Source: Parasegetibacter sp. NRK P23
GTDB lineage: Bacteria; Bacteroidota; Bacteroidia; Chitinophagales; Chitinophagaceae
Assembly: GCF_023721715.1 (NCBI RefSeq)
Contig: NZ_JAMDLG010000001.1
Span: forward strand, 3,857,655-3,921,654
DNA: 64,000 nt
Direction: 5' to 3'
Shown: positions 1 to 64,000 of the stretch, piece after piece
Position numbering within the stretch: the stretch's first letter is position 1
How the letters are laid out: each line of letters begins with the position of its first letter
The notes under the pieces: generated by a model
Databases searched by the model: none
The model's input: the letters and a program-made list of their open reading frames with translations, nothing else
Told to the model about the DNA's origin: nothing
Program-made: the position numbers and the translations under genes

Positions 1-627
1 CATAAATAATTCCATTTCTTCTCCCGTAAGTTCAGTTAACCTTCTTACGTAAGATTTGGAATAGCGGTAGTCGATGTATTTCTCCTGTTCTTCTTCTATC
101 AATCTTTCCTGCAACGAAAGCATCCGTTTGTTCTTTTTGAAACTGAACATATTGATCAATGCCCCAAGGTCAAGTCCAACGCCTACGGCTCCGGAATTCG
201 GCGGGGCAATAGAAGTACCGAAAGAAGGTTTGTTATAGTTGAAAATCTTCGCATAGTTCTCCCTGTTACTCAGGGAATCAAACTTATAACTGTGCTTCCA
301 TACGGTAATGGTGGGCAGCACATCGGATTTCACCTGAATAGAGACGTCGAAAGTAAGTGGGTTGGGAATTGTTCTGACGGCATAACGGGGCGTTGACTTT
401 CCCTGGTACGAGAACCAGATAGAATCTTTTTCTGCCAGTACAAGCTTGTACCTGCCCAACGAATCGGAACTTACGCCTTGTCCGGAACTACCGATTACGC
501 TTACGCCTTCCAGCGGAATCTTCTGCGAGATATCGAATACTTTACCCTGTACGGCTATCTGCGCAAAGCTGCAATAACAATTTCCGGCCAGCAACACTAA
601 AAAGAAGGATCGTAAAAATATTTTCAA
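1..627 (-). CDS. hypothetical secreted protein, partial (C-terminus runs off the window start). N-terminal signal peptide and a CarboxypepD_reg-like motif (VQGKVFDISQKIPLEGVSV). TTG start at 627.
   Basis: I translated the reverse strand of 1..627 by hand. It is an open frame with no stop: LKIFLRSFFLVLLAGNCYCSFAQIAVQGKVFD... It is not in the ORF track because it lacks a stop inside the window. Confidence 0.45.
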   Translation of the reverse strand, partial: MKIFLRSFFLVLLAGNCYCSFAQIAVQGKVFDISQKIPLEGVSVIGSSGQGVSSDSLGRYKLVLAEKDSIWFSYQGKSTPRYAVRTIPNPLTFDVSIQVKSDVLPTITVWKHSYKFDSLSNRENYAKIFNYNKPSFGTSIAPPNSGAVGVGLDLGALINMFSFKKNKRMLSLQERLIEEEQEKYIDYRYSKSYVRRLTELTGEEMELFM

Positions 628-733
628 CGCGAGCAAATTTCAGAAACGGAAGATACAATCTAAGCGCCAGCCAGACGCTATCCGTTGATGTTTTACCAAT
701 TTTTTAGGTGGCCGTTGTTCCTTAAATTGCCGC

Positions 734-2122
734 ATGAACTGGAATACCTGCCATGCTCCCGGCCGTTTCGGCCAGAACAATGCCTCGCCTGCGCAAAGAA
801 CACCTTATGAACGGGATTTTGACCGGCTCATTTTTTCTTCCGCGTTCCGAAGGCTCCAGGACAAGACACAGGTATTCCCCTTACCAGGTCCGGTGCTGGT
901 GCACAACCGACTGACGCATTCGCTGGAAGTGGCCAGTGTGGGCCGTTCCATAGGAAAGCTGGCGGGAGAGGAGTTGCTCGCATCCACGGGTGAAACTTTC
1001 TCGGATGCGTCGAAAGAATTTTACGCGTACAATCTATCCAGTGTAATTGCAGCGGCCTGTCTCGCACACGATATTGGCAACCCCTCTTTCGGTCATTCCG
1101 GCGAAGCCGCCATCTCCGCTTATTTTGAATACGCCGCTCCGATGCCACTCAATGGTTCCACGTTGCGCGCGCAGTTTACGGATGCTGAATGGAAGGACCT
1201 CACCAACTTCGAGGGCAATGCCAATTCATTCCGTATCCTCACGCATCCTTATGCGCACCGCCAGCCGGGCGGGTACAGGCTCACGTTCAGCACCCTGGCC
1301 GCCATCGCCAAATATCCGTGTGAGTCTACGGGTACTACAAAAGGTGTCCTGCACAAAAAAAAGTATGGATTCTTCCAGGCCGATAAAGCTGCGTTCTCCA
1401 ACGTTGCCGAACAAACGAATATGATACCCGATGGAAATGCGCCGCTTTCCTGGAAAAGACATCCATTTGTGTTCCTCGTGGAAGCCGCGGATGATATATG
1501 TTACAGAATTATTGATTGGGAGGATGCGCACCGTATCGGCATCCTTGATGCACATACGGCGTCAACGCACCTCATCAACCTGCTGGAAACAGCACCGGAT
1601 GCAACGGCACAAATGCCCGGCATAAAAAGAACGATGGATGAGTTAAAAAATGATCCACGTGAACAACTCGCCTACCTCCGCGCCAAGTGCATCAATTATC
1701 TTGTGGTAACCTGCGCAAAAGCCTTTGCCGGGGAACAGCAAAACCTGCTGAACGGAACACTTGATAAACCGTTGCTGGATTTATTGCCGATCGGCAGTAT
1801 CAACGCCCTCGAAAACATCAACCAGGTCACCATTCAAAAAATTTACAACCATGAGACTGTCGTAAAAATTGAACTGGCGGGTTACGAAGTAATGAAAGCC
1901 CTGTTGGAAGAGTTTATCCCCGCCATGCTCAGTAATTCACCCACGCACAAGCAAAAGAAAATTCTGAAATTGCTGCCTGCGCAGTTTTCAGTAGTCGGCG
2001 AAAGTACGCCTTACTTAAAGGCGCTGAGTGTGGTAGATTTCATTTCAGGCATGACGGACCTTTACGCCATGGAAATGTATAAAAACCTCCGTGGTATAAG
2101 TCTCCCCGTGCATTCCTCCTGA
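734..2122 (+). CDS. dgt: dGTP triphosphohydrolase-like HD-domain protein (dGTPase family)
   Basis: HD motif HNRLTHSLEVASVGRSIG and a conserved N-terminus (RTPYERDFDRLIFSSAFRRLQDKTQVFPL) typical of the Dgt family. Confidence 0.8.
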   Translation: MNWNTCHAPGRFGQNNASPAQRTPYERDFDRLIFSSAFRRLQDKTQVFPLPGPVLVHNRLTHSLEVASVGRSIGKLAGEELLASTGETFSDASKEFYAYNLSSVIAAACLAHDIGNPSFGHSGEAAISAYFEYAAPMPLNGSTLRAQFTDAEWKDLTNFEGNANSFRILTHPYAHRQPGGYRLTFSTLAAIAKYPCESTGTTKGVLHKKKYGFFQADKAAFSNVAEQTNMIPDGNAPLSWKRHPFVFLVEAADDICYRIIDWEDAHRIGILDAHTASTHLINLLETAPDATAQMPGIKRTMDELKNDPREQLAYLRAKCINYLVVTCAKAFAGEQQNLLNGTLDKPLLDLLPIGSINALENINQVTIQKIYNHETVVKIELAGYEVMKALLEEFIPAMLSNSPTHKQKKILKLLPAQFSVVGESTPYLKALSVVDFISGMTDLYAMEMYKNLRGISLPVHSS

Positions 2123-2142
2123 GCCGTGTATATTTCTGCCCA

Positions 2143-2301
2143 TCATGGGGTTCTTCCCCTGATCAGAGAAATAAGGAACAGCACGATGAAAATGAAAAAC
2201 AGGATTTTGGCGATACCGGCGGCACTGGCGGCTATCCCGGTAAATCCCAGTATTCCCGCAATGATTGCGACAACCAGGAAAATGATGGTCCAGCGTAACA
2301 T
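2143..2301 (-). CDS. DUF1328-family small membrane protein (~52 aa), not in the ORF track
   Basis: Manual reverse translation gives [52 protein letters not shown]. This is a near-canonical DUF1328 sequence. It overlaps the weaker + strand ORF 2126..2326. Confidence 0.55.
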
Positions 2302-2343
2302 AAGCTTATTTTCGCTTATATATTAAAATATGGTGCCATCTGA

Positions 2344-3015
2344 TCAGTTCACCAGTAGCCCATTTTTTATGGCGAAAAGGATCAGACCAACCCGGCTGTT
2401 CACCCCTGTTTTTTCAAACACCGCATCCCGGTAGCTGTCTACCGTGCGGGGTGAAACGTTCATCAATTCCGCGATTTCCTTGTGACTCATTTCCGTGCAG
2501 GCGTGCTTAAAGAATTCCAGCTCTCTTTCTGTAAAAGAAGAGGTGAAATCCATTTCGTTTTCTTTTCCATCTTTTTTGAGCAGCACGTAACGGAAGAGTT
2601 TGTTGCTCACGAGGTCGTTGATAAAATAATCATCGTTCCGGATCTGATCCAGGGCCTGTTTCACAACAGAAGGCTTGCTGTCTTTCAGGATAAAACCGCG
2701 TGCGCCTCTTTTGAGCATCCTGATGATTGCGGTATCATTGTCCAGCATACTCAGCACAAGTACTTTCGTTTCCGGCAGATTGTTTTGAATCCATTCCGCT
2801 GTTTCGTACCCGTTCATTTCGGGCATGGTGATGTCCAGTAGTACAATATCCGGGTGGTGTGGCCCTTTGAGCTGAGCGATAAAGTCTTTTCCGTTGTCGG
2901 CCTCGAAAAGCACCTTATACCCATCGAATTCGTTGATAAGATTGGCCAGTCCGTGCCGGAGCAGTGCATGATCATCAACAAGGGCTATAAAACAAGTGGT
3001 GGATGGTTGCGCCAT
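2344..3015 (-). CDS. response regulator, NarL/FixJ (LuxR-type HTH) family
   Basis: N-terminal REC domain (LVDDH...DIVLLDITMPEMNG) and C-terminal LuxR HTH (LTERELEFFKHACTEMSHKEIAELMNVSPRTVDSYR). Confidence 0.85.
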   Translation of the reverse strand: MAQPSTTCFIALVDDHALLRHGLANLINEFDGYKVLFEADNGKDFIAQLKGPHHPDIVLLDITMPEMNGYETAEWIQNNLPETKVLVLSMLDNDTAIIRMLKRGARGFILKDSKPSVVKQALDQIRNDDYFINDLVSNKLFRYVLLKKDGKENEMDFTSSFTERELEFFKHACTEMSHKEIAELMNVSPRTVDSYRDAVFEKTGVNSRVGLILFAIKNGLLVN

Positions 3016-3024
3016 GGCTTAAAT

Positions 3025-3792
3025 TTAAGTAAGGTTAATGAACACGGTGGTTCCTTTTTGGGGAAATGAATTAAATTGTATGGTAGCGCCTATGAGTTCG
3101 GCTCTTTTGTGCAGGCCCGTTATTCCGATTCCTTTGCCTTGTTTTTCATTTTGTTCGAACCCGATGCCGTTATCGGAAACGGCAATGCTGTATTGACCTT
3201 TCTCACCAGATATGGCTACGGAAACTTCTGTTGCGGCGGCGTGTTTCAGAATATTGTTGATGATTTCCTGGATCATGCGCAGCAGGAAGATAGATTTTTC
3301 TTCCGCGATTTCCATTCCATCACTATCATCCCTAAACGAAGTTTTAAACCGGCCTGATCTTTCAAGATAGGCGAGTTGCTGTTGTATCACATTGGCCAAA
3401 CCAGTTTCAACAAGGTATTTGGTATTCAGGCTATGACTAAGGCTTCTGAGGTCGCCAATGGCTTTTCCCAGCAGTTCATCGGCGCTGTTCACCTTAGCTT
3501 CATTGGCTCCGGCTCCCAACGTGTTCAGTTGTAAACGAACCAGGCTGAGCGCCTGGCCGATATTATCATGAATTTCCCCACTGATCTGGTTGAAGGTGGC
3601 CTCCTGTATTTCCAGTTGAGATTGGAGGAGCGCCTTTTCGTACGTACGTTGCAGGGCTTCTTTCTCCCGGATATGATCACTCTTTTTCCTGTTGTACTGC
3701 ACGAACAGCAGGAAAAAGAAAATCACGATCAGCATCAGCGTTGCCGATCCGATAAATATAAACCAGAGGAAGAATCCGGACGATAGCACCAT
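3025..3792 (-). CDS. sensor histidine kinase (HisKA_3 + HATPase_c). One TM helix only. The true start is possibly the internal Met at 3735.
   Basis: H-box GEIHDNIGQALSLVRLQL, coiled-coil linker, and C-terminal ATPase motifs (DNGIGF, GIGITGL). Confidence 0.8.
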   Translation of the reverse strand: MVLSSGFFLWFIFIGSATLMLIVIFFFLLFVQYNRKKSDHIREKEALQRTYEKALLQSQLEIQEATFNQISGEIHDNIGQALSLVRLQLNTLGAGANEAKVNSADELLGKAIGDLRSLSHSLNTKYLVETGLANVIQQQLAYLERSGRFKTSFRDDSDGMEIAEEKSIFLLRMIQEIINNILKHAAATEVSVAISGEKGQYSIAVSDNGIGFEQNEKQGKGIGITGLHKRAELIGATIQFNSFPQKGTTVFINLT

Positions 3793-4409
3793 ATAACACC
3801 TACGTATATGAGCACAAATCTAATCATATTTGCCACCTGCTGAATCTTCCAGGAAATAATGGCGTCCGATTCCGGTAACAATTCCCTGTACTTATAGGCG
3901 GAAAGCGTCAGCACACTCACTACGCTGTAAAAGAGAAAACCGCTTACGATCCAGAACCCCGCAAGTTTCTGAAAATGCAGGATATTATCGTCTTTCGCCA
4001 ACCGGATAAAATACCTGAAACAAAAAACGGTACATATCAGGTTCAATACCCCGGCTGCATTGCTGTTGAAGCTGGTGAACAAAGGTTCCCAGAAAATGAG
4101 ATTCAGCACCGTGAAACACAGGAAGAGCGAAAGCACCACGTTGATGTACTTGTACTTTTCCGGTGAAAGGGTGTTGATAAGGTGAAGCACCAGGATGGCT
4201 TCCAACATGGTGAACAAGTGGTAGATATACAGGTTGTGTAGTCCCTGATCAGCCAGCAGGTTACCGTAACCCATCAACAGAAAGGAAACAAGTGAATAGG
4301 CTAAAAGCCATCCTGCTCCCGGCTGCCATTTCCTGATATATACGATCAGCAAAATGGCGGCCAGCAGCGGGAAAGTGGTATCGGAATAGTTTAAAAAAAA
4401 ATTCTCCAT
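3735..4409 (-). CDS. polytopic membrane protein (6-7 TM). It is probably the detached sensor/membrane module of the downstream kinase.
   Basis: Very hydrophobic with multiple TM segments. It overlaps the kinase ORF by 58 nt in a different frame. Confidence 0.6.
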   Translation of the reverse strand: MENFFLNYSDTTFPLLAAILLIVYIRKWQPGAGWLLAYSLVSFLLMGYGNLLADQGLHNLYIYHLFTMLEAILVLHLINTLSPEKYKYINVVLSLFLCFTVLNLIFWEPLFTSFNSNAAGVLNLICTVFCFRYFIRLAKDDNILHFQKLAGFWIVSGFLFYSVVSVLTLSAYKYRELLPESDAIISWKIQQVANMIRFVLIYVGVIWCYRPDSSSGLYLSDRQR

Positions 4410-4414
4410 TTACA

Positions 4415-4864
4415 TTATAGCACCGGTGGTGCAGTTCTTCCCGTATTAAGGATATTCGGATCGCTGCAATTCGACGGACAGGGCCGCTCGTTCGCCAGCG
4501 GATCACTTATCGGGTTGGTTACACCGAGATCTGTATCAGGTCCCGGAATATTGTAATCGTTGTAGATTACATGCCCGTTCTCCACTAGTTTATCCACGGC
4601 CACCACCACCAGTGTGGTCAGTCTTTCACCACCCTCGGTTTTCTCGCCGATATAGATCCGGATGCCATCCAGGTCCAGGCCATCCTGGGTTAATAACTCA
4701 TTCAAATCTTCTTTGGTGAGAAGAATCGCTTTCACTTTACTTTCCACAGGAACATCCAATGTTTCTAAATAATCACGGTAAGCTGCGCATTGGTCCACAG
4801 CTTCCTGCCAGGTTGGTCTTGACATAGCACTTACGGTTTTTTTTGGTTTAAAAGGTTGAGGCAA
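4415..4864 (-). CDS. hypothetical protein, first gene of the two-component operon
   Basis: 149-aa ORF. Its stop lies 6 nt upstream of the membrane-protein start, so the orientation is operonic. No recognisable motif. Confidence 0.45.
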   Translation of the reverse strand: MPQPFKPKKTVSAMSRPTWQEAVDQCAAYRDYLETLDVPVESKVKAILLTKEDLNELLTQDGLDLDGIRIYIGEKTEGGERLTTLVVVAVDKLVENGHVIYNDYNIPGPDTDLGVTNPISDPLANERPCPSNCSDPNILNTGRTAPPVL

Positions 4865-5186
4865 TTTAAAGCGGAAGCGGCGGGTAAATCAAAAATGTTT
4901 TTTAAAAAAGCCGGAAAGCCAGGAAATAGAGGAAAAAAACGCAGTTTTTCCCGTAAAGACACCGTGCAGGCCATCCGTTATTTAACGGATAACAAATCCC
5001 GTGACTTCACCATTGCCAGGTAAATGAGACCTGCCGACCTTTGAATCCAATCAGCCACCATACTCCAGCTTTCTTTACCATTAAGCCAATCCTTCGTGTG
5101 AAGCATATATGAAACCTTTAAACAGGTTACCATGTATGCTTTTTTGTTGTCTCTAATTTGTACCTTTCTGCAATAAATCCATTGCA

Positions 5187-5894
5187 ATGAACCTGAAAAA
5201 CTTTACAACATTTTGTTTCGCAGTCCTGCTGATGGGACTTTCCACCCGTGCGCAGGACAATCCCGTAGGCGCGTGGAAAACTGAAGTCAACAACGCTACG
5301 GCAGTTCTTATTATAACGCCCGGGTATTTTTCCCAGACACATTTTGACCTTCCCGGAAAAAAATTCATAGCCAGCTACGGCGGCACCTGGAAGGTGACCG
5401 ATAACGGAGAAGTGGAAGCCATGATCGAATTCAATACTCTGGAGAAAAACCAGGTAGGCGAAAAACTGACCATCTCCGGAGACATGCACGATGGTAAACT
5501 GGTGACCGCCAAGGGCTCCGATAAACTGGAATGGACACGCGTAGATGATGGCGCGGGCCCCCTCTCCGGCGACTGGCGCATTTCCGGCAGAGAACAGGAT
5601 GGAAAGATCAACACCATTAATCCCGGCGCGCGAAAAACCGTTAAGATACTTTCAGGTACCCGTTTCCAATGGATCGCGATCAATACACAAACCGGAGAGT
5701 TCTTCGGAACAGGCGGCGGAACCTATACTTTTGAAAACGGGAAATACACGGAAAATATTGAGTTCTTCTCCCGCGACAGTTCCAGGGTGGGCGCCACACT
5801 TACATTCAATGGAAAAGTAGAAGGCAACAACTGGGACCACAGCGGACTGAGTTCTAAAGGAGAGCCCATCCATGAAATATGGACCAGGCAGTAA
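5187..5894 (+). CDS. secreted hypothetical protein with internal duplication (lipocalin-like?)
   Basis: Signal peptide MNLKNFTTFCFAVLLMGLSTRAQ. Two similar halves (TW..NG..). A strong terminator follows. Confidence 0.65.
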   Translation: MNLKNFTTFCFAVLLMGLSTRAQDNPVGAWKTEVNNATAVLIITPGYFSQTHFDLPGKKFIASYGGTWKVTDNGEVEAMIEFNTLEKNQVGEKLTISGDMHDGKLVTAKGSDKLEWTRVDDGAGPLSGDWRISGREQDGKINTINPGARKTVKILSGTRFQWIAINTQTGEFFGTGGGTYTFENGKYTENIEFFSRDSSRVGATLTFNGKVEGNNWDHSGLSSKGEPIHEIWTRQ

Positions 5895-5919
5895 CATGTA
5901 CGTTATTTCCTCATTGGAG

Positions 5920-5967
5920 CCGGAAAAAATATAGGTTGATCCCCCCTATTTTTTCCGGTTTTTTTTC
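5920..5967 (+). terminator. rho-independent terminator
   Basis: About 14-bp imperfect stem ccggaaaaaatatagg...cctattttttccgg followed by T8. Confidence 0.7.
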
Positions 5968-5984
5968 GACTTTAGCCCAAACCT

Positions 5985-8207
5985 TTGCACATGAAACCTT
6001 CTCTTCTCCTTATCCTGCTGGCCGTTTGCGCTTTTTCCCGCGCACAAACCGTCAATTATAAACTAAACGCCGGGTTTGAAGCGGATCCCGCCAATGGTGT
6101 ACTCCGAGAATGGAACTGGTACAACTCAACTGGTTATGAAGGCGGTATTGATTCCACTGTAAGCTATTCCGGCAAAAACGCTTTTTATATTAAAAGCACC
6201 ACTGCTCCAAACCCTGCGCAATATGGTGCGATGGGCATCAATATTCCCGCGAGGAAAGGGCAGCAACTGACGATGGAAGGTTACCTGAAACTGGAAAATG
6301 TACAGAACGGCTTAGCGGGTTTTTACCTCGCCATCATCGGCAAAAACGGCACGATTCAGAAAACAGATCTTTCAGAGAGCGGTGTATCGGGAACACAACC
6401 CTGGAAAAAATACAAAGTTTCTATTCCCTTAAGTGCCGATGCACGTACTGTAAATGTAGCGGCCGTAATGGCGGGACAAGGGCAACTATGGATTGACGAT
6501 ATCACACTTTCTATAGATGGAAAACCTTTTGAACAATCGGATACCGTATCAGCACCGTTGGCTGAATCGGATACATCCTTTTCAAATGGCTCACGTATAA
6601 ATGAAATTGCCCCGTCGGCGGCTACTAACGCCGCGCTTGTTTTGCTGGGCCAGGTGTGGGGCTTTGTGAAATACCATCATCCCGCGGTAGCGGCCGGAAA
6701 CTTTAACATGGACGCGGAACTTTTTCGTTTCATGCCCATCTACCTCGCAACTGCTCAACCTGCTGATCAGCAACGCCTGCTGTACAACTGGGTTAAAAAG
6801 TTCGGCGCGGTGAAAACAAAAAAGGATACGGCGCTATCCCTCAAACCATTCCTCGAAACGGATATTTCCTGGCTAACGGAGCAATCGCTGGGAAAGGAAC
6901 TGCATCAATTGTTGCGCGATATTTACCACGCGGAACGTAAGAACCAGCATTACTACATTGCCATGGCGCAAGGTGTGGGTAACCCGGTTATCAAAAATGA
7001 GCTCCCCTACGCAAAAATGCACTTTTCAGATGCGGGACTTCGCATACTCGCGCTGTACCGGTATTGGAACCTGATACAATACTTCTTCCCTTATCGCAAC
7101 CTGTTGGAGGAGAACTGGAACACAACATTGGAGTGCTTTGTTCCACGTTTCGCTTATGCTACTTCTGAAAAGGAATACAAACTAGCCTTACTTCAACTGA
7201 TCGGAAGTATTCATGATACCCATGCGAATGTGTGGGGCAATGAAGCTGTTCTGGCCGAATTCTTTGGCAAAAGATATGGACCGCTCTCCGTGGTATTCGT
7301 GGAAGATAAACCCGTGGTAACAGGATACCTCAACGATTCCCTTGGAAAGAAGACCGGAATATTGCCCGGTGATGTGATTGAAAAAATAAACGGCATTCCC
7401 GCGAATGAGTTGGTGCAGAACCGCATTCCTTATTTTCCCGCATCGAACCTGCCCACAAAAATGCGTGATATAGGACGTGATTTTTTACGGTCGAATGATT
7501 CCACATTGTCCGTTACTTTCAACAGGGATGGGAAGTCTTTTGAAAAGATGATCCCAACGTATACACCCATGCAAGTGAATGTGTATAAAAGGTATTCAGC
7601 TAAAGATACCTGTTTTGGTATGGCTGCACCTGGCATTGCCTGGATATACCCGGGTAAAATAAAGAATGCTTACCTGCCGGCCATAAAAAATGAACTGAAA
7701 AACACAAAAGGCCTGATCATCGACCTGCGCTGCTATCCTTCAGATTTTACGGTGTTTACGTTGGGCGGCTTCCTGGTTCCGAAGTCCACGCCATTTGTGA
7801 AGTTCTCATTTGGTGGTATCCTGATGCCAGGCACGTTCTACCAGGGACAACAACTTAATATTGCACCGACAGATTCCCATACCTACAAAGGAAAGGTTGT
7901 GATTCTCATCAACGAACTTACGCAAAGCCAGGCCGAATATACTACGATGGCATTCAGAACCGCACCTGGAGCTCTGGTGCTGGGCAGTACAACCGCTGGC
8001 GCAGATGGAAATGTTTCCGGCTTCATTCTTCCGGGGAATGTGAGCACCATGTTCAGCGGGATTGGCGTTTATTATCCTGATGGCCGGGAAACACAGCGTG
8101 TGGGCATAATACCGGATATTGAATGTAAGCCAACCATCGCGGGGATAAAAGCGGGCAGAGACGAACTCATGGAAAAGGCAATCGAACTAATCAACAAAGA
8201 AAGATAA
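5985..8207 (+). CDS. S41-family peptidase (tail-specific/tricorn-core-like) with N-terminal CBM-like beta-sandwich and a PDZ domain
   Basis: Signal peptide. PDZ motif (ILPGDVIEKINGIPANEL). S41 catalytic region (LINELTQSQAEYTTMAFRTAPGALVLGSTTAGADG). Confidence 0.75.
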   Translation: MHMKPSLLLILLAVCAFSRAQTVNYKLNAGFEADPANGVLREWNWYNSTGYEGGIDSTVSYSGKNAFYIKSTTAPNPAQYGAMGINIPARKGQQLTMEGYLKLENVQNGLAGFYLAIIGKNGTIQKTDLSESGVSGTQPWKKYKVSIPLSADARTVNVAAVMAGQGQLWIDDITLSIDGKPFEQSDTVSAPLAESDTSFSNGSRINEIAPSAATNAALVLLGQVWGFVKYHHPAVAAGNFNMDAELFRFMPIYLATAQPADQQRLLYNWVKKFGAVKTKKDTALSLKPFLETDISWLTEQSLGKELHQLLRDIYHAERKNQHYYIAMAQGVGNPVIKNELPYAKMHFSDAGLRILALYRYWNLIQYFFPYRNLLEENWNTTLECFVPRFAYATSEKEYKLALLQLIGSIHDTHANVWGNEAVLAEFFGKRYGPLSVVFVEDKPVVTGYLNDSLGKKTGILPGDVIEKINGIPANELVQNRIPYFPASNLPTKMRDIGRDFLRSNDSTLSVTFNRDGKSFEKMIPTYTPMQVNVYKRYSAKDTCFGMAAPGIAWIYPGKIKNAYLPAIKNELKNTKGLIIDLRCYPSDFTVFTLGGFLVPKSTPFVKFSFGGILMPGTFYQGQQLNIAPTDSHTYKGKVVILINELTQSQAEYTTMAFRTAPGALVLGSTTAGADGNVSGFILPGNVSTMFSGIGVYYPDGRETQRVGIIPDIECKPTIAGIKAGRDELMEKAIELINKER

Positions 8208-8237
8208 ATTACTATTTTAGTTGTTAAACCCCTTTCC

Positions 8238-10310
8238 ATGAACGCAACCGTTTCGGCGTCCTTCCAGCAACAGGCAACCAGAGCCGTTTCTTCCATTGTA
8301 TTATTTGTGTTGGTATACCTCTTCCTCTTTATTGCCGTGCTCGGCCTTTCGGTGCTTTGTGTGTACGGTGGGGTGATGCTCATTCTCGCAAAGCCCTCTT
8401 TTATTACGCTGATGCTTGGCGGTGGAATGGTGGGCCTGGCTTTTTTTGTGTTCTACTTCATCATAAAATTCCTTTTTTCAAGAAATAAAGTAGACCGCTC
8501 CGCGCTGCTGGAAGTGTCTGCAACGGAAGAACCGGCGCTCTTCGAGTTTATCCGTGAAACCGCGGCTGAAACGGGAACGCCACTTCCCAAAAAAGTTTAC
8601 CTCTCATCCGATGTGAATGCCTGTGTGTTTTATGATTCGGGTTTCTGGAGCATGTTGCTCCCCATCAAAAAAAACCTGCAGATAGGCGTTGGCCTCGTAA
8701 ACAGTGTTACGGTTTCCGAACTAAAAGCCATCATCGCCCATGAGTTCGGACATTTCAGTCAGCGAAGCATGAAAGTGGGAAGCTATGTATACCACGTGAA
8801 CCACGTGATGTACAATATGCTCAATGATAATGAATCGTACAACAACATGATCGGCCGTTTTGCGAACATGAGCGGATATTTTTCTTTTTTTGCGGGTATC
8901 GCTGTGAAAATCGCAAACGGCATACAATGGGTGCTGCACAAAATGTACGGGTTTGTAAACTTGCGCTACATGGCGCTTTCCAGGGAGATGGAGTTCCACG
9001 CCGATGAAGTGGCCGCTTACGCCGCCGGATCAAAACCACTGGTCACTTCTTTGCTTCGACTTGATCTTTCCGCGCAGGCGCTCGATGAAACGCTTGATTT
9101 CTACAGCAGACGGATTCCGGAAAACATTACTTCCGGAAATGTATACCCGCACCACCGTTTTGTGATGCAACGCCTCGCGCATACTTCAGGTGTTCAGTTG
9201 CAACACGGTCTGCCTGATGTTACAATGGACTTCCTGAGCAGGTTCAACAAATCAAAACTGGTGGTAAAGAACCAGTGGGCCTCTCATCCGGAAACAGAAG
9301 AGCGCATCGGGAAACTTGAAATACTTGCGGTGGAAAAAGAGCAGAACAATGCAGGTGCCTGGAGCCTTTTTAAATCGCCAGCCGCCACACAGGAAAAGAT
9401 GAACGCGGTACTCTTTTCGGCCGTGTCTTATACGGAGGAGCCTGCACAACTTTCAGAGAAAGAATTCAGCTCAGCTTACATCGCCGATGCTGAAAGGTTC
9501 CGCTACCACCCGGTTTTCAATGGGTATTATGATAACAGAACCCTGAAGGCGGAAGACCTGGAACAGGTATTGAAAGAAGCTCCTGCCGATATGCCGGATG
9601 AAGCAGCCACTATTTTTTCCGCTGAAGTCGCGGAGGAAATAAGCGTACTGAATGCGCTGGAAAGCGATATCCGTTCGCTGGAAACAATCGCCGCCGGGAA
9701 TACAGGAATCAAGACGTTCGATTATAACGGTATCCGTTACACGGAAAAAGAAGCGGCTGTCGTTTTGGAAGACGCGAAAAAACAGCAGGAGATGCTGGAA
9801 GCTAAATTGCGACAACACGATCTGCTTGCGCTGAAGTTCTTTTACGCGAACGCACGCCGTTCCGGAAACGAGACACAATGGAAAGAAAGGTACAACAGGT
9901 TTTTTGAGGTGGAAGCAGCATTTAAAGCCGCGGTGGAAGAACACAATGCCTACCTTGCCACAACTGAATTTATGCGTGAAACCCAATCGTATGAGTTTAT
10001 TGAAGCAAATATGGAAGTTTTAAAACAAAAGGAAGCTCCGCTCAAAGAAAAGATGCGCAGGATATTTGAAAGCGAAGAACACCGCGCGTTAATGACGGCT
10101 TATGAAAAAGCCGCGCTGGAAAAATACCTGTCCTGCGAATGGACCTATTTCATACGTCCCGATTATTATAACGATGCGCTCGGCGTAATGTATGAAGCGC
10201 TGCAGTCTTACTACAATACAGTTTTCAATTTTTACAGAATGAAAAGAAAAGAGCTTTTCGATGGGCAGGCGGCCGGGATTTTAACGCCTGCCGAACCAAA
10301 TTTTACCTAA
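8238..10310 (+). CDS. M48-family zinc metallopeptidase (HtpX/Ste24-like). N-terminal TM helices and a long C-terminal helical/coiled-coil extension.
   Basis: HExxH motif in IIAHEFGHFSQR. Downstream EFHADE. Two or more N-terminal TM segments. Confidence 0.75.
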   Translation: MNATVSASFQQQATRAVSSIVLFVLVYLFLFIAVLGLSVLCVYGGVMLILAKPSFITLMLGGGMVGLAFFVFYFIIKFLFSRNKVDRSALLEVSATEEPALFEFIRETAAETGTPLPKKVYLSSDVNACVFYDSGFWSMLLPIKKNLQIGVGLVNSVTVSELKAIIAHEFGHFSQRSMKVGSYVYHVNHVMYNMLNDNESYNNMIGRFANMSGYFSFFAGIAVKIANGIQWVLHKMYGFVNLRYMALSREMEFHADEVAAYAAGSKPLVTSLLRLDLSAQALDETLDFYSRRIPENITSGNVYPHHRFVMQRLAHTSGVQLQHGLPDVTMDFLSRFNKSKLVVKNQWASHPETEERIGKLEILAVEKEQNNAGAWSLFKSPAATQEKMNAVLFSAVSYTEEPAQLSEKEFSSAYIADAERFRYHPVFNGYYDNRTLKAEDLEQVLKEAPADMPDEAATIFSAEVAEEISVLNALESDIRSLETIAAGNTGIKTFDYNGIRYTEKEAAVVLEDAKKQQEMLEAKLRQHDLLALKFFYANARRSGNETQWKERYNRFFEVEAAFKAAVEEHNAYLATTEFMRETQSYEFIEANMEVLKQKEAPLKEKMRRIFESEEHRALMTAYEKAALEKYLSCEWTYFIRPDYYNDALGVMYEALQSYYNTVFNFYRMKRKELFDGQAAGILTPAEPNFT

Positions 10311-10328
10311 CTTCACGTTTCACAAATG

Positions 10329-10480
10329 CACGGGGTGCTTTCCCGCAGGGAAGGCTGAGATCATACCCGGTACCTGATCTGGATAATACCAGCGGAGGAA
10401 TTGCAAAAATGGTGTTGCACATCATTCGGGCGTAAGCTCCTGTTCCCATGGTTTTCCGGGCAGGAGCTTTTGATTTTTTA
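10329..10480 (+). ncRNA. TPP (THI-box) riboswitch with terminator-type expression platform
   Basis: GGGGUGC ... GCUGAGA ... ACCCGGUACCUGAUCUGGAUAAUACCAGCGGAGGAA matches the THI element. It is followed by a 9-bp stem (aagctcctg/caggagctt) plus a U-tract at 10434..10480. Confidence 0.85.
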
Positions 10481-10498
10481 ATACGCAACACCATTACA

Positions 10499-11209
10499 AT
10501 GAAACTCGACCTGTACACACGCGGCCTGCAGCACTGGCAGGGAAGACCGGAATGGTTCTTCAACCGCGAACACACCGATACGTACGAACAATGGTATGAA
10601 GGGCGCTACAAAAGAGCGGAGATCTGGCAGAAAAAAGTGATCGGGGGCCTTATCTCGAAGGATACGCGCGTTAAAACCCTGCTGGAATTCGGTTGCGGAA
10701 CAACCCGCTTCACCCGCTGGTGGAAGAACATTGGTATCGAAGCGATGGGCGCAGATATTTCACCGCTCATGTTGGGCCAGGGCGTACGCCTTTTTGATGG
10801 TGACCTGGTGCTGGCAGATTCGCACCACATGCCTTTCAAAGACCAGACCTTCGACGCGTTGGCTTTCATCACTACCTTTGAATATTACCGTGATCCCATC
10901 CAGGTGATCCGTGAATCCGCCCGCGTAGCGAAATATGGAATCGTATTCGGGATGATGAACAGGAACTCTCCCAAAGTAGTGCGGCGCCGTATTCAGCAGG
11001 CGTTTGGCAAAAATCCTTTTTATGTAACCGCAACATTCTACACACCGGATATGCTGATGGCAAAGATCCACGAAGCGCTGAAAGGCAGGGATTATAGTAT
11101 TGAATGGACCTGCACCGGTTTGCCAAAATGGTTTCCCGTACAGCAATGGAGTGTTCCGGTAGGCGATTTCTTCGGACTCCATGTGAAATTCAATGATGTT
11201 CAACCTTAG
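10499..11209 (+). CDS. class I SAM-dependent methyltransferase (Methyltransf_11-like)
   Basis: SAM-binding motif LEFGCGTTRF. The track ORF starts at 10448, but its first 17 codons overlap the riboswitch terminator, so the start is moved to MKLDLY at 10499. Confidence 0.7.
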   Translation: MKLDLYTRGLQHWQGRPEWFFNREHTDTYEQWYEGRYKRAEIWQKKVIGGLISKDTRVKTLLEFGCGTTRFTRWWKNIGIEAMGADISPLMLGQGVRLFDGDLVLADSHHMPFKDQTFDALAFITTFEYYRDPIQVIRESARVAKYGIVFGMMNRNSPKVVRRRIQQAFGKNPFYVTATFYTPDMLMAKIHEALKGRDYSIEWTCTGLPKWFPVQQWSVPVGDFFGLHVKFNDVQP

Positions 11210-11212
11210 TCG

Positions 11213-12277
11213 ATGAGCAGTTTCGATACCACTGGAAAATTTCAGCAGGCGTTTTTTGAAGAACACCTCTATCCGAAATTTGGCCTGAACCGCCCTGAAG
11301 TGCGTGTGGGTCCCGCCTTCGGCGTGGATGTGAGCATCGTTGACCTGCCCGGGAACATGGGACTCGCCATTACCAGTGATCCGCTTTCGCTGATACCTTC
11401 ACTCGGTTACCGTGAATCGGCCTGGCTTTCCGTTCAACTCCTGGTGAATGATATGGCCACTACAGGATTTGCGCCCATGTACGCGCAATTCGTGCTCAAC
11501 CTGCCGCAGTCGCTGGATGAAAAGGGTTTCAAAGAATACTGGAACTGGATCAATCATTATTGTATTCAAACAGGCGTGGCCATTACGGGTGGGCATACCT
11601 GTAAGATAGAAGGGATGCAATCCACCATTGTGGGAGGCGGAACCATGTTTCTCACAGCATCAAGGGAGGAAATACTTACCAGTCAGGGAGCGGAACCCGG
11701 AGATGTACTTGTACTGCTGGGAGAACCGGCCTGTTCCTCCACCTCAATTCTTTCGCTGAGCTTCCCTGAAACTATCACGGAAAAACTGGGAAAGGAAGTA
11801 CAACAAAAAGCCGCTGACCTTTTCTCCAGCACTTCCGTGCTCCATCCTGCGTTGCGCGCCGCCGCATTCAATGGTCAATATCCTGGGGCGTTGAAAGCCA
11901 TGCACGATGTTACCGAAGGAGGGGTGTACGGCGCCATTTTTGAAATGGCCGTCGCTTCCGGAACAGGCGTTGAGGTTTACGCGGAGAAAATGCCCGAAGC
12001 GCCCGTGCAGCGGGAGATATGTGCGTTGTTCAATATAGATCCGTGCATCAGTGTTGGCGCGGGCGCCATGATTCTTGCCGCCAATCACCGGTACGCCGGA
12101 ATGTTGGTGAAATCGTTGGAAGAGGAAGGTTTTCATGCCGCCATTATTGGAAGCTTCCTCAACGACCCCGAAGGAAAATGGCTGGAAACAACTGAGGGAA
12201 GAACACCGTTACCCTACCCGGAAAAGGACCCGTACTGGAATGCTTTTTTCACCGCTTTAAAAAATGGATGGAAATAA
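11213..12277 (+). CDS. AIR-synthase-related (PurM superfamily; ThiL/HypE-like) protein
   Basis: PurM-like N- and C-domains (GVDVSIVDL..., TGGHT..., DVTEGG). The ThiL family belongs to this superfamily. The gene sits in a TPP-riboswitch operon. Confidence 0.65.
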   Translation: MSSFDTTGKFQQAFFEEHLYPKFGLNRPEVRVGPAFGVDVSIVDLPGNMGLAITSDPLSLIPSLGYRESAWLSVQLLVNDMATTGFAPMYAQFVLNLPQSLDEKGFKEYWNWINHYCIQTGVAITGGHTCKIEGMQSTIVGGGTMFLTASREEILTSQGAEPGDVLVLLGEPACSSTSILSLSFPETITEKLGKEVQQKAADLFSSTSVLHPALRAAAFNGQYPGALKAMHDVTEGGVYGAIFEMAVASGTGVEVYAEKMPEAPVQREICALFNIDPCISVGAGAMILAANHRYAGMLVKSLEEEGFHAAIIGSFLNDPEGKWLETTEGRTPLPYPEKDPYWNAFFTALKNGWK

Positions 12278-12286
12278 ACCATACAA

Positions 12287-12928
12287 ATGAAACGAATGAT
12301 TAAGAACGGAATTTACCTCGTGGTGGACCCGGCCATGCCGCTGATGAAATTATTGCCATTGCTGGAACAGGTATTGGAAGCGGGCGTGTCCACCGTACAG
12401 GTTTGGGATCATTTCCCGGCAGGATGCGATCCAGTTGCGTATACAAGGGCTATCATGGATATTGGGAAAAAGTTCAATGTGCCCGTGCTCATCAATCAAA
12501 ACATTGCTCTTTTCTTTGAAACAGGTGCGGATGGTATTCATTTCGACCAGGTTCCAAACCAGTATGATAAACTGAGAGAGCAAGCCGGGCCGGACTCCAT
12601 CATTGGCATCACTTGCGGAAACGATATGGAACGCGTACAATGGGCCGCCGAGAATAACATAGATTACATTTCCTTTTGTTCCATGTTCCCCTCCGCCTCT
12701 GCGGGGGTATGTGAAATCGTCAATCCGGCAAACATTTTAAAAGCCAGGGAAATATTCAGCGGCAAGATCTTTCTTTCAGGCGGCATCACGCCGGCAAACA
12801 TGGCCAATCTCGCACCGCTGAAAACGGATGGTATTGCCGTGATATCCGGTATTCTCAGCGCCGCCGATCCCGCAGGAGCCGCACGTAATTACCTGAACAC
12901 GTTTGAGCAACAGGCCACCGTACTATAA
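12287..12928 (+). CDS. thiE: thiamine-phosphate synthase (ThiE/TenI family)
   Basis: TMP-TENI fold motifs (GIYLVVDP..., QVWDHF, GADGIHFDQ, ISFCSMFPS). 213 aa. Downstream of a TPP riboswitch. Confidence 0.65.
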   Translation: MKRMIKNGIYLVVDPAMPLMKLLPLLEQVLEAGVSTVQVWDHFPAGCDPVAYTRAIMDIGKKFNVPVLINQNIALFFETGADGIHFDQVPNQYDKLREQAGPDSIIGITCGNDMERVQWAAENNIDYISFCSMFPSASAGVCEIVNPANILKAREIFSGKIFLSGGITPANMANLAPLKTDGIAVISGILSAADPAGAARNYLNTFEQQATVL

Positions 12929-12951
12929 TAACAATTAACACCAGTTTTTTT

Positions 12952-13206
12952 ATGAGCCCATCAACCATAGCAAAGCTTTGCTGCCCAATGGACAAAAGTG
13001 ATCTTGAACTGAAAATAATGTCGCGCGATACCAATGGCGATATCGTAGAAGGCTTGCTTACCTGCCCTTCCTGCCAACGTTATTACCCTATTGTATATGG
13101 TGTGCCCATTATGCAGCCTGATGAGTACCGGGAGCAGCAGCTGGAAAAACCAATATTGGACCGTTGGGGTGTACAAGCTGCGCTGCCCGCAACTACCAAC
13201 CAATAG
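12952..13206 (+). CDS. Trm112/YcaR-like zinc-ribbon protein
   Basis: CP..C ... CPSC ... YPIVYGVPIM pattern of the Trm112p/DUF343 family. Confidence 0.55.
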   Translation: MSPSTIAKLCCPMDKSDLELKIMSRDTNGDIVEGLLTCPSCQRYYPIVYGVPIMQPDEYREQQLEKPILDRWGVQAALPATTNQ

Positions 13207-13428
13207 ATAGTACCCATGAAGTACGTGCGGCCAACTGGTAATCAGTATTGATCCGGGCATAAATTGAATACGGCCAACAGGATTACAAACCGTAAAAACG
13301 GATAACTACAGGTGTACCCTAACCCCGCAGCGCCTGAAGAAGTAATGGTTTCTGCTGAAATGGCCGCCGCGTTCAATGGCTGGATGGATCAATAAAATGA
13401 ACCTGAACCAAAATCGTATCTTTAAGGC

Positions 13429-13926
13429 ATGAAAAAGGCGCCGGATCTGCACTCCCACATAAATATACCAAAGGCCATATTCCTGTTTTTGTTTGTAACA
13501 GGTTCATGGATAACATGTTTGGCACAACAACCCTCCGTTTCCGTTAAGCAATTTTCCTGGCTCGCGGGCAAATGGAAAAATACGGAACGGAACAGCTTTG
13601 AATACTGGAAGTTTAATGAAGACAGTAGCCTGCTGACCGGTTATTCATTCAGCATAAAAGAGGGCGATACCACCATTACCGAAAAACTCCAGTTTGTATG
13701 CGAAGGACCCACCTGTTATTACGTGGCCGATGTTCCCGACAATGGCAAGCCCATACGTTTCGCGATGATGCAGCATACACCGAACGGTTTTCGTTCCGAG
13801 AACCAGCAGCACGATTACCCGAAATACATTGAATACAAACTGGAAGGGCCGGGAAAATTAAGGGCGGAAGTGGGCGACGCCACCCGAAAACAGGTCTTTA
13901 ACTTTGAACGGCAGGATAAGCTATAA
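13429..13926 (+). CDS. secreted hypothetical protein
   Basis: Signal peptide. No catalytic motif recognised. Confidence 0.55.
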   Translation: MKKAPDLHSHINIPKAIFLFLFVTGSWITCLAQQPSVSVKQFSWLAGKWKNTERNSFEYWKFNEDSSLLTGYSFSIKEGDTTITEKLQFVCEGPTCYYVADVPDNGKPIRFAMMQHTPNGFRSENQQHDYPKYIEYKLEGPGKLRAEVGDATRKQVFNFERQDKL

Positions 13927-14467
13927 CGTATAAGAATACACGTTTTTTTGAAGAGGCCACCATCTTTATTTTGTTTTCTTCGATCAGTTTTTTCAATGCA
14001 TTGCTGATAGTGGAACTCGAAGGCTGAATGGCATAATCCTCTTTTAAAAGCATCCTGATCGTTTTTACTTCCCGGGGTTCATTCAAAAAGCCGGAAGGCA
14101 GTACCCGCTCCCGTAAAATCGACAATACTTTATTGGCGGCGAGTTTTTCCCGGTAATCTTTTAGCTCGTCCGGATTTTTCGCTTTGATATACGCTTCGGA
14201 ACTTTCTTTCAGCAAAGAAAAATCGGGCACTGAAAAAGTTTTGGAAGGATCGAACAGGTCATAATTCACGCCGAAAAAACTACAGATATGATAACGATGG
14301 TGTTGGTTGAAACGAATGCTGCCTTTCTCGATACCTGCAATCGTATTCAGCGAGAACCTGCAACCCCTCGCAAGGTCGTTTTGTGCAATGCCAAGCCGCA
14401 GTCGTAACTGAATGATACGCTTCCCGATCAGCTGTGATTCTTCCGCTAAAATTTGCTCAACATTCAC
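13898..14467 (-). CDS. XRE-family (HTH_3) transcriptional regulator
   Basis: HTH: IGKRIIQLRLRLGIAQNDLARGCRFSLNTIAGIEKG. Confidence 0.7.
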   Translation of the reverse strand: MNVEQILAEESQLIGKRIIQLRLRLGIAQNDLARGCRFSLNTIAGIEKGSIRFNQHHRYHICSFFGVNYDLFDPSKTFSVPDFSLLKESSEAYIKAKNPDELKDYREKLAANKVLSILRERVLPSGFLNEPREVKTIRMLLKEDYAIQPSSSTISNALKKLIEENKIKMVASSKKRVFLYVIAYPAVQS

Positions 14468-14786
14468 CGGGCAAAGAGAGATATCCGTTTAATTTTATTT
14501 TGCTCAATATTTTGATGAATAATAAATTGACCTATATTTGTTGCACCACACACCGTTTTTTCACCACCACATTTATGGGTTTATTTCTCACCGGCTTACG
14601 GTGAAAGCACGATTGCTGTTCCTTTCAGGATGAACTAGCTTTCAGTTTTTATTTCACGCCACCCACCACAAGGCATTCCTGGTTGATGTACACGATGCGG
14701 AGATACTTACGCGGAAGAGTCGCAACGATTACCATAAAGACTACGCATCGGCCACGATATCAATTATTAACCAAAACCAACTGTAA

Positions 14787-15830
14787 ATGAAAAAACTACT
14801 CTTTTTCATGCTGGGTACCTGTGTGCTGTTACTGAACGGAATGGCGCAAAAAACTTCTGTACCAGACCTTTCCATGGCGTTGAAACCCGGGGAAAAAGTT
14901 CCGGATATTACGCTGAATAACCTGCTTAATTATAAAGAGAACACCGCGAAACTTTCAGATTTTGAAGGGAAGCTGGTAATACTCGACTTTTTCGCCACCT
15001 GGTGCACATCCTGTGTGGGAGCCCTGCCGCATCTTGACGCTTTGCAAAAGCAAAGAAACGATGTGAAAATATTGGTCGTGACTTCTGAACCGAAGGAAAA
15101 AGTAAAAGCATTTTTTGAACGGAACAAATTATTGAAAGGGCTGGAGTTAACCCTGGTAACGGAAGACACTACATGTAAGCAATTTTTCCCCCACCAACTT
15201 ATACCCCATGAAGTCTGGATCAGCGGAAACCGGGTCCTGAAAGCTGTTACCGAGGCAGAATATGTTACTGCCGACAAAATAAACGAGGCGCTCGCAGGAA
15301 AAGAAATTTCCTGGGTAATGAAAGACGATTTTTTCACTTTCGATCATTCAAAACCACTGAAACCCTTACTGGATAAGGTAACTGCCGCGCCAGGAAAATC
15401 TTTCTATTCCGGCTTTACGGGTTATATACACGGTCCGGGTTTTTTGAAAGAAGGACTGATCACAGATTCCGCAGCACAAACAACCAGGTTTTACATCCTC
15501 AACGCGCCTGTCCTGAACATGTATTACAAAGCCTTTAAAGAAGAGCGGCTGGGATTCCTTAAATCTCCAGCGCATAGAGCGCTACTGGTAAAGGACACCT
15601 TGCAATACCTGTACGATCCCGCTATCCATAAGTATAAAAGAGAGTGGCAAAAAAAATACGCTTTCTGCTACGAATCCGCCTGGCCAATCGGAACTCCGGA
15701 AGCTGTTATGCGGGAAAAACTAAAGCATGATATTGACCATTATTTCGGCCTTGAAGGAAACATCCGGAACACCTCCACAGGGTTAAAACAGTTTGTGCTG
15801 AAAGAAACAATGATTTCCTCAAAACGATAA
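14787..15830 (+). CDS. TlpA-like thioredoxin-fold thiol-disulfide oxidoreductase with long C-terminal extension
   Basis: Signal peptide. WCTSC (CxxC) motif in ILDFFATWCTSCVGALPHL. Confidence 0.7.
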   Translation: MKKLLFFMLGTCVLLLNGMAQKTSVPDLSMALKPGEKVPDITLNNLLNYKENTAKLSDFEGKLVILDFFATWCTSCVGALPHLDALQKQRNDVKILVVTSEPKEKVKAFFERNKLLKGLELTLVTEDTTCKQFFPHQLIPHEVWISGNRVLKAVTEAEYVTADKINEALAGKEISWVMKDDFFTFDHSKPLKPLLDKVTAAPGKSFYSGFTGYIHGPGFLKEGLITDSAAQTTRFYILNAPVLNMYYKAFKEERLGFLKSPAHRALLVKDTLQYLYDPAIHKYKREWQKKYAFCYESAWPIGTPEAVMREKLKHDIDHYFGLEGNIRNTSTGLKQFVLKETMISSKR

Positions 15831-15839
15831 ACAACAGTT

Positions 15840-18809
15840 ATGAAGAAGTGTGTGATGCTTATACTGGTGCTGTTGTGGGCGGGCGCGTGTAAACTCTTCG
15901 CCCAGGAAAAACAGGATTCGGCGATACCGAAAGTAAAAGAATTGGAAGAAGTAATTATAAGTACGGGATACCAAACCATTCCCAAAGAAAGAAGTACGGG
16001 GTCTTTCGCAACCATTGACAATAAGCTGCTGAATGAAAGGGTGACCACATCTATAATGGAGCGGTTGGATGGAACCACCGCCGGACTAACGTTCAATAAA
16101 GGAACGGGGGCGGGTATAACGCTCAGGGGACTCAGCACGCTTGGTGGTATGGCCGATAATCAATTGCTGATTATCGTTGACAATTTCATTTACAATGGAA
16201 ATATCGCGGATATTAACCCCAACGATGTACAACAGGTAACCCTGCTTAAAGATGCCGCCGCCGCATCTATCTGGGGCGCTAAAGCAGGAAATGGCGTGAT
16301 CGTGATTACAACCAAAAAAGGGAAATTCTCTCAGCCCGCGAAAATTTCACTCCATGTGAACATGAGGGTGTTACCTGAGCAGGACTTGTTTTTTGAGCCC
16401 ACCATGCCGGTGCCGGAATATATAGCGCTACAGGAGGACCTTTTTGAAAAGGGATACTATAATACGATGCTGAATAGTACGGCGCCAACTACAATTGTTA
16501 ACCCCGTGGCGGAAATCCTGGGAAAACACAGGGCGGGGACGTTATCAGACGAACAAAAACGTTATTTACTGGATTCCATTGGAAGAAATGACTTGAGAAA
16601 TGATTTCAGGAAGTATTTCTACCGGCCAGCCGTAAGTCAGCAGTACGCCTTGAACGTGTCCGGGGGAAGCGGAAATATGACGTACTATTTTTCAGCGGGC
16701 TTTGACAGATCGAATGCGGAAGTGATCGGTAACCACCAGTCCCGGGCCACCATCCGGCAACAAATGAATTTTAAGGCCACGAATCGACTGGAAATTAGCA
16801 CAACGCTTCAGTATGTAAAGAACGACGCTACTACCGGAACGGAACCCCTTTTGCTGCAAACGCCCTGGCCATACGCCAAGCTGGCGGATGAGCAGGGCAA
16901 CCCTTTAGCGCTTCCTTATGAATACCGGCAATCCTATAAAGACACCGCGGGAAACGGCAAACTGCTGGATTGGAACTTCCGTCCATTGGAGGAGATGCGT
17001 CTCGCCGATCGTTCCGAACGGGGCGAAGATCTTTTGATGAATATTGGCATCACCTTCCGCATGCTGAAAGGAATGGATGTAACGGCGATGTACCAGCGCC
17101 AGTCGGGCAATACAGCCGCGCAGGACTACCGGAGTAAAGAATCTTATTTTACCCGAAGCCGGATCAATCAGTTTACGCCCCCGGGAGGAACGTACCAGAG
17201 CAGTGCCGTTCCTTATGGCGGGATTTTATTGTACCAGAATAGCCGTCAACTTTCGCAACAGGCGCGCGCGCAAATTTCCTACAACCGGGAATGGAACAAT
17301 CATGCAGTGGCCACGATTGCAGGATCGGAAATACAACATACAGAAGCGGAGGCAGACAACTCCTTTTTATATGGATTCGATAAAAACCTGCTTACCTCAT
17401 CCAACGCAGATTTACTCAGGTTGCACCCAAGATATATGGGAGGTTCCGCCAGTATAGCACTCCCAACGTTACGCGCCGGTACCAGCACCAGACAGGTTTC
17501 GTTTTTTACGAACGCGACCTATACCTACAAAGAACGGTATGCGCTTTCAGGAAGCGCCAGAAGAGACGCCTCTAATCTGTTCGGGGTTTCTACAAATAAT
17601 AAATGGACCCCGTTGTGGAGCGCCGGCGCAGCCTGGACCTTGTCAAAGGAGCCCTTCTTTAATGTGAATTGGATAGATATGCTGAAACTCCGGGCGACGT
17701 ATGGGTATCAGGGGAATACCAATACTTCCGTAGCCGGGGTGCTTACGATCCGGTACAGCCCTGGTGCCGATGTACTCACCAATGTACCAATCGCTTCGGT
17801 AAGCAATGTGCCTAATCCCGATCTGCGTTGGGAAAGGGTGGGCCAGACAAATATCGGGACCGACTTCTCGCTTTGGGCCGGCAGACTCAGTGGATCGCTG
17901 GAATATTATTTTAAGAATTGTACTGACCTTGTTGCCAATGCTCCTATTGATCCAACACTGGGGGCGGGGGATGAAATCATGAAGAACAGCGCGGTGCTTC
18001 ATACAAAAGGAGTTGACGTTTCACTCACCGGAAAGCTGGTGGATAAAGCGATCAAATGGAGTACAACGGCTTTTTTAACCTGGAACACCAACAAGGTTAA
18101 AAAGTACCTGCTCTCTCCATCCATTGCCCGCGACCTTGTAGAGAATGGCGGTGCCATCAATCCCGTGGAAGGAAGAGAAGCGTATGCATTGGTGGCATAC
18201 CCTTTCGCCGGACTGGACCCCGATACCGGTGCCGCCCTTGGAATATTGAACGGGCAACCGTCCGGCGATTACGCGGCGATACAGGTTGAAACAAAAGCTA
18301 CCGACCTTTATACGCCCGGCTCATCAAGGCCGGAGTATGTGATGGGGCTCCGGAATATGGTTTCGTGGAAAGGGATCGATCTTTCTTTTAACCTGACGGG
18401 AAACTTTAAATACTGGCAGCACCGCACTTATGCCGGTTCCGGCATCTTCAACGGCGGTCTTACTGGATATCAGGATTACATGAACAGGTGGCAGCTGCCC
18501 GGAGATGAATTGCATACCAACTTACCGGCGATTACTTACCCGGTGAACCTGCAGCAGGAAAATTTCTACCGGCAATCCGCTGCCATGGTGGTACGGAGAG
18601 ACCATATCAGGTTGCAGAATATACACCTGAATTATACTTTCTCCAAGACCACATTACGCGTGTTCAGTAACGTGTCTTTTTACACGAACCTTTTTAATGT
18701 GGCGGTGCTTTGGAAGTCAAATAAAGAGAAAGGTGATCCGGATGCCGGAAAATCTTTCCAGCAACTGAGAACGACCTACGCTGCCGGTTTTAAACTGAAT
18801 TTCAAATAA
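15840..18809 (+). CDS. SusC/RagA-family TonB-linked outer-membrane receptor
   Basis: 989 aa. Signal peptide, CarboxypepD_reg-like N-terminus, TonB-box/plug, and a C-terminal beta-barrel ending in F. Immediately followed by SusD. Confidence 0.9.
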   Translation: MKKCVMLILVLLWAGACKLFAQEKQDSAIPKVKELEEVIISTGYQTIPKERSTGSFATIDNKLLNERVTTSIMERLDGTTAGLTFNKGTGAGITLRGLSTLGGMADNQLLIIVDNFIYNGNIADINPNDVQQVTLLKDAAAASIWGAKAGNGVIVITTKKGKFSQPAKISLHVNMRVLPEQDLFFEPTMPVPEYIALQEDLFEKGYYNTMLNSTAPTTIVNPVAEILGKHRAGTLSDEQKRYLLDSIGRNDLRNDFRKYFYRPAVSQQYALNVSGGSGNMTYYFSAGFDRSNAEVIGNHQSRATIRQQMNFKATNRLEISTTLQYVKNDATTGTEPLLLQTPWPYAKLADEQGNPLALPYEYRQSYKDTAGNGKLLDWNFRPLEEMRLADRSERGEDLLMNIGITFRMLKGMDVTAMYQRQSGNTAAQDYRSKESYFTRSRINQFTPPGGTYQSSAVPYGGILLYQNSRQLSQQARAQISYNREWNNHAVATIAGSEIQHTEAEADNSFLYGFDKNLLTSSNADLLRLHPRYMGGSASIALPTLRAGTSTRQVSFFTNATYTYKERYALSGSARRDASNLFGVSTNNKWTPLWSAGAAWTLSKEPFFNVNWIDMLKLRATYGYQGNTNTSVAGVLTIRYSPGADVLTNVPIASVSNVPNPDLRWERVGQTNIGTDFSLWAGRLSGSLEYYFKNCTDLVANAPIDPTLGAGDEIMKNSAVLHTKGVDVSLTGKLVDKAIKWSTTAFLTWNTNKVKKYLLSPSIARDLVENGGAINPVEGREAYALVAYPFAGLDPDTGAALGILNGQPSGDYAAIQVETKATDLYTPGSSRPEYVMGLRNMVSWKGIDLSFNLTGNFKYWQHRTYAGSGIFNGGLTGYQDYMNRWQLPGDELHTNLPAITYPVNLQQENFYRQSAAMVVRRDHIRLQNIHLNYTFSKTTLRVFSNVSFYTNLFNVAVLWKSNKEKGDPDAGKSFQQLRTTYAAGFKLNFK

Positions 18810-18825
18810 ACACCTAAACTGTTTT

Positions 18826-20193
18826 ATGAAAAAGTACATCAGCATATATGTGTGTCTGCTTTCTTTAATAGGGCTCGCTTCCTGCAAGAAATTCCTGGAG
18901 GAGAAGTCCGACAAAAAGCTTGCGATCCCGGAAACGCTAAGTGATTACCAGGCCCTGATCAACAGCACATCCACCATGAATGTGAGGTTCTGCGGACTGG
19001 CTGAGGTGGGCAGTGACAATTATTATATCCGCGATAAAGAATGGGCCGCGCTGGACGATGAGCCCAGGCTGGCATATACCTGGGAATGGAATGGTGTTTC
19101 TAACGGGCATTGGTCCAACCTTTACGCCATCATATTCCGGGCAAACCTGGTACTGGAGAATATAGGCGAACTCAAGGTTTTGCCTGCGCAGACAGAAGAG
19201 AAAAGACAGTTGGAGGGGAAAGCGCTTTTCTTCCGGGCAATGGCACACTTTAATGTGGCCCAGGTTTGGGCGCCCGCCTATAAAAAAGGAGGGGAAAATG
19301 ACCAGCCGGGTATTCCGTTGCGCAGTTCATACGATATCAATGAACCGGTAACAAGATCAACAGTGGAGCAAACTTATGGGCATATTGTAGAAGACCTTCG
19401 CAAAGCATCGGAACTTGTTCCTGTTCAGGTGACACACAAGGCCATTCCCGGCAAAGCCGCTGTTTTGGCGTTATTGGCAAGGGTGTATCTTTCTATGAAT
19501 GATTTTGAAAACGCTTTGCTGTATGCGGATTCAACACTTTTGTACAATAGTGCCATACTGAATTATAATACACTGAATCCATCCTCTGCCGGTCCTGTTC
19601 CTGCTTTGAATGAAGAAGTTATTTTCCATGCGCAGTGCGTGATGGGTGGTGCAATGAACGCCACCCCCAACACGGTGGCAAAGGTGGATACAGGGTTGTA
19701 CGCGCTATACCATCAGAACGATATCCGCAAGGCTGCCTATTTTGGAAAGAACAACGACAATACCTTTTTCTTTAAAGGCGGATACGATCAGTCCAAATCT
19801 GCACCCCGTTTTATGGGGATTACCGTAAGCGAAGTATTGCTTATCAAGGCGGAATGTGAGGCGAGGCGCAACAACATAGAAGGGGCGATGGACGCACTAA
19901 ATGCGCTGCTGGTAAAAAGATGGAAGAGCGGAACCTTTGTCCCTTACCAGGCTTCTGTTCAGGATGAGGCGCTGGCTTTGATTTTGGAAGAAAGAAGGAA
20001 AGAACTTTGTTTCCGTTCCGGATTGCGGTGGATGGACCTTAAAAGGTTTAACACACTTCCCGATGAGCGGCGTTCCATCAAACGGCTATTAAATGGTGAA
20101 GAGGTAATACTTGATTCGGAGGACAAGAGATTGCTGTGGCTGATTCCGCTGGATGTGGTGCGTTTATCCGGAATAACACAGAACCCAAGGTAA
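18826..20193 (+). CDS. RagB/SusD-family nutrient-binding outer-membrane lipoprotein
   Basis: Lipoprotein signal (LASC). TPR-like SusD features. Genomic pairing with SusC. Confidence 0.85.
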   Translation: MKKYISIYVCLLSLIGLASCKKFLEEKSDKKLAIPETLSDYQALINSTSTMNVRFCGLAEVGSDNYYIRDKEWAALDDEPRLAYTWEWNGVSNGHWSNLYAIIFRANLVLENIGELKVLPAQTEEKRQLEGKALFFRAMAHFNVAQVWAPAYKKGGENDQPGIPLRSSYDINEPVTRSTVEQTYGHIVEDLRKASELVPVQVTHKAIPGKAAVLALLARVYLSMNDFENALLYADSTLLYNSAILNYNTLNPSSAGPVPALNEEVIFHAQCVMGGAMNATPNTVAKVDTGLYALYHQNDIRKAAYFGKNNDNTFFFKGGYDQSKSAPRFMGITVSEVLLIKAECEARRNNIEGAMDALNALLVKRWKSGTFVPYQASVQDEALALILEERRKELCFRSGLRWMDLKRFNTLPDERRSIKRLLNGEEVILDSEDKRLLWLIPLDVVRLSGITQNPR

Positions 20194-20200
20194 AGACATA

Positions 20201-20227
20201 CCGGCAAAGGAATGAACCCTTTGCCGG
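20201..20227. terminator. bidirectional terminator hairpin between convergent genes
   Basis: Perfect 10-bp stem ccggcaaagg/cctttgccgg with a 7-nt loop. Confidence 0.55.
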
Positions 20228-20242
20228 TGGTTGAAGCATGTG

Positions 20243-20590
20243 CTAATCACGGAGATAGATGCCGTCTTCCGGAAGACTTTCACCTTCCTGAAGTGCTTGT
20301 TCTATCAAGGATTCAACCGGTTCGCCAAGAATGGCGGGAAAGCCGGGATGAGAGAGGTCTTCCGTTGCGAGAATAACGCAAATACGGGCATCTCCGTCGC
20401 AAAATGTGGAGGGGTCGCCCACAAAAGGAGTATAGTTCTCCTGGTCCAACGGATCAGTAGATGGCGCCTGGGGTGTAAACTCCCAATAGGTGGGCGTAAA
20501 CTTTTTTTCTACGGCTTTTTCAGTAAATGCGAAAGCGCCGATACCTGCGAACACCACCGCCAGGAGCGGTAACAAAATTTTGATTTTCAT
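20243..20590 (-). CDS. small secreted hypothetical protein
   Basis: Start moved to the internal Met giving signal peptide MKIKILLPLLAVVFAGIGAFAFT. Confidence 0.55.
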   Translation of the reverse strand: MKIKILLPLLAVVFAGIGAFAFTEKAVEKKFTPTYWEFTPQAPSTDPLDQENYTPFVGDPSTFCDGDARICVILATEDLSHPGFPAILGEPVESLIEQALQEGESLPEDGIYLRD

Positions 20591-20703
20591 AATTAAAGTG
20601 TTGAATGGTGAATGAAATTTCCGGAGGTTGGCCAACCTTCAGGATCGAAGCTAACTGAACCAGCCCTGGCGTTTCCGGCAATGGTGCCGTATTTTATTCA
20701 AGC

Positions 20704-21270
20704 TTAATCCGTATCCTTTTTTCTGGCGTTCTTCAGGTTTCTGAAACTTCGCTCGCTCATATTCAGGAAGGAGGCCAGGTGCGCATCCGGAACATGGTAC
20801 AGCAATTCCGGGAACTTTTGTTGGAGGTACCGGAACCTTTCCCGCAACGATGGATTCGATTTAAATAGGGAGTGTTCTCTTACCTGTTCCTGGAACTCGT
20901 CTTTAATGGCACGCTCCAGCGCCGCCATTTCGGGAAAACACTGGTAAAAAGTATAAACTGATTTGCGGCTGATGGACCAGGTTTCGCATAGCTGTGCCGC
21001 TACGATGTTTTCCCGGAAGGGAGTCTGTGCATTAAAACTTTGCGCAGGGTAAATCATGTTGCCCGAAGCGCTGAACCAGGTCGTTATGTGTTCACATTCC
21101 CACCGGACTATCCCCGTTTTTAAGAACCATATCCTTTCCGCTACCTGCCCCGCCTTTAGGAGGAAATCGCCCTTCGCATGCTGTGCATAACGAAGTGACT
21201 CCCCCAGGCAAAGGAGAAACCCCTGGGAAAGCATAACCCGGCTCCGGAGATAATGAACCAGCTCCTCCAT
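20704..21270 (-). CDS. Crp/Fnr-family transcriptional regulator
   Basis: cNMP-binding beta-roll plus C-terminal HTH (SERSFRNLKN). Confidence 0.7.
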   Translation of the reverse strand: MEELVHYLRSRVMLSQGFLLCLGESLRYAQHAKGDFLLKAGQVAERIWFLKTGIVRWECEHITTWFSASGNMIYPAQSFNAQTPFRENIVAAQLCETWSISRKSVYTFYQCFPEMAALERAIKDEFQEQVREHSLFKSNPSLRERFRYLQQKFPELLYHVPDAHLASFLNMSERSFRNLKNARKKDTD

Positions 21271-21314
21271 AGAATAAGGTTTATTAAAATGGCCTCCCCT
21301 CGAAAAGGGAGGCC
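21271..21314 (-). terminator. rho-independent terminator downstream of the AraC gene
   Basis: Stem ggcctccc/gggaggcc, loop ctcgaaaa, then an A/T-rich tract on the minus strand. Confidence 0.5.
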
Positions 21315-21419
21315 TCTCCTGATTCCTCCCGTCACCACAGGTGGTGAGGGTGAAAAGTAAATTTGCAAACTCTTTATCAGACAGGCTTGTGTTTTCCCGT
21401 CATAGTTCTCTTGTTTATT

Positions 21420-22310
21420 TCATTCAGGCGGTAGGTTTTTTGCTCTGTAAGTACCGGGAGAAACACCCAGATTTCTCCGTATAAAAACCGAGAACTGGGA
21501 AGGGGAGGAGAAGCCCAGCATATAAGCCACTTCTTTGATCTCCAGTGCTGGTCTTTGCAGCAGCAGTTGCTGAGATTTCCGGAGTTTGACCTGTTTGATG
21601 TGGTCCTGCAAACGCATGCCTGTTTCACGGATAAACGCTCTCCGGAGGGTGCTTTCACTTGCGTTTACCTGGATGCACAATTCTTTCAGCGAAAATTCTC
21701 CGGGCATACAATGTTCTATAAAAAGAATGCTGGCATGAACGGCTTTTTTGTCTCTTGACTGGAAAAACGCGTCCTCCCGCACCATGCGCCAGCCGCTAAC
21801 CGTAGCCAGAATATTTGAAAGATGAACATCGGGATGATCCAACTCAGCAGGCAGATGGGGTTGAAAAAGCAGTGCATTCACGTATTGCTCGGTAAAACGG
21901 GTGATACCGGCGCTTACAGGTCCGGATATGCGAAATAAATCGCTGCTTGAGCCGGTTGTTGTAACGGGAAGTAAAAAATGGGACCGCGGAAACCCCCATA
22001 CCAGTATTTTAACATGAGGCTTTAACAGCTTAATGAAAACCTCCGAGGATGGCTTTACGGGAAAAAGTAACACCGACCTGTTTGCTATGCGAATGTTTTC
22101 GGTCCCGCTTTCCACATCCACCTTACCCTTTAGTACGAGGATAAGACACATATCTGCAAAGCCCGTGGAAACAGACGTTGCCGTGTGACCGGAAATGATC
22201 ATGTCTCTTGCCAGAAGGGTTACTTTATTCCGGGTTGTGCTGCGGGCAAGGGTTGTAGTATAATTTACTTGCCCCATACCATTATGTATGCTGGCATCGT
22301 TCCATTTCAT
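21420..22310 (-). CDS. AraC-family transcriptional regulator
   Basis: C-terminal AraC HTH (LKELCIQVNASESTLRRAFIRETGMRLQDHIKQVKLRKSQQLL). Confidence 0.75.
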   Translation of the reverse strand: MKWNDASIHNGMGQVNYTTTLARSTTRNKVTLLARDMIISGHTATSVSTGFADMCLILVLKGKVDVESGTENIRIANRSVLLFPVKPSSEVFIKLLKPHVKILVWGFPRSHFLLPVTTTGSSSDLFRISGPVSAGITRFTEQYVNALLFQPHLPAELDHPDVHLSNILATVSGWRMVREDAFFQSRDKKAVHASILFIEHCMPGEFSLKELCIQVNASESTLRRAFIRETGMRLQDHIKQVKLRKSQQLLLQRPALEIKEVAYMLGFSSPSQFSVFIRRNLGVSPGTYRAKNLPPE

Positions 22311-22835
22311 CGAATAAGGTTTGGTTCAACCACCGGTGTTTCCACCGGGTGTTGGGAGGAATCAGGATAACTTTATATGGCAGCGTTGTGCAGTGGGCTG
22401 ATATGAGGTTGAAGGCCGATCGGTTAGGAAAGGTTCAGCACCAGGTACAATAAAATCTTTCTTTGTGTTTACATTCTATCAAAATTTTGGATAATCCAAA
22501 ACAGGGTAAGGTTAATTCAAGGAGATTGATACGCATTGGCCGGACGCGTTTACTCCGGGACCTTTTCTGTTTTTTCACGGTAATCACGGGCGTTTTTTCC
22601 CGTATTTCTGGAAATATAAAGTACAGATCACCTGTAAATCGCCCCATGAATGTTTCCATAAGTGCCATAGTACCGGGTTAAGTTTTAGTAACTTCGCCCA
22701 CCTTTTTCAAAAAATACCCCTTCTTTCTCCGAAGGGAGCCAATTTGAAACGGATTACTACACGACTGCTTTCTGAACCTTGTTCTACCTCTAAAATTGCT
22801 TATATTTAATTCACGTGCAAAGTGCAGTGTAACCG

Positions 22836-25130
22836 GTGAGAAGGAAAATAAACGTCATGGCAACCGCAACGAAAAAATCAGCCGCCCCCAGGAAAAAGGC
22901 GACTTCAGTAAAATCAGCAGATCTTCAGAATGGCCCCACCACCCTGGCGGCCAAACTCCAGGAATATTTCGGCTTCGATGGCTTTAAAGGTGAGCAGGAA
23001 GCTATTATTGAATCGCTGCTCTCCGGAAGGGACACATTCGTGATCATGCCCACCGGCGGCGGAAAAAGCCTGTGCTACCAACTACCCGCTATCTCCTCGG
23101 CAGGCGTGGCCATCATTGTTTCCCCGCTCATCGCGCTGATGAAGAACCAGGTCGACCTGGTCCGCAGCTATTCAAGCAACGATGATATAGCCCACTTCCT
23201 GAACTCTACCTTGTCGAAAAAAGAAATCAGGGAAGTAAAGGAAGACCTCACTTCCGGCAGAACCAAAATGCTGTACGTGGCGCCTGAAACGCTTACCAAA
23301 GCTGAAAACCTGGAATTCTTTAAAGAACTGCCCATCTCCTTCTTCGCCGTAGATGAAGCGCACTGTATCTCAGAATGGGGCCACGATTTCCGCCCCGAAT
23401 ACCGCCGTCTCCGCGAAATGATGGACATGATCAATGAGACCATCCCCGTTATCGCGCTTACCGCCACCGCCACCCCCAAAGTGCAGAGCGATATCGTGAA
23501 GAACCTCGGACTGCGGGAACCCCGCATCTTCATTTCTTCCTTCAACAGGGGAAACCTCTATTACGAAATTCAACCTAAAGTGAAGAAGGACCAGACCATC
23601 AAAAATATGGTCCGCTTCATCGTTCAGAATAAAGGCAAAAGCGGCATCATCTACACGTTGAACCGCAAAACCACCGAAGAACTCGCCGATGTACTGGTGG
23701 CCAACGGCATCAAAGCCGTAGCCTATCACGCAGGACTCGACTCCAAGCTCCGGGCCGAAAGGCAGGACATGTTCCTGAACGAAGATGTGCAGGTAATCGT
23801 GGCCACCATCGCCTTCGGAATGGGGATCGATAAACCTGATGTGCGTTTCGTGATCCATTTCAATATTCCCAAATCCATCGAAAACTATTACCAGGAAACG
23901 GGTCGTGCGGGAAGGGATGGACTCGAAGGAAAATGTATTCTTTATTACTCTCATAAAGATGTGGCCAAACTGGAGCACCTCATGCGCGACAAGCCTTTGA
24001 GCGAACGCGAGGTGGGTGCCCAACTCATCAATGAAACCGTGGCCTACGCTGAAAGTGGCGTGTGCCGGAGGAAAATCCTGTTGAGTTATTTCGGGGAAGA
24101 ATACAACGACGAAAAGAGCTGCGGCAATTGCGATAACTGTCTGCACCCCAAAGAACGCATCGAAGCCAAAGAAGGCGCCGTGAAAGTGCTGAAAGCCATA
24201 CAGGCATTGGAAGAACGCTTTGTAACGGACTATATGGTGAACGTACTGATCGGCAGACTTACGCCCCAGATCATGATGTACCGCCACGAACAGATTCCCG
24301 TTTTCGGCTCCGGTAAGGAAGAACCAGATCATTTCTGGAACTCCCTGATCCGCCAGTTGCTACTGGAAGGCTTGCTGCAAAAGGATATTGAGGATTATGG
24401 CGTGTTGAAAATCACCGCGAAAGGAGAGAAATTCCTGAAAAAACCCACCTCGTTCAAAATAGTCCTGAACAACCTTTTCGAAGAAGCGAACGCCGACGAT
24501 GATGAGGCGGGTGAAGCCGCTGCCGCCACCACGGCCACGGATGAGAAGTTATTTGAAATGTTGAAAGAACTCCGCCAGAAAGAGGCCAAAAAGAAAGCGC
24601 TGCCTCCATTCGTGATTTTCCTGGAAACCTCGCTGCACGATATGGCCACCATGTTCCCCACCACCATGGAAGAACTGGAAAAATGCCAGGGTGTAAGCAA
24701 GGGTAAGGCGTTGCGTTACGGAAAGCCCTTCCTGGAAATGATCAACCGGTACGTGGAGGAGAACGATATAGTGCGTCCCGATGATTTTGTCATGAAGAGT
24801 GTGGTCAACAAAAGCGGGCTGAAAGTATACATCATCCAGCAAACGGATAAAAAGATACCACTGGAAACCATCGCCAAAAACAAGGAACTCCGCCTGGATG
24901 CCCTGTTGGAGGAAATGGAGACCATCGCCGCGAGCGGAACCCGTCTCAACCTCGATTATGCCATAGATGAAATGCTGGACGAATACGAGCAGGAAGAAAT
25001 CCTGGAATACTTTAAAGGTTGTGAAACCAGCAGCTTGCAACTCGCACTCGAAGAGTTGAGCGATGGCAACTATACCTGGGAGCAGCTCAAAATCATGAGA
25101 ATCAAGTTTTTGGCGCAATATGGCATGTAA
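22836..25130 (+). CDS. recQ: ATP-dependent DNA helicase RecQ. The start may instead be the Met at 22857.
   Basis: DEAH helicase motifs (PTGGGKSLCYQLPA, FAVDEAHCISEWGHDFR). RQC zinc-finger cysteines (CGNCDNC). HRDC at the C-terminus. Lys-rich N-terminal extension. Confidence 0.9.
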   Translation: MRRKINVMATATKKSAAPRKKATSVKSADLQNGPTTLAAKLQEYFGFDGFKGEQEAIIESLLSGRDTFVIMPTGGGKSLCYQLPAISSAGVAIIVSPLIALMKNQVDLVRSYSSNDDIAHFLNSTLSKKEIREVKEDLTSGRTKMLYVAPETLTKAENLEFFKELPISFFAVDEAHCISEWGHDFRPEYRRLREMMDMINETIPVIALTATATPKVQSDIVKNLGLREPRIFISSFNRGNLYYEIQPKVKKDQTIKNMVRFIVQNKGKSGIIYTLNRKTTEELADVLVANGIKAVAYHAGLDSKLRAERQDMFLNEDVQVIVATIAFGMGIDKPDVRFVIHFNIPKSIENYYQETGRAGRDGLEGKCILYYSHKDVAKLEHLMRDKPLSEREVGAQLINETVAYAESGVCRRKILLSYFGEEYNDEKSCGNCDNCLHPKERIEAKEGAVKVLKAIQALEERFVTDYMVNVLIGRLTPQIMMYRHEQIPVFGSGKEEPDHFWNSLIRQLLLEGLLQKDIEDYGVLKITAKGEKFLKKPTSFKIVLNNLFEEANADDDEAGEAAAATTATDEKLFEMLKELRQKEAKKKALPPFVIFLETSLHDMATMFPTTMEELEKCQGVSKGKALRYGKPFLEMINRYVEENDIVRPDDFVMKSVVNKSGLKVYIIQQTDKKIPLETIAKNKELRLDALLEEMETIAASGTRLNLDYAIDEMLDEYEQEEILEYFKGCETSSLQLALEELSDGNYTWEQLKIMRIKFLAQYGM

Positions 25131-25189
25131 GTTGCGGAAGGCAATCCGCATCAGTTTTTAATTCGTATATCTGCCAAAACCTTGAACCA

Positions 25190-25999
25190 ATGAACCAGTA
25201 CATCAACCGGCTCCGGGAAAATATTGAGCCGGTACGCAACGCTATCACGGCACATCCGTTGTATTCGGCTATCCGAACACCGCGCGATCTCCAGCTTTTT
25301 ACCGAGTACCATGTCTTTCCTGTATGGGATTTCATGAGCCTGCTCAAAGCGCTCCAGCGCAGTCTGACCTGTGTGGAACTGCCCTGGGTGCCGGTGGGCA
25401 GCGCCAATACCCGTTACCTCATCAACGAAATTGTTACCGGAGAGGAAAGCGATGTGGATGAACATGGGCAGCGGATCAGCCATTTTGAACTGTACCTGAA
25501 AGCGATGGCCCAGCTCGGGTCCGACCGGAGGCCCATGCTCCAGCTGCTGGAAGAACTCCATGTTTCCACCATAGAGGAAATATTGGAAAAGAGCGCATTG
25601 CCGGCAGCGGTGAAAAGCTTCCTTTCGTTTACGTTTGAAGTGATCCGCAGGGGCAAACCCCATGAAATGGCCGCGGTATTTACTTTTGGCCGGGAAGACC
25701 TTATCCCGGATATGTTCATGGAAATGGTACGGGGCCTGGATAAAAGTTTCCCAGGCCAGCTAACCACGTTCCGTTATTACCTGGAGCGTCATATCGAAGT
25801 GGATGGCGATCATCATAGCATCCTGGCCATGGAGATGGTTTCTGAATTGTGTGGAGATGACCTGGTGAAATGGGATGAAGCTACGGCTGTTGCCCTGAAA
25901 GGATTGGAGCAGCGCCTCCGGTTGTGGGACGCGGTATCGGAAAGATTAAGCATGTTTTCCCCGAAAAATCCACAAAATAATTTTGCCGTGTCGGTTTAA
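25190..25999 (+). CDS. DUF3050-family protein (heme-oxygenase-like fold)
   Basis: Characteristic motif HVFPVWDFMSLLKALQ. About 260 aa. Confidence 0.55.
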   Translation: MNQYINRLRENIEPVRNAITAHPLYSAIRTPRDLQLFTEYHVFPVWDFMSLLKALQRSLTCVELPWVPVGSANTRYLINEIVTGEESDVDEHGQRISHFELYLKAMAQLGSDRRPMLQLLEELHVSTIEEILEKSALPAAVKSFLSFTFEVIRRGKPHEMAAVFTFGREDLIPDMFMEMVRGLDKSFPGQLTTFRYYLERHIEVDGDHHSILAMEMVSELCGDDLVKWDEATAVALKGLEQRLRLWDAVSERLSMFSPKNPQNNFAVSV

Positions 26000-26037
26000 T
26001 TCCTATTTTTGCCACCCGTTCCAAAAGAACCAAGGAT

Positions 26038-26110
26038 GGTGCGGTAGCTCAGTTGGTAGAGCAAAGGACTGAAAATCCTTGTGTCGCCGGTTCGATTCCG
26101 GCCCACACCA
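26038..26110 (+). tRNA. tRNA-Phe (GAA)
   Basis: Cloverleaf drawn by hand. D-arm GCTCAGTTGGTAGAGC. Anticodon stem-loop AAGGA-CUGAAAA-UCCUU. T-arm GCCGG-TTCGATT-CCGGC. Close to E. coli tRNA-Phe. Confidence 0.85.
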
Positions 26111-26117
26111 CGAAGAA

Positions 26118-26145
26118 AAGATCACAGAAATGTGGTCTTTTTTTG
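26118..26145 (+). terminator. rho-independent terminator after tRNA-Phe
   Basis: aagatcaca-gaaa-tgtggtctt followed by T7. Confidence 0.7.
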
Positions 26146-26230
26146 TGCGCGGGAGCGGCGGGAGCGAGTTTTAGGGATTTGGTAATACAGCAGTAATGTT
26201 TACGCATAACGATCATACTTATCGTTAATC

Positions 26231-26950
26231 ATGATAGGAGTAGGGCGGCAATGGCTGCCCTATTTTTTATACATTCGGGTCACAAATAATTCTATGAAAG
26301 CGTTAACTGCGATATTTCTGTTTTTCTTCACAACCCATATAACTTTTGGACAACAAAAGAAAGGAAGGGTATCCATATCTGCTAATTATGGATTGACAGG
26401 GAATTTTTTTGTTCGTTCTTATGATGAACAAAATGGCCCAACAGACAAACAGTACTTCTACAAAAAGAATTTTATAGGATCCGCGGCGGGGCTTGCTGTC
26501 ACATTTCAGGTGTCCGAAAATTCAGGACTATTTCTTGAGTATTCACGCACAATCAACACTGGGAAAAAATCATATGAAGGTTCACTAAATAGCACGAGTG
26601 TAATGATCGAAGACTTCAGGCTCAGGCATGTCAATAATTTTTTTCAACTAGGTTATGTAAGAAACTTTAAAATGGCAAACGCTTTTATACAAGCGCAAGC
26701 GGGCGTTTTTATGCTCACCGACCAAAAGCAGCTCATTTCAATAGAAAGATGGGATAACCTTATAAGCATAAGCGAAACCAATGCGGAAAATTCCGGCTCA
26801 AAAGAGGCTGGCGTTTTTTTAGGTGGTGAATATTCTTTTAAGTTGGATACAAAAGTGGACTTTGGCATTCGTACACGGGGATATTTTTTGGTGTCAACCG
26901 GGACCTTTGAAGCGTTAACACTTACTCCGGTGCTACGATACAATTTCTAG
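26231..26950 (+). CDS. outer-membrane beta-barrel protein (porin/OmpA-like beta-barrel). The likely start is MKALTAIF at 26294.
   Basis: Signal peptide. Alternating amphipathic beta-strands. C-terminal aromatic residue (RYNF). Confidence 0.6.
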   Translation: MIGVGRQWLPYFLYIRVTNNSMKALTAIFLFFFTTHITFGQQKKGRVSISANYGLTGNFFVRSYDEQNGPTDKQYFYKKNFIGSAAGLAVTFQVSENSGLFLEYSRTINTGKKSYEGSLNSTSVMIEDFRLRHVNNFFQLGYVRNFKMANAFIQAQAGVFMLTDQKQLISIERWDNLISISETNAENSGSKEAGVFLGGEYSFKLDTKVDFGIRTRGYFLVSTGTFEALTLTPVLRYNF

Positions 26951-27041
26951 CCATAATACTCCCCAACTGGCGCCACTTGCTTACATAGTAATTTTATCGA
27001 TTACCGTTACCTTGAAGGCCATTGATCGTTGCGTCACGAAA

Positions 27042-27911
27042 TCATTTAAGCCGCGCCCCTTTAAACCTATCTGCCACAATACGAGACCAGTCATTGGTAC
27101 CGACGTTTGGATCTTTAATTACACCGTAATTAAATTGAATATGAAGAGAATCATTTACTCGATTATAGAAGCCAAACGAATACAGGGAATTTACCCACTC
27201 ACCTTTGTATTGAAAATAAGCCGCTGTAACAGTTGGACCGGTTATGCCAAACCCTTTGGAAGAAGGGTCGATTTCGGAGTAAATCGGAAACCCGGCAGGA
27301 AGGTCTTTGATAGCATAATAACTTCGCTCAACGCTGTAACGGCTTTCATACATCCAACCAATCTCAATATTAAATGTGTCGTTTTGGTTGCTTGCGAGAA
27401 CGCCTCTATAGATGCCAACAAGTGGGGTACCCTCCAGGATTTTAATTGATTTTTTTATTGTATCAATCCCGCTGTATTCAGCTTTGTGTCGGTTTGTGTA
27501 GGTTACGATCGCCTCAACAAGAACTTGCGATTGAGGCATTCCAAAGCCCAGATACAGGCTTTTGCCTTGTCTGATAAGCGGATCACTTCCAAATTTCCAT
27601 TTCACTGAATAATCGAATGATGTATCAATTTTTAATGAAAAATTGAGTCGGACACCATCATCGTAATAGGTGCCGTTTGGTGTTTTATAAATATAGAATA
27701 GTGAGTCTGCAAGAAGCGTATCGATACTTGCATATTTCCGGCTGGGATCGAGGTAGATATTTGTTGCGGAAACGTTTTGTGCAACAACAATTTCAGCTTT
27801 AGGGTTGGCCGCAAGATGTGGGCTTTTCTCTTTCCGGCACGATAGTAAACCAATTCCAATGAGTGCATGAACACACATTAAATAAAACTTCATAAAATAA
27901 GATTGAAACAA
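27042..27911 (-). CDS. hypothetical lipoprotein
   Basis: Lipobox LLSC after the signal peptide. AT-rich codon usage relative to its neighbours. Confidence 0.55.
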   Translation of the reverse strand: MFQSYFMKFYLMCVHALIGIGLLSCRKEKSPHLAANPKAEIVVAQNVSATNIYLDPSRKYASIDTLLADSLFYIYKTPNGTYYDDGVRLNFSLKIDTSFDYSVKWKFGSDPLIRQGKSLYLGFGMPQSQVLVEAIVTYTNRHKAEYSGIDTIKKSIKILEGTPLVGIYRGVLASNQNDTFNIEIGWMYESRYSVERSYYAIKDLPAGFPIYSEIDPSSKGFGITGPTVTAAYFQYKGEWVNSLYSFGFYNRVNDSLHIQFNYGVIKDPNVGTNDWSRIVADRFKGARLK

Positions 27912-27987
27912 ATCTATTTCAAAATTTTGGATTCAATCTTGTTTTCCTGAGCGTTCTGATAAATAAAGTTCTGGTAAAAAGCCTTAC

Positions 27988-29808
27988 TCAATGGCTATCT
28001 TTCAATGTGCCCAAAAAGGCCACAATCGCTTTCTTTTCACCCACCGTCAACGACAATGAATCGAAAGGAAGTGTTTGAGAAGGAAGATCTATCCCTATAC
28101 CGACGCCACCTCCTTTGTTGTAAAACTCAACCACCTCTTCCAGGTTAGTATAAACGCCATTGTGCATGTAGGGAGCCGTAGTGGAAATATTTCTTAATCC
28201 CGGTGTCTTGAAGGCAAAAAGGAGTTCCCGGATTGCATTTATCTTATAGCGACCTGAGTCTTTGTCGATGCGTGCATTGTTCCAAACGGCCCGTTCAGGA
28301 ACCCCGATAATCTCAGATTCGGATTTGGTAAACCAGGGCGGTGTGGTGCCGTTGAAGAGGGGCATGAAATGACAAGTGCCGCATTTGGCTTTGCCCATAA
28401 ACAGGTTGAATCCGTTAACCTCTTGTTGCGACATACTTTTTCTGTCTCCGCGAATATATTTATCGAACCGCGAGGCGAAGGGGTTCAACGAACGAACATA
28501 CGCTGCGATCGCGTTCCTGATCTCGTAACCACCCGGCTGATTTTTTTCACCATACACTTTTTGAAGCGCTTTCCGGTAGAAAGAATCTGCAAGCAGCCGT
28601 TCGGCGGTTGACCGGGCTTCCAACGCAAACTCATTGCTGTTCTGCATTACATCGTTGATCTGGTCCTCCAGCGAAGTGGAGCGCATATCATAGAACTGCG
28701 CGGACTGCAATGCGGCGTAATAAAGTGTCGGACTGTTCCTGGGCAAGGAGCCGCCATGCACAAGATTACTTGCCTTAGGCAATCCATCGGTAAAAGAGAG
28801 TCCTGCCTTGTGGCAACTGGCGCAACTGATTTTTCCTGAAGCTGACAGTCGCCGATCGTTAAACAATAATTTCCCTAGGGCAACTTTTTCCTTACTGGTG
28901 GCGGCTTTTGCATACGGCGCATAAAAGTCGGGATTCCAGGCGCTTCCTTCCATCAAATCCGCGAAGCTACCGGAGAAAGGAGCGCTGAAGTTAAGTGTGT
29001 CGGCTTGTTGCGGACGGTACACATCCAACAGGCGGCTCAGCGGCATCAGGTGAGTAGTGATGAACCCAAGGCGGTTGAAGGTATTAAAATCGTTGTGCGC
29101 TCCCAGGTAACCAATACCAGCATCGATAGCGATATTCAGTTCTGCTGAAACAGAATCTCCAAAATAAGCCTGGCAGAAAAGCCTGATGCCTTCTAGCGCT
29201 GCTGCGGTTTCAGGGATGGCAGCAACGCTGACTGGCGCATCAAATCCAGTAATGCCAAGTGTGGCGATTCGTATGATTTCATGTTGAAGGAGTTCATACG
29301 CATGGCGCGGCAGAATGGCGTTGTGGGCCATATTGGCTTTTACGAAACGGATATCGGTTAGTAAAAGCTGCGCTTCCTCCGAAACAGTTTTCCGAAGGGA
29401 ATCATGGTAGTCTGCAAACAGCAATTGCTCAATTACCTGGAAACCATGGGGTGGCCAAACCACACCATCTTCCGTTTTTACATCGGGCAATGCCGGTCCG
29501 TTAATGCGGCGAACAAGTCCCTGGAAGTAATATTCAGTAATGGCCTCGGCCCTTTTGTAAACAGCACGGCTCCGGTGGAACTGTTGCTGAAGCGAATTGG
29601 CTCCGGCCTTTTGAGCAAGCATGGAATCGAGTACGGTAATTTCAGTGATGAGGGTATCCATCTGCCGTTCGAACTGAACGATGCTGTTCCGGGCGCCTTC
29701 AAGGGTTTCAGTTTTGTGCTCCGAACAGGAACCCGCGAATAAAACGAAGGCAAAAAATGCAGCGATGGATAGCACAACAACTCTCATAAAACGATAAAAT
29801 GGTAACAA
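27988..29808 (-). CDS. di-haem cytochrome c peroxidase (CCP/MauG family) with about 250-aa N-terminal extension
   Basis: Two CxxCH haem motifs (CASCHKAG, CGTCHFMP). Signal peptide. Confidence 0.8.
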   Translation of the reverse strand: MLPFYRFMRVVVLSIAAFFAFVLFAGSCSEHKTETLEGARNSIVQFERQMDTLITEITVLDSMLAQKAGANSLQQQFHRSRAVYKRAEAITEYYFQGLVRRINGPALPDVKTEDGVVWPPHGFQVIEQLLFADYHDSLRKTVSEEAQLLLTDIRFVKANMAHNAILPRHAYELLQHEIIRIATLGITGFDAPVSVAAIPETAAALEGIRLFCQAYFGDSVSAELNIAIDAGIGYLGAHNDFNTFNRLGFITTHLMPLSRLLDVYRPQQADTLNFSAPFSGSFADLMEGSAWNPDFYAPYAKAATSKEKVALGKLLFNDRRLSASGKISCASCHKAGLSFTDGLPKASNLVHGGSLPRNSPTLYYAALQSAQFYDMRSTSLEDQINDVMQNSNEFALEARSTAERLLADSFYRKALQKVYGEKNQPGGYEIRNAIAAYVRSLNPFASRFDKYIRGDRKSMSQQEVNGFNLFMGKAKCGTCHFMPLFNGTTPPWFTKSESEIIGVPERAVWNNARIDKDSGRYKINAIRELLFAFKTPGLRNISTTAPYMHNGVYTNLEEVVEFYNKGGGVGIGIDLPSQTLPFDSLSLTVGEKKAIVAFLGTLKDSH

Positions 29809-29874
29809 GTGAAAGAGGCGATCCCCGGTAAAAACTACCAGGGATCACATTTAGGTATGGATTTTAGGGCTTTA

Positions 29875-31302
29875 TTAACGGGGTACACCGGTCAGGATCA
29901 GGGTTTGTCCGCCTGCTTTATAGGGCTGAACGGAAGTGGCTTTACTGGGGTTCAGGAATTTGTCTCCATCTACCCAGGTATGTGCGTGGATGTTGATGAG
30001 GAACGTGTTGGGCACGTCGATGTTTTTTGAGATATCGATCATTGCGCCATGTTCCCAGGTAGCGTAACGTTGATCGTTATTTGGGTTGTACTTGGTATTA
30101 CCCAACGTTTTATTTTTCAGGTCAAGAAATACTTTTTTGGTACCGGAGGAAATGGTGTGCTGCCAGATCAGTGAGTTGTGCGAGGCGCCGGGGAAGAAAG
30201 AGTCGCCGTCTTCCTGGATGTACACATAGTTTTCGGTAACGCAGAGGTTATCGGGGTTGATGATGTCTTTTCCCGGATTCAGGTCGCCGTCTTCGATGAT
30301 GGAAAGTTTACCCTTGAGGGGATCGGAAGCATTCATGGTCAGGTGATATACCCTTCCCCAATATGTTTTTTCAGGTTGACCGCTTACACCAGTGGCCACA
30401 AAATATACCTCACGTCCTTTCGCGCCGCCACCTTTTTGGTAATCAAGGTCTTCTACGCGGGCAAACTGAATAGACTTAAGGCTGCTGTTCAGGTTTTCGA
30501 TTTCTGCGCCGGTAAGGTTCTTTGCATTGGGCACTTCCACGAACTCGACATCGTAGGTGTTTCCTTTGGTCATGGCGGTTTCAACCTGGTTCAGGTCGGT
30601 TCTGCGCAGCGCGTAGAATTTACCGTTATCCAGGTCGCCCATGGTATTGGACACATACAGGTATACTTGTCCGTTACCCGCATCTTCCCCGAGGATGATC
30701 ACTGTTTTACCTGGATACGCATCTTTTGGAAGTGGAACGGAATTTTCCCCGCTGAATTTCCCGAGGGCTGGTTTAACCCGGCTTTGGTCGGAAGGATTTG
30801 CCGTGGCGATAGGATCGATGGCATGGGTCATCGCGTTCACATTACTTTCGCCGGTAGTGAGAAATGTAGGCTTGGAGAAACCATGTTCTTCCGGTGTGGC
30901 GAGGGAGCCGGAGCAAAGTCTGAACATACCACCGTCCGTATTCACGATATATTCTCCTTTAACCGGATTAAGTTTTTTATCGAGGTATACACGGGATACC
31001 GCATAAGTATTTTCGTGGTTGGTCACCATGATGTACCCGGTTCCGTCAGGATTTTTAAGAAATCCTTGTCCGTCGGGTGCGCCGCCATATATAAAGTTGG
31101 GGTAGCCTGGAATGGTATCGCTGGTACTTATAAGGGTGTAAGCTGAAACCGTGGAAGAGAAAGCGGGATCGATGGTCACAAATGATTCCGCATTGGACCT
31201 GTTTCTGAATTCTGGTTTTTCTGCGTCAGAACCATTTTTGTCGTTCTTGTCACAACTGAGCAAGAACAAGGGAAGAGTGAGCGCTGGCAATAACTTTTTC
31301 AT
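29875..31302 (-). CDS. hypothetical lipoprotein, probably a beta-propeller (PhoX/DUF839- or phytase-like)
   Basis: Lipobox LLSC. Repetitive Gly/Asp-rich blades. No confident family assignment. Confidence 0.5.
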   Translation of the reverse strand: MKKLLPALTLPLFLLSCDKNDKNGSDAEKPEFRNRSNAESFVTIDPAFSSTVSAYTLISTSDTIPGYPNFIYGGAPDGQGFLKNPDGTGYIMVTNHENTYAVSRVYLDKKLNPVKGEYIVNTDGGMFRLCSGSLATPEEHGFSKPTFLTTGESNVNAMTHAIDPIATANPSDQSRVKPALGKFSGENSVPLPKDAYPGKTVIILGEDAGNGQVYLYVSNTMGDLDNGKFYALRRTDLNQVETAMTKGNTYDVEFVEVPNAKNLTGAEIENLNSSLKSIQFARVEDLDYQKGGGAKGREVYFVATGVSGQPEKTYWGRVYHLTMNASDPLKGKLSIIEDGDLNPGKDIINPDNLCVTENYVYIQEDGDSFFPGASHNSLIWQHTISSGTKKVFLDLKNKTLGNTKYNPNNDQRYATWEHGAMIDISKNIDVPNTFLINIHAHTWVDGDKFLNPSKATSVQPYKAGGQTLILTGVPR

Positions 31303-31394
31303 TGCGTGAAGTATATTTGCCCGAAAGTAGAAGTGTACTGTTATTAAAAGGTTAATGGAAGATTAAGCAATTGTTTATAACTGCCTAACATGCT

Positions 31395-31449
31395 CGAATA
31401 AACATAAAGCAATAAACGCAAATACCGGAGCAGTTTCCCACTCCGGTAT
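31395..31449 (-). terminator. rho-independent terminator of the SPFH gene
   Basis: Perfect 9-bp stem ataccggag/ctccggtat. U-rich tract on the minus strand. Confidence 0.65.
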
Positions 31450-31451
31450 CA

Positions 31452-32555
31452 TCATTTAGGCACGAAAATCCCCTTCAGTTGTTCCAGCAATTTTCCGTTG
31501 CCGCTCACACTAAGGCTGGTGATCTTATCCGCGATCTTCTCCACATATTCCATTTCTTTCAGTTTCCACAACATCGCGTTTTCTTCCATCAACTTTGCGG
31601 TGTTCAGCAGGCTACGTGTGCTGGCGGTTTCCTCTCTGCGCATGATGGTGTTGGCCTGCGCTTTTTTTTCGGCTACCAGCACCTGGTTCATGATCTCTTT
31701 CACGTCGCCGGGCAAAATGATGTCGCGGATACCGAAGCCGGATACTTCAACACCCAATTTTTCGGAACGTTCTTTTACTTTCTCCAGGATGAAGGGCACG
31801 ATGACGTCTTTTTTATCGAGCAACTCATCGAAACCGAATCCGGCAACATATTCCCGAAGGGCCAACTGGAAACAGATGTACAACTGACGATCGTATTCCT
31901 TGTTCTGCAACAGGGCTTTTTCAATATCCGTGACTTTGTACTGCGCCCAGGCGTTGATCCTGAGTGTTGCTTTATCGCGGGTAAGCATTTCCTGCCCGTT
32001 GATCTCCAGTTGTTGCTGGCGCGTATCTACTTTGCCCACGTAAATGGCGATGTTGTTTTTCCACCAGTAGTGCGCGCCGCTTTCCAGCATACGGACATAT
32101 TTACCATCGATGAAAAGGACGGCCCTTTCATAGTTCTCCACGCTTACGCTGCGAACATAAGGCGCCACCATCTTATTGGATAAGATTGCCCGGTCAATGG
32201 GTTCCGTAATTTCAGCTTTGCCCGTATCAGCTTTAACGAAATCATATTTTACGGGACCTTTCCAGAAAGCATACCTTCCGGAGGAAAGCACTTCGTGCAG
32301 GATGCCGTTCCTGTACAGGAGTATGATTTCGTTGTCCTTTACTTCTGTCACAATCAGCATAGACGCAAGCGTGCTGTTTTCCAGTAGAATGTTCAATTCT
32401 ATGGGGGCGTGAAAGGGTTTGGTGGTATCATACACTTCCACCTTTTCGTTGCGCCAGAACCAATATGTTCCGGCTGTAAGAATGTTTTCCAAAGCCCCTT
32501 TTCTGAACACCAGTCCAACTTCGTAGGCGTTCACTTTTACCTGTTTCATATTCAC
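31452..32555 (-). CDS. SPFH/band-7 (stomatin/prohibitin-like) domain protein
   Basis: Band-7 core (FGIRDIILPGDVKEIMNQVLVAEKKAQANTIMRREETA...). Confidence 0.7.
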   Translation of the reverse strand: MNMKQVKVNAYEVGLVFRKGALENILTAGTYWFWRNEKVEVYDTTKPFHAPIELNILLENSTLASMLIVTEVKDNEIILLYRNGILHEVLSSGRYAFWKGPVKYDFVKADTGKAEITEPIDRAILSNKMVAPYVRSVSVENYERAVLFIDGKYVRMLESGAHYWWKNNIAIYVGKVDTRQQQLEINGQEMLTRDKATLRINAWAQYKVTDIEKALLQNKEYDRQLYICFQLALREYVAGFGFDELLDKKDVIVPFILEKVKERSEKLGVEVSGFGIRDIILPGDVKEIMNQVLVAEKKAQANTIMRREETASTRSLLNTAKLMEENAMLWKLKEMEYVEKIADKITSLSVSGNGKLLEQLKGIFVPK

Positions 32556-32865
32556 GTTTTAAAGGTTGTTTTTTCAAAAACCACGATGCCCGCCACCGGC
32601 AAAGGCGGAATGGAATTCGTATACCAGCTGCTCCTGTTGTTCCCTTCGCTTATGTCGCTCCTGCTGAGGAACGACAGCCACGAAAAGAAGTGCGGGTCGA
32701 TCTGCCATCTTCCATCCATTGCTGGCTATTGCCTGGTTGCGGTTCCAAAGCCGCCCCACTCAAGGGAGCCGCTCTTTCAAGCGCCGGAATCTTCCGGCGG
32801 TCATAGGTTCCACAGGCGGGCAGCCTGGTTTTGTTTGCTTGTCATCATTTTTTGAGAAGCGATGG

Positions 32866-33000
32866 ACTTCTTTTTCAACATTTTGAGTGTTGTGTTCTAC
32901 CGCTGAACTATCACGTTTTGAGCGTGAGCAGGATTCGAACCCGCGCTGCATGAACTGTTGCTCTACCAACTGAGCTACCTGCGTTAGGAGGGAAGGAATC
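32866..33000 (-). other. cluster of degenerate, fragmented tRNA-like sequences (tRNA halves): a 5' half with CAA anticodon arm; a D-arm+T-arm chimera; a T-arm+3' acceptor fragment
   Basis: D-loop motifs AGCTCAGTTGGTAGAGC and AGTTCAGCGGTAGAAC. T-loops GGTTCGAATCC and GGTTCGATTCC. Perfect anticodon stem-loop CAACA-CUCAAAA-UGUUG. No full cloverleaf can be assembled. Confidence 0.5.
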
Positions 33001-33182
33001 GAACCTTCGACCCACAGATTAATGGTAGACAATGCCATTCCAACAACAGCATACAACTGGTTACTACCGTTGCACTGCGGGGCGTGGAAACCCTCGCCTG
33101 GGTTGTTCATTCATGATCATTGCCTTTCTTCCCGCGAGGGAAGCTTTTCTGCTGAACGGACTCAGCAATATTTTTTGTTGCA

Positions 33183-33662
33183 TTATTGCACAACTTTGTT
33201 GGCGCAGGAGCTGCTGGCGAAAGCGAAAGGCTTGGCCTGGAAAGCGAAACCCATGCCCATGATGTACCCCATGCCTTCTTTCAGCGCCTCATTGCTTTTG
33301 AATGCCGGATTCGTATTGATATCGGCGTGCACTTCAAGGTCAATATTGTACAGGGTAAAAATCCTGCACAGGTGGAAAGCCGCGTCAATACTCTTTGATA
33401 CTTCCACGAGCATCCTTTCTTTCACGCTCATTTTCCTGCGACTGGTTTCGGAGCGGATGTACATGAAGCCGCCTTTTCCTTTCCGGATAAAAACGATCAC
33501 GGTAGCGAACTCCGTTGTGTTGCCTTTCACCTGGCTATCGGTCCCGATGCATACTTTCAGTTCGTGGCCCGCGGCTTTTTCCTGAACGATCCTTTCCCTG
33601 ATCTCGTCCTCAATCGGCTGGCCGATGGGCTTTCCGTTTAATTTCCTCCATTGCTGTTCCAT
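33183..33662 (-). CDS. DUF458/YkuK-like RNase H-fold protein. The start is trimmed to MEQQW because the upstream part of the ORF overlaps tRNA genes.
   Basis: Motif VCIGTDSQ...TTEFATVIVF. The track ORF 33183..33791 overlaps tRNA-Trp and tRNA-Phe. Confidence 0.45.
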   Translation of the reverse strand: MEQQWRKLNGKPIGQPIEDEIRERIVQEKAAGHELKVCIGTDSQVKGNTTEFATVIVFIRKGKGGFMYIRSETSRRKMSVKERMLVEVSKSIDAAFHLCRIFTLYNIDLEVHADINTNPAFKSNEALKEGMGYIMGMGFAFQAKPFAFASSSCANKVVQ

Positions 33663-33682
33663 TTCATTTGGTTTTATAAAAG

Positions 33683-33754
33683 CACGGGATGAAGGATTCG
33701 AACCTTCATGCACGGGTTTGGAATCCGTGTTGTTGCCAATTACATCAACCCCGC
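33683..33754 (-). tRNA. tRNA-Trp (CCA)
   Basis: Acceptor GCGGGGU/AUCCCGU (2 G-U). Anticodon loop UUCCAAA. T-arm GAAGG-TTCGAAT-CCTTC. Discriminator G. Confidence 0.7.
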
Positions 33755-33757
33755 GAA

Positions 33758-33832
33758 TGGTGGATGAAACAGGATTCGAACCTGTAACCACGGCGTTTCA
33801 AACCGCTGCTCTACCATTGGAGCTATTCATCC
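33758..33832 (-). tRNA. tRNA-Phe (GAA), second copy, CCA encoded
   Basis: Acceptor GGAUGAA/UUCAUCC. D-arm GCTCCAATGGTAGAGC. Anticodon stem GCGGU/GCCGU with loop UUGAAAC. T-arm ACAGG-TTCGAAT-CCTGT. Confidence 0.65.
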
Positions 33833-33836
33833 GTTG

Positions 33837-33908
33837 TTGGTCCGGCAGGATTTGAACCTGCAGCCTTGAACGTATCAGGTTCCTGCGCTACCATTGCGCC
33901 ACGGACCA
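33837..33908 (-). tRNA. tRNA-Ile (GAU)
   Basis: Acceptor UGGUCCG/CGGACCA. D-stem GCGC/GCGC. Anticodon loop CUGAUAC. T-arm GCAGG-TTCAAAT-CCTGC. Confidence 0.6.
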
Positions 33909-33987
33909 TTTGCCGGCTCAGAAAGATTGGAACTTTCACTGTTGTGTTCGTAGCACAGTGTTCTTTCCGGTTAAACTATAAGCCGGG

Positions 33988-34060
33988 GGTTGTCTCCGGG
34001 CCTCGAACCCTGTTCTCTTCTTTCACAGGGAGGCGCTTTACCCGTTAAGCTAAAGACAAC
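33988..34060 (-). tRNA. tRNA of uncertain identity. Anticodon loop CUGUGAA (GUG, His-like) with discriminator C73, but a weak anticodon stem.
   Basis: Perfect 7-bp acceptor GUUGUCU/AGACAAC. D-stem GCTT/AAGC. T-loop TTCGAGG. Anticodon stem CCUCC/AGAAG has two C-A mismatches. No encoded G-1. Confidence 0.4.
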
Positions 34061-34066
34061 AAACTG

Positions 34067-34138
34067 TTGTTGAGGCTGGATTCGAACCAGCATCTTCAGC
34101 GCCAAAAGCTGACGTGCTCGCCGTTGCACTACTCAACA
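34067..34138 (-). tRNA. tRNA-Gln (UUG)
   Basis: Acceptor UGUUGAG/CUCAACA (U1-A72 as in bacterial tRNA-Gln). Anticodon stem-loop UCAGC-UUUUGGC-GCUGA. T-arm GCTGG-TTCGAAT-CCAGC. Confidence 0.8.
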
Positions 34139-34140
34139 TC

Positions 34141-34176
34141 GCATAAAAAAACCCGGTCGTTTTTGGCGACCGGGTT
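34141..34176 (-). terminator. hairpin + U7 immediately 5' of tRNA-Gln (terminator/attenuator-like)
   Basis: Perfect 9-bp stem acccggtcg/cgaccgggt, 7-nt loop, then UUUUUUU on the minus strand. It ends 3 nt before the tRNA 5' end. Confidence 0.5.
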
Positions 34177-34374
34177 CATCGTTACTGCATGAATGGGTTA
34201 TGTATTCACAAGTATATGATCCGGTTGCCGGGAAAGAATATGTTGTTCGTTGCCTGTACTGATTTTTGCGCAGAGGGGTATCGTAAACCAATAGGCGGCA
34301 TGTTGCGAACGTAAATTCTTTCGCATGGTAAATGGTATATGTTGTATTCGTTGTTGCATCTCCGTTATATTGGT

Positions 34375-34410
34375 ATAAATAAAATAAAAAACCCCGCGAT
34401 TCAGGCGGGG
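34375..34410 (-). terminator. rho-independent terminator (minus strand) downstream of the lipoprotein/small-membrane-protein genes
   Basis: Stem ccccgc/gcgggg followed by UUUUUAUUUUAUUU on the minus strand. Confidence 0.65.
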
Positions 34411-34786
34411 CGTATCTTTCAGCGATTCAGTCTGTTCAACTTATTGCATAGGTACATGCCCCGTAAATGGTGTATAGCATTCTTTGCTAAACCAATTGAG
34501 TGAAATAATATGTTGCGCTATTCGTGGCATGATTTATTTTTTCTTCGGATGCAAAGATGTGAATCTTTTTTTGATATCACCAAATGATTGCATGAATTTT
34601 TTGAATAAAAATTTTTACTCAGAAAAAAAATTCATGTTACAGATGAGCTAAAAGGTTTCTTTACAGGGCTTCAAATTTACGATAAGAAGCCACGTTAAAA
34701 CCCTTTTCAAAACAAATTCAAATACAAAGAAACCGTTACAGGAGCAATGCGGTATTGCTCCCGTAACGCCTTCTGAAGAATGGGGT

Positions 34787-35008
34787 TTATTGCTGCATAT
34801 TCAATTTCCGCTGATGTATGTAAATCATTAACATCGCCAGCGTACTTCCGACAATAGGAACAGACCAGATCAATATAAGCAGCAGCAATATTGCCAACGC
34901 GCCTCTCTTGATGGGAAATTTCAACAATAAGAAACTGGATGCAATGGCCAGCGCGATATGCAGCGCTATAGCCGCCTTCCAAACAGTGGATGAGATAATA
35001 AATTCCAT
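34787..35008 (-). CDS. small two-TM membrane protein
   Basis: Hydrophobic 73-aa ORF. Its start lies 12 nt after the stop of the upstream lipoprotein gene. Preferred over the overlapping 34707..34982 ORF. Confidence 0.4.
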   Translation of the reverse strand: MEFIISSTVWKAAIALHIALAIASSFLLLKFPIKRGALAILLLLILIWSVPIVGSTLAMLMIYIHQRKLNMQQ

Positions 35009-35019
35009 AGTATTAAAGT

Positions 35020-35769
35020 TTATTTACAGGAACTACCGGTACACTCAATTTCCTGGGTCGCCATACAACCATAATCTTCCCAGAGACAGCCCGCGTCAAC
35101 GCCATATATTTTTCTGCAGTCAGGGTGCGTTTTGATGTAATCGTTCGCAAATCTCGTCACATGTTCTGAGGCACTGCTGCGCGACGTTCTGAAAGATACG
35201 GCAGTTTTTCTGCAATTAAAATCGTCTAATCCGGGATCCGCGCCATCCATCCCTGGGTTTGCCACATCAGCAACAGTTTCCGCTTTTTGAAAACGAGGAA
35301 GACTCTTGTCCGTAAGCTCTAGATAGGCAACGGTAAGCAGGCTTAGCACAGCTATTTGATTGTCGTTCAATTGCTCCACGGAAGCGGCGTCATAAAGCTG
35401 CCCGTTGTAGTCGAGTTGGAATGTCTTTTCCCGGCTGTTGATCAGCAGCGCAGAAGAAATGTTTTCATTGCTGAAAGACAGCGTGATACTTTCATCAGGC
35501 TCCAACTTATACTTTAATGTTGCGCCTGCTGTTTCTACCGTTGCGCCGTTCAGATTTCTGAACCCGCCATTCAGCCTGAACTCAATCACGTTCCCGATAA
35601 GCGGGCTTATGCGCTCTATACTTTCGATACCCAAAGCCCTCGTAACTTTCGCAAGGTTCGTGATCAGTGATGCTTCATGCGCCAGGTTCAGGTCAACATG
35701 CGGAGCGGACTGTTTGCTACAGGAAAAAACAAAAATGGACAGGAAAAAAACAAAAGGAAATAATTTCAT
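35020..35769 (-). CDS. hypothetical lipoprotein with Cys-rich C-terminus
   Basis: Lipobox VFSCSK. Six or more Cys in the last 60 aa. Confidence 0.55.
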   Translation of the reverse strand: MKLFPFVFFLSIFVFSCSKQSAPHVDLNLAHEASLITNLAKVTRALGIESIERISPLIGNVIEFRLNGGFRNLNGATVETAGATLKYKLEPDESITLSFSNENISSALLINSREKTFQLDYNGQLYDAASVEQLNDNQIAVLSLLTVAYLELTDKSLPRFQKAETVADVANPGMDGADPGLDDFNCRKTAVSFRTSRSSASEHVTRFANDYIKTHPDCRKIYGVDAGCLWEDYGCMATQEIECTGSSCK

Positions 35770-35953
35770 GATGTAAAATTTTGATGAAGGGCAAGATTAG
35801 AACTATTGTTTTGGGCGAGGTGTTTTTAACCATTTAAAATGGATAAAAGAATAAAGTATTTTGGAAATGCATAACTGGTAAAATAAAGCCCGCTTCAGTG
35901 AAAATCCGTAAACCTTAATCACGGCAGTATAGCTACCTTGAAATGGTAAAAAC

Positions 35954-36844
35954 ATGCTTATGTTAAAGACCCTGCTTTGCTGTTCAAGTGTTTTGTTCGC
36001 GCTCTTTGTGCAGGCGCAAACCTCGTCTGGTGGCGCTATTGTGCATTCTTTCGGAAAGCACCTGATTACCGCGCCGCCTGCAACAATGAAACTGGATTCT
36101 TTCTACGCGAAGTATACTGACGCCTGGGGCATTCCTGTGATCTCCTCAAAAAATGTTTCCGATGACGCGTTGCTCGTTGCACGTGATATTGTGAACTACA
36201 TGTTGCTGAAACGGCCTGATGTTAGGGAAGTGCTCATCAAAAGAGGCGCACGTTTATCCATTATCGGGAAAGATGAAATGCAAACCGATCTTCCTGAATG
36301 CAGGGACTGGAAAAAGCCAACCAGGGACGACCGCAGGCTTACACCGGGAGAAAGAGAAAACTACGATAAACCAGGCGGGATCGCTTCTATGACCGATCAG
36401 CAATACTGGAACCAACGCGCACGTGGAATGGGCGGTATTCATACTTCCTGCGCTGAAGAGAACCTGCTCGGTATTCCGGGAACACGGTATTTTGGTGAGA
36501 ACATTACAGTGCACGAATTCAGCCACAATATGATGGGTGCGATTCAATCAATAGACCCTGAGTTCAGAAAAGAGTTGCAGGCAGCATATACAAATGCGAA
36601 AGAGAAAGGTCTTTACAAAGGGCAATACGCCATCAATACGATGGATGAATACTGGGCCGAAGGAACCCAGTGGTGGTTCTGGTCGAATTTTGAATTTTAC
36701 GATAACGATGTGCGTGTTCAGTCGCCCGAAGACCTCAGGGCTTATGATCCCGCTTTGTATGCCATCCTTGAAAAGGTATACCACGACCACCATATTCCCG
36801 CGGATGTTTATTATGGGAAGAACCTCGGTGGAAAGAAGAAGTGA
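35954..36844 (+). CDS. secreted putative zinc metallopeptidase (HExxH)
   Basis: Signal peptide. HEFSH motif in ITVHEFSHNMMG with downstream E/D/YW residues. Family uncertain. Confidence 0.45.
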   Translation: MLMLKTLLCCSSVLFALFVQAQTSSGGAIVHSFGKHLITAPPATMKLDSFYAKYTDAWGIPVISSKNVSDDALLVARDIVNYMLLKRPDVREVLIKRGARLSIIGKDEMQTDLPECRDWKKPTRDDRRLTPGERENYDKPGGIASMTDQQYWNQRARGMGGIHTSCAEENLLGIPGTRYFGENITVHEFSHNMMGAIQSIDPEFRKELQAAYTNAKEKGLYKGQYAINTMDEYWAEGTQWWFWSNFEFYDNDVRVQSPEDLRAYDPALYAILEKVYHDHHIPADVYYGKNLGGKKK

Positions 36845-36847
36845 TAT

Positions 36848-37831
36848 TTAACGGGCCATTGCATTGTTATAACGACTCCGGTATTCGAGTGGCGACATGC
36901 CCGTTATGCCACGGAATACTTCTCGGAAAGCTTTCACATCTGAGTACCCCACTTCGTACATAATTTCGCTGATGTTTTTCCGGCAGCTTTCCAGGGATTT
37001 TTTGGCGGCTTCCACTTTTACCCGTTGGGCATATTCAAGCGGCGTATTTCCGGTAGCTTTTATAAATCTTCTGTCAAAATTTCTCCGGCCGATAGCGAGT
37101 TTCAGCGCTAGTTCCTCCATGGATATTTTTTCCTGTACATGGTGTTCAATAAATGTTTGCGCCCGCTGCACCAATTCATCGCCATGCTGTTTCTGCCCGG
37201 TGAAGATGGCGAATGCGGATTGATTGTTCCTGTCCATTTCGATCTGAAAAACTTTGGCGCAATAAATAGCGGTTGCGCGATCGAAATATTTCTCCACGAG
37301 ATAGATCATCAGGTTCAGGAAGGAGAACGCGCCACCGTTAGTGTAAATGCCTTTTTCATCAGTAATGAGCTGATCGGGCTGAAGATTCACTTCTGGAAAC
37401 ATGCGCCTGAAGTTGTTTGCGGCCGCCCAATGTGTGGAGCAGCGTTTTCCATTGAGCAATCCGCTGGCAGCCAGCAGGAAGGCGCCGGTACAAATGGAAG
37501 CGATGGCGGCACCGGACTGGTATTGCTTTTCAATCCAGCTGATCATGGGGCGGTTTCTTTTTATGGCCTCTTCATACTGGTGGTTCACCGATGGAACGAT
37601 GACCAGGTCGGTTTTTTGAATGGACCTTATACCAATATGCGGTTGTACGGTAAAAACACCTTCGTGGAAAGCAATCTTTTTCTTATTGCCCGCGAGTTGT
37701 ATGCTGAACAGTGCCGATCCTCCGTTTTGTTTCCGAAACTCGTTCGCCCTGGTGAGAATTTTATAAGCGCCAACAATGCTGCTCAGGTTATTGCCTTCTC
37801 CTTCGGGAACCAGTATGGTAATATGTTGCAT
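36848..37831 (-). CDS. GlxA-family regulator (DJ-1/PfpI domain + AraC HTH)
   Basis: DJ-1/PfpI nucleophile-elbow Cys (IASICTGAFLLA). C-terminal AraC HTH. Confidence 0.75.
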   Translation of the reverse strand: MQHITILVPEGEGNNLSSIVGAYKILTRANEFRKQNGGSALFSIQLAGNKKKIAFHEGVFTVQPHIGIRSIQKTDLVIVPSVNHQYEEAIKRNRPMISWIEKQYQSGAAIASICTGAFLLAASGLLNGKRCSTHWAAANNFRRMFPEVNLQPDQLITDEKGIYTNGGAFSFLNLMIYLVEKYFDRATAIYCAKVFQIEMDRNNQSAFAIFTGQKQHGDELVQRAQTFIEHHVQEKISMEELALKLAIGRRNFDRRFIKATGNTPLEYAQRVKVEAAKKSLESCRKNISEIMYEVGYSDVKAFREVFRGITGMSPLEYRSRYNNAMAR

Positions 37832-37949
37832 GCGGCGTCTTTTGTTTAAAGGTACGAAAGTGGGTTGTCTGAATCGCCCCGTTAAAATGTCTGTTCAGCC
37901 ACCCTTCCGAATGAATCAGTGGCGATAGATTTACAAAATAAAAACCTCC

Positions 37950-38396
37950 TTGAATATGTCAGACAAACATTTCACTTTCACGCTGGAAACCGTACAGTCT
38001 CCGGAAAAAGTTTTTACAGCGATAACACAGGTTCGCGATTGGTGGACGGGATTTTTCGGGGAAGAACTCACAGGAGCAACCGAAAAACTGAACGATACAT
38101 TCAGCTTCCGTGCCGGAGATGGCGCGCATTACAGCGAACACAAACTGGTTGAAGTAGTGCCCGGGGAAAAAATAGTATGGCTCACTACAAAAAGTGATTT
38201 CAATTTCATTCAGCAAAAAGATGAATGGACCGGAACAAAAGTGATTTTTGAGATCAAAAAAGAAGGGGATAAAACCAAACTTGTTTTTACCCACGAGGGC
38301 CTTACGCCTGATGTGGAATGTTACAATGCATGTTCACCCGCATGGACGCAGTATTTGCAACAGAAACTTCTTCCTTTGATTAATGCTGATAAGTGA
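37950..38396 (+). CDS. SRPBCC (AHSA1/polyketide-cyclase-like) family protein
   Basis: Typical about 145-aa Bet v1-fold sequence (FTLETVQSPEKVFTAITQVRDWW). Confidence 0.6.
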   Translation: MNMSDKHFTFTLETVQSPEKVFTAITQVRDWWTGFFGEELTGATEKLNDTFSFRAGDGAHYSEHKLVEVVPGEKIVWLTTKSDFNFIQQKDEWTGTKVIFEIKKEGDKTKLVFTHEGLTPDVECYNACSPAWTQYLQQKLLPLINADK

Positions 38397-38410
38397 GTTA
38401 CCGGAGAGGA

Positions 38411-39952
38411 TCAACTTTCAACAGCATTGTTCCCGGTCTTCTGGCCACCCACTTTTTTCAGTGCCACCACAACTAACACCAGCAGGAACAACACACTCAC
38501 CCAGGCGCTCACCTGCATTCCGGTGCCGAAGGCGTTCTGTGCCGCGATAATAAGCGCCTTACCCTGCTCCGCCGGTAATGCCGCTGCTTCGTTTACCGCG
38601 CCCCCAAATGTTTCCAGGGACTTTTCTGAAGCCTGCGCTGGAATGGATTCCCGGCTCATCAGTCGCACATAAATGGCTGTACCAAGACTTCCGAAAATGG
38701 CCATCCCTGTTGCACCGCCAAACTCAGCGCTTGTTTCAGAAATCGCGCTCGCGGAACCGGCCCTTTCAGGCGGAGCAGAACCCACTACCAGATCGGTGGC
38801 CAGGGTAACAACCGGTGCAAACCCTACCGAAGTGAGGAACATGGCGGCAACCACCATCCACACACTACTCTGAGCGGTGAGTTGCGCAATGACTAAAAAA
38901 CCGGCAATAGCGAGGCATAGACCCAGCGCCATCAATTTACCAGGGGAGAATATTCTCAGTAGTTTCGGCCCATGCGTGGCACCCAGGATAAACCCGGTGA
39001 AGGAGGGAAGTGCCCAGAGTCCTGCTGCAAGTGGCGATAAGCCCAGCCCAAGCTGCATGTACTGGTAGATAAAAAAGAAAGAACCAAACATCACAAAGCA
39101 ACCCATTCCATAAATGGTCAGGGAGGCGCTGAATGCGGGTATGCGAAATAGGCTAATGTCTATCAATGGATCGTTGAGTTGTTTTTGTCGCCGGAAGAAG
39201 ATGACTCCTGTGATTAAACCAGCCGCGATGGAGGTGAGCCAGCGCCAATTGAACCCATTGGTTGCGATTTGTTTAAGCCCGAAAATAATCAGCAGTACTG
39301 CAATGAGCGAAAGAAAGGCGCTCGCAATATCAAGGCGCCGCGCCGCAGGGTCCTTAAATTCTGGCAGAAGATAGGGGCCGGCGATCAGCAACAGCAACAT
39401 CACGGGAATACCGATCAGGAAAACCGATCCCCACCAGAAGTATTGTAGCATAACGCCACCCACGATAGGGCCTACCGCGCCACCGGCGGCATAACCCATG
39501 GCCCATATTCCTATGGCTTTCGTGCGCTCTTCAGGATCCGGAAACATGTTTCTGATCAGCGATAAAGTAGAGGGCGCGATGGTTGCGCCTGCAATACCGA
39601 GAATGGCCCTTGCGAAGATGAGTATATTCGCGGATTGGGCGAAGGCTGCGAACAATGAGGCCAATCCGAAAAAGGCAGCCCCGATCAACAGCAGTTTTCG
39701 CCTGCCGATTCTGTCGCCGAGGTTGCCCATGGTGATGAGGAAACCCGCTACCAGGAACCCATAGATGTCCATGATCCAGAGCAGTTGGTTGCCGGTGGGC
39801 TGCAGGTCGGCGCTCAGTTGAGGAACGGCCAGGTTAAGTACCGTGAGGTCCATCGAATAGAGCATACACGGCAGGGCAATCACGATGAGACCGAGCCATT
39901 CCTTGCGGGTGGCCTTTACGGGTTCGGAAGCCAGCACGGGTGCATTTTCCAT
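38411..39952 (-). CDS. MFS transporter, DHA2 (EmrB/QacA, 14-TMS) drug efflux family
   Basis: 513 aa. MFS motifs (LNLAVPQLSADL, GDRIGRRKLLL). 14 predicted TM segments. Confidence 0.8.
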   Translation of the reverse strand: MENAPVLASEPVKATRKEWLGLIVIALPCMLYSMDLTVLNLAVPQLSADLQPTGNQLLWIMDIYGFLVAGFLITMGNLGDRIGRRKLLLIGAAFFGLASLFAAFAQSANILIFARAILGIAGATIAPSTLSLIRNMFPDPEERTKAIGIWAMGYAAGGAVGPIVGGVMLQYFWWGSVFLIGIPVMLLLLIAGPYLLPEFKDPAARRLDIASAFLSLIAVLLIIFGLKQIATNGFNWRWLTSIAAGLITGVIFFRRQKQLNDPLIDISLFRIPAFSASLTIYGMGCFVMFGSFFFIYQYMQLGLGLSPLAAGLWALPSFTGFILGATHGPKLLRIFSPGKLMALGLCLAIAGFLVIAQLTAQSSVWMVVAAMFLTSVGFAPVVTLATDLVVGSAPPERAGSASAISETSAEFGGATGMAIFGSLGTAIYVRLMSRESIPAQASEKSLETFGGAVNEAAALPAEQGKALIIAAQNAFGTGMQVSAWVSVLFLLVLVVVALKKVGGQKTGNNAVES

Positions 39953-40039
39953 AAAATGGTTTTAGGTTACCAAACTTACGGCGTAAGGAAGAAATAAGCA
40001 GGGTGCAATTATGACTTTAAGCAGGGGGAATGCGACAGC

Positions 40040-40071
40040 AGAAAACAAAAAAGCCGCTCCCAAAGAAGCGG
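40040..40071 (-). terminator. rho-independent terminator of the PPIase gene
   Basis: Stem gccgct/agcggc followed by UUUUUUGUUUU on the minus strand. Confidence 0.55.
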
Positions 40072-40099
40072 CCCATCATTTATCATTCAACATCCAACA

Positions 40100-40720
40100 T
40101 TATCTCCCGTTCGCTCTCAACACCGTAATGTTTTTCTTCACCCTGTCATCGTGGGTTTTTTTGATGATGTAGTGCCATTGTTTGTCGGATACATCCACGA
40201 AAAATACTTCTCCGGTTTTATGTTCTGCCACTGCGTCCTGGAATTCTTTGGGGAAGCTGTATTCACCAAAGAACCAGTCGGTATCACCGCGGGTGGTGTT
40301 GCCGTCCATCGTGTATTTGTCGGATAATTCAGCGAAAGAAACGCCTTCATTGGCTTTCTGCACGATTTCTTTTTTCAGTTTCTCAATTTCCGAAGGGGTG
40401 AGTGATCCGCCATCGAGGAACACGTAGCTGGCGCGATAAGCCACGGAGCCAACGGCTTCCAGCACTTTATAGGTAACGTAGCCCACGGAGAAAACATCGC
40501 CCTGCTTCTGGCGGAGCAAACGTTTATCGATAAGCGTAGTGTCCTTATCTGCGGAAAGTTCCAGAATAGCGGGCTTCAGTTCAGGATTATCTTTGATAAA
40601 CTGCTGCGCCTGCTGGAGCGTGGTGATCTTTTTGAACTTCTCGGTAACGGTTTCCTGCGCGAAGATGGCGGTGGACAGGAGAAGGAAGGCCATTACAAAA
40701 CGGTATCTCATATTTTTCAT
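40100..40720 (-). CDS. parvulin-type peptidyl-prolyl cis-trans isomerase (SurA/PpiC-like), secreted
   Basis: Start moved to MKNMRYRF, giving a signal peptide. Parvulin domain (TRGDTDWFFGEYSFPKEFQDAVAEHKTGEVF). Confidence 0.6.
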   Translation of the reverse strand: MKNMRYRFVMAFLLLSTAIFAQETVTEKFKKITTLQQAQQFIKDNPELKPAILELSADKDTTLIDKRLLRQKQGDVFSVGYVTYKVLEAVGSVAYRASYVFLDGGSLTPSEIEKLKKEIVQKANEGVSFAELSDKYTMDGNTTRGDTDWFFGEYSFPKEFQDAVAEHKTGEVFFVDVSDKQWHYIIKKTHDDRVKKNITVLRANGR

Positions 40721-40831
40721 TTTTTCTGTAGATGCAAAATTCCTACCTGAGGTTGATCGGGCAATGAGGTATGATGGAAGATAACATTTTTTTGGCGAAA
40801 AAGATCGGTGTTTCACCCCATGACTTCGTTA

Positions 40832-41629
40832 CTATTTCAGTTCCTTCAGTTGTATTCTTCTGAAATCGATGGGCTGTCCCTCACTCTGGAAGGCGATATA
40901 CCCTTCTTTGAGCATTTTCCCGTTCAGCTTCTGCGTGGGGTCGAACCTGTTCACCACGCTGCCACCAATCTGTGGTTTACTGTAGGTTAATACTGTGTCG
41001 CCTTCTATGATGTGTTGCACAAGGGAGTCGCCGTACACAATAAGTTCAGCCTTCACCCATTGCTCCGGGGGATAAGTTTTGGAGGAAGAATTGATGCAGT
41101 GGGTGGAATCCAGCTTTCCGTTATAAACAACGTGTGTGCCGGGCGAACACATATTGCCGGTGGGCCTGGGTTTGCCATCGGGTAAGCCGGCCAGCAACTG
41201 CATTTCCACGGATATTGGCCAGTCCTGTTCTTTGGGCATGGTACGGGGATCCTGGGAATGGAACATGATGCCGCTGTTCAGGATGGTATAGGAGGGTGCG
41301 TCTTTCCGCCAGTCGCCGGTGAATTTGTATTCGAATTTGAGGTGGAAGCTGGAAAGCGGTTTCTTGTAATAAAGGTGGCCATACCTTTCGTTGAACGATT
41401 CGTACTGGTCATACCTTACTTCGAGCACAGAATCTTCGGTAATGCGGAAGGTGTTGCCATAGTTATCGCCGGTTTCATGGTGGTGAATCTTTACCATCCA
41501 GTCTTTGAGGTCTTTTCCGTTGAGCAGGTCCTGCCATCCGGCCTGTTTGTTTTGAACGGGGGGCTTGCAGGAAAACAGCACCAGTAGAGCGCTGAGCGAA
41601 AGGGTCAGGTAGCGAACAATCGATTGCAT
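40832..41629 (-). CDS. DUF1080 (3-keto-disaccharide hydrolase / laminin-G-like) domain lipoprotein
   Basis: Motifs GWQDLLNGKDLKDW and YIAFQSEG. Start trimmed to the signal-peptide Met. Confidence 0.7.
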   Translation of the reverse strand: MQSIVRYLTLSLSALLVLFSCKPPVQNKQAGWQDLLNGKDLKDWMVKIHHHETGDNYGNTFRITEDSVLEVRYDQYESFNERYGHLYYKKPLSSFHLKFEYKFTGDWRKDAPSYTILNSGIMFHSQDPRTMPKEQDWPISVEMQLLAGLPDGKPRPTGNMCSPGTHVVYNGKLDSTHCINSSSKTYPPEQWVKAELIVYGDSLVQHIIEGDTVLTYSKPQIGGSVVNRFDPTQKLNGKMLKEGYIAFQSEGQPIDFRRIQLKELK

Positions 41630-41783
41630 GTCTGTAAGTTTTTTCAACCTGTAATTTATCTTCCTTTTTCCGTTCAGCAAGTATTCAGCGGCGGCATTTA
41701 AAATTTTCCTAATATTATGTCCCTTTTCTTTCCGGAAAGGCGCTCTGGTTAGTCTGCATATTCTTCATAATCAATTTATACTC

Positions 41784-44700
41784 ATGAACGGGTTGAACAT
41801 TGTTATAAGAGGGCATAAGCAGACGCCCGCAGTTGCGACCAATGCAGGCGATGTATTGGAGCTGGAAGCGTCTTACACGATTACCGGGGTTTCCCGAGGC
41901 GATGCCTCTGCCCATAAGATCACACTGAACAGGGAGAAATTACTTGAATTTATTTTTGAAGATGAAACTACATGGATGTGCAGCGATGCATCCATCAACG
42001 AATTATTCCCCGAACTGGATGCGCCTGGCATGGCTTCGGCGGTACGTGGCGGCGATGGCGCATTCGAAATACCCGCGGCATTAAAGGCGTCGGGAGCGGA
42101 ACGTGGATGGGTGACCAACGTGGCCATAAAGCTCATCAATGTATTCGCGAAAAAGAAGATAGGCATCACCGTTGAAAAAGCCGCCAGGAATTATGAGTTG
42201 AAGAACCTGGGCAATGTGGTGGGACTTTTTAAAGTAGATACTGGCTTTCATTTGCACGAATTCCGTGCGCCGGAGCTGGGGAAACCGGTGCTTTTGCTGA
42301 TCCATGGAACAGCGTCTTCCGTATGGGGTTGCTTTGGCGGAATGAAAAATACAGAACTCTGGAAATACCTTTGCCAAACCTATGGTAACAATATTTACGC
42401 TTTCCAGCATGAAACACTGAGCAAAAGTCCGTTAGACAATATCCGCGAACTTATCGGGCTATTGCCTTCCAACCTCCACCTGCATATCATTACACATTCA
42501 CGTGGTGGATTGCTGGGAGATGTACTCTCCAGATTCACAGATTCTGATGCGGGGAAAAATGGCTTTACAGATGAGGAACTGGCTTTGCTGGAGAAAGAGA
42601 AAAGACATGCAGACCTCCGGAACATTGAGGCGATCACGAAGTTGATGGCGGGGAAACAGTTGCGTGTGGAGCGTTTCATCCGTGTTGCCTGTCCTGCCGC
42701 CGGAACGATACTGGCTTCCAAACGACTGGATATTTATTTCAATGTGATCGCCAACCTTACCGGTTTATTAACCGGTTCACTGGCCAACCCGCTGTTCACG
42801 GCTTTCCGCGAACTGATCGCCTCGGTGATCGATACCAAAGATGACAGCGATGTATTACCGGGCATAGAAGCCATGAACCCGGAATCGCCGTTTTTGAAAG
42901 TGCTGAACAATCCATCCACGTCAGCGCCATTGAACAATCAATTGGTGGTGGTGGCCGGTAACTGTGGACTGAACTTCAGTATGAAGGCGTTGAAGATACT
43001 TGCCGTTCGCCTTTTTTTCCTGGAAGCCAACGACCTTGTGGTGAACAGCGATTCCATGTACCTGGGGGCCAAAAGAAAAATGCCAGTGCAGTATTTTTTT
43101 GATGAGGCCGATGATGTGGACCACTTCAGCTATTTCAGGAATAAAAAGACGGGCCAGGCTATGATGCGCGCCTTCCAGACCCAGCCCGATAAGCCTGTTC
43201 CGGGGTACGCGCTCTTCAACAGCCCCAGCTCGGAAGAAGCCCTCCGCAACGCGTTATTTAACCCGGAAGGTGGTGAACTTTTCCCCGATGAAATCACGGG
43301 AAAAAGACCTATCGCTGTGCTGTTACCCGGCATCATGGGCTCCAATATTGGTCCTAAGGGCGACCTGCTCTGGATCAATTACTGGAAGTTCATTAAGGGT
43401 GGGTTAAAAGACCTGAACAACCTGGAGGAATACACCGCAACTTCCGTGGTGAAAACCTCGTATAAAAAACTGAAAGATGAACTCTCCGCGAAATACGATG
43501 TGGAGACTTTTCATTTCGACTGGCGTCGTCCATTGACCGAAGTGGCCGCTATCTTCAATGAAAGAATAAAACAACTGATGGCCTTCGGCCAGCCGATCAG
43601 GTTGATTGGCCACTCTATGGGCGGTGTGGTGATCCGTGATTTTATGGTGAACCACCGCGAAACCTGGCAGCAGCTCAATAATTCCACGGGCTTCCGGCTT
43701 ATCTTCCTCGGGTCCCCACTGGGCGGCTCTTTCAGAATTCCCTACGTGTTGTTCGGGAAAGATTCCATCATCAAGAAACTCGCGATGATCGATATGCGCC
43801 ACAGCAAAAAGGAGTTGTTGCGCGTGTTTTCAGGCATGCAGGGATTGTTAAGTTTACTTCCCCTCGATAAAAACAATGCGGAAAATGATTTTGGAAACGG
43901 TGAAACCTGGCGACAGATGGCCCAGGCTGTAGGCGATTCTTCCTGGCCGCTTCCGCCTGCCAATACAATTAAAGCATTTGCAGATTACCGTGATGGCATA
44001 ACGGATCTTTCAGCGGATGACTTTAAGAATGCCGTGTACATAGCAGGGAAAGATAAGTCCACACCTTGCGGTTATCGCATCGAAAATGGGCAGCTCGTGT
44101 TCCTAAGTACCGCCGAAGGCGACCAGAGCGTAACCTGGGAAACAGGCATTCCTGCTTTAATGTCAGCCGCCAATAATGTGTATTACGTAAACGTTTCGCA
44201 TGGCGCGCTGGCCAACGAACCTTCCATGTTCAAAGGCATTGGTGAAATACTTGAAACAGGTACCACCAACCTTTTGAGTAAGAAACGGCCGGTGGTACGC
44301 GGGGAAGAAAAAGTATTCCGTACACCGGAAGTACACGACTTCGATACTTCCATGATAGGGTTGGAAAAAACACTGCTGGGATTGGGTGGAGAAACCACCG
44401 GAATTGAGCGGGGTGAAACACCGATCCGGGTATGGGTAAGTAACGGGGACCTTTCTTACGCGGCAAATCCGGTACTCGCAGGTCACTTTGAAGATGATGG
44501 CGTACTGTATGCCGAATCTTATATAGATGCGCTGCTGGATGGCGCGTTGCGAAAAAGACACCAGCTTGGATTGTACCCGGGAAAAATCGGTACCAGTGAA
44601 GTGTTCCTGCCCGATGCGGGTCGGTTTACCGGAGCGATTATAACCGGTTTAGGTAAACCCGGTACATTAACGGCGCACCAGCTCACGCTTACCGTAGAGC

Positions 44701-47243
44701 AGGGGGTCACCAATTATTTACTGGGCTTTAACAGCGGGCTGGAACGCAGGCAAAAAAAGAACGACGGGTCGGGTATTTCCTCACTTATTATCGGGTGTGG
44801 ATATGGCGGACTAAGCGTGGAGAATTCCATCCGCGCCATTTTACAGGGCGTTCAGAATGCCAATGTGAAAATGGCGAAATTGTATGGAACCCATTGCCGG
44901 ATGGTGGAAGATGTAGAATTTGTGGAGAAGGACCACAGTCGCGCGCTCGGATGTTTCTATTCACTCGCAAGAATAGAGCAGGAGCGCAACCGCTGGCTCA
45001 ACATTACTTTACCCGAGAAAAAAATAAGGCTCCTGCTGGGAAGGACCAAAAGAATACCACACGACGCCAGCGAGGAATGGTGGAACCGCATCACCGTAAG
45101 GCAGTATGGTCTGGAGACGTTGGAAAGAAAAGCCATCAGCAGCCTGCATTTCAGCGCCTCCACCGGAGGGGCAAGAGAGGAAGTGCGGGTACTGCATTGC
45201 AGCATGGGAATTATTGATGAACTGGTGAACAATATTTCCACCAGCAATGAATGGACGCCACAACGAGCCAAGACCATCTTCGAATTGCTGATACCCAACG
45301 ATTTTAAAGAACAACTCAAAAGGCAATGCCATATCTCCTGGATACTGGACAAGGAAACGGCCGCTTATCCCTGGGAGTTGCTGCAGGACACGATCCAGAA
45401 TGCAAAACCCCTGTGCATCAGCGCGGGCATGATCCGTCAACTGGCCACGGAGCAATACCGGACCATTATCAATCCAGCGGTGAAGAACAATGTGCTGATT
45501 ATTGCCGAACCGCAGCTCAACGGCGCGGCCCCCGCCCTTCCGGCAGCAAAAGAAGAGGGGCTGCAAGTGGCGGATATATTGAAGGAGAACGGGTACGAAA
45601 CAAAACTCGTGGCAGAAGCAGCGGCCCCGGAAATAATCCAGGCTTTATACGAAGACGATTACCGTATTATTCACCTGGCGGGACACGGTTTTTTCAACGA
45701 ACAGGAACCGGAAAATTCCGGGATGATGATCGGTCATAATGTCTATCTCTCCACCCGTGAAATCGCCCAGATGAGTGTGGTTCCGGAACTGGTGGTGGTG
45801 AACTGCTGCTTCCTGGGCAAAACTTCCGGAGCCGCCGAAGCGCTGTACAACAAGAGATACCGGCTGGCCGCCAACATTGGCACACAACTGATTGAAAACG
45901 GAGTGAAAGCCGTAGTGGCCGCAGGGTGGGCTGTGAACGACGCGGCAGCGCAGGAGTTTACCAATGTGTTTTACAAACACCTTTTCGATGGGTATAACTT
46001 CGGGGAAGCTGTGCTGGAAGCTCGAAAGGCTGTTTTCACGCTGTTCCCGGGAACGAACACCTGGGGGGCCTATCAATGCTATGGTGATCCGTTCTTTAAA
46101 TTGAAAGCGAATGGTCCTTCCAGGAAAGAAGCGCGTCCGTTGTCGTATGTTATTTCGGAAGAAGCGGAATACGACCTGTTCAACCTGCTGAATGAACTGG
46201 AGATGGGGAACCGGCCCGTAGCTGAATACAACCGCAAACTGGTCGCCATCATGGATGCCGTTGACCGTGCGGGCATCCGGAATGCGGAGATCACCGAAAA
46301 AGAAGCATGGGTCCTCACTGAACTGGCGAGTTTTGATGAGGCCATCGTGAAGTACGAGCAGTTGCTCCGGATGGAAAAAGCGCTTTTCACTTTCCTCAGT
46401 ATGGAAAGGTATTGCGATATCAGGGGCAGAAAACTGTTGCGCGATCTTCAGCGTAAACTCATTACGGCCGCACAGGCGGAAGAAGGCATCCTCCGCGTGA
46501 TTGCCGACCTGGGTGTGCTGATCAACGCCGGCGGTACGGCAGAGCGGTTCGGGCTACTCGCGCGCGCCTACAAAAGAAAAGCGCTGATGACCAACCAGTC
46601 CGCCGCCCGGACAAAGCTGCTGGAAAAAGCGGCCGCGCTTTGTTACCAGGCATACCAGGTGGCGGGAAAAGGGGAGAATATGTACGCGCTAACGGCATGG
46701 CTGGAAATGGAAAGCGTGCTGGTATTGGTCTACGGAAGAAAATGGGGACAGTCCTGCCGCTCGGAAAACCTGACCTACACACTCCCGCAAGCCGAGGATG
46801 TTCTAAAATTACTCGAGCAGTCCGCCACTACTGTTTACAGCGACGACGATGAATTTGATTACAACGATATGGTTTCCGCCACACACATCGAACTCTGCAG
46901 AATGCTGGTGGGCAAAGCGTCCGGCGGGGAAGAGGACTGGAGCAATATTATGCGTACGCTGCAATCTATATGGGAAAAGGCCGGCTCCCCGGGTAAAAAG
47001 ATCGCGGAAACTGAAAGATGGTGCTTCCTGGCACATGCGCTTTCAGGCCAGAGAAAAGATATTGCTTACGAATTCATCCCCGAAGGAAACGCAGGTATGG
47101 AAACGATCAGCGTGTATGTTGAAATGGTCAGGGAAGTGTTGAAGCTCCGTAAAAAGAACGGCGGCATCTCCGTGAAAAAAGCACCGGTTAAGAAGGCTGC
47201 CCCCAAGAAAAGCCCGGCGAAAAAACGGGTTACGAAAAAGTAA
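41784..47243 (+). CDS. 1819-aa multidomain protein: unknown N-domain + two tandem lipase/esterase-like alpha/beta-hydrolase modules + caspase-like region + CHAT protease domain + TPR-like helical array + Lys/Ala/Pro-rich tail
   Basis: GxSxG elbows ITHSRGG (~aa 239) and IGHSMGG (~aa 611), each preceded by an oxyanion-type LLIHGT / LLPGIMGS segment. CHAT dyad HLAGHG (~aa 1298) and VVVNCCFLG (~aa 1342). C-terminal helical repeats. Tail KKAPVKKAAPKKSPAKKRVTKK. Single uninterrupted frame. Confidence 0.85.
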   Translation: MNGLNIVIRGHKQTPAVATNAGDVLELEASYTITGVSRGDASAHKITLNREKLLEFIFEDETTWMCSDASINELFPELDAPGMASAVRGGDGAFEIPAALKASGAERGWVTNVAIKLINVFAKKKIGITVEKAARNYELKNLGNVVGLFKVDTGFHLHEFRAPELGKPVLLLIHGTASSVWGCFGGMKNTELWKYLCQTYGNNIYAFQHETLSKSPLDNIRELIGLLPSNLHLHIITHSRGGLLGDVLSRFTDSDAGKNGFTDEELALLEKEKRHADLRNIEAITKLMAGKQLRVERFIRVACPAAGTILASKRLDIYFNVIANLTGLLTGSLANPLFTAFRELIASVIDTKDDSDVLPGIEAMNPESPFLKVLNNPSTSAPLNNQLVVVAGNCGLNFSMKALKILAVRLFFLEANDLVVNSDSMYLGAKRKMPVQYFFDEADDVDHFSYFRNKKTGQAMMRAFQTQPDKPVPGYALFNSPSSEEALRNALFNPEGGELFPDEITGKRPIAVLLPGIMGSNIGPKGDLLWINYWKFIKGGLKDLNNLEEYTATSVVKTSYKKLKDELSAKYDVETFHFDWRRPLTEVAAIFNERIKQLMAFGQPIRLIGHSMGGVVIRDFMVNHRETWQQLNNSTGFRLIFLGSPLGGSFRIPYVLFGKDSIIKKLAMIDMRHSKKELLRVFSGMQGLLSLLPLDKNNAENDFGNGETWRQMAQAVGDSSWPLPPANTIKAFADYRDGITDLSADDFKNAVYIAGKDKSTPCGYRIENGQLVFLSTAEGDQSVTWETGIPALMSAANNVYYVNVSHGALANEPSMFKGIGEILETGTTNLLSKKRPVVRGEEKVFRTPEVHDFDTSMIGLEKTLLGLGGETTGIERGETPIRVWVSNGDLSYAANPVLAGHFEDDGVLYAESYIDALLDGALRKRHQLGLYPGKIGTSEVFLPDAGRFTGAIITGLGKPGTLTAHQLTLTVEQGVTNYLLGFNSGLERRQKKNDGSGISSLIIGCGYGGLSVENSIRAILQGVQNANVKMAKLYGTHCRMVEDVEFVEKDHSRALGCFYSLARIEQERNRWLNITLPEKKIRLLLGRTKRIPHDASEEWWNRITVRQYGLETLERKAISSLHFSASTGGAREEVRVLHCSMGIIDELVNNISTSNEWTPQRAKTIFELLIPNDFKEQLKRQCHISWILDKETAAYPWELLQDTIQNAKPLCISAGMIRQLATEQYRTIINPAVKNNVLIIAEPQLNGAAPALPAAKEEGLQVADILKENGYETKLVAEAAAPEIIQALYEDDYRIIHLAGHGFFNEQEPENSGMMIGHNVYLSTREIAQMSVVPELVVVNCCFLGKTSGAAEALYNKRYRLAANIGTQLIENGVKAVVAAGWAVNDAAAQEFTNVFYKHLFDGYNFGEAVLEARKAVFTLFPGTNTWGAYQCYGDPFFKLKANGPSRKEARPLSYVISEEAEYDLFNLLNELEMGNRPVAEYNRKLVAIMDAVDRAGIRNAEITEKEAWVLTELASFDEAIVKYEQLLRMEKALFTFLSMERYCDIRGRKLLRDLQRKLITAAQAEEGILRVIADLGVLINAGGTAERFGLLARAYKRKALMTNQSAARTKLLEKAAALCYQAYQVAGKGENMYALTAWLEMESVLVLVYGRKWGQSCRSENLTYTLPQAEDVLKLLEQSATTVYSDDDEFDYNDMVSATHIELCRMLVGKASGGEEDWSNIMRTLQSIWEKAGSPGKKIAETERWCFLAHALSGQRKDIAYEFIPEGNAGMETISVYVEMVREVLKLRKKNGGISVKKAPVKKAAPKKSPAKKRVTKK

Positions 47244-47250
47244 AATGAAA

Positions 47251-47298
47251 CGGGCGTATCAAAGAACGATACGCCCGCGTTTATTTCATTCATATTTT
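47251..47298 (+). terminator. strong rho-independent terminator of the giant gene
   Basis: Perfect 10-bp stem cgggcgtatc/gatacgcccg with a 7-nt loop, followed by a T-rich tract. Confidence 0.8.
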
Positions 47299-47334
47299 CA
47301 CATGAAGTATTTCCAAAAAAATCTCAGCCATCAA

Positions 47335-47580
47335 TAAGCAAGAAATTATACCAAGCGCACACGTTGCGCCGCCGTGTTGCGAAGCATGAAGCAATTGCGA
47401 GAAATAAGAATACATCCGCGGCTTTCTAATAAAAGAAACGCCCGCCAACCCGCTAATGCCTTGCGTCCTTGCTCCTGCGAGGAACGAAGCAGTGCGCCTG
47501 CGCCGTGCACAGCACAAAGCAGTTGCGTGAAACCTTCCCCAACAAAACCATTGCTTTCCCCTGCATTGCGAGGAACAACA
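47335..47580. repeat. intergenic GC-rich repeat element (TTGCG-rich family, copy 1)
   Basis: Shares the CCTTGCGTCCTTGCTCCT(T)GCG, AGTGCGC and GCAATTGCGAGAA motifs with 62385..62600 and 50793..50880. Confidence 0.6.
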
Positions 47581-47582
47581 TG

Positions 47583-48104
47583 TTACAACGAATCCTTCTT
47601 CGCCCCCAGGTTCGCATATTTATTCACCGCATTACAATCCACCTCTTTCAAAGGAAACCCTGTGAACTGAAGCTGCGAACGGTCCGAAAAAACCATTCTC
47701 CCGTTTTTTTCCTCCACCGGCCCATAGCCTTCCACCATCGAATCTCCCTGTTTCAAAAAGCTGACTTCCCGGATAGAAACTTTTCCTTCCGACATAAAGG
47801 TATATTCCCCGAACAAAGTATCACCGGAAGCCTGCAATACCACCATACCCACATTTTTATCTTTCTCAAAAAGATTGTAAGTCAGGTTGCCTTTTATGGA
47901 GTCCGCGCTCACAATCATCGACATGCTGATGGTGTCCTTGCCATTTATGCCGGCATAACAAAGCGCCACATTGCTTTTCGGTACGAAAGCGGCGCCGTTC
48001 TTTCCACCTTCCACCCCATCGGGACTGCTTGGTTTAGGATCTGCATTGTTACACGAGAAAAGAAAGAGGGCTGCCGCGAAAGCCGGGATCTGAAAAAGTT
48101 TCAT
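47583..48104 (-). CDS. hypothetical lipoprotein
   Basis: Start trimmed to MKLFQIPAFAAALFLFSC (lipobox). Confidence 0.55.
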   Translation of the reverse strand: MKLFQIPAFAAALFLFSCNNADPKPSSPDGVEGGKNGAAFVPKSNVALCYAGINGKDTISMSMIVSADSIKGNLTYNLFEKDKNVGMVVLQASGDTLFGEYTFMSEGKVSIREVSFLKQGDSMVEGYGPVEEKNGRMVFSDRSQLQFTGFPLKEVDCNAVNKYANLGAKKDSL

Positions 48105-48444
48105 GGTAGTTTTTTTTAATGAACACACGCATGTGCCCATTCATAATGATAAAATTTAATAGGAATAAAGATAATCGAATTCGTGTGCAGAATGGATGTT
48201 AACGAGATGAAAGGAAAATTTTGAATCCAGAATACTAAAAGAAAATAACGGAAGGGCTTCCGGGCAAAATACTGATTCCGTTAACGGAAAACAACGTCGG
48301 TGGCACCGGTTCCGCGGATTTCACGCCCAAGGGCCTTTTCTTCCAAAAGATTAACACGGTGAACATCAGCAGAAAAACACGGTACCCGGTGGCACCGCTA
48401 TACCGGTGGCACCGGGGTACACAATTCCTTCGTAAATTGCACCC

Positions 48445-50790
48445 ATGTTTAATTACCTGGAAGGATTGAATGAGCAGCAACGAGAAGCTGTATTGCATAA
48501 AGACGGACCCATCATGATTGTTGCCGGTGCCGGCAGCGGAAAAACCAAAGTACTCACCACCCGTATTGCCCACCTCATGGCACAGGGGGTGGACGCGTTC
48601 AACATACTCGCCCTTACCTTTACCAATAAGGCCGCGGCAGAAATGAAGGAAAGGATCGGAAAGATCCTCGGCAATAGTGAAGCGCGTAATCTATATGTGG
48701 GTACGTTCCACAGTGTTTTTGCACGGATACTCCGCGGGGAAGCCCATAACATCGGGTATCCCAATAACTTCACGATATATGATACCGACGATTCGAGGAG
48801 TGTGCTGAAAACGGTGATCAATGAAATGAACCTCGACGATAAGCACTACAAACCCAATGTGGTGCACAGCAGGATTTCAGGCGCGAAGAACGCGCTCGTC
48901 GGGCCCGCGGAATATGCCACGGATTATTACATTCAGCAGGAAGATATGCGGCAGAACCGGCCTGAGATCGCCCGCATCTTTGACGCATACGTGAAAAGAT
49001 GCTTCAAAAACGGCGCGATGGACTTTGACGACCTGCTGCTGAAAATGTATGAACTCCTGAACACGCAGCCAGATGCGCTGCACAAATACCAGCATAAGTT
49101 CAAATACATACTCGTAGATGAGTATCAGGATACCAACCCTGCCCAGTACGCCATCATCAAACTGCTCGCGGCGATGCACGAAAACATCTGCGTGGTAGGT
49201 GATGATGCCCAAAGTATCTATTCTTTCCGGGGGGCCACCATCGAAAACATCCTTCAGTTCCAGAAAGATTATGACGATGTGAAAGTGGTAAAACTGGAAC
49301 AGAATTACCGCTGCACGCAGAATATCCTGAATGTTGCCAACGAGATCATCAGCAACAACAAAGGACAGATTCCGAAGAACCTCTGGACAGATAATGCCCA
49401 GGGCGAAAAGATCAGGCTCGTCCGTACGATGAGCGATAACGAGGAAGGGCATTTCGTAGCAGATACCATCCAGGAACAGAAGCTGCGCAATCATTTCAAC
49501 AACCGCGATTTCGCGATTCTCTATAGAACGAACGCGCAGAGCCGCGCATTCGAAGAAAGCCTGAGAAGAAAGGCCATTCCTTACAAAATATTTGGCGGCA
49601 TGTCTTTCTACCAGCGGAAGGAAATCCGCGACTTCGTGGCCTACCTTCGTATCATCGTGAACGGCCAGGATGAGGAAGGGCTCAAACGTATTATCAACTA
49701 CCCCGCCAGGGGAATAGGAAAAACTACCGTTGAAAAAGCGGTGATCGTTGCCAATGAGCAGAATATTTCCATGTGGCAGGTGCTGGAAAGAGCCGGGGAA
49801 TTTGGCTTCAAAGCGGGTACGTTGGAGTCGATCCAGCAATTCGTTCAGATGATAAAATATTTCCGTGCGTTGCTGAACGATAAGAATGCTTACGATGTGG
49901 CACAGCAGGTGGGTAAGCATACCAACATGGTGAAGGAACTTTTCTCCGATAAAACATCAGAGGGCCTGGCGCGTTACGAGAACGTGCAGGAATTGCTGAA
50001 CTCTATCAAAGAGTTTACCGAAACACCTGATACCGAAGATGGCGAACAGGTGGACAAATCACTTGGCGCTTACCTCCAGCAGATTACGCTGCTAACAGAT
50101 GCCGATAACGATGAAGATGAGAATGCCGATGTGGTAAAACTGATGACCATCCACGCGGCGAAGGGGCTTGAGTTTCCAGTTGTATTTTCTGTGGGGCTGG
50201 AAGAAACATTGTTTCCCAGCGCTATGTCCATCAATACCAGGGAAGAACTGGAAGAAGAGCGCCGCCTTTTTTATGTAGTGGTTACCCGCGCAAAAACGAG
50301 GCTTTGGATTTCTTATGCGAATAGTCGTTACCGCTTCGGGCAACTGGTGCAGAACGAGCCGAGTCGTTTTCTCGAAGAAATTCCGGATGAATACCTAGAC
50401 CGCAGCTACTCAGGTGGTGGTGCCCGGAACCAGGGCGCTTCTTTTACCGGAGGATCAGCTTTCGAAAGAATGAAAGGTGGTTTTGGTGCAGCCGCGCAGG
50501 CCGAAAAAATGTATGGTCCCCCGCCAGCCAAAAGAAAAGATACCAAACCGGCTTACATGCCGCCGCCCGCGCCCGCCAAAGTAGTGGAGCATGTGCCCTC
50601 TACCGATTTTGTTGCCAGTGATACCAGCAACTTACAGGCGGGCCAGCAGGTAGAACACCAGAAGTTCGGGTTCGGAACTGTGGCTAAATTGGAAGGCTCC
50701 GCACACAACCCTATCGCGACGATTAATTTTCAACACAACGGAGAGAAAAAGATTATGTTGAATTACGCGAAGTTGCGGATAGTGGAATAA
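48445..50790 (+). CDS. uvrD: UvrD/PcrA/Rep-family ATP-dependent DNA helicase with Gly/Pro-rich C-terminal extension
   Basis: Walker A (AGAGSGKT). Motifs DEYQDTN, VGDDAQSIYSFRGA, TIHAAKGLEF. Confidence 0.9.
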   Translation: MFNYLEGLNEQQREAVLHKDGPIMIVAGAGSGKTKVLTTRIAHLMAQGVDAFNILALTFTNKAAAEMKERIGKILGNSEARNLYVGTFHSVFARILRGEAHNIGYPNNFTIYDTDDSRSVLKTVINEMNLDDKHYKPNVVHSRISGAKNALVGPAEYATDYYIQQEDMRQNRPEIARIFDAYVKRCFKNGAMDFDDLLLKMYELLNTQPDALHKYQHKFKYILVDEYQDTNPAQYAIIKLLAAMHENICVVGDDAQSIYSFRGATIENILQFQKDYDDVKVVKLEQNYRCTQNILNVANEIISNNKGQIPKNLWTDNAQGEKIRLVRTMSDNEEGHFVADTIQEQKLRNHFNNRDFAILYRTNAQSRAFEESLRRKAIPYKIFGGMSFYQRKEIRDFVAYLRIIVNGQDEEGLKRIINYPARGIGKTTVEKAVIVANEQNISMWQVLERAGEFGFKAGTLESIQQFVQMIKYFRALLNDKNAYDVAQQVGKHTNMVKELFSDKTSEGLARYENVQELLNSIKEFTETPDTEDGEQVDKSLGAYLQQITLLTDADNDEDENADVVKLMTIHAAKGLEFPVVFSVGLEETLFPSAMSINTREELEEERRLFYVVVTRAKTRLWISYANSRYRFGQLVQNEPSRFLEEIPDEYLDRSYSGGGARNQGASFTGGSAFERMKGGFGAAAQAEKMYGPPPAKRKDTKPAYMPPPAPAKVVEHVPSTDFVASDTSNLQAGQQVEHQKFGFGTVAKLEGSAHNPIATINFQHNGEKKIMLNYAKLRIVE

Positions 50791-50792
50791 AA

Positions 50793-50880
50793 ACGTTGCG
50801 CCGTGGCGTCGTTGCGAGAAACTATATTGTCTTCCTGAAAGAAATCTCTCGCAACGACGCCACGGCGCAACGCATAAAAT
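50793..50880. repeat. long perfect palindrome (about 27-bp arms) of the TTGCG-rich repeat family
   Basis: gttgcgccgtggcgtcgttgcgagaaa ... tctctcgcaacgacgccacggcgcaac. Directly after the uvrD stop. Confidence 0.65.
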
Positions 50881-50882
50881 AT

Positions 50883-51476
50883 TTACAACAATACCGCGAG
50901 ACTCCGTACCACAGCTCCCAAACGTACCGCATCGTGGATCTTTTGCTTCGAAGCCCCATGCAATACAATATTCTTCTCGTGTGAAGTCACGCACATCTCA
51001 CAGCCATTTACAGCACTCACCACCAGACTGATGGTCTCGAACAATTCCTTGCCCAGCACCGGGTTGGCCATAATGCTCATGCGGATACCGGCGGGAGCGG
51101 TATTGTAGAACTCTTCGTGCATAAAGTGGCGGAAGCGGTAATATACGTTGTTAGCGGCCATCAGTGAAGTACAGCTGATGACTTCGGCCAACTCTTTATC
51201 GGTAGCACCTTCTTCTCTTGCCTTTGCGGTGAACGCTTCCTGGAGCAGTGTATTTTTTTCGTTTACGGCCACGGCAAAAGCAATGAGGTAAGCTTCTTTC
51301 CTGGGCAGACTCTCCGCCTGAAGGGAATTGGTGATATTGATCTTCAGGTCTTTCAGGTAACGGGCATCTGTAGCTGCGAGTAATTTCAGGGAAGGCGTAA
51401 CGGCAGATGGATCAATGCCGAGGTCCTGGAGCAATGCAACAGCATTGTCCGTGGTATTTGCGGTTCCGAACATCAT
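50883..51476 (-). CDS. AhpD/carboxymuconolactone-decarboxylase-family peroxidase-related protein
   Basis: CxxC...H core (NGCEMCVTSHE). Downstream of peroxiredoxin. Confidence 0.65.
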   Translation of the reverse strand: MMFGTANTTDNAVALLQDLGIDPSAVTPSLKLLAATDARYLKDLKINITNSLQAESLPRKEAYLIAFAVAVNEKNTLLQEAFTAKAREEGATDKELAEVISCTSLMAANNVYYRFRHFMHEEFYNTAPAGIRMSIMANPVLGKELFETISLVVSAVNGCEMCVTSHEKNIVLHGASKQKIHDAVRLGAVVRSLAVLL

Positions 51477-51588
51477 GGTAATAAATTTGAGGGGAAAGGA
51501 AACCGGCTATCCTGGGTCGTTTATCCGGGCTGTTGTTTCTTATGTTGTGCTGGGATAGCCGGTTCCTTAAGAAGATAAAAGAGAAAAA

Positions 51589-52143
51589 TTATGCGGTCAG
51601 TGTGGCTTCACCTTTCTGCCAGTTGCAGGGGCAAAGTTCATCTGTTTGCAGTGCGTCGAGTACGCGGATCACTTCTTTCACGTTACGGCCCACGTTCAGG
51701 TCGTAAAGGGAAACCCAACGTACGATTCCTTGTGGGTCAACGATGAAAGTGGCGCGGTAGGCGATCTTTTCTTCGGCTTCCAGGATACCGAGTTGTTCGG
51801 CCAGTGATTTGGAAGTATCAGCCAGCATAGGGAATTGCAGGTCGCGAAGGTCTTCGTGGTCCCTTCTCCAGGCTACGTGCACGAATTCACTGTCGGTGGA
51901 AGCACCTACCAGCACGGCATCGCGGTCCGCGAAGTCCTGGTAGTGTTTGTTGAATTCCGCGATCTCTGTGGGACAAACGAAAGTAAAGTCTTTCGGCCAC
52001 CAGAACATCACCATCCATTTTCCTGCGTTTTTGATCTCTTCGTAAGAAAGATCATAAAACTCTTTTCCTTTTTCAATGGATACTACTGCTTTCTTTTTGA
52101 ATCCGGGAAATTGCGCGCCGAGCGACAAGGTTGTGTTTTGCAT
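51589..52143 (-). CDS. peroxiredoxin (AhpC/TSA family)
   Basis: Peroxidatic Cys motif FTFVCPTEI. Resolving Cys near the C-terminus (ELCPCNW). Confidence 0.85.
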   Translation of the reverse strand: MQNTTLSLGAQFPGFKKKAVVSIEKGKEFYDLSYEEIKNAGKWMVMFWWPKDFTFVCPTEIAEFNKHYQDFADRDAVLVGASTDSEFVHVAWRRDHEDLRDLQFPMLADTSKSLAEQLGILEAEEKIAYRATFIVDPQGIVRWVSLYDLNVGRNVKEVIRVLDALQTDELCPCNWQKGEATLTA

Positions 52144-52336
52144 GTATTAGCTTGTTTTAGCGCTGCAAATTTCTACCAGTTCATCTTTAAATCAAAATCA
52201 GGGAACTTTCTTTTTTTAATATGATAGGAAAGATCACGTGAAACCCTTTGCTGTGGCAGATTCTGTTGAGTATTTCTTTTCTCTATTCTTAAATAGACAA
52301 AATCTATAACATAAATTATAATATTGATCCTAAGTT

Positions 52337-53893
52337 CTAAGGCAATATTTCCGCCACTTCCCAGGCGTTGTTCGCGGTTTTAATAATACGAATGGAGACA
52401 CTTGGAGCGCTTTCAATGCTGTTGTGACTGATGGCACAAACCTGGAACAACATTTCCTGCGCCATTTCAGGGATCACTTCTTCAAAAGAGCAGGAATCGC
52501 TGCTGAAGCTGACCGCCCTCAACTGTTCAGCGCCTTTCAGTTTCAGTTCAGCTTCATTGCCCCCTCTGTAAAGTACGAATCCTCTTATGGGGCGTTGCTG
52601 GGAAAGCCGTTTAACGAAGAAAACGGCTTTGTTGTCTTTTATTTCCACTTTTTCAACGGAAGGCACTTCGGGCCGGGTGGTGTCCATCCAGGACATGGAG
52701 GGAACGAGCGCTTTGTATTTGTAATAATTCAGCCTTAATGAATCGTTCCAGCCATTCGGATTATTGAGAAACGATTTGGTGCTGAAATACATGCTGCCCT
52801 GCACTTCCGGGTATTCGCGCAGCAACCTGATCTGTTCGGGAAGTTCCTGTTTGTTGCGCCAGGCGGTGGTAACATTTTCCTGGGTGCGGTATATGCCATG
52901 CCCAATATACAGGTGTTTACCGTAAGCATAACTTGCCCACCAGTCTAGCAGTATTTCGTAGGCTACCAGCTTATGGCCGCGCTCCCAGTACAACTGCGGC
53001 ACAACATAATCTATCCATCCTAGTTCCAGCCACAAAAGGATATCCGCATAGAGGTCATCATAATTGGAGAGCCCGCCCCGTGTTGGTGATCCGTCGGGAT
53101 CCTTATCGTTGTTTCTCCATACCCCGAACGGGCTGACGCCGAATTTTACCCAGGGTTTTTCTGCACGGATGGCCGTGAAGAGATTGTGTATGATGCTGTC
53201 GGTATTGCTTCTCCGCCAATCATCGCGTGATACGTTGTTTCCGTATTTTTTATACGAGGCATAGTCCGGAAACTCTTTTCCTGGAATGCGGTATGGATAG
53301 AAATAGTCATCAAAATGAACGGCGTCAATATCGTATCGTTTCACCACATCACTGATCACTTCGGTGAGGTGTTTCCGAACTTCAGGGTTACCAGGGTCAA
53401 AATATTTTTTATCGCCATAAGTAAGGAACCATTCCGGCTTCTTCCGTGTAATATGATCCGTGCTAATGGAAGATGTTCTGATGTTGAATACCGCACGATA
53501 GGGGTTGAACCAGGCATGAAACTCCATGCCGCGTTTGTGCGTTTCTTCCACCATAAAAGCGAGGGGGTCGTAATAGGGTTGCGGCGCGCGTCCTTGTTTG
53601 CCGGTGAGCCATTCGCTCCAGGGTTCATAATCGGAAGGATAGAACGCGTCTGTAGCGGGACGAACCTGCACCACCACGGCGTTCATACCATTGCGCTGGT
53701 GCATGTCCAGCAGTGCAATGAATTCTTCCTGTTGTTTTCTGGAGTCATAATTTCCTCGGGATGGCCAGTCGATATTGTCCACCGTGGCGATCCATGCGGC
53801 GCGCATTTCATATTTGGGAAATTGCTGCGCATGTGCGGAACTGAAAAATAAAAAACTGGCCAGCAGGGCCGGCAATAGCATCGCTTTTTGCAT
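52337..53893 (-). CDS. glycoside-hydrolase-10-like (YddW/DUF4015 family) lipoprotein
   Basis: Signal peptide. TIM-barrel GH10-like segments (AAWIATVDNIDWPS, HAWFNPYR). Confidence 0.65.
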   Translation of the reverse strand: MQKAMLLPALLASFLFFSSAHAQQFPKYEMRAAWIATVDNIDWPSRGNYDSRKQQEEFIALLDMHQRNGMNAVVVQVRPATDAFYPSDYEPWSEWLTGKQGRAPQPYYDPLAFMVEETHKRGMEFHAWFNPYRAVFNIRTSSISTDHITRKKPEWFLTYGDKKYFDPGNPEVRKHLTEVISDVVKRYDIDAVHFDDYFYPYRIPGKEFPDYASYKKYGNNVSRDDWRRSNTDSIIHNLFTAIRAEKPWVKFGVSPFGVWRNNDKDPDGSPTRGGLSNYDDLYADILLWLELGWIDYVVPQLYWERGHKLVAYEILLDWWASYAYGKHLYIGHGIYRTQENVTTAWRNKQELPEQIRLLREYPEVQGSMYFSTKSFLNNPNGWNDSLRLNYYKYKALVPSMSWMDTTRPEVPSVEKVEIKDNKAVFFVKRLSQQRPIRGFVLYRGGNEAELKLKGAEQLRAVSFSSDSCSFEEVIPEMAQEMLFQVCAISHNSIESAPSVSIRIIKTANNAWEVAEILP

Positions 53894-53913
53894 AGTTATT
53901 GGACGTGTAAAAG

Positions 53914-54393
53914 TTATTGGGAGTTGCGCATCCGGTCAAGAATACCGTTCAGTGTTTTTGCTTCATCGGAGGAAATATGCCCCATCAGGCTGTCCATTTC
54001 TTCCTCCATCTCATCAAATTTTTCGAGTATTTTCTTTCCTTTTGGGGTGATGGTGACATCAACAAGACGTTTGTCTTCGCGGCAGGTCGTTTTTTTGGCG
54101 AGGCCCTTGGCCACGAGCCTGTCCACAATACGACTGGTGTCGCTCATTTTATCGAGCATCCGGTTCCTGATCTGAAGGGTGGAAAGTGGTTCGGGCAGTG
54201 CACCACGGAGAATACGGAGGATGTTGAACTGTTGGGGCGTGAGGTCTTCCTTCCCGAACATGGCCTTCATCTTTTCCATCATCCAGTTGTGGGTATAAAT
54301 AATATTGATGAGCGCTTTCTGGTGCTCGTTCCTGAAAACCGACTGGTTGATGTCCTTCTCAATTCCCATAAATATGCTTCTTCTCGCGTGCAA
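53914..54393 (-). CDS. MarR-family transcriptional regulator
   Basis: wHTH (LTPQQFNILRILRGA...LSTLQIRNRMLDKMSDTSRIVDRLVAKGL). Confidence 0.7.
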   Translation of the reverse strand: MHARRSIFMGIEKDINQSVFRNEHQKALINIIYTHNWMMEKMKAMFGKEDLTPQQFNILRILRGALPEPLSTLQIRNRMLDKMSDTSRIVDRLVAKGLAKKTTCREDKRLVDVTITPKGKKILEKFDEMEEEMDSLMGHISSDEAKTLNGILDRMRNSQ

Positions 54394-54435
54394 AAATACG
54401 GTATAATCGTTATGTGTGAATGTACGGAATATGTG

Positions 54436-55467
54436 TCAGGATTCCCATACGCGTGTGCCTTCGCTGCAATTGGCGCAGATGTCGATGTTCTTTCTTCCTG
54501 TCAGCAGTTGCCTTCTGAAATCAATGTAGGCGGGGTTCTTCCATATTTCGCGGAAGCTCTGATGGCGCAGGTTCCCGAGGCGGTGCAGGGCATCTTTATC
54601 GAAGCAGCAGGGCACCACCAGGCCATCCCAGGTAATCACGTTGGCGTGCCACAGTTTCCAGCAATGGTTTTCCAGTTTGTTTTTCTGTATGGTTTCCCCG
54701 TTAGGCAAACGTTTGTAACGGCTGTATTTCTGGTTTTGGGGGATCAGTTGGTGGGGATCGTTTTCATAATCATATACCTGGGCCGTTTTGAACCAAACAT
54801 CATCCACGCCCACTTCCTTCGCGAGTTGCTTCACGTCCTCAAGCTGGTGCTCGTTGGGGCGTACCACCAGGAACTGGAACACTACAAAGGGCTTTTTGCT
54901 GTTCATTTCTTTTTTGGCCCGCACGATATTTTTTGCGCCCTGTATCACTTTTTCGAGGTTACCGCCTACCCGGTATTGTTTATACACCTCCTGCGTAGTG
55001 CCATCAATGGAGATGATAAGCCGGTCGAGTCCGCTTTCCACTGTTTTTCGGGCATTGGCTTCTGTAAGGTAATGCGCATTGGTGGAGGTGGCGGTATATA
55101 CTTTTTTGGAAGATGCATACTGCACCATTTCCAGGAAATCCGGATTCAGGTAAGGTTCTCCCTGGAAATAAAAGATCAGGTACAGCAGGTCCTTATAAAT
55201 ATCGTCGATTGTTTCACGGAAGAAATCGCGGTTCAGCATGCCCGTTGGCCGGGTGAAAGCGCGGAGTCCGCTGGGGCATTCGGGGCAGCGAAGGTTGCAG
55301 GAGGTGGTGGGTTCAAAAGAAACCGAAACGGGATAGCCCCATTGCACAGGTTTCCCGGAGAGCCTGCTGATGCGGTAGCTGCTCCATACTTTCAACATGT
55401 TCCAGGCACGGCGTGGCGTGAGTTTGGAAAGCAGGTTAACGGCATCGTGTCGGTGAAATTGTCCCAT
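54436..55467 (-). CDS. radical SAM protein with C-terminal SPASM/twitch Cys-rich domain
   Basis: CxxxCxxC (CNLRCPEC). C-terminal CCFDKD...CANC. Start trimmed (MGQF) so it does not overlap the divergent GH25 gene. Confidence 0.7.
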   Translation of the reverse strand: MGQFHRHDAVNLLSKLTPRRAWNMLKVWSSYRISRLSGKPVQWGYPVSVSFEPTTSCNLRCPECPSGLRAFTRPTGMLNRDFFRETIDDIYKDLLYLIFYFQGEPYLNPDFLEMVQYASSKKVYTATSTNAHYLTEANARKTVESGLDRLIISIDGTTQEVYKQYRVGGNLEKVIQGAKNIVRAKKEMNSKKPFVVFQFLVVRPNEHQLEDVKQLAKEVGVDDVWFKTAQVYDYENDPHQLIPQNQKYSRYKRLPNGETIQKNKLENHCWKLWHANVITWDGLVVPCCFDKDALHRLGNLRHQSFREIWKNPAYIDFRRQLLTGRKNIDICANCSEGTRVWES

Positions 55468-55525
55468 GAAGTTCAAAGGTAGGGAATAATGACGGTGGAT
55501 TATCTTTGCACCCAACCATCCGTTC

Positions 55526-56305
55526 ATGGCAAAGAAAAAATCCACTAAAACACCGAAGGGCTACAAAATACTTATCGCGATCATGATCGTTTCCATCGTG
55601 GCGATGTTCGGTGTAGCCGGCTATGAATGGTGGAAAGTGCGCCGCGCGAAGTTCATCCGCTACCCCGAATTCGGCATTGATATGCCCGTGAGCTATGAAA
55701 TTCACGGTATTGATGTCTCTAAATACCAGCAAACCATCAACTGGGAAGCCGTGAAAGAAATGGAAGTAGAGGGAATCAAACTCGGCTTTGCATTCATCAA
55801 GGCTACTGAAGGACTGGGCAATGTGGACCGTCAGTTCCGCCGCAACTGGAAACGTGCCGGCGATGCAGCTATGCCACGTGGCGCCTATCACTTCTTCCTC
55901 GCTACCAAAAGCGGCAGGATACAGGCTGAAAACTTTATCAGAACCGTAGCACTTGAACCAGGCGATTTACCCCCGGTACTGGATGTGGAACAAACTTACG
56001 GCGTGGCCACCGCGAAAATAAAAGCGGAAGTGAAAACCTGGCTCGATATCGTGGAAGTGCATTATGGGGTGAAACCCATCCTGTACACAAATGTTTCGTT
56101 CTACGAAAAATACCTCGGGGAAGATTTTGATGAATACCCGCTTTGGGTAGCGCATTACCTTCAGAAAGAACGTCCCCGCATCGGCCGTACCTGGCACTTC
56201 TGGCAACACAGCGAAACCGGTCGCGTGAACGGCATCCGCTCCTTAGTAGACTTCAACGTTTTTAAAGGAGACAGTACGGATTTCAGGGAGTTGCTGGTGA
56301 AATAA
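55526..56305 (+). CDS. GH25-family lysozyme (muramidase), membrane-anchored
   Basis: N-terminal TM segment. GH25 motifs (HGIDVSKYQQTINWEAV, FIKATEG, YHFF). Confidence 0.75.
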   Translation: MAKKKSTKTPKGYKILIAIMIVSIVAMFGVAGYEWWKVRRAKFIRYPEFGIDMPVSYEIHGIDVSKYQQTINWEAVKEMEVEGIKLGFAFIKATEGLGNVDRQFRRNWKRAGDAAMPRGAYHFFLATKSGRIQAENFIRTVALEPGDLPPVLDVEQTYGVATAKIKAEVKTWLDIVEVHYGVKPILYTNVSFYEKYLGEDFDEYPLWVAHYLQKERPRIGRTWHFWQHSETGRVNGIRSLVDFNVFKGDSTDFRELLVK

Positions 56306-56376
56306 TTTTGAAAGTTGAATTTTGAATTAAAGTATTCCCCCTAATCCAAAATCCAACATTCAAAATTTATAATTTC

Positions 56377-56949
56377 CTACGCTACCCAAAGTTTTTCACC
56401 CTTTTTATAAGGCACGCACGCGTCAAACCTTCCCGGGGTCTCAACATAGCGCATCGCTTGTTTAGAACCGATTTCGGAAGTGAAATAACCCAGCAAGGTG
56501 AGTTCTTTCATGAGCCTGAAATAGTGTTTGGGTTCTTCTTTTTTCTTTGTGTTTTGGAATTCTTTTTGTTCGGCATCAAGTGCGGTGAGCAGCTCTTTGC
56601 GTTGTTCCGGTGTGCAGTCCATAAAGCCTTTGCTGAACTTCGCTTTGCAGGCGTCTTCCAGTTTTTTGAAACCGGCTTTAAAGGCTTCCTGTTCCTCTTT
56701 GGTGTAGCAGTCGCGCACCATCACATTCATGAATGCGCCTACTTTGGCGGCTTTTGCCCCTGGGGTAGACGTTGTTGGGATGATGGTTTCAGCCACTTCA
56801 TCGAGCCAGGCGATCTGCTTGTCGGTGAATAGCATTCCTTCGCCGGGCTTTTCTTCGGCGGTGTTGCAACCTGTAAGGAAAACATTGGCGCCAACAATGG
56901 TACCACCCATCAGGAGTGCAACGGCGGAGAGGGCATCTCTTCTGTTCAT
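56377..56949 (-). CDS. gluconate-2-dehydrogenase subunit-3-family protein (Tat signal)
   Basis: Twin-arginine MNRRDALSAVAL. Conserved partnership with a GMC oxidoreductase. Confidence 0.7.
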   Translation of the reverse strand: MNRRDALSAVALLMGGTIVGANVFLTGCNTAEEKPGEGMLFTDKQIAWLDEVAETIIPTTSTPGAKAAKVGAFMNVMVRDCYTKEEQEAFKAGFKKLEDACKAKFSKGFMDCTPEQRKELLTALDAEQKEFQNTKKKEEPKHYFRLMKELTLLGYFTSEIGSKQAMRYVETPGRFDACVPYKKGEKLWVA

Positions 56950-56966
56950 GGTCGTTTATATTTCGG

Positions 56967-58646
56967 TTACAGGTTTTGTTTTTTGAGTTCGTTTACGGCA
57001 TAATCCACTGCACGTGCGGTAAGCGCCATGTAGGTAAGGGATGGGTTCTGACAACCGGCGGAGGTCATTGCCGCGCCATCGGTCACGAACACATTTTTAC
57101 AATCCCATACCTGGTTGTGGCCGTTCAGCACGGAGTTCTTTGGATCGGTACCCATACGTGCGGTACCCATTTCGTGGATGCCCATGCCCAGTGCCTGGTC
57201 ATTTTCGTAACCGTGCACATTTTTGAGCCCAACGGCTTCCAGCATGGCAACTGCTTCAGACTGCATGTCTTTGCGCATCTTCCACTCATTGTCTTTCAGT
57301 TCCGCGTCGATGGCGAGAACGGGAAGGCCCCATTTGTCTTTTTTGTTTTTATCGAGCGTCACTTTGTTTTCGTGGTAAGGCAGTGTTTCACCGAATCCAC
57401 CGATGCCGAAGGTCCATTTACCGGGCTCCGTCAACGCTTCTTTTAGTTCCGCACCAATGGACAGTTCCGGAATTTCCCTTCTCCAGTCCTGGCGGCTGGC
57501 ACGTCCCTGGTAACCGAATCCACGGATATAATCTCGTTTGTCACCGCCAACATTTACGAAGCGCGGGATATAAATGCCGTTCGCACGTCGGCCAAAATAA
57601 TACTTGTCTTCATATCCATCTACTTCTCCGCTGGCACCTACGCGCAGGTGGTGGTCCATCAGGTTGTGACCCAGTTGTCCGCTGCTGCTGCCGAGCCCTT
57701 CCGGCCAGATGTCTGTGGCGGAATTCATCAGCACCCAGGTGGAGTTGAGCGACGAAGCGTTGAGGAAGATCACTTTGGCGAAGAACTCGTAGGTTTTATT
57801 CGTTTCCGCATCCAGCACTTTCACGCCTTTGGCTTTCCTGGTATCCTTATCGTAGATGATCTCGGTAACGATGGACCAGGGCCGGAGGGTGAGGTTCCCC
57901 GTTTTCATGGCGGCGGGCAACGTGGACGATTGGGTGCTGAAGTAGGCGCCGAACGGACAACCCAGCCAGCATTTATCGCGGTATTGACAGTTTACGCGCC
58001 CCTTGTGCGGAGCGGTGAGGTTGGCCACGCGCCCGATAATCATGTGACGGTTGCCTTTGTAATATTCTTTCAGTCGTTTAGAAACGTCTTTTTCCACGCA
58101 GTTCATCTCCATGGGTGGCAGGAAATTGCCATCCGGGAGGTGTGGAATATTTTCAACCGAGCCTGAGATGCCGGCGAATCCTTCTACATAATCGTACCAT
58201 TTTTCCAGGTCTTTGTAGCGGATGGGCCAGTCGGTGGCGATGCCGTCTTTTGCGTTGGCTTCGAAATCGAGGTCGCTGAGGCGGTAACTCTGGCGGCCCC
58301 ACATCAGTGACCTTCCGCCCACATGGTAACCACGGTACCAGTCGAAGCGTTTCACTTCGGTATAGGGGCAATCTTTTTCGTTGACCCAGTAATCGAGGTT
58401 CTTTTCGTTCAGCGGATAATCCCTTTTCAGCACGGGATAATCTTCGATCATTTGTTGTGTTCTGCCCCCGCGGTGTGGGAATTCCCAGGGACCTTTATTG
58501 GCATTCACATAATCTTTACCGTGTTCTATGTTTCTGCCGCGTTCCAGCATCAGGGTCTTCAGTCCTTTTTCCGTGAGCTCTTTTGCTGCCCAGCCGCCAC
58601 TGATCCCGGAGCCGATCACAATGGCATCATAGGTGTTCTCCGCCAT
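56967..58646 (-). CDS. GMC-family FAD-dependent oxidoreductase
   Basis: FAD fold DAIVIGSGISGGWAAKEL. GMC C-terminal motifs. Confidence 0.85.
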   Translation of the reverse strand: MAENTYDAIVIGSGISGGWAAKELTEKGLKTLMLERGRNIEHGKDYVNANKGPWEFPHRGGRTQQMIEDYPVLKRDYPLNEKNLDYWVNEKDCPYTEVKRFDWYRGYHVGGRSLMWGRQSYRLSDLDFEANAKDGIATDWPIRYKDLEKWYDYVEGFAGISGSVENIPHLPDGNFLPPMEMNCVEKDVSKRLKEYYKGNRHMIIGRVANLTAPHKGRVNCQYRDKCWLGCPFGAYFSTQSSTLPAAMKTGNLTLRPWSIVTEIIYDKDTRKAKGVKVLDAETNKTYEFFAKVIFLNASSLNSTWVLMNSATDIWPEGLGSSSGQLGHNLMDHHLRVGASGEVDGYEDKYYFGRRANGIYIPRFVNVGGDKRDYIRGFGYQGRASRQDWRREIPELSIGAELKEALTEPGKWTFGIGGFGETLPYHENKVTLDKNKKDKWGLPVLAIDAELKDNEWKMRKDMQSEAVAMLEAVGLKNVHGYENDQALGMGIHEMGTARMGTDPKNSVLNGHNQVWDCKNVFVTDGAAMTSAGCQNPSLTYMALTARAVDYAVNELKKQNL

Positions 58647-58695
58647 AACAAAATTGTTTTGATTTTTACTTTATTGCTTTAACAGTCGTTACAAA

Positions 58696-59580
58696 TTAAA
58701 CATCACATATCGTGATGGCTTGCTTCAGTGAAGCGATTTTATCGGGTTGCTTCGGAACGAATTCCTGCGCCACATACCCTTTGAACCCGGTGGAAAGAAT
58801 GGCGCGCATGATGGCGGGATAATACAATTCCTGCGTTTCATCAATCTCGTTCCTGCCTGGTACACCCGCAGTATGGTAGTGCCCATAGTACTGGTGGTTC
58901 TGTTTGATGGTGGCGATCACATCTCCTTCATCGATCTGCATGTGGTAGATGTCGTACAGCAGTTTGAAGTTGTCGGATCCAACTCTCTTACAAAGTTCCA
59001 CACCCCAAACGGAGCGGTCGCACATATAATCTTTGTGGTCCACTTTGCTGTTTAGCAATTCCATGATGATGGTGACCCCGTTTTTTTCTGCCAGTGCCAT
59101 GATTTTTTTCAGGCCCTCAGCACTGTTTTTTAACCCGGTTTCATCATCCATGCCCCGCTTGTTGCCGGAGAAGCAGATCAGGTTTTTGTAGCCTGCCTTC
59201 GCCACCAGCGGAATCATTTCTGAATAATTCTGAATGAGTTTTTCGTGGTACTGTGGATCGTTCCATCCTTCAGTGAGACTAATCTCCGCGCCATTACACA
59301 TAGAGGAATCCAGGCCGTGCTTTTTCAGGGTGGCCCAGTCTTTCGGTCCCACGAGGTCCACTGCTTTGATGCCCAGTTGTTTCACGGCTGCGCAGAATTC
59401 TTCGAAGGGAATACCGCCATAGCACCAGTAACAAACGGAATGATTGATGTTTCCTTTCAATACAGGACTTTGCTCCAGCGCGGCTTTTTCAGCCATGGAA
59501 AGGGAAGGGAAAGCTCCTACGGCGATGCCACTCATAACCAGGTTTTTTATCGCCGAACGGCGGGTATTAGAAGATTGCAT
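58696..59580 (-). CDS. sugar-phosphate isomerase/epimerase (xylose-isomerase-like TIM barrel), Tat-secreted
   Basis: Twin-arginine TRRSAIKNLV. TIM-barrel motifs (LLYDIYHMQ, HYHTAG). Confidence 0.75.
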   Translation of the reverse strand: MQSSNTRRSAIKNLVMSGIAVGAFPSLSMAEKAALEQSPVLKGNINHSVCYWCYGGIPFEEFCAAVKQLGIKAVDLVGPKDWATLKKHGLDSSMCNGAEISLTEGWNDPQYHEKLIQNYSEMIPLVAKAGYKNLICFSGNKRGMDDETGLKNSAEGLKKIMALAEKNGVTIIMELLNSKVDHKDYMCDRSVWGVELCKRVGSDNFKLLYDIYHMQIDEGDVIATIKQNHQYYGHYHTAGVPGRNEIDETQELYYPAIMRAILSTGFKGYVAQEFVPKQPDKIASLKQAITICDV

Positions 59581-59636
59581 AGTATCGAAAAGTTGAAATT
59601 AAGGAACCGATCCCGTTGTAATTGTTAAAGAAAATG

Positions 59637-60911
59637 TTAAGCATGTACAGGCTGACGCTTTCTCATGTAAAAGAACAGACCCGCGAAAGCCACCACCAGT
59701 ATGATGGGAATCACCAGCGTTACATTGATGATTTCAGGACCGGCCACCGCCTGCGCCTGCGCGAAAGCCGCCGCTTCGGGCGTTCCGGCTGCGGCGCCCT
59801 GGTAAGTTTTGAGGTCCGCCCCGGTGGGGAGGTTCTTCGCGATGATGTTATCGTAAAAGCCGCCCATGAAATATGTATAAACGGATACGGCGAACATACC
59901 CGCGCCACCCATCAGGTTCATGCCCAATGCGCCTGATTGCGGGATATTTTCAGAAACGAATCCCAGCATCGTGGGCCAGAAATACGTGATACCCAAACCA
60001 AAGATGATGGCGGCCACAATCAGCATATTGCCGGATACGGAACCCATCAGGTACAAACCTATCGCGGAAAGAACAGCGGAAACCAACAGCACGCCCGATG
60101 GCGAAATGCGGTGAACAATGGGCCCCGCCACTGCACGACCCAGTACCTGCACACCCGCGGTGAGCGCGAGGATCAGGATACCATGACTGGTCACATTCTT
60201 CAATAAAATCTCGATCCACTGGTTGGTGAACAACTCGGTGATCGCGGTTCCGAACATGCAGATGAACATGAAGATGAACAGCGGGCTGGTTACAGACTTA
60301 TACATCTGTGCCGTGGTTACACCGGAAGCCACACGTTCAGTAACAGGAAAGTCCAGTTTAAGGAAAAGATAACCATATAGAAAAGTGGGGATAAGCATGG
60401 TTGCCACTTGTATTTGCCAGCCGAGACCAAGTTCGCTTAAAAAATAAACGATCAACGTGCCCACAACGATACCACCGGGGAACCACAAATGGAAGTGGTT
60501 CAGCTTGGTGGTTTTGTTGTCAGAATAAATGGTTGCCACCAATGGGTTACAGGCTGCTTCCACGGTTCCGTTAGCCATCCCGATGAAAAGCGTGGAGATG
60601 AACAATGGCCAGAAGCCGGAGCTGAAATAAGGGGTGCAAATGGTGAGTACGATACCAAGCAGGTGCAACACGAATGCCGCTACCAGTAATCGTTTCATGC
60701 CGATGGCATCCACAATGAAGCCGCCGATTACCACCGCGAGGGGAAATCCCCAGAAAGCGGTTCCGGTGATGATCGCGAGTTCCTGTCCATTTAAATTGAA
60801 CTCCACACCAAGTTTACCGAGGATGCCGGCACGGATGCCGAAAGAAAGAGAGGTTACCAGTAATGCCAGGCAACTGGCTACAAAAAGTTTGTTCCGCTGG
60901 ATGGCTTGCAT
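59637..60911 (-). CDS. MFS transporter (sugar:H+ symporter-like, FHS/FucP-like)
   Basis: 12 predicted TM segments. MFS loop motifs. Confidence 0.75.
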   Translation of the reverse strand: MQAIQRNKLFVASCLALLVTSLSFGIRAGILGKLGVEFNLNGQELAIITGTAFWGFPLAVVIGGFIVDAIGMKRLLVAAFVLHLLGIVLTICTPYFSSGFWPLFISTLFIGMANGTVEAACNPLVATIYSDNKTTKLNHFHLWFPGGIVVGTLIVYFLSELGLGWQIQVATMLIPTFLYGYLFLKLDFPVTERVASGVTTAQMYKSVTSPLFIFMFICMFGTAITELFTNQWIEILLKNVTSHGILILALTAGVQVLGRAVAGPIVHRISPSGVLLVSAVLSAIGLYLMGSVSGNMLIVAAIIFGLGITYFWPTMLGFVSENIPQSGALGMNLMGGAGMFAVSVYTYFMGGFYDNIIAKNLPTGADLKTYQGAAAGTPEAAAFAQAQAVAGPEIINVTLVIPIILVVAFAGLFFYMRKRQPVHA

Positions 60912-61226
60912 ACCGCTAGGTTGTTTTGATTGATTGATCGTTTGGTTTTCCCAAGGGTTCCGGGGAAGGCATAAATGTAATTTTTTTCCGGGTAAAATCA
61001 GACCACCTCACCCAACATTGTGTAAAATTTACCCGTTTTGAAAATTTTTGTTCCTAACTTAATGCCCGTTTTACCTTGCTGCCTGTTTTGCGCACAACAA
61101 TTTAATCACCGGCGATCTTTTGTACCGTCAAATGATAAAATAATACTATCATTTGCTATAAAACAGCAGGCGTTAAGGCTAAAATGCACGGTAACTTCCG
61201 CATATTCAAAACTTAAATAGAGCAGC

Positions 61227-62384
61227 ATGAAAAGAAAACTCAGAATGGGCATGGTGGGGGGCGGTATCGGCGCGTTCATCGGCGCCGTGCACCGCATTGC
61301 GGCGGCTATGGATGGAGAAATTGAACTGGTTTGCGGCGCTTTCAGCAGCGATCCCGCGAAATCAAAAGAGAGCGGCATCATGCTCGGTCTTCCACCTGAG
61401 CGGGTATATCCTTCCTGGTGGGACATGATCGAGCAGGAGAAGCAACTGCCCGAAAATGTAAGGATGGATTTCATCAGCATCGTTACGCCCAACCACGTGC
61501 ATTTCGCACCCGCGAAAGCGGCTTTGGAAAACGGTTTCCACGTGGTGCTGGATAAACCGATGACCTTCACGCTCGCAGAAGCAAAGGAATTGAAACAAGT
61601 GGTGGAGCAAAGCGGAAAACTGTTTTGTCTTACGCATACCTATACAGGTTACCCCATGCTGAAAGAGGCGCGCCAGGTGGTGAAAGAAGGAAGGCTGGGT
61701 AAAATCAGGAAAGTATATGTGGAATACCCGCAGGGCTGGCTCAGCACCCTCGCCGAAAAAACCGATAACAAGCAGGCAAGCTGGAGAACCGATCCTTCCC
61801 GCAGTGGTATCGCGGGCGCCATGGGCGATATCGGCACACACGCCTTCAATATGGCGGAATATGTTACCGGAGCAAAAGTGACCGAACTCTGCGCCGACCT
61901 CAACATAGTAGTGGAAGGAAGACAACTCGACGACGACGGGATGGTGATGTTGCGTTTCGACAATGGCGCTTCCGGTATGTTGTTCGCCACACAAGTAGCT
62001 GCCGGCGAAGAGAACAATGTGAAGATCCGCGTTTACGGAGAAAAAGGCGGACTCGAATGGCGCCAGGAAGACGCGAATAGCCTCATCCTGAAATGGCCCG
62101 ATCAGCCCGCGCAGATCCTCCGCACCGGAGCCGGTTATCTAAGTAGTTACGCCGCGCACAATACGAGAACGCCTCCGGGGCATCCGGAGGGTTACCTCGA
62201 AGCGTTCGCCAACCTCTACCGCAATTTCGCGCAGAGCGTGGTGGCGATGGAAAAAGGAGCAACGCCTTCCAAAGAGTCACTCGATTTTCCGGGAGCAGAA
62301 GACGGGGTTAGAGGAATGGCATTCGTGGAGAATGTGGTGCGGAGCGGGAAATCTGCTGAAAAGTGGGTGGCTTTTGAGGTATAA
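61227..62384 (+). CDS. Gfo/Idh/MocA-family NAD(P)-dependent oxidoreductase
   Basis: Rossmann MGMVGGGIGAFIG. Typical family length. Confidence 0.85.
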   Translation: MKRKLRMGMVGGGIGAFIGAVHRIAAAMDGEIELVCGAFSSDPAKSKESGIMLGLPPERVYPSWWDMIEQEKQLPENVRMDFISIVTPNHVHFAPAKAALENGFHVVLDKPMTFTLAEAKELKQVVEQSGKLFCLTHTYTGYPMLKEARQVVKEGRLGKIRKVYVEYPQGWLSTLAEKTDNKQASWRTDPSRSGIAGAMGDIGTHAFNMAEYVTGAKVTELCADLNIVVEGRQLDDDGMVMLRFDNGASGMLFATQVAAGEENNVKIRVYGEKGGLEWRQEDANSLILKWPDQPAQILRTGAGYLSSYAAHNTRTPPGHPEGYLEAFANLYRNFAQSVVAMEKGATPSKESLDFPGAEDGVRGMAFVENVVRSGKSAEKWVAFEV

Positions 62385-62600
62385 GTGGTCACGCAATTGC
62401 TTTGTTCTCGCAATTGCTTTGTGCTGCGCACTGCGCAACGCAAAGGAGCAAGGACGCAAGGGGTTGCTGAGCTTGGGAAAGCTTGCGTTTTTGCGATGCG
62501 TTTTTGTAATTACAAATCCCTTTTTCTGTTACCTTATATCAAGAGCTTTATCAACATAAACGAACTTTGCGTCCTTGCTCCTTTGCGTCTTGGCGTGAAA
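62385..62600. repeat. MITE/REP-like intergenic repeat (TTGCG-rich family, copy with internal 22-bp inverted repeats)
   Basis: gcaaaggagcaaggacgcaagg at ~62437 and its reverse complement ccttgcgtccttgctcctttgcg at ~62560. Tandem gcaattgc(tttgt) units. Confidence 0.6.
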
Positions 62601-62623
62601 AAATAAACTAAAATCATCTTCTT

Positions 62624-63679
62624 ATGACAACAATAAAAGGCCCTGCCATCTTCCTCGCCCAATTCCTCGGTGATGAACCGCCTTTCAACAACCTCACCAC
62701 CATCTGCAAATGGGCCGCTGATCTGGGTTTCAAAGGTGTACAGATACCCACCTGGGATTCCCGTTGCATCGATCTGAAAAAAGCGGCGGAAAGCAAAACC
62801 TACGCCGATGAACTGAAAGGCTCTATTGCCGCCGCCGGACTGGAGATAACGGAATTGTCCACGCACCTGCAAGGGCAGCTCGTGGCCTGTCATCCCGCTT
62901 ACAATGAACTCTTCGACGGGTTCGCGCCCACGGAACTGAAAGGCGACCTGAAGGCCAAAACCGAATGGGCAACCCAACAACTGAAATACGCCGCGAAAGC
63001 CAGTGCTAACCTGGGCCTCAACGCGCACGCCACCTTCAGCGGATCACTGCTGTGGCATACGGTATATCCCTGGCCGCAACGTCCCGCCGGATTGGTGGAA
63101 ACTGGGTTCACCGAACTTGCCAACAGGTGGAAGCCCATCCTGGATGTATTCGATGAGAACGGCGTGGATGTTTGTTATGAAATTCATCCGGGAGAAGATC
63201 TCCACGATGGTATTTCCTACGAAATGTTCCTGGAGAAAGTGAACAACCATGCCCGCGCATGTTTATTGTACGATCCCAGCCATTTTGTACTGCAGTGTCT
63301 CGATTATATCAGCTATATCGATCATTACCACGAACGCATCAAAGCCTTCCATGTGAAGGATGCCGAGTTTAATCCCACGGGAAAACAAGGAGTCTACGGT
63401 GGGTTCCAGGGCTGGATCAACAGGGCGGGAAGGTTCCGTTCGCCAGGTGATGGACAGGTGGACTTCCAGGCCATCTTCAGCAAACTGGCCCAATACGATT
63501 TCAAAGGATGGGCCGTAATGGAATGGGAATGCTGCCTTAAACACCCGGAAGACGGCGCCCGCGAAGGCGCGCAGTTCATCGCGGACCACATCATCCGCGT
63601 TACGGAAAAAGCATTCGACGATTTCGCCGGACAAGGCGCGGATGAAAATTTTAACCGCAGGATTCTGGGATTGAACTGA
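62624..63679 (+). CDS. sugar-phosphate isomerase/epimerase (xylose-isomerase-like TIM barrel)
   Basis: TIM-barrel AP-endonuclease-2 fold motifs (YEIHPGEDLHD, HVKDAEF). Confidence 0.8.
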   Translation: MTTIKGPAIFLAQFLGDEPPFNNLTTICKWAADLGFKGVQIPTWDSRCIDLKKAAESKTYADELKGSIAAAGLEITELSTHLQGQLVACHPAYNELFDGFAPTELKGDLKAKTEWATQQLKYAAKASANLGLNAHATFSGSLLWHTVYPWPQRPAGLVETGFTELANRWKPILDVFDENGVDVCYEIHPGEDLHDGISYEMFLEKVNNHARACLLYDPSHFVLQCLDYISYIDHYHERIKAFHVKDAEFNPTGKQGVYGGFQGWINRAGRFRSPGDGQVDFQAIFSKLAQYDFKGWAVMEWECCLKHPEDGAREGAQFIADHIIRVTEKAFDDFAGQGADENFNRRILGLN

Positions 63680-63737
63680 TTCTTTTCAGAACTTTAGCGG
63701 CGACGGACTATTTTACTCAATATCAACAACAATCAAG

Positions 63738-64000
63738 ATGAAAAAACTGGCTTTTGTAGTGCTGATGGGCGCACTCTGCTACGCCTGCGGTAACAGCGCG
63801 GAAGAATCCCCCAAAACAAACACCACTGAACCCGCCGATAAAACGGCCACCGAAACACCCAAGCCTGCCGACGACATGAGCAGCAACCCCGATTACACAA
63901 AAGGGCTCTCACTCATCGGGAACTCGGACTGCCTTACCTGCCATAAAGTGGACGAAAAACTCATCGGACCTTCTTACCGGGATATCGCCAATAAATATGA
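63738..64000 (+). CDS. c-type cytochrome lipoprotein, partial (runs off the window end)
   Basis: Lipobox LCYACG. Haem-binding CLTCH. Confidence 0.6.
   Translation, partial: MKKLAFVVLMGALCYACGNSAEESPKTNTTEPADKTATETPKPADDMSSNPDYTKGLSLIGNSDCLTCHKVDEKLIGPSYRDIANKY

Follow-up and report, generated by a model that had tools for sequence, protein, structure and literature searches.

Results

The locus

In the 64,000-nt stretch of Parasegetibacter sp. NRK P23 DNA that was analyzed (the window), a long open reading frame on the forward strand encodes WP_251760761.1, a protein of 1819 aa that RefSeq annotates as a "CHAT domain-containing protein". The gene is monocistronic, with a divergent gene upstream and a convergent gene downstream, and its neighbors are of the housekeeping kind (an MFS transporter, a DUF1080-like protein, a UvrD-type helicase and AhpC/AhpD-like proteins). 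No defense-island context was seen in the window. Between the convergent genes, 7 nt past the stop of the reading frame, lies a GC-rich hairpin whose two strands both carry T-runs; it is likely a bidirectional terminator. A scan for sigma-70 promoters gave counts at background level; the sigma-70 consensus is unsuited to Bacteroidota. Pfam recognizes only DUF7379, LCAT, CHAT and TPR-S in the protein, and the standard domain order of the family is N-terminal domain, DUF7379, LCAT-like, M17-N/macro-like, CHAT protease and TPR-S. The features are laid out as follows.

41784-47243, forward strand: open reading frame of WP_251760761.1 (1819 aa)
41784-42221, forward strand: N-terminal domain (aa 1-146), without Pfam match
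42222-43193, forward strand: module 1 (aa ~147-470), DUF7379 alpha/beta-hydrolase, family I lipase-like
43194-43298, forward strand: linker between the modules (aa 471-505), low model confidence, pLDDT <50 at aa 487-500
43299-44288, forward strand: module 2 (aa ~506-835), alpha/beta-hydrolase similar to LCAT/LPLA2, carrying a helical cap
44421-45083, forward strand: middle domain (aa ~880-1100), probable relative of the M17 leucyl aminopeptidase N-terminal domain
45267-46088, forward strand: CHAT domain, a caspase-like cysteine protease (aa 1162-1435)
46101-47153, forward strand: helical C-terminal region containing TPR-S ("TPR sensor"; Pfam match at aa 1517-1637)
47154-47240, forward strand: Lys/Ala/Pro-rich basic tail (aa ~1791-1819), sporadic among homologs
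47250-47278, no strand assigned: hairpin, likely bidirectional terminator

Two alpha/beta-hydrolase modules

The initial annotation placed two tandem lipase-like alpha/beta-hydrolase modules in this reading frame, and that proposal is borne out by Pfam matches, by confident structural models and by structure matches to lipases and phospholipases; the match of both modules to alpha/beta-hydrolases is far beyond chance. All four motifs that it named sit in one frame, and its figure of about 60-100 aa from oxyanion motif to nucleophile fits the distances found (module 1, 65 aa; module 2, 96 aa). The extent of 42270-44200 needs correction at its end, since position 44200 falls within the codon of His806 (nt 44199-44201) and module 2 reaches to about nt 44288.

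Module 1 matches DUF7379 (PF24096) with an E-value of 2.5e-31 and 109.6 bits, against a Pfam cut-off of 33. The segment LLLIHGTASS occupies aa 170-179 (nt 42291-42320) and includes the oxyanion motif HGT at aa 174-176, and the elbow HSRGG lies at aa 238-242 (nt 42495-42509). The predicted triad is Ser239 (nt 42498-42500), Asp417 (nt 43032-43034) and His447 (nt 43122-43124). In the AlphaFold (AF2) model of this module (pLDDT 89.4, pTM 0.89) Ser239, model residue 95, stands directly after a beta5-type strand (88-94) and before a helix.

A single-sequence search of the PDB with module 1 gave nothing useful, and its best Foldseek matches are family I lipases (E 2e-10, TM ~0.5). When the module 1 profile was compared with family I.5 lipases, HSRGG aligned with HSQGG, VACPArGTtL with IATPHDGTTL, and dnDlvVNTksM with ENDGIVNTVSM, although the E-values against bacterial lipases were marginal (0.03-0.06) despite these motif-level matches. 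Module 1 thus has in common with the family I lipases (I.5 of Geobacillus, T1/L1; I.6 of Staphylococcus; I.1/I.2 of Pseudomonas/Burkholderia) the elbow xHSxGG, the motif (A/C)P-x-GTTL after beta6 and NDxxVNTxSM at the catalytic Asp. It differs from them in its elbow ([S/T]HSRGG instead of AHSQGG), in its helical insertion (aa ~315-375) and in being intracellular and fused to other domains, and Pfam places it in a family of its own, DUF7379, apart from the family I lipases. The relation to families I.5 and I.6 is one of resemblance, not of membership.

Module 2 matches LCAT (PF02450) with an E-value of 6.6e-8 and 32.6 bits, against a Pfam cut-off of 21, and the same Pfam family is found in 110 of the 120 homologs listed. 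LLPGIMGSNIG corresponds to aa 513-523 (nt 43320-43352), with PGIMGS at aa 515-520, a DWR motif follows at aa 579-581, and the elbow GHSMGG lies at aa 609-614 (nt 43608-43625). The GxSxG elbow claimed earlier for both modules is therefore present in module 2, whereas module 1 carries [S/T]-H-S-R-G, which is not a strict GxSxG. The predicted triad of module 2 is Ser611 (nt 43614-43616), Asp780 (nt 44121-44123) and His806. Its AF2 model reached a pLDDT of 96.2 and a pTM of 0.94, and Ser611, model residue 116, again stands directly after a beta5-type strand (110-115) and before a helix.

The top three Foldseek matches of module 2 were 4x92, 4x95 and 6mvd, with TM values of 0.59-0.62 over ~410 alignment columns, a correspondence that extends across the entire module with its cap region. 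The likeness to LCAT-type lipases suggested earlier holds for this module, through the Pfam match as well as through the LPLA2/LCAT structures. It has the GHSxG elbow, the DWR motif and LG-P-GGS in common with LCAT/LPLA2 (PF02450; PDB 4x92, 6mvd), along with the same Ser/Asp/His order and a helical cap between beta6 and beta7. Identity to these enzymes is, however, only ~15%, and while LCAT and LPLA2 are glycoproteins that are either secreted or lysosomal, module 2 lies inside a giant cytoplasmic protein of bacteria. Enzymes of the LCAT family are acyltransferases as well as phospholipases.

Both predicted models display a mostly parallel central beta-sheet with flanking helices, similar to known alpha/beta-hydrolases, which is the fold that structure prediction had been expected to reveal, and in both the His lies in a loop past the last core strand. 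The Asp and His of each triad, which the initial annotation had left to be found, are conserved and take canonical topological positions; their assignment with the Ser is drawn from alignment and topology, guided by the Asp motif of T1 lipase and the Ser elbow of LCAT. Conservation of the triads is about 94-100% when counted among non-gap sequences: 117/117 for Ser239, 120/120 for Asp417 and 119/119 for His447 in module 1, and 110/111 for Ser611, 84/90 for Asp780 and 79/82 for His806 in module 2. In GTDB genomes an intact Ser-Asp-His triad is present in 52 of 52 complete copies of module 1 and in 73 copies of module 2. Taken together, these sequence and model data suggest that the modules are probably catalytically competent lipid-ester hydrolases of two different kinds, where the lipid substrate class is suggested by fold neighbors at only 14-18% identity.

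Middle domain, CHAT protease and C-terminal region

The middle domain, which we take to have a macro-like fold, contains strongly conserved polar residues (HGDL, GH, AE, YPG, GLG, AN). The sequence of WP_251760761.1 alone did not match PF02789, and six of 15 homologs did (best E 5.8e-7). The family profile of this domain matched the N-terminal domain of the leucyl aminopeptidase 3jru with an E-value of 0.0036, and stand-alone CHAT homologs matched M17-N at E 0.005-0.03.

The CHAT domain (PF12770) is recognized with 107.3 bits against a cut-off of 24, and its dyad, His1301 (HLAGHG) and Cys1341-1342 (NCC), is invariant in sets of 24 and 41 homologs. A weak NCBIfam match to HetF (E 5e-4) falls on the same part. 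TPR-S (PF20308) scored 36.5 bits, above its cut-off of 27.6, and a search with the C-terminal fragment gave 40.9 bits; its sensor role is taken from the annotation name. Searches of the PDB with the CHAT/TPR-S half gave nothing useful from the single sequence and no solved CHAT structure from the profile. CHAT and TPR-S, to which the initial annotation had not linked the modules, hold the key to the mechanism that seems likely. The basic tail was considered as a conserved membrane or DNA anchor and rejected, being present in few homologs only.

Family spread, variants and gene context

Duplicated effector modules in a single chain had been regarded as unusual. The tandem turned out to be the standard architecture of a large family that comprises at least 1000 clusters at 50% identity; a threshold of E<=1e-30 retrieved 1014 cluster representatives, the majority with lengths of 1750-1870 aa. 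Members occur in Bacteroidota, Proteobacteria, Nitrospirota, Acidobacteriota, Actinobacteria and Cyanobacteria. The complete order (N-terminal domain, module 1, module 2, middle domain, CHAT, TPR-S) is encoded by a single reading frame in about 40 GTDB species. Variants include module 1 with the middle domain, CHAT and TPR-S; module 2 with the middle domain and CHAT; module 2 with CHAT; and the middle domain, CHAT and TPR-S alone. Throughout, the hydrolases are linked to CHAT, by fusion in these about 40 species and otherwise by adjacent genes, as in a split example where a reading frame of 1243 aa is followed 17 bp downstream by a CHAT/TPR-S gene of 538 aa.

All-against-all comparison of flanking reading frames revealed no conserved operon partner in Bacteroidota, and across the 40 loci where the reading frame is full-length no flanking family recurred at more than 7. 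The recurrent flanking families that were identified, a C14 caspase and a TPR-S gene, are common only to proteobacterial and Nitrospirota loci, and at five of these (L037, L039, L040, L041 and L049) a Peptidase_C14 caspase gene lies directly upstream. One homolog (locus L001) has an LRR-Roc-COR-TIR gene next to it, together with another TPR-S gene. The literature searched yielded nothing on DUF7379, TPR-S or PDB code 7X2P.

Conserved arginines

Four conserved arginines may be cleavage sites; the residue after each of them is G, A, S or D.

41895-41897, forward strand: R38, N-terminal domain, kept in 41/41; candidate cleavage site
42045-42047, forward strand: R88, N-terminal domain, kept in 37/41; candidate cleavage site
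42102-42107, forward strand: R107-G108, R107 kept in 40/41 with Gly next in 37/41; candidate cleavage site
44298-44303, forward strand: R839-G840, junction of module 2 and middle domain, coil in the model, R839 kept in 37/41; candidate cleavage site

In variants that carry module 2 only, an R-G pair is located 1-10 residues ahead of the first strand. Natural gene splits fall just downstream of R839-G840, and the hydrolase-only proteins P0025 (858 aa) and P0006 (864 aa) end nearby; P0025 aligned to module 2 of WP_251760761.1, and P0006 over the initial ~80 residues of the middle region. In Salmonirosea the split arrangement would consist of P0025 together with P0188 (959 aa), as suggested by the equal length of the contigs that carry them. 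The conserved arginines could also be structural residues and not cleavage sites.

Discussion

From the sequences, the models and the analogy to known systems, we consider it fairly probable that the two hydrolases form the effector half of a single-chain, protease-gated defense or programmed-death protein, the other half of which consists of the CHAT protease, the TPR-S sensor region and the M17-N/macro-like domain. According to this hypothesis WP_251760761.1 would lie latent in the cytoplasm until a trigger is sensed by the TPR-S region, the macro-like domain or both, which would switch the CHAT protease on. The protease would then cut after R38, R88 and R107 in the N-terminal domain and after R839 at the junction between module 2 and the middle domain, and the lipases, freed or uncovered in this way, would attack membrane phospholipids, and the cell would be killed or arrested. 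A more specific version, which we put forward tentatively and regard as less likely than not, is a self-contained suicide or immune device on one polypeptide, in which the TPR-S/macro-like sensor licenses CHAT in cis, and Arg-Gly cuts release two mechanistically different lipid hydrolases. The family-I-like lipase and the LPLA2/LCAT-like phospholipase/acyltransferase might then act jointly on the membrane, for instance as a PLA plus a lysophospholipase or transacylase.

The initial annotation read the modules as duplicates that could be a paralogous pair with one copy regulatory. A profile-profile alignment (hhalign) of the two is confined to the nucleophile elbow (57 columns, 18% identity), a generic elbow similarity, and their closest structures differ, so that the modules do not qualify as duplicates or a paralogous pair and a recent duplication was rejected. 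One module having become a non-catalytic regulator or pseudo-enzyme is very improbable, given that both triads are intact in WP_251760761.1 and nearly invariant in more than 100 homologs. It is true that the nucleophile of module 2 has changed from Ser to Gly (AHGMGG, AHGAGA) with HSRGG of module 1 kept, and thus module 2 can persist without catalysis in some lineages, but this was found in only three distant ones (Cyanobium, L033; Propionivibrio, L039; Bryobacteraceae, L046). Moreover, each module is also found alone with the CHAT cassette, which argues for each being an autonomous effector. Even less probable is a lipase toxin exported against other bacteria or against eukaryotes, of the kind of the T6SS Tle or Legionella phospholipase effectors. 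The N-terminus has by eye no hydrophobic stretch resembling a signal peptide, the Pfam matches include no secretion-associated domain, no conserved immunity-gene candidate was seen among the flanking families of the full-length loci, and an internal protease with a sensor is an architecture typical of intracellular systems.

The setting of the gene, alone among housekeeping neighbors, could speak for a housekeeping or developmental enzyme in membrane-lipid remodeling or acyl transfer, with CHAT/TPR as regulator or scaffold, a role that has been suggested for the HetF-type CHAT proteins of cyanobacteria during cell division. The weak HetF match, the acyltransferases known in the LCAT family and the lack of a neighbor common to the whole family among the loci compared are consistent with such a role. 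We nevertheless find it unlikely: the family is patchy across phyla and its domains are shuffled, lost and split, which is typical of conflict systems and not of core metabolism; TPR-S is of sensor type by its Pfam name, and one homolog adjoins the LRR-Roc-COR-TIR gene and second TPR-S gene mentioned above; several lineages possess the C14 caspase partner gene; and there is experimental precedent for death modules composed of a caspase and an alpha/beta-hydrolase. We give slightly less credence to a protease-gated conflict system in which the hydrolases would act on peptides, acylated proteins or small esters instead of membrane lipids, and perhaps only one of them would do the killing, in that both modules match best to true lipases and phospholipases that carry lid or cap insertions, and share motifs diagnostic of family I.5 lipases and of LCAT (DWR; LG-P-GGS).

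If a dual-lipase class of protease-gated effector exists, it has not been described previously, and DUF7379 and the M17-N-like domain that accompanies CHAT would gain a function. Death effectors under the control of proteases are coming to be seen as a dominant principle in prokaryotic immunity, and the family offers a convenient test of whether caspase-linked alpha/beta-hydrolases kill by lipid hydrolysis. It is also suited to asking how proteolysis in cis licenses hydrolases, and why two different lipases stay together. Should the housekeeping interpretation be right, WP_251760761.1 would be an ordinary multidomain enzyme.

The protease-gated reading has its closest parallel in caspase-associated hydrolases. 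Kaur et al. (2020, PMC7159879) reported that the caspase-superfamily domains of conflict systems always have an alpha/beta-hydrolase gene at their side. Evans et al. (2025, 10.1101/2025.11.14.688446) described a caspase-like protease that activates an alpha/beta-hydrolase zymogen by cutting after Arg in R|G motifs, leading to cell death. In LcCaspase/LcHydrolase, as in the family of WP_251760761.1, a caspase-superfamily protease is tied to an alpha/beta-hydrolase and to sensor domains, and the R|G cleavage of LcHydrolase recalls the conserved R-G/small-residue sites that are candidates here. The differences are considerable, insofar as WP_251760761.1 carries its hydrolases in cis with the protease, has two of them from different families and of 320-330 aa each (the whole LcHydrolase is 296 aa), and possesses a CHAT-type protease with TPR-S and an M17-N-like domain. 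Homology to LcHydrolase (WP_060410396.1) found no support: hhalign with the family profile aligned 74 columns at the elbow of module 2 with a probability of 7.6%, and in Pfam LcHydrolase has a weak Abhydrolase_6 match only. With no homology to LcHydrolase detected in either module, it is only by analogy that its mode of cleavage is transferred to the present family.

With respect to the protease half, Borvo (BovA), the TPR-CHAT protein of the type III-E Craspase (Csx29) and SAVED-CHAT/PCaspase likewise combine a CHAT His/Cys dyad with TPR-type or other sensors, and the C14 caspase partner gene at some homolog loci recalls cascades from CHAT to PCaspase. None of these systems contains lipase domains, and the present locus lacks a CRISPR or CBASS context. 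Borvo reportedly consists of one CHAT gene (Millman et al. 2022). Membership in Borvo was rejected for WP_251760761.1, since the PADLOC match to BovA is weak and partial, covering the CHAT part only (E 8e-8, profile positions 525-666, 142 of 711); the lipase modules were not recognized by the PADLOC models.

With respect to outcome, the proposed mechanism resembles that of CapV, the patatin-like phospholipase of CBASS (PMC12480259), insofar as regulated intracellular hydrolysis of phospholipids would lead to membrane failure and abortive infection. CapV has a patatin fold and is activated by cyclic nucleotides, whereas the modules of WP_251760761.1 display an alpha/beta-hydrolase fold and are presumably activated by proteolysis.

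Results

Two different hydrolase modules in one chain

The giant ORF encodes WP_251760761.1 of Parasegetibacter sp. NRK P23 (Chitinophagaceae), for which an exact-sequence look-up returned "CHAT domain-containing protein" as the sole annotation. Its 90%-identity cluster holds 12 sequences, 11 of them of 1819 aa.

Features of the giant ORF and its flanks (aa, residues of the ORF; other coordinates, window)
41784-47243, + strand: giant ORF, 1819 aa
aa 170-179: LLLIHGTASS, oxyanion motif of module 1
aa 170 onward: DUF7379 (PF24096), Pfam, E 2.5e-31, exceeds curated cut-off
aa 238-242: HSRGG, elbow of module 1
aa 513-523: LLPGIMGSNIG, oxyanion motif of module 2
aa 574-698: LCAT (PF02450), Pfam, E 6.6e-8, exceeds curated cut-off
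aa 609-614: GHSMGG, elbow of module 2
aa 1162-1435: CHAT, Pfam, E 1.3e-30
aa 1517-1637: TPR-S ("TPR sensor"), Pfam, E 7.8e-9
aa ~1791-1819 (47154-47240): Lys/Ala/Pro-rich, histone-H1-like C-terminal tail, KKAPVKKAAPKKSPAKKRVTKK
40832-41680: upstream gene, divergent to the giant ORF
47250-47278: GC-rich hairpin with T-runs on both strands, 7 nt past the stop codon
47583-48140: downstream gene, convergent to the giant ORF

The four motifs on which the initial annotation based two lipase-like alpha/beta-hydrolase modules all lie in one frame of the ORF, at the places it gave, and together with both Pfam matches they show that the tandem is real and not a chance pair of motifs. The span proposed, 42270-44200, contains the motifs but cuts the codon of His806 (nt 44199-44201); module 2 extends to ~44288. 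Structure prediction, which had been suggested as a check, gave confident AlphaFold2 alpha/beta-hydrolase models of both modules, in which a candidate Asp and His could be located for each triad. In the module 1 model (aa 145-500; pLDDT 89.4, pTM 0.89), where low confidence is confined to the linker toward module 2 (aa 487-500), Ser239 (model residue 95) sits in a classic nucleophile elbow between strand 88-94 and helix 97-108, and Asp417 (273) and His447 (303) occupy the loops before and past the last long strand, 291-298. The module 2 model (aa 496-850) is better still (pLDDT 96.2, pTM 0.94) and has a helical cap at model residues ~156-252; Ser611 (model residue 116) sits between strand 110-115 and helix 117-128, Asp780 (285) comes after a beta-hairpin and His806 (311) after strand 304-306.

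The search with aa 130-860 that supplied homologues gave 264 matches; two alignments were made, with each module in turn as first sequence. Ser239 (117/117), Asp417 (120/120) and His447 (119/119) are invariant, and Ser611 is kept in 110 of 111 homologues, Asp780 in 84 of 90 and His806 in 79 of 82 non-gap homologues. From topology, motif alignment and conservation, Ser239/Asp417/His447 and Ser611/Asp780/His806 are plausible triads. An independent set from GTDB genomes has the S-D-H triad in 52/52 complete copies of module 1 and in 73 copies of module 2. The module 2 nucleophile is Gly (AHGMGG, AHGAGA) in three distant homologues, from Cyanobium (L033), Propionivibrio (L039) and Bryobacteraceae (L046), which retain HSRGG in module 1. 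The LCAT-like module thus seems to have been inactivated in particular lineages, and a non-catalytic module 2 does occur in a few of them; this is neither the general rule nor true of the window protein. The suggestion that one copy is regulatory finds no support here, both catalytic sets being intact in the window protein and conserved across homologues.

The two modules resemble different enzymes. For module 1, the top PDB matches in Foldseek are the Geobacillus L1/T1 family I lipases (E 2e-10, TM ~0.5), followed by Staphylococcus, Pseudomonas and Burkholderia lipases. A 12-sequence profile of this module matched RavL (7x2p; E 0.0011), with FIHGTA and HSRGGLV common to both, and more weakly the Geobacillus lipases (E 0.03-0.06), where lHlvsHSRGG, VACPArGTtL and dnDlvVNTksM align with IHIIAHSQGG, IATPHDGTTL and ENDGIVNTVSM; the last of these segments holds the catalytic Asp of T1 lipase. 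Module 2 directly matches LCAT and group XV phospholipase A2 (LPLA2) in phmmer (E 2.5e-4), and Foldseek ranks LPLA2 (4x92, 4x95) and LCAT (6mvd) top over the entire module (TM 0.59-0.62); its elbow also draws weak PGAP1, Abhydrolase_6 and thioesterase matches in Pfam. Compared profile to profile, the modules align over just 57 columns around the nucleophile elbow (18% identity, probability 92.6%), a similarity that any two alpha/beta-hydrolases would be expected to show. Since the likeness is limited to the elbow and generic in level, two separate families have been joined, and the duplicated, paralogous pair of the initial annotation is set aside.

Further along the chain, all of 24 close and 41 full-length homologues keep the presumed CHAT dyad, His1301 (HLAGHG) with Cys1341/1342 (NCC). 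Conservation in the middle domain (aa ~880-1100), which separates module 2 from CHAT, equals that of the enzymes; its conserved motifs are HGDL, GH, AE, LYPG, GLG and AN. The window sequence alone matched no Pfam family there; among 15 homologues, 6 gave a Peptidase_M17_N match (best E 5.8e-7), and the family profile matches the leucyl aminopeptidase N-terminal domain (3jru; E 0.0036), which has a macro-like fold. The N-terminal ~146 aa form a conserved domain that matched none in the databases. The basic C-terminal tail could bind DNA or anionic lipid; similar tails are sporadic among homologues (L015, L030, L049), so it is no core feature.

Distribution and architecture

With aa 130-860 as query, HMMER was run exhaustively against 1.84 billion cluster representatives and returned 3326 proteins at E<=1e-3, of which 1014 reached E<=1e-30; the best 150 are mostly of 1750-1870 aa and match the two modules over residues ~130-870. 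A GTDB scan of one genome per species returned 80 loci, which we mapped with HMMs from our own alignments. The order N-terminal domain, module 1 (M1), module 2 (M2), middle domain (MID), CHAT, TPR-S occurs in one ORF of 1640-2235 aa in ~40 GTDB species, including Chitinophaga, Pinibacter, Spirosoma, Aquimarina, Dokdonia, Rhodothermales, Nitrospirales, Azotobacter chroococcum, Accumulibacter, Competibacter, Thiothrix, Sedimentitalea, Mycolicibacterium senegalense and Acidobacteriota. In this large family the tandem, initially thought unusual, is thus the standard arrangement.

Architecture variants among homologue loci
M1-MID-CHAT-TPR-S, without M2: L048, L052
M2-MID-CHAT, without M1: L055, L056, L059; L057 with TPR-S as well
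M2-CHAT: L060, L064, L065, L069, L070, L072
M2 alone: ~445 aa
MID-CHAT-TPR-S alone, ~950-1017 aa: L005 (P0150, Chitinophaga sp. SYP-B3965), L006 (P0212)
Split genes: L002, 1243-aa hydrolase protein, then 538-aa CHAT/TPR-S gene after 17 bp

No hydrolase gene was found near the stand-alone proteins of L005 and L006, and the protease-sensor core therefore exists by itself; each lipase is in effect a separate cassette that such a core can acquire. Several short-looking database entries are fragments from frameshifted or partial assemblies. The A. chroococcum DSM 2286 locus (L040) carries two paralogous giant genes nearby on one contig (1937-7432 and 9560-12553), the second extending beyond the locus end.

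Candidate cleavage sites

Four Arg outside the catalytic motifs are conserved among 41 full-length homologues from several phyla.

Conserved Arg (homologues; next residue; location)
R38: 41/41; G, A, S or D; N-terminal domain
R88: 37/41; G, S, D or A; N-terminal domain
R107: 40/41; Gly in 37/41; N-terminal domain
R839: 37/41; G, A, S or D; coil at the module 2 end (model)

Natural gene splits occur shortly downstream of R839, and alignment to the window protein ends near this region for two hydrolase-only proteins, P0025 (858 aa) and P0006 (864 aa). Module-2-only variants carry R-G (once R-A) 1-10 residues ahead of the first strand (…LRGNIIFIPGIMG, …MRGGPRALILPGIMGS, …VRGGPRVLILPGIMG), preceded by a helical extension of ~70 aa.

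Discussion

Kaur et al. (eLife 2020; PMC7159879) reported that the caspase-superfamily domain in vWA-MoxR and related conflict systems is "always" found with a neighbouring alpha/beta-hydrolase gene, and alpha/beta-hydrolases were later named among effectors hydrolysing membrane lipids (Kaur et al. 2021; PMC8195603). Evans et al. (bioRxiv 10.1101/2025.11.14.688446) demonstrated that a Lysobacter capsici caspase-like protease cuts a 296-aa hydrolase (LcHydrolase), used fragment sizes together with the complex modelled by AlphaFold3 to assign the cuts to Arg73 and Arg117, found the R|G motif conserved in 161 homologues, and observed lethality when the fragments were co-expressed. By analogy, the cleavage logic of this pair may extend to the giant-protein family. 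Membership of the modules in the LcHydrolase family itself was ruled out: the alignment of LcHydrolase with the giant-protein family profile covers just 74 columns, around the elbow of module 2 (probability 7.6%), which places the window modules outside it.

Partner genes recur at homologue loci. A Peptidase_C14 caspase gene (~280 aa, E 4e-31) adjoins the giant ORF upstream in several proteobacterial and Nitrospirota loci.

C14 genes
Directly upstream: L037:2410-3261; L039:6478-7296; L040:1075-1926; L041:1392-2360; L049:6314-7234
Upstream at greater distance: L045:5127-6173
Downstream: L029:14972-15928

This arrangement suggests a two-protease cascade in the lineages concerned, and recalls the CHAT-to-caspase proteolytic cascades reported in type III CRISPR systems (bioRxiv 10.1101/2023.06.23.546230). 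A gene for a 451-aa protein, with an N-terminal domain of ~200 aa and a C-terminal TPR-S / MAP3K_TRAF_bd match (E 1.6e-24), recurs nearby in L039 (15869-17386), L045, L046 and L051 and may be a separate sensor component. The neighbourhood of P0002, the closest metagenomic homologue, is defence-like: it holds a gene for an 822-aa LRR-Roc-COR-TIR protein and another for a TPR-S protein of 688 aa (L001:1905-6692). The CHAT/TPR-S part of P0002 is scattered over several small ORFs, which means either a pseudogene or an error of assembly.

In the window, the giant gene is monocistronic, and its neighbours, read from translations, are of housekeeping type (MFS transporter, DUF1080-like, UvrD/PcrA-type helicase, AhpC/AhpD-like). 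No defence-island signature was seen there, both the C14 and the 451-aa TPR-S partner genes are absent, and PADLOC recognised only the CHAT part of the protein, which matched BovA weakly (E 8e-8). Protease-gated killing therefore still has a live alternative in a housekeeping or developmental role. The window also holds a six-tRNA array at 33682-34138 on the - strand (Trp-CCA, Phe-GAA, Ile-GAT, Arg-ACG, His-GTG, Gln-TTG; spacers of just 0-5 nt) and a second tRNA-Phe(GAA) at 26038-26111 (+), with GC dips around these genes (0.42 at 34001-36000; 0.40 at 26001-28000).

In conclusion, the giant protein belongs to no experimentally characterised family and is, as predicted from its domains, an uncharacterised, very widespread fusion of two different lipase-type effectors, a caspase-like protease and a sensor. 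To a conflict-system specialist it will be no surprise, yet it offers a directly testable handle on caspase-linked alpha/beta-hydrolase action. By analogy it falls into the class of protease-gated death effectors, which was established recently; new in comparison with the known members are the presence of two effectors, their fusion in cis, their lipase-like nature and the M17-N-like domain.

Follow-up and report, generated by a model that had tools for sequence, protein, structure and literature searches.

The window, the whole stretch of 64,000 nucleotides that was analysed here, has a GC content of approximately 48% and encodes a protein that is 100% identical (rounded BLASTP identity) to a protein of Parasegetibacter sp. 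NRK P23; Parasegetibacter belongs to the family Chitinophagaceae of the phylum Bacteroidota. Region A (47335-47580), the intergenic segment from which this work started, sits in a 339-nt spacer with two convergent genes on either side. The upstream neighbour, referred to here as the giant gene (41784-47243, plus strand), encodes a 1819-aa protein carrying DUF7379, an LCAT-like hydrolase domain, and CHAT and TPR-S domains. The LCAT-like domain is an alpha/beta hydrolase, CHAT is protease-like and TPR-S is a sensor, an architecture that may recall that of defence or signalling proteins. Convergent with the giant gene is a 185-aa ORF (47583-48140, minus strand) that has no Pfam match.

Directly 3' of the stop codon of the giant gene lies a canonical bidirectional intrinsic terminator hairpin (47250-47278), which stands outside the repeat family described below. 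The repeats of region A start approximately 80 nt past this terminator, and would accordingly fall within the 3' UTR of the 185-aa gene on the minus strand. When the window is aligned to the near-identical strain L071 the terminator hairpin is flipped, with matching stems and a reverse-complemented loop (AAAGAAC versus GTTCTTT), a difference that reads as a small hairpin-mediated inversion.

Several other non-coding features were recorded along the window. The near-palindrome CGGTGGCACCG occurs three times at 48298-48414, in the 325-nt spacer upstream of a UvrD-like helicase gene; this three-copy count was reached in 0 of 100 shuffles, and the triplet may represent an operator or another small repeat. 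A TPP riboswitch (10321-10418, plus strand; 60.8 bits, above the Rfam gathering threshold) precedes an ORF at 10448-11209, and tRNA genes are present as a cluster of seven (33683-34138, minus strand) and as isolated genes at 26038-26110 (plus strand) and 32853-32913 (minus strand).

Results

Three spacers of the window share sequence modules

The original prediction, made from the sequence of region A, was that this segment shares motifs with two other intergenic regions and represents a species-specific, REP/MITE-like family located between convergent or terminated genes. The sharing of motifs was confirmed. Repeats are found in the spacers of region A, of region B (50791-50882) and of region C (62385-62623). 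The 21-mer CCTTGCGTCCTTGCTCCTGCG (47459-47479) is present again at 62441-62461 on the minus strand with two mismatches and at 62565-62585 on the plus strand with three, while the 20-mer AGCACAAAGCAGTTGCGTGA (47511-47530) reappears on the minus strand at both 62389-62408 and 62406-62425; neither found any match in 100 shuffles. Regions A (47361) and B (50793) have ACGTTGCGCCG in common, and TTGCGWGRAA occurs four times in the window, three times in region A and once in region B. GCAATTGCGAGAA alone is a weaker signal (seven matches at up to two mismatches versus 2.5 expected), and AGTGCGC by itself is not significant in the window.

The density of TTGCG/CGCAA along the window has its maxima exactly at the three spacers, and inspection of all remaining spacers of 50 nt or more revealed no further copies of the family in the window. 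Four other matches to TTGCGAGAA (8383, 20365, 27392 and 31302) were set aside as chance occurrences, with no module around them. As to gene context, regions A and B do lie between convergent genes as had been proposed, but region C is flanked by two genes on the same strand.

Organization of regions A, B and C

The three modules of region A all lie on the plus strand, and each has a TTGCGWGRAA end. Module 1 (47360..47404; CACGTTGCGCCGCCGTGTTGCGAAGCATGAAGCAATTGCGAGAAA) begins with a stretch that matches the left arm of hairpin B and includes the 26-nt sub-unit TTGCGAAGCATGAAGCAATTGCGAGA; 26 nt of region A (47377-47402) are found without any mismatch at a non-orthologous position of a related strain (L072:15179-15204). 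Module 2 (47459..47533; CCTTGCGTCCTTGCTCCT...CAGTGCGC...AGCACAAAGCAGTTGCGTGAAAC) shares homology with the block of region C on the minus strand, with which it forms an inverted repeat of 33 nt that is 88% complementary. Module 3 (47548..47579; CCATTGCTTTCCCCTGCATTGCGAGGAACAAC) is short and degenerate, and its end lies 3 nt from the stop codon of the 185-aa ORF on the minus strand. Within region A, no inverted partner was found for any of these modules.

Region B, located between the convergent genes for the UvrD-like helicase and a CMD-family protein, consists of a hairpin (50794..50872) whose 26-bp arms (CGTTGCGCCGTGGCGTCGTTGCGAGA) pair perfectly; the module tails are directed into its 27-nt loop. 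On the minus strand the stem is followed by TTTTTATT, with its T-run facing the minus-strand gene, and hairpin B may consequently act as a terminator for the CMD-family gene; its 27-nt loop exceeds the range of the terminator scanner used. A near-copy of this hairpin, with a related loop, is present in a sister strain at a non-orthologous locus (L073:15145-15240), approximately 4 kb past the right end of the window and between two unrelated convergent genes. Between B and this copy one pair is changed on both sides, from G-C to A-U, so that the stem stays perfect. An A-run precedes both hairpins, giving a T-run after the hairpin on the minus strand; the layout of an intrinsic terminator (a GC-rich hairpin with a U-run immediately after it on the transcribed strand) is seen for these two, and not for regions A and C.

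Region C is found between same-strand genes for a GFO/IDH/MocA oxidoreductase and a sugar-phosphate isomerase (TIM-barrel). Its left block (62389..62461, minus strand; CCTTGCGTCCTTGCTCCTTTGCGTTGCGCAGTGCGCAGCACAAAGCAATTGCGAGAACAAAGCAATTGCGTGAC in the minus-strand reading), which is homologous to module 2 of region A, holds the left arm of an inverted repeat (62438-62459) as well as a 41-nt stretch that is missing in sister strains. The right module (62565..62604, plus strand; CTTTGCGTCCTTGCTCCTTTGCGTCTTGGCGTGAAAAAAT) stops 19 nt short of the TIM-barrel gene's ATG, and its arm (62567-62588) pairs perfectly over 22 bp with the left one across a spacer of 107 nt. The module tails are directed outward. 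The 107-nt spacer is single-copy in the window and diverges between strains faster than the arms do.

RNA folding gave a divided answer. Regions B (dG -55.8 kcal/mol, z -11.6) and C (dG -82.8 kcal/mol, z -5.4) fold strongly, and region A folds only marginally better than its shuffles (z -2.1). Region A also has no partner arm, and is most likely inert filler.

The repeats differ between near-identical strains

We compared the window with contigs of close relatives whose flanking proteins are 99-100% identical to its own. All three spacers are polymorphic among strains despite their near-identical flanking genes, and the differences are either indels of the size of a unit (13, 15 or 41 nt) or replacements of whole hairpins by other variants. 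In region A, strain L071 lacks a 13-nt unit of module 1 and a 15-nt unit of module 2 (GCGAGGAACGAAGCA). In region C, L073, L074 and L075 keep the inverted repeat and lack the 41-nt block of the window, with 15 nt extra in L075, and L072 has another hairpin of this class in its place (CCCTTTGCGCCTCTGCGCTTTTGCGAGAA...CACAAAGGCGCAGAGGCGCAAAG). At the site of the L073 copy of hairpin B, L072 has another variant, whose left arm holds a 26-nt exact match to region A.

The site of region B itself is occupied by a different variant, TCTCGCAATTGCTTCACGCAAAGACGCAAAGG, in L076 and L077. These are independent Logan short-read contigs, and both break off within the repeat, 47 nt past the CMD-family gene, as contigs are expected to do at a repeat or palindrome. 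The repeats are thus assembly breakpoints for short reads.

The edges of the indels carry the microhomologies GAA, TTGCGA or CGCAA, which suggests slippage or unequal exchange as their simplest, and a sufficient, cause. Hairpin arms stay perfectly complementary even where they differ from those of other copies, pointing to either correction of one arm by the other or selection for pairing. Within the species, polymorphic sites show swaps of one variant for another and no clean insertion relative to an empty site was seen; transposition is therefore only a candidate process. When the window is pooled with the adjoining stretch of strains L072 and L073, the estimate for the lineage is approximately 4 sites in ~74 kb.

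Outside the species, the genes that flank region C are separated by 18 nt in Flavihumibacter, which corresponds to an empty site. In Sediminibacterium, the orthologous site (L123:2911-3000) holds an unrelated hairpin of CTACTNA-type units (GGGAGTAGTGAGT...ACTCACTACTGACTACTCCC). We note that different Chitinophagaceae lineages seem to have their own low-complexity hairpin families at the same gene junction.

The module form extends beyond the species

Each module strings together 7-9-nt sub-repeats of C-N-T-T-G-C-G type, is poor in A and, in the Parasegetibacter genome, ends with TTGCGWGA(A). Modules are found singly, in tandem (region A) or, as in regions B and C, in inverted pairs that build long hairpins.

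The description of the family as species-specific proved wrong, and its motifs are not confined to the window: relatives, other phyla and metagenome contigs all carry modules. A scan with the 18-mer CYTTGCGTCCTTGCTCCT, using one genome per species, yielded 70 loci, approximately 30 of which belong to other Chitinophagaceae (several MAGs, Ferruginibacter, Niabella and Terrimonas ferruginea DSM 30193). The Chitinophagaceae loci share the extension CTTTGCGTCCTTGCTCCTTTGCGAGCTTTGCGTGAAACAAAAAA and often lie in arrays of related modules, such as CTTCGTGCCTTTGTGTCTTCGTG...TTTCAAAAAA. In most of the remaining matches the module is not extended, and some of these encode hydrophobic stretches resembling signal peptides; eight to nine matches do extend the pattern (TTGCGNCTTTGCGTTAA), often as inverted pairs, and come from Cyanobacteria, Chloroflexota, Acidobacteriota and a Deltaproteobacteria MAG. 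A scan of metagenomes with the B arm CGTTGCGCCGTRGCGTCGTTGCG recovered 44 contigs, whose flanks have visibly different base compositions. The match is followed by TGAG in 20 of 45 cases; an inverted partner lies 6-115 nt upstream in 26 of the 45, with the TGAG tails outward, and downstream in four. Viral contigs gave no match to either pattern, and a phage origin was rejected on these grounds.

The form common to all these sequences can be written as (C[GT]TNG[CT]G plus 0-2 nt) x3, followed by TGAR. In the ~0.9 Mb of loci analysed there are 140 strict triple-unit modules, whereas a shuffle gave 0; TGAG or TGAA comes directly after 79 of these modules. As this form allows approximately 32 variants per octamer, exact 18-23-mers could recur across phyla without recent transfer. 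Among the papers searched, by sequence strings and by topic, none was found to describe these modules.

Some of the loci display arrangements of their own. Three species of Ferruginibacter (L008:3021, L012:1084 and L033:2582) have one module at an orthologous position just upstream of a gene ATG; the flanking ORFs, when clustered, suggest that this is the nuo operon, and the copy is unusually stable. Several long contigs of a high-GC organism (L090, L094, L095, L097 and L098, from metagenomes Ga0228535 and Ga0228536) contain a composite repeat of approximately 300 nt, in which a CGTTGCGCCGTGGCGTCGTTGCGTGAG module and its inverted partner bound a conserved interior, and which looks more MITE-like than the Parasegetibacter copies. 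A 4.3-kb marine-sediment contig (L104) carries 13 strict modules in three clusters around ORFs (1-320, 1945-2110 and 4104-4228), with paired arms that have the same octamer form and are not complementary to one another. In a Sphingobacteriales MAG (L020:2300-2450) and in Terrimonas ferruginea (L064:1050-1390), arrays of TTGACGA/TTCACGA heptamers adjoin the module; these blocks also hold a CTTTGCGTGAA...TTCACGCAAAG hairpin, and the whole L064 block is tandemly duplicated, 191 nt apart.

Position and orientation of modules relative to genes

Over the ~0.9 Mb of loci, and with crude ORF calls, 41 module clusters lie in tandem spacers, 16 in convergent ones and 4 in divergent ones, against a background of 274, 84 and 82 spacers, respectively; a further 13 clusters fall inside ORFs called in the same crude manner. 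In tandem spacers, the orientation of the modules relative to gene direction is unbiased (27 versus 31). Modules gather in spacers with a gene 3' end on at least one side, which is the REP/BIME pattern of location. Together with the lack of orientation bias, this argues against a promoter or 5'-UTR role. A Bacteroidetes promoter (-33 TTTG / -7 TAnnTTTG) had been considered within the module, where the spacing fits; it was rejected because the 'TA' positions vary between copies, and it is also opposed by the lack of orientation bias towards downstream genes.

Relation to REPs, MITEs and other described elements

The label REP/MITE-like was appropriate in part: this is a dispersed intergenic family with REP/BIME-like behaviour, but it consists of neither REPs nor MITEs in the strict sense. 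REPs are imperfect palindromes, 20-40 nt long, that have a stem of 6-13 bp, a small loop and a conserved GT[AG]G or CGTC tetranucleotide at the stem foot (PMC3733652); those associated with RAYTs in Bacteroidetes are palindromes 20-35 nt long whose foot is GCTAG, GCTGG or GTAG (PMC6006769). Single modules are A-poor, cannot self-pair and form no stem-loops, hairpins arising only from pairs of modules; their ends are TTGCGWGA or TGAR, and the GT[AG]G/CGTC tag of REPs is absent. The REP tables of both studies (PMC6006769 and PMC3733652) do not include these modules. Some traits are REPIN-like, in that regions B and C hold inverted doublets and a near-copy of B exists elsewhere, but region A comprises three direct modules and the halves are not REPs.

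The MITE part of the label failed at the target sites. No target-site duplication flanks hairpin B, its L073 copy or region C, the flanks being AAA...CAT for both B and its copy and GCA...CTT for region C. There is also no conserved interior in region C, whose 107-nt spacer is not repeated in the window. An all-against-all BLASTP comparison of ORFs from approximately 115 loci revealed no transposase shared near the modules, and only housekeeping clusters, such as nuo, were recovered. No HuH...Y or Y1-like ORF was found in any frame of the window and of the loci collected, in two checks of which one covered ~0.61 Mb and the other all loci gathered by that point; this is weak evidence given that RAYTs are single-copy.

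Integron attC sites were likewise considered and rejected. Hairpin B reads 5'-GTTGCGC...GCGCAAC-3', with the boxes in reverse order and with mismatches to the consensus 5'-RYYYAAC...GTTRRRY-3', and region C has CGCAAAG; the neighbours are ordinary genes in mixed orientation (UvrD-like helicase, CMD-family, oxidoreductases), whereas attC sites belong at the 3' ends of promoterless cassettes arranged in an array. At gathering thresholds, a search of the whole window against Rfam gave no match in regions A, B or C. At permissive E-values, region B gave only generic long-hairpin matches to microRNA precursors (31-44 bits, versus cut-offs of 54-140), and nothing relevant was obtained for regions A or C.

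Discussion

We favour, with a probability of about 0.55, the reading that region A is one solo, degraded locus of a dispersed, non-coding, modular repeat family. Turnover of the family would proceed in two steps. The first would be the local gain and loss of 13-41-nt units, by slippage or unequal exchange among short direct repeats, for which the shape of the indels offers good support. In the second, whole hairpin elements would be copied or swapped into other intergenic sites without target-site duplication; a candidate machinery is an enzyme that recognises hairpins in single-strand DNA, comparable to the RAYTs of REPINs, and recombination and gene conversion among copies could serve instead. 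We infer both steps, including the arrival of whole elements at new sites, from the comparison of strains. In other lineages paired arms often do not match each other (L104), and hairpin formation may therefore not be the selected property.

The effect of the repeats on the host is probably small. Where transcribed, the hairpins would lie in 3' UTRs or between operon genes, and by analogy with REP/BIME in E. coli they could stop or stabilise transcripts. They may also alter transcript ends or operon polarity, for instance for the oxidoreductase and sugar-phosphate isomerase pair at region C.

Other explanations were weighed against the favoured one. It is scarcely credible that the resemblance is a chance effect of low-complexity sequence. 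AGTGCGC and GCAATTGCGAGAA are indeed individually non-significant; nevertheless, the 20-21-mers recur at up to three mismatches and were matched in none of the 100 shuffles, a 26-nt exact match and a copy of the whole 80-nt hairpin lie at non-orthologous loci, and the 140 strict modules face none in a shuffle. We consider it unlikely that the modules are binding-site arrays for a host DNA- or RNA-binding protein (nucleoid-associated, insulator or global factor), which would recognise three octamers with an invariant GCG and a TGAR tail, a form kept as serving the host. Such a protein would accord with the conservation of form rather than exact sequence over genera and phyla, with the TGAG/TGAA tail of 79 of the 140 modules, with arms that are often non-complementary, so that each module may act alone, and with the module at an orthologous site of the nuo-bearing loci in three Ferruginibacter species. 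However, the presence, number and orientation of modules per site vary freely among near-identical strains, there is no orientation bias relative to genes, and modules are rare between divergent genes, the usual place of regulators; no candidate protein is known, and the 8-bp period does not fit the helical repeat expected for cooperative binding to one face of DNA. That the repeats are functional RNA elements (intrinsic terminators, stabilisers of 3' ends or a small RNA) and are kept for such a role appears very unlikely. It is true that regions B and C fold far better than shuffles, that a T-run facing the minus-strand gene follows the hairpin on the minus strand for B and its L073 copy, and that one pair between these two is compensatory. 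On the other hand, region A folds marginally, in region C and wherever the tails point outward the A-run and T-run are placed the wrong way round for termination, the giant gene has a terminator of its own, there is no strand bias relative to transcription, and in the three regions all Rfam families stay below their curated thresholds. Arms are also often non-complementary in other lineages (L104).

Mobile elements of known type would account for part of the same observations. Canonical REP/REPIN elements, mobilised by a RAYT (TnpA-REP, a HuH Y1 transposase) encoded elsewhere in the genome, would explain inverted doublets that form hairpins, the lack of target-site duplications, and a distribution that is dispersed, polymorphic and located after genes, and RAYT subclasses 2.4 and 2.6 are common in Bacteroidetes (PMC6006769). 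We regard this as quite improbable, in that the units are not self-complementary and have no GT[AG]G or CGTC tag, the tabulated Bacteroidetes REPs (PMC6006769) are unlike these modules, and a HuH/Y1 ORF was not found in the sequence examined. Classical MITEs, cut down from an insertion sequence with a DDE transposase and with the modules as terminal inverted repeats, are highly unlikely. Their layout is approached by region C, with its 22-bp perfect inverted repeats 107 nt apart (~150 nt in total), by the 26 of 45 metagenome modules with an inverted partner 6-115 nt upstream and outward TGAG tails, and by the ~300-nt composite repeat bounded by modules in one high-GC organism. Yet there are no direct repeats beside hairpin B, its L073 copy or region C, the interior of region C is unrepeated and diverges faster than its arms, region B is arranged oppositely with its tails inward, region A and many other loci consist of solo or tandem direct modules, and no family of transposase-like ORFs is shared beside the modules of the ~115 loci.

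The repeats are a convenient marker of fast-evolving spacers and, as they differ among strains with near-identical flanking genes, could serve in strain typing. Interspersed repeats are well studied in Proteobacteria and hardly in Bacteroidota. It is an intriguing possibility, unproven and held here to be rather unlikely, that the form of three C[GT]TNG[CT]GY octamers plus TGAR, usually in inverted pairs, marks an undescribed, widespread class of interspersed elements that spans phyla and is made or recognised by a conserved machinery. This machinery may differ from that of both RAYT/REP elements and DDE-type MITEs. Conservation of the form, and not of the exact sequence, would explain the 18-23-mers found across phyla without recent gene transfer. 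If true, such a class, defined by an octamer form instead of a palindrome with a GTAG tag, would, as far as pattern scans can indicate, suggest that repeats of this sort can arise and persist in a second manner.

Comparison with known repeat families

BOX elements of Streptococcus pneumoniae have modules of 45-59 nt and are known only from one genus. Like them, the repeats described here are modular and intergenic, have a variable number of internal units between conserved ends, and could adopt stable secondary structure, but there is no homology in sequence or architecture. Another comparison is offered by the small dispersed repeats of heterocystous cyanobacteria, reportedly described by Elhai and co-workers in 2008 as units of approximately 13-27 nt inside other repeats and hairpin arms. 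Both families have very short units and are intergenic and polymorphic; the sequences and the clade are different, and the indels observed here occur at microhomologies, for which slippage is enough without active mobility.

REPINs (Bertels and Rainey 2011, PMC3116915) are hairpin-forming doublets of REPs that RAYTs mobilise. Regions B and C resemble them in being inverted doublets that form long hairpins without target-site duplication, with arms that evolve in concert, and hairpin B has a copy at a new locus in a sister strain. They differ in that their halves are not REP hairpins and their tails may be directed inward or outward; the sequence examined yielded no RAYT, and region A is not a doublet.

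The likeness to BIMEs concerns both composition and behaviour. In each case short units form mosaics, alternating or in tandem, in spacers that follow genes and rarely in those between divergent genes, the composition of a site varies by strain, and inverted pairs are able to form hairpins in transcripts. BIMEs are built from the REP sequences of Enterobacteria, which are palindromic stem-loop units of 20-40 nt with a GTAG tag, whereas the modules here are A-poor runs of 7-9-nt sub-repeats with a TTGCGWGA or TGAR tail and no known link to a RAYT. The family is a real one of REP/BIME-like dispersed repeats, neither species-specific nor MITE.

Follow-up and report, generated by a model that had tools for sequence, protein, structure and literature searches.

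The DNA analyzed is a stretch of 64 kb from Parasegetibacter sp. NRK P23 (Chitinophagaceae), and "the window" below means this whole stretch. Two of its genes lie on the plus strand and are separated by an intergenic spacer of 239 bp (62385-62623). The upstream ORF (61227-62384, 385 aa, TAA stop codon at 62382-62384) encodes a Gfo/Idh/MocA oxidoreductase, and PF01408, PF02894, and PF22725 are found in its orthologue. The downstream ORF (62624-63679, 351 aa) encodes a sugar phosphate isomerase/epimerase of the AP_endonuc_2, xylose-isomerase-like TIM-barrel type, 100% identical to a protein recorded for Parasegetibacter sp. NRK P23. A previous sequence-only reading had proposed a MITE-like repeat between these two genes. 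The placement agrees with the ORFs, but the suggested end at 62600 is too early, as the element fills the full spacer. The spacer consists of a mosaic of repeat modules and a conserved 20-nt leader of the downstream gene.

The left arm (62389-62461, plus strand) is of a type here called A-long, with the head TCACGCAA, an inserted module TTGCTTTGTGCTGCGCACTGCGCA, and an octamer tail ACGCAAAGGAGCAAGGACGCAAGG. The same order of modules is found in the window at 47459-47535 (minus strand) and 3' of a helicase gene in the loci L099-L102, while the corresponding arms in two related strains, L072 and L074, are short and have no inserted module. The head of the left arm is doubled by a 17-nt tandem duplication at 62386-62419 (TGGTCACGCAATTGCTT / TGTTCTCGCAATTGCTT), the two copies of which (62386-62402 and 62403-62419) are 88% identical. 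Tandem GCAATTGCTTTGT units had been reported, and this sequence does occur exactly twice, at 62393 and 62410, within the duplication. Alignment with other long arms shows that the extra 17 nt are unique to this copy. The right arm (62565-62603) is a canonical unit which on the minus strand reads TTTTTTCACGCCAAGACGCAAAGGAGCAAGGACGCAAAG, and it matches the unit TTTTTTGTTTCACGCAAAGCTCGCAAAGGAGCAAGGACGCAAAG found in other Chitinophagaceae genomes.

The two arms contain a perfect 22-nt inverted repeat, ACGCAAAGGAGCAAGGACGCAA at 62438-62459 (plus strand) and its complement at 62567-62588, the halves being 107 nt apart. The 22-mer GCAAAGGAGCAAGGACGCAAGG had been said to have an exact reverse complement about 100 bp away; the distance is about right and a perfect pair exists in the register just given, but the partner of that particular 22-mer, at 62565-62586, has one mismatch. 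Nor are the inverted repeats terminal, as the perfect arm is preceded on its left by about 53 nt that belong to other repeat modules. The A+T-rich loop (62460-62566, 107 nt) holds a 12-nt palindrome, TTGTAATTACAA, at 62504-62515. Its only homologues are the loop at the corresponding locus of L074 and, in part, that of L072; the loops at other loci are unrelated to it. The copy as a whole is a tail-to-tail pair with the heads pointing outward, where the left arm has acquired a nested extra module and the tandem duplication. In the leader that follows (62604-62623, plus strand), the stretch AAACTAAAATCATCTTCTT ahead of the ATG hardly varies between the aligned strains regardless of hairpin allele, L072, L075, L074, and L076 having two substitutions.

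The spacer RNA is predicted to fold with -82.8 kcal/mol (z = -5.4 vs. shuffles). Scans of 62385-62623 found neither a sigma-70 promoter nor an intrinsic terminator. The right arm is followed by A-rich sequence (GTGAAAAAATAAAC) and not by a U-tract on the sense strand. An intrinsic (Rho-independent) terminator was accordingly rejected on account of the 107-nt loop, the missing sense-strand U-tract, and the negative scan. Searches against Rfam gave no match for 62300-62700 at E <= 10, none for the window spacer at gathering score in a search of the whole window, and none for 20 loci with related hairpins. A CRISPR array was also rejected, as there are two inverted arms here and the interval between units is itself repeated in other genomes (for instance as a 191-nt tandem in Terrimonas L064); readings as attC or as a DNA-uptake sequence were considered and set aside. 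In annotation terms, 62385-62623 represents non-coding repeat DNA rather than a member of any known regulatory RNA family. Spurious ORFs of 60-75 aa span the element.

Unit Grammar and Related Copies in the Window

The repeat is built from a polar unit of about 27-40 nt that is no palindrome in itself and consists of a head, TT(C/T)(A/T)CGCAA, and three to four tandem 8-nt repeats of the NCGCAAAG form. Short "CGCAAAG" units make up the hairpin repeat of the spacer described above. Units are found alone, in direct arrays, or as inverted pairs, which may be tail-to-tail or head-to-head. Isolated units fold like shuffled sequences (DNA, z = -1.6 to +1.6), while the z-scores of pairs are -10 to -12. 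Several unit families can be distinguished, a CGCAAAG-type, a TTTTGAAT-type, and, in Sediminibacterium, a TACTNAC-type.

The motif formed by the head plus a unit occurs three times in the window compared with 0.07 expected, and all three occurrences are intergenic. The 64 kb further contain just three inverted repeats of at least 22 nt with at least 88% complementarity within 200 nt, again all intergenic. The window copies begin 1-4 nt past stop codons or sit between convergent genes. One part of the earlier interpretation holds, in that the element is a non-coding, multi-copy, hairpin-forming intergenic repeat. Absence elsewhere would have refuted it, but its modules recur at 47.3-47.6 kb, at 50.8 kb, and in many other genomes.

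The array between convergent genes at 47335-47580 (minus strand) has four arms in the same orientation, one of which is A-long. On the plus strand the heads read TTGCGAGAA, CTGCGAGGAA, TTGCGTGAA, and TTGCGAGGAA. The array is situated downstream of a canonical terminator (47251-47277) and its arms are unpaired. This array had been regarded as a second copy carrying the same 22-mer, but the counterpart at 47459-47480 has three mismatches and only the 18-mer AGGAGCAAGGACGCAAGG is shared. When the window was shuffled 100 times, the 22-mer had no match even with up to three mismatches allowed. The two loci have only two modules in common, and the arms of the array are direct rather than inverted.

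The third member, at 50794-50872, fills the spacer between convergent helicase and CMD genes. It is of another type, called C: two perfectly complementary 26-nt arms (CGTTGCGCCGTGGCGTCGTTGCGAGA / complement) in head-to-head order enclose a 27-nt loop, and the DNA fold of this hairpin has an energy of -39.4 kcal/mol (z = -12.4). The same type C arm is found in the spacer between the Gfo/Idh/MocA and TIM-barrel genes (the Gfo-TIM spacer) of L086. Parasegetibacter hairpins of the same type at different loci have unrelated loops (z < 2) and share the arms alone. A second octamer-built hairpin family fills yet another convergent spacer, at 56304-56367.

Alleles in Relatives and Occurrence in Other Genomes

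The Gfo-TIM spacer of relatives, where the flanking genes are 93-96% identical, carries three unrelated hairpin alleles of 131-239 bp. Type A is found in the window (239 bp), in L072 (202 bp), and in L074 (216 bp), type B in L071 (137 bp) and L077 (145 bp), and type C in L086 (131 bp). Conservation extends through the flank up to the stop codon and resumes from AAACTAAAATC onward. The type of allele is independent of the similarity of the flanks; the window (A) is nearest to L077 (B), and L072 (A) is nearest to L086 (C). The inverted repeats of L072 and L074 measure 32-35 nt and reach almost to the ends of the variable segment. The 30-nt arms of L077 are 100% complementary, and comparison of L071 with L077 shows that pairing decays without compensation. 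Four allele types are likewise found in the helicase 3' spacer in the same population. Intergenic regions in the neighborhood are 95 and 85% conserved. In close strains there is always a long hairpin at the Gfo-TIM site and at the 3' end of the helicase gene, starting 1-25 nt after the stop codon. As to empty sites in related strains, a hairpin-free spacer does exist, but only in the related genus Flavihumibacter, where the same gene pair is separated by 18 nt; the close strains carry other hairpin alleles. The Flavihumibacter spacer shows that the operon can do without the hairpin. The presence of different hairpins at one spot in sister strains indicates REP/BIME-type repeat DNA with a fast turnover rather than a classical MITE.

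The exact 18-mer has 70 matches in a collection of genome contigs, a number that does not exceed the estimate of about 140 from uniform composition. The signal resides not in the count but in the shared 20-nt upstream context and in taxonomic clustering. The same upstream unit is present at 23 of the 70 loci, in Chitinophagaceae and related genomes, and inspection by eye adds about ten further loci, eight from other phyla together with Salinivirgaceae L001 and Parapedobacter L011. A unit of at least 35 nt is nearly identical across genera of Chitinophagaceae. The same grammar is found in contigs labeled as Acidobacteriota, Chloroflexota, Verrucomicrobiota, Deltaproteobacteria, and cyanobacteria, these labels being the titles of MAG records. 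By rough ORF calls, none of 15 Chitinophagaceae loci are in divergent spacers, while six are convergent and nine co-directional.

At least 120 stretches in soil metagenomes match the scan. Eighty soil loci contain 83 head-to-head hairpins with a total of 40 mismatches in 1912 arm positions, and in the outer 10 nt the likeness of the arms is 0.72 within a pair vs. 0.55 between pairs. One soil subfamily takes the form of a discrete, sharp-ended unit of about 135 nt; its flanks are unrelated, and seven aligned copies of it display no target-site duplication. The gene-context statistics for the soil hairpins were discarded because the simple ORF caller gives spurious calls at 57-68% G+C and placed 22 of the 83 hairpins "inside" ORFs. 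Several metagenome contigs end inside hairpins; as palindromes by themselves break assemblies, these breaks were not used as evidence of high copy number. Searching JGI metagenomes, a collection that does not include this species, with a two-arm pattern (16 nt + N92-122 + 16 nt) gave no matches. Two patterns gave none in viral contigs, and blastn gave none in a plasmid collection. No paper linking Chitinophagaceae to palindromic or REP repeats was found in the literature searched, nor one containing the unit sequence.

Origin and Possible Role of the Repeats

No transposase was found next to about 150 repeat copies or beside the copies in the window, and no gene for a RAYT (Y1/HUH transposase) or TIRYT was found in the 64 kb or in the related loci analyzed. 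Pfam analysis of ten unit neighbors gave only housekeeping genes, for instance those encoding RecA, NuoF, iPGM, CcmF, and lipoamide dehydrogenase. When 821 ORFs from 150 repeat-bearing loci were compared all against all by BLAST, the only recurrent neighbors were Ser/Thr kinases and blocks of orthologous synteny. The sole uncharacterized flanking ORF (47583-48140, 185 aa) is flanked by repeats and encodes a lipoprotein-like protein with a signal peptide and a lipobox, but no transposase domain.

REPs and REPINs are known from enterobacteria and Pseudomonas, and REP doublets form hairpins (PMC3733652). The repeats described here share many properties with the REP/BIME/REPIN systems (PMC3733652). 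In both, short extragenic units stand alone, pair up as inverted dimers (head-to-head or tail-to-tail), or assemble into mosaic clusters. They are located past the ends of genes, where the spacers are co-directional or convergent, and have no target-site duplications. The dimers form long hairpins with a spacer that is less conserved than the arms, there are several sequence types in each genome, and palindromes may be nested in palindromes. There are also differences. A REP unit is an imperfect palindrome of 20-40 nt, whereas the unit described here is not itself a stem-loop and is built of 8-nt tandem repeats; its heads read TTCWCGCAA, with no GTAG or CGTC tag at the unit ends (PMC3733652), and no RAYT/TIRYT gene is found nearby. 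REPs are usually species-specific, while conservation of this unit extends to different genera and its grammar is found under different phylum labels. CGTC-type REPs have been listed in Bacteroidetes (PMC3733652), but their 8-9-bp stems and their tags are unlike those of the present unit, and an assignment to that type was rejected.

Three other groups of repeats invite comparison. The MITEs that act in mRNA (Correia/NEMIS of Neisseria, ERIC/IRU of enterobacteria, RUP, and Nezha) are likewise intergenic elements of 100-250 bp with long inverted repeats and an A+T-rich core, are often co-transcribed, and differ in site occupancy among strains. The stable RNA duplexes of Correia and ERIC affect flanking genes via processing by RNase III or RNase E, and the same would be expected here. 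However, the present repeats lack both a full-length consensus and any target duplication, of TA or otherwise; no cognate IS was found, and their arms also occur solo, in direct arrays, and head-to-head. The STRR heptamers of heterocystous cyanobacteria are also intergenic 7-8-nt tandem arrays with strand asymmetry and several unit families per genome, but the arrays described here are short (three to four units), have a conserved head cap, and usually form inverted pairs that fold into hairpins. Inverted DUS/USS pairs (Neisseria, Haemophilus) and TRIT (Mycobacterium), which are terminator hairpins derived from repeats, resemble the present repeats in being conserved genome-wide sequences that form inverted pairs directly 3' of genes, often convergent ones. 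The repeats described here are far sparser (three loci in 64 kb) and exclusively intergenic, with no sense-strand U-tract at the Gfo-TIM copy and no link to competence. The REP/BIME/REPIN mosaics, with polar units that are solo or paired head-to-head or tail-to-tail, are the closer organization.

The spacer is probably a mosaic of non-coding dispersed palindromic repeats of the REP/BIME/REPIN-like kind, from which the operon transcript would form a very stable stem-loop. The MITE-like label does not fit, as there is no target-site duplication, no full-length copy at the other loci analyzed, and no transposase with matching ends beside any of about 150 copies. A true MITE, in which the outward-pointing heads (TCACGC...GCGTGA) of the tail-to-tail pair would be the TIRs of an IS deletion derivative moved in trans by a DDE transposase, is quite improbable. 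The size of about 180-240 bp, the A+T-rich core, the polymorphism between strains, the nearly terminal inverted repeats of L072 and L074, and the discrete soil subfamily with its sharp ends all speak for such an element. Target-site duplications are, however, absent at the window copy, at alleles B and C, and in the soil subfamily; only the ubiquitous TAA is found near both ends of some copies. The unrelated loops at other loci mean that full-length copies are lacking, the same arms are also found head-to-head, solo, and in direct arrays, and no clean empty site was found in close strains. The roughly 150 copies without an adjacent transposase and the empty plasmid and viral searches point the same way.

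It is also unlikely that the hairpins are selected RNA elements (intercistronic attenuators, terminators, or mRNA-stabilizing stem-loops) which the host needs at the 3' ends of genes, the sequence family being a by-product of hairpin recruitment or conversion. That every close strain has a long hairpin 1-25 nt past the stop codon at both the Gfo-TIM site and the helicase 3' end would be in line with such a need, as would the very stable folds, the avoidance of divergent spacers, and the presence of a second hairpin family in the convergent spacer at 56304-56367. The 50.8 kb hairpin is moreover followed on the minus strand by TTTTTATT and could terminate the convergent CMD gene. Against this, the Gfo-TIM spacer has no sense-strand U-tract and no predicted terminator, Flavihumibacter manages the same gene pair with 18 nt, the pairing decay in L071 is uncompensated, and the unpaired arms of the 47 kb array come after a complete canonical terminator. 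Identical arms at unrelated loci and in different genera furthermore need copying and not convergence. That the repeat offers a series of sites to a DNA-binding protein or to RNA polymerase (CTTTGCG every 8 nt on the pyrimidine strand), and so serves as promoter or operator of the downstream gene, is very unlikely. Its orientation relative to genes is mixed, and about 15 copies lie in the opposite sense downstream of genes. Bacteroidota promoters have elements at -33 and -7 that contain TTTG, of which the CTTTGCG repeat is reminiscent. The unit is conserved across genera. In three Ferruginibacter species it precedes the nuoG start codon by 25-29 nt, in the CTTTGCG...GTGAAAC orientation, and in L024 and L036 it precedes a start codon by 36-41 nt. 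The TA of the TAnnTTTG element is nevertheless absent, alleles B and C have no promoter-like sequence in common, the sigma-70 scan was negative, and the same grammar occurs in contigs labeled as phyla with ordinary sigma-70 promoters.

If the spacer is a REP/BIME/REPIN-like mosaic, either a trans-acting activity or ectopic recombination would transfer copies of units from locus to locus, with no target duplication remaining. Given that different loci have unrelated loops, simply copying and pasting complete hairpins would not account for the pattern, and an arm-copying step must be assumed. Pairs may arise, or be kept near-perfect, when one arm serves as the template for its partner (by fold-back, template switching, or arm-to-arm conversion), and would subsequently decay. 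Alleles could alternatively be replaced by recombination with diverged strains. The two genes are presumably co-transcribed, in which case the transcript bears a near-perfect duplex of 22-34 bp with no U-tract after it. Such a duplex would not be expected to terminate transcription; it might act as a stem-loop protecting the 3' end, as a processing site of the RNase III type through which the cistron levels become independent of each other, or both. These effects on the RNA (read-through, RNase III cleavage, and stabilization) are deduced from the anatomy of the spacer. The element appears dispensable, and its persistence may be mainly selfish or neutral.

A unit of at least 35 nt kept across genera, and a grammar kept across phyla, would be unusual for purely selfish repeats and may indicate a conserved trans-acting factor or function. 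One speculative possibility, which we regard as rather unlikely, is that the octamer-built hairpins are the footprint of an undescribed mobilization or templating system that crosses phyla. Units would be installed at the 3' ends of genes, turned into near-perfect palindromes by arm copying, and then swapped whole, like cassettes, at fixed intergenic positions. If this is true, a conserved protein recognizing the head and the octamers would explain both the near-identity over at least 35 nt across Chitinophagaceae and the shared grammar.

To our knowledge, much work has been devoted to small dispersed palindromic repeats in Proteobacteria, but descriptions of them from Bacteroidota are scarce. 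The unit grammar is now defined and can hence be searched for. The contigs that end inside hairpins imply that it breaks short-read assemblies, and the spurious short ORFs that the repeat can mislead gene callers. The Gfo-TIM and helicase 3' spacers provide two natural allelic series, with three or four unrelated hairpins at one position among closely related strains, as material for studying both the effect on operon expression and the mechanism of turnover. The cross-phylum grammar, if upheld in closed genomes, calls for a common enzyme or host factor.

The inverted repeat and its units

A mosaic hairpin repeat fills the complete 239-bp spacer at 62385-62623, which lies between two same-strand ORFs, encoding an upstream Gfo/Idh/MocA oxidoreductase (61227-62384) and a downstream AP_endonuc_2/xylose-isomerase-like TIM-barrel protein (62624-63679). 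The TIM-barrel protein is 100% identical to its counterpart in Parasegetibacter sp. NRK P23 (Chitinophagaceae), an assignment with which the helicase encoded at 48445-50790 is consistent. The tandem units pointed out in the sequence-only reading are present: a 17-nt tandem duplication (62386-62402 and 62403-62419) holds the only two occurrences of GCAATTGCTTTGT, at 62393 and 62410. This duplication copies the head of the long left arm and is, among the long arms compared, found in the window copy only. The spacer further contains a perfect 22-nt inverted repeat, ACGCAAAGGAGCAAGGACGCAA at 62438-62459 with its complement at 62567-62588 and 107 nt between them. It is displaced by 2 nt from the 22-mer for which an exact reverse complement had been claimed; the partner of that 22-mer has one mismatch. 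The 22-mer was also said to recur in the copy around 47 kb, but there it has three mismatches (47459-47480), and only an 18-mer is common. A chance origin of the spacer repeat is excluded, because the 22-mer has no matches in shuffled windows, long near-perfect local inverted repeats number only three in the 64 kb, all of them intergenic, and the spacer RNA folds stably (-82.8 kcal/mol, z = -5.4). An Rfam search of the spacer matched no family, even at E <= 10.

When the copies are compared, the arm is seen to be a polar unit in which a head, TT(C/T)(A/T)CGCAA, leads into three to four 8-nt units with the pattern NCGCAAAG. The stretch 62565-62603, for instance, reads TTTTTTCACGCC-AAGACGCA-AAGGAGCA-AGGACGCAAAG on the minus strand. 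The element at 62385-62623 is a tail-to-tail pair with the heads outward; the left one of its arms is of a long type, where the nested module TTGCTTTGTGCTGCGCACTGCGCA separates head from tail. This long arm recurs on the minus strand at 47459-47535 and, in other strains, on the 3' side of the helicase gene. A lone unit is non-palindromic, and isolated units fold no better than shuffles, while paired units fold at z = -10 to -12. The window has three copies of the motif made up of the head and the first unit, where 0.07 would be expected, and all are intergenic. Units are arranged solo, directly, head-to-head or tail-to-tail, and the copies directly follow stop codons. At 47.3-47.6 kb, downstream of a canonical terminator, four arms form a direct array, and a perfect 26-nt head-to-head hairpin (50794-50872) fills the spacer of the convergent helicase (48445-50790) and CMD genes.

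The terminator at 47251-47277 ends a very large ORF (41784-47243, 1819 aa), whose orthologues have CHAT, DUF7379 and TPR-S domains. A further hairpin, at 56304-56367, has 26-nt arms that are 88% complementary and likewise consist of tandem 8-nt units, but of another type, NTTTTGAA; it fills the 71-nt spacer of the convergent ORFs 55526-56305 (+) and 56377-56949 (-). In L071, L072, L077 and L086, which are contigs from close strains, the next convergent spacer (around 6246-6460) has arms of the same TTTTGAAT type on either side of a canonical terminator. The palindrome CGGTGGCACCG occurs three times at 48141-48444, in the divergent spacer that separates the helicase gene from a lipoprotein-like ORF; strains differ here by an indel of about 120 nt, the close-strain contig L093 being without the segment. 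Three to four metagenome contigs begin within CGGTGCCACCGCTATAGCGGTGGCACCG (shown for L098, L099 and L101, inferred for L102), and L100 begins 14 nt upstream of it. The window also encodes seven clustered tRNAs on the minus strand and one weaker tRNA match (33683-34138 and 32853-32913), as well as a TPP riboswitch (10321-10418, plus strand).

Hairpin alleles in related strains

The Gfo-TIM spacer was compared with metagenome and MAG contigs encoding TIM-barrel proteins 99% identical to that of the window, the flanking genes having 93-96% nucleotide identity. In these relatives the spacer is bordered by the stop codon and a conserved leader, AAACTAAAATCATCTTCTT-ATG, and it is occupied by three unrelated hairpin alleles. 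Allele A (window, 239 bp; L072, 202 bp; L074, 216 bp) has arms of 32-35 nt, TCACGC(C)AAGACGCAAAGGAGCAAGGACGCAA, and a loop of about 108 nt. In the window copy an insertion of 41-44 nt enlarges the left arm, 15 additional nt follow the right arm in L074, and the loop of L072 is largely different. Allele B (L071, 137 bp; L077/L078, 145 bp) consists of TTTCTTTGCGCCTCTGCGCCTTTGCGAGAA and its complement around a loop of 24-28 nt; in L077 the 30-nt arms are 100% complementary, and in L071 the pairing has decayed without compensation. Allele C (L086/L088/L091, 131 bp) has CGTTGCGTCGTGGCGTCGTTGCGAGAAA and its complement, the arm type of the window hairpin at 50.8 kb, with a loop of about 28 nt. Allele type is decoupled from flank similarity: the window (A) is nearest L077 (B), and L072 (A) is nearest L086 (C).

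The check for empty sites in close strains thus revealed no clean empty site, but other hairpin alleles. In Sediminibacterium the 90-bp spacer contains a hairpin of another unit type (TACTNAC), and in Flavihumibacter the spacer is 18 bp and has no hairpin. The Sediminibacterium hairpin (L082/L083, 2911-3000) is made of GTAG-rich heptamers, GGGAGTAGTGAGT ... ACTCACTACTGACTACTCCC, a third unit family at this position. Four ORFs of 60-75 aa that run across the repeat (62216-62606, both strands; e.g., 62385-62606 and 62332-62559, both plus) are spurious and cannot be genes, since sister strains have that sequence replaced wholesale; gene callers are easily misled by them.

The spacer 3' of the helicase gene behaves in the same way, with allele replacement. 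Type C hairpins occupy it in the window and L094/L095/L097; L096 has a type A arm, L099-L102 have a long type A pair, and L093/L098 have a tail-to-tail hairpin with private arms, TCTCGCAAAGACGCGGAGGCGC, complementary at 22 of 22 positions. Neighbouring intergenic DNA is ordinary in comparison, with conservation of 95% in the divergent promoter region that precedes the Gfo gene and of 85% in a downstream convergent spacer. Among the sequences compared, the Gfo-TIM hairpin turns over far faster than the surrounding sequence.

Distribution of the unit

A scan for the 18-mer AGGAGCAAGGACGCAARG, using one genome per species, gave 70 loci, a count that is not above a uniform-composition estimate. 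At 23 of them the 18-mer is preceded by a common context, giving the unit TTTTTTGTTTCACGCAAAGCTCGCAAAGGAGCAAGGACGCAAAG; these are found in Chitinophagaceae MAGs, Ferruginibacter, Terrimonas and Niabella. In L001 (Salinivirgaceae) the 18-mer follows straight after the head, and L011 (Parapedobacter) shares the downstream grammar only. Throughout these genomes the unit mostly stands alone or belongs to longer composite tandem repeats, in spacers adjoining housekeeping genes such as recA, nuoF/nuoG, iPGM and ccmF, and none of the 15 copies classifiable from rough ORF calls is in a divergent spacer. The same unit, its head reading TTAACGCAAAG or TCAACGCAAAG, occurs in contigs titled Acidobacteria (one of 609 kb), Chloroflexota, Opitutales, Deltaproteobacteria MAG and Dolichospermum, labels that are record titles and may reflect binning errors. 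No copies were found in the viral contigs and plasmids searched.

MAGs of three Ferruginibacter species (L008, L012, L033) keep a solo unit at one operon position, ending 25-29 nt ahead of the nuoG start codon; in L033 it starts 2 nt past the preceding gene. L029 has units after nuoF in the opposite orientation. In Terrimonas ferruginea (L064, 1100-1500) and the Chitinophagaceae MAGs L019, L026 and L070 the unit is inside longer composite tandem repeats, whose period is about 130-190 nt and which also hold runs of CACGAAG/CACAAAG octamers and of GTGAATC heptamers, together with terminator-like hairpins, AAATGCTTGCAGCATTTTTTT.

A JGI metagenome scan for the head-to-head core TTGCGAGAA-N18-48-TTCTCGCAAMGRCGC gave at least 120 stretches, and 80 loci were examined among the matches listed. 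In these listed matches 63 of the 80 loci match on the opposite strand too, so that the left arm, on which the pattern set no constraint, is complementary; one to four copies of CTTTGCGC make up the arms, mismatches occur at 40 of 1912 arm positions, and the loops group into homologous subfamilies. The listed contigs do not look like Bacteroidota, given a median G+C of 57% and neighbours such as Ser/Thr kinases that carry TPR and TolB-propeller domains. One soil subfamily among them, TTTGCGAGCTTAAGTATTT-CTTTGCGCCTTTGCGAGAA-42-nt loop-complement, forms a discrete, sharply bounded element of about 135 nt with unrelated flanks in seven aligned copies (L105, L113, L116, L134, L150, L160, L178). 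It is present at no fewer than seven separate loci, and a single sample series supplied six of these. No target-site duplication was found in these seven. The flanks of some copies extend the palindrome, which suggests that these may have been inserted into older hairpins.

Origin, transcript and classification

Complementarity within pairs is near-perfect despite arm differences between copies. Variants private to one hairpin are shared by its two arms, as with GCGGAGGCGC in L093 and a C/T variant separating the window 50.8 kb hairpin from L086, and arms are more alike within a pair than across pairs. The loops of same-type hairpins are unrelated between different Parasegetibacter loci. The units may spread in trans, through some enzyme or through ectopic recombination at shared heads and octamers. 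Pairs would be born perfect, or kept so by one arm being copied from the other, by fold-back/template switching or arm-to-arm conversion, and would decay after copying.

A long duplex lacking a U-tract is a classic RNase III-type substrate and 3'-protective stem, and Correia and REP elements affect adjacent genes through such processing or protection. A scan of the spacer found no sigma-70-like promoter and no intrinsic-terminator-like site. The Gfo and TIM-barrel genes are most likely co-transcribed through the element, because no promoter-like sequence is common to the alleles and the spacer is 18 nt in related genera. The transcript would then carry a 22-34-bp duplex, which is not an intrinsic terminator, as it has no U-tract, and which might be processed by an RNase III-type enzyme, serve as a protective 3' stem, or both. 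The operon can clearly do without the hairpin. That it exists mainly as a selected attenuator or stabiliser is unlikely. That the octamers constitute a protein-binding or promoter array is most improbable.

The size and hairpin form are like those of the MITEs Correia and ERIC. Unlike MITEs, the element has no target-site duplication and no full-length copies among the loci compared. No parent IS was found beside the copies examined. Target-site duplications were likewise not found at the repeat copies, nor a transposase among the genes beside them, and a true MITE mobilised by a DDE transposase is quite improbable. In its behaviour the element is most like REP/BIME/REPIN sequences, with which it shares units, dimers of both types, clusters, a 3'-of-gene bias, nested palindromes and the lack of target-site duplication (PMC3733652). 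It differs in that its unit forms no stem-loop and has no GTAG or CGTC tag, and in that no RAYT was found near it or the related copies examined. The octamer construction resembles that of cyanobacterial STRR repeats. No description of the sequence was found in the literature that could be searched.

The element is rather likely a REP/BIME/REPIN-like mosaic of dispersed palindromic repeats that would form a stem-loop in the operon transcript. The sequence-only reading was right in taking it for a real non-coding repeat and wrong in the details of its label; it is best filed among small dispersed palindromic repeats. It overturns nothing known, and its interest lies in the turnover of hairpin alleles at fixed sites and in a unit grammar that is conserved unusually widely.
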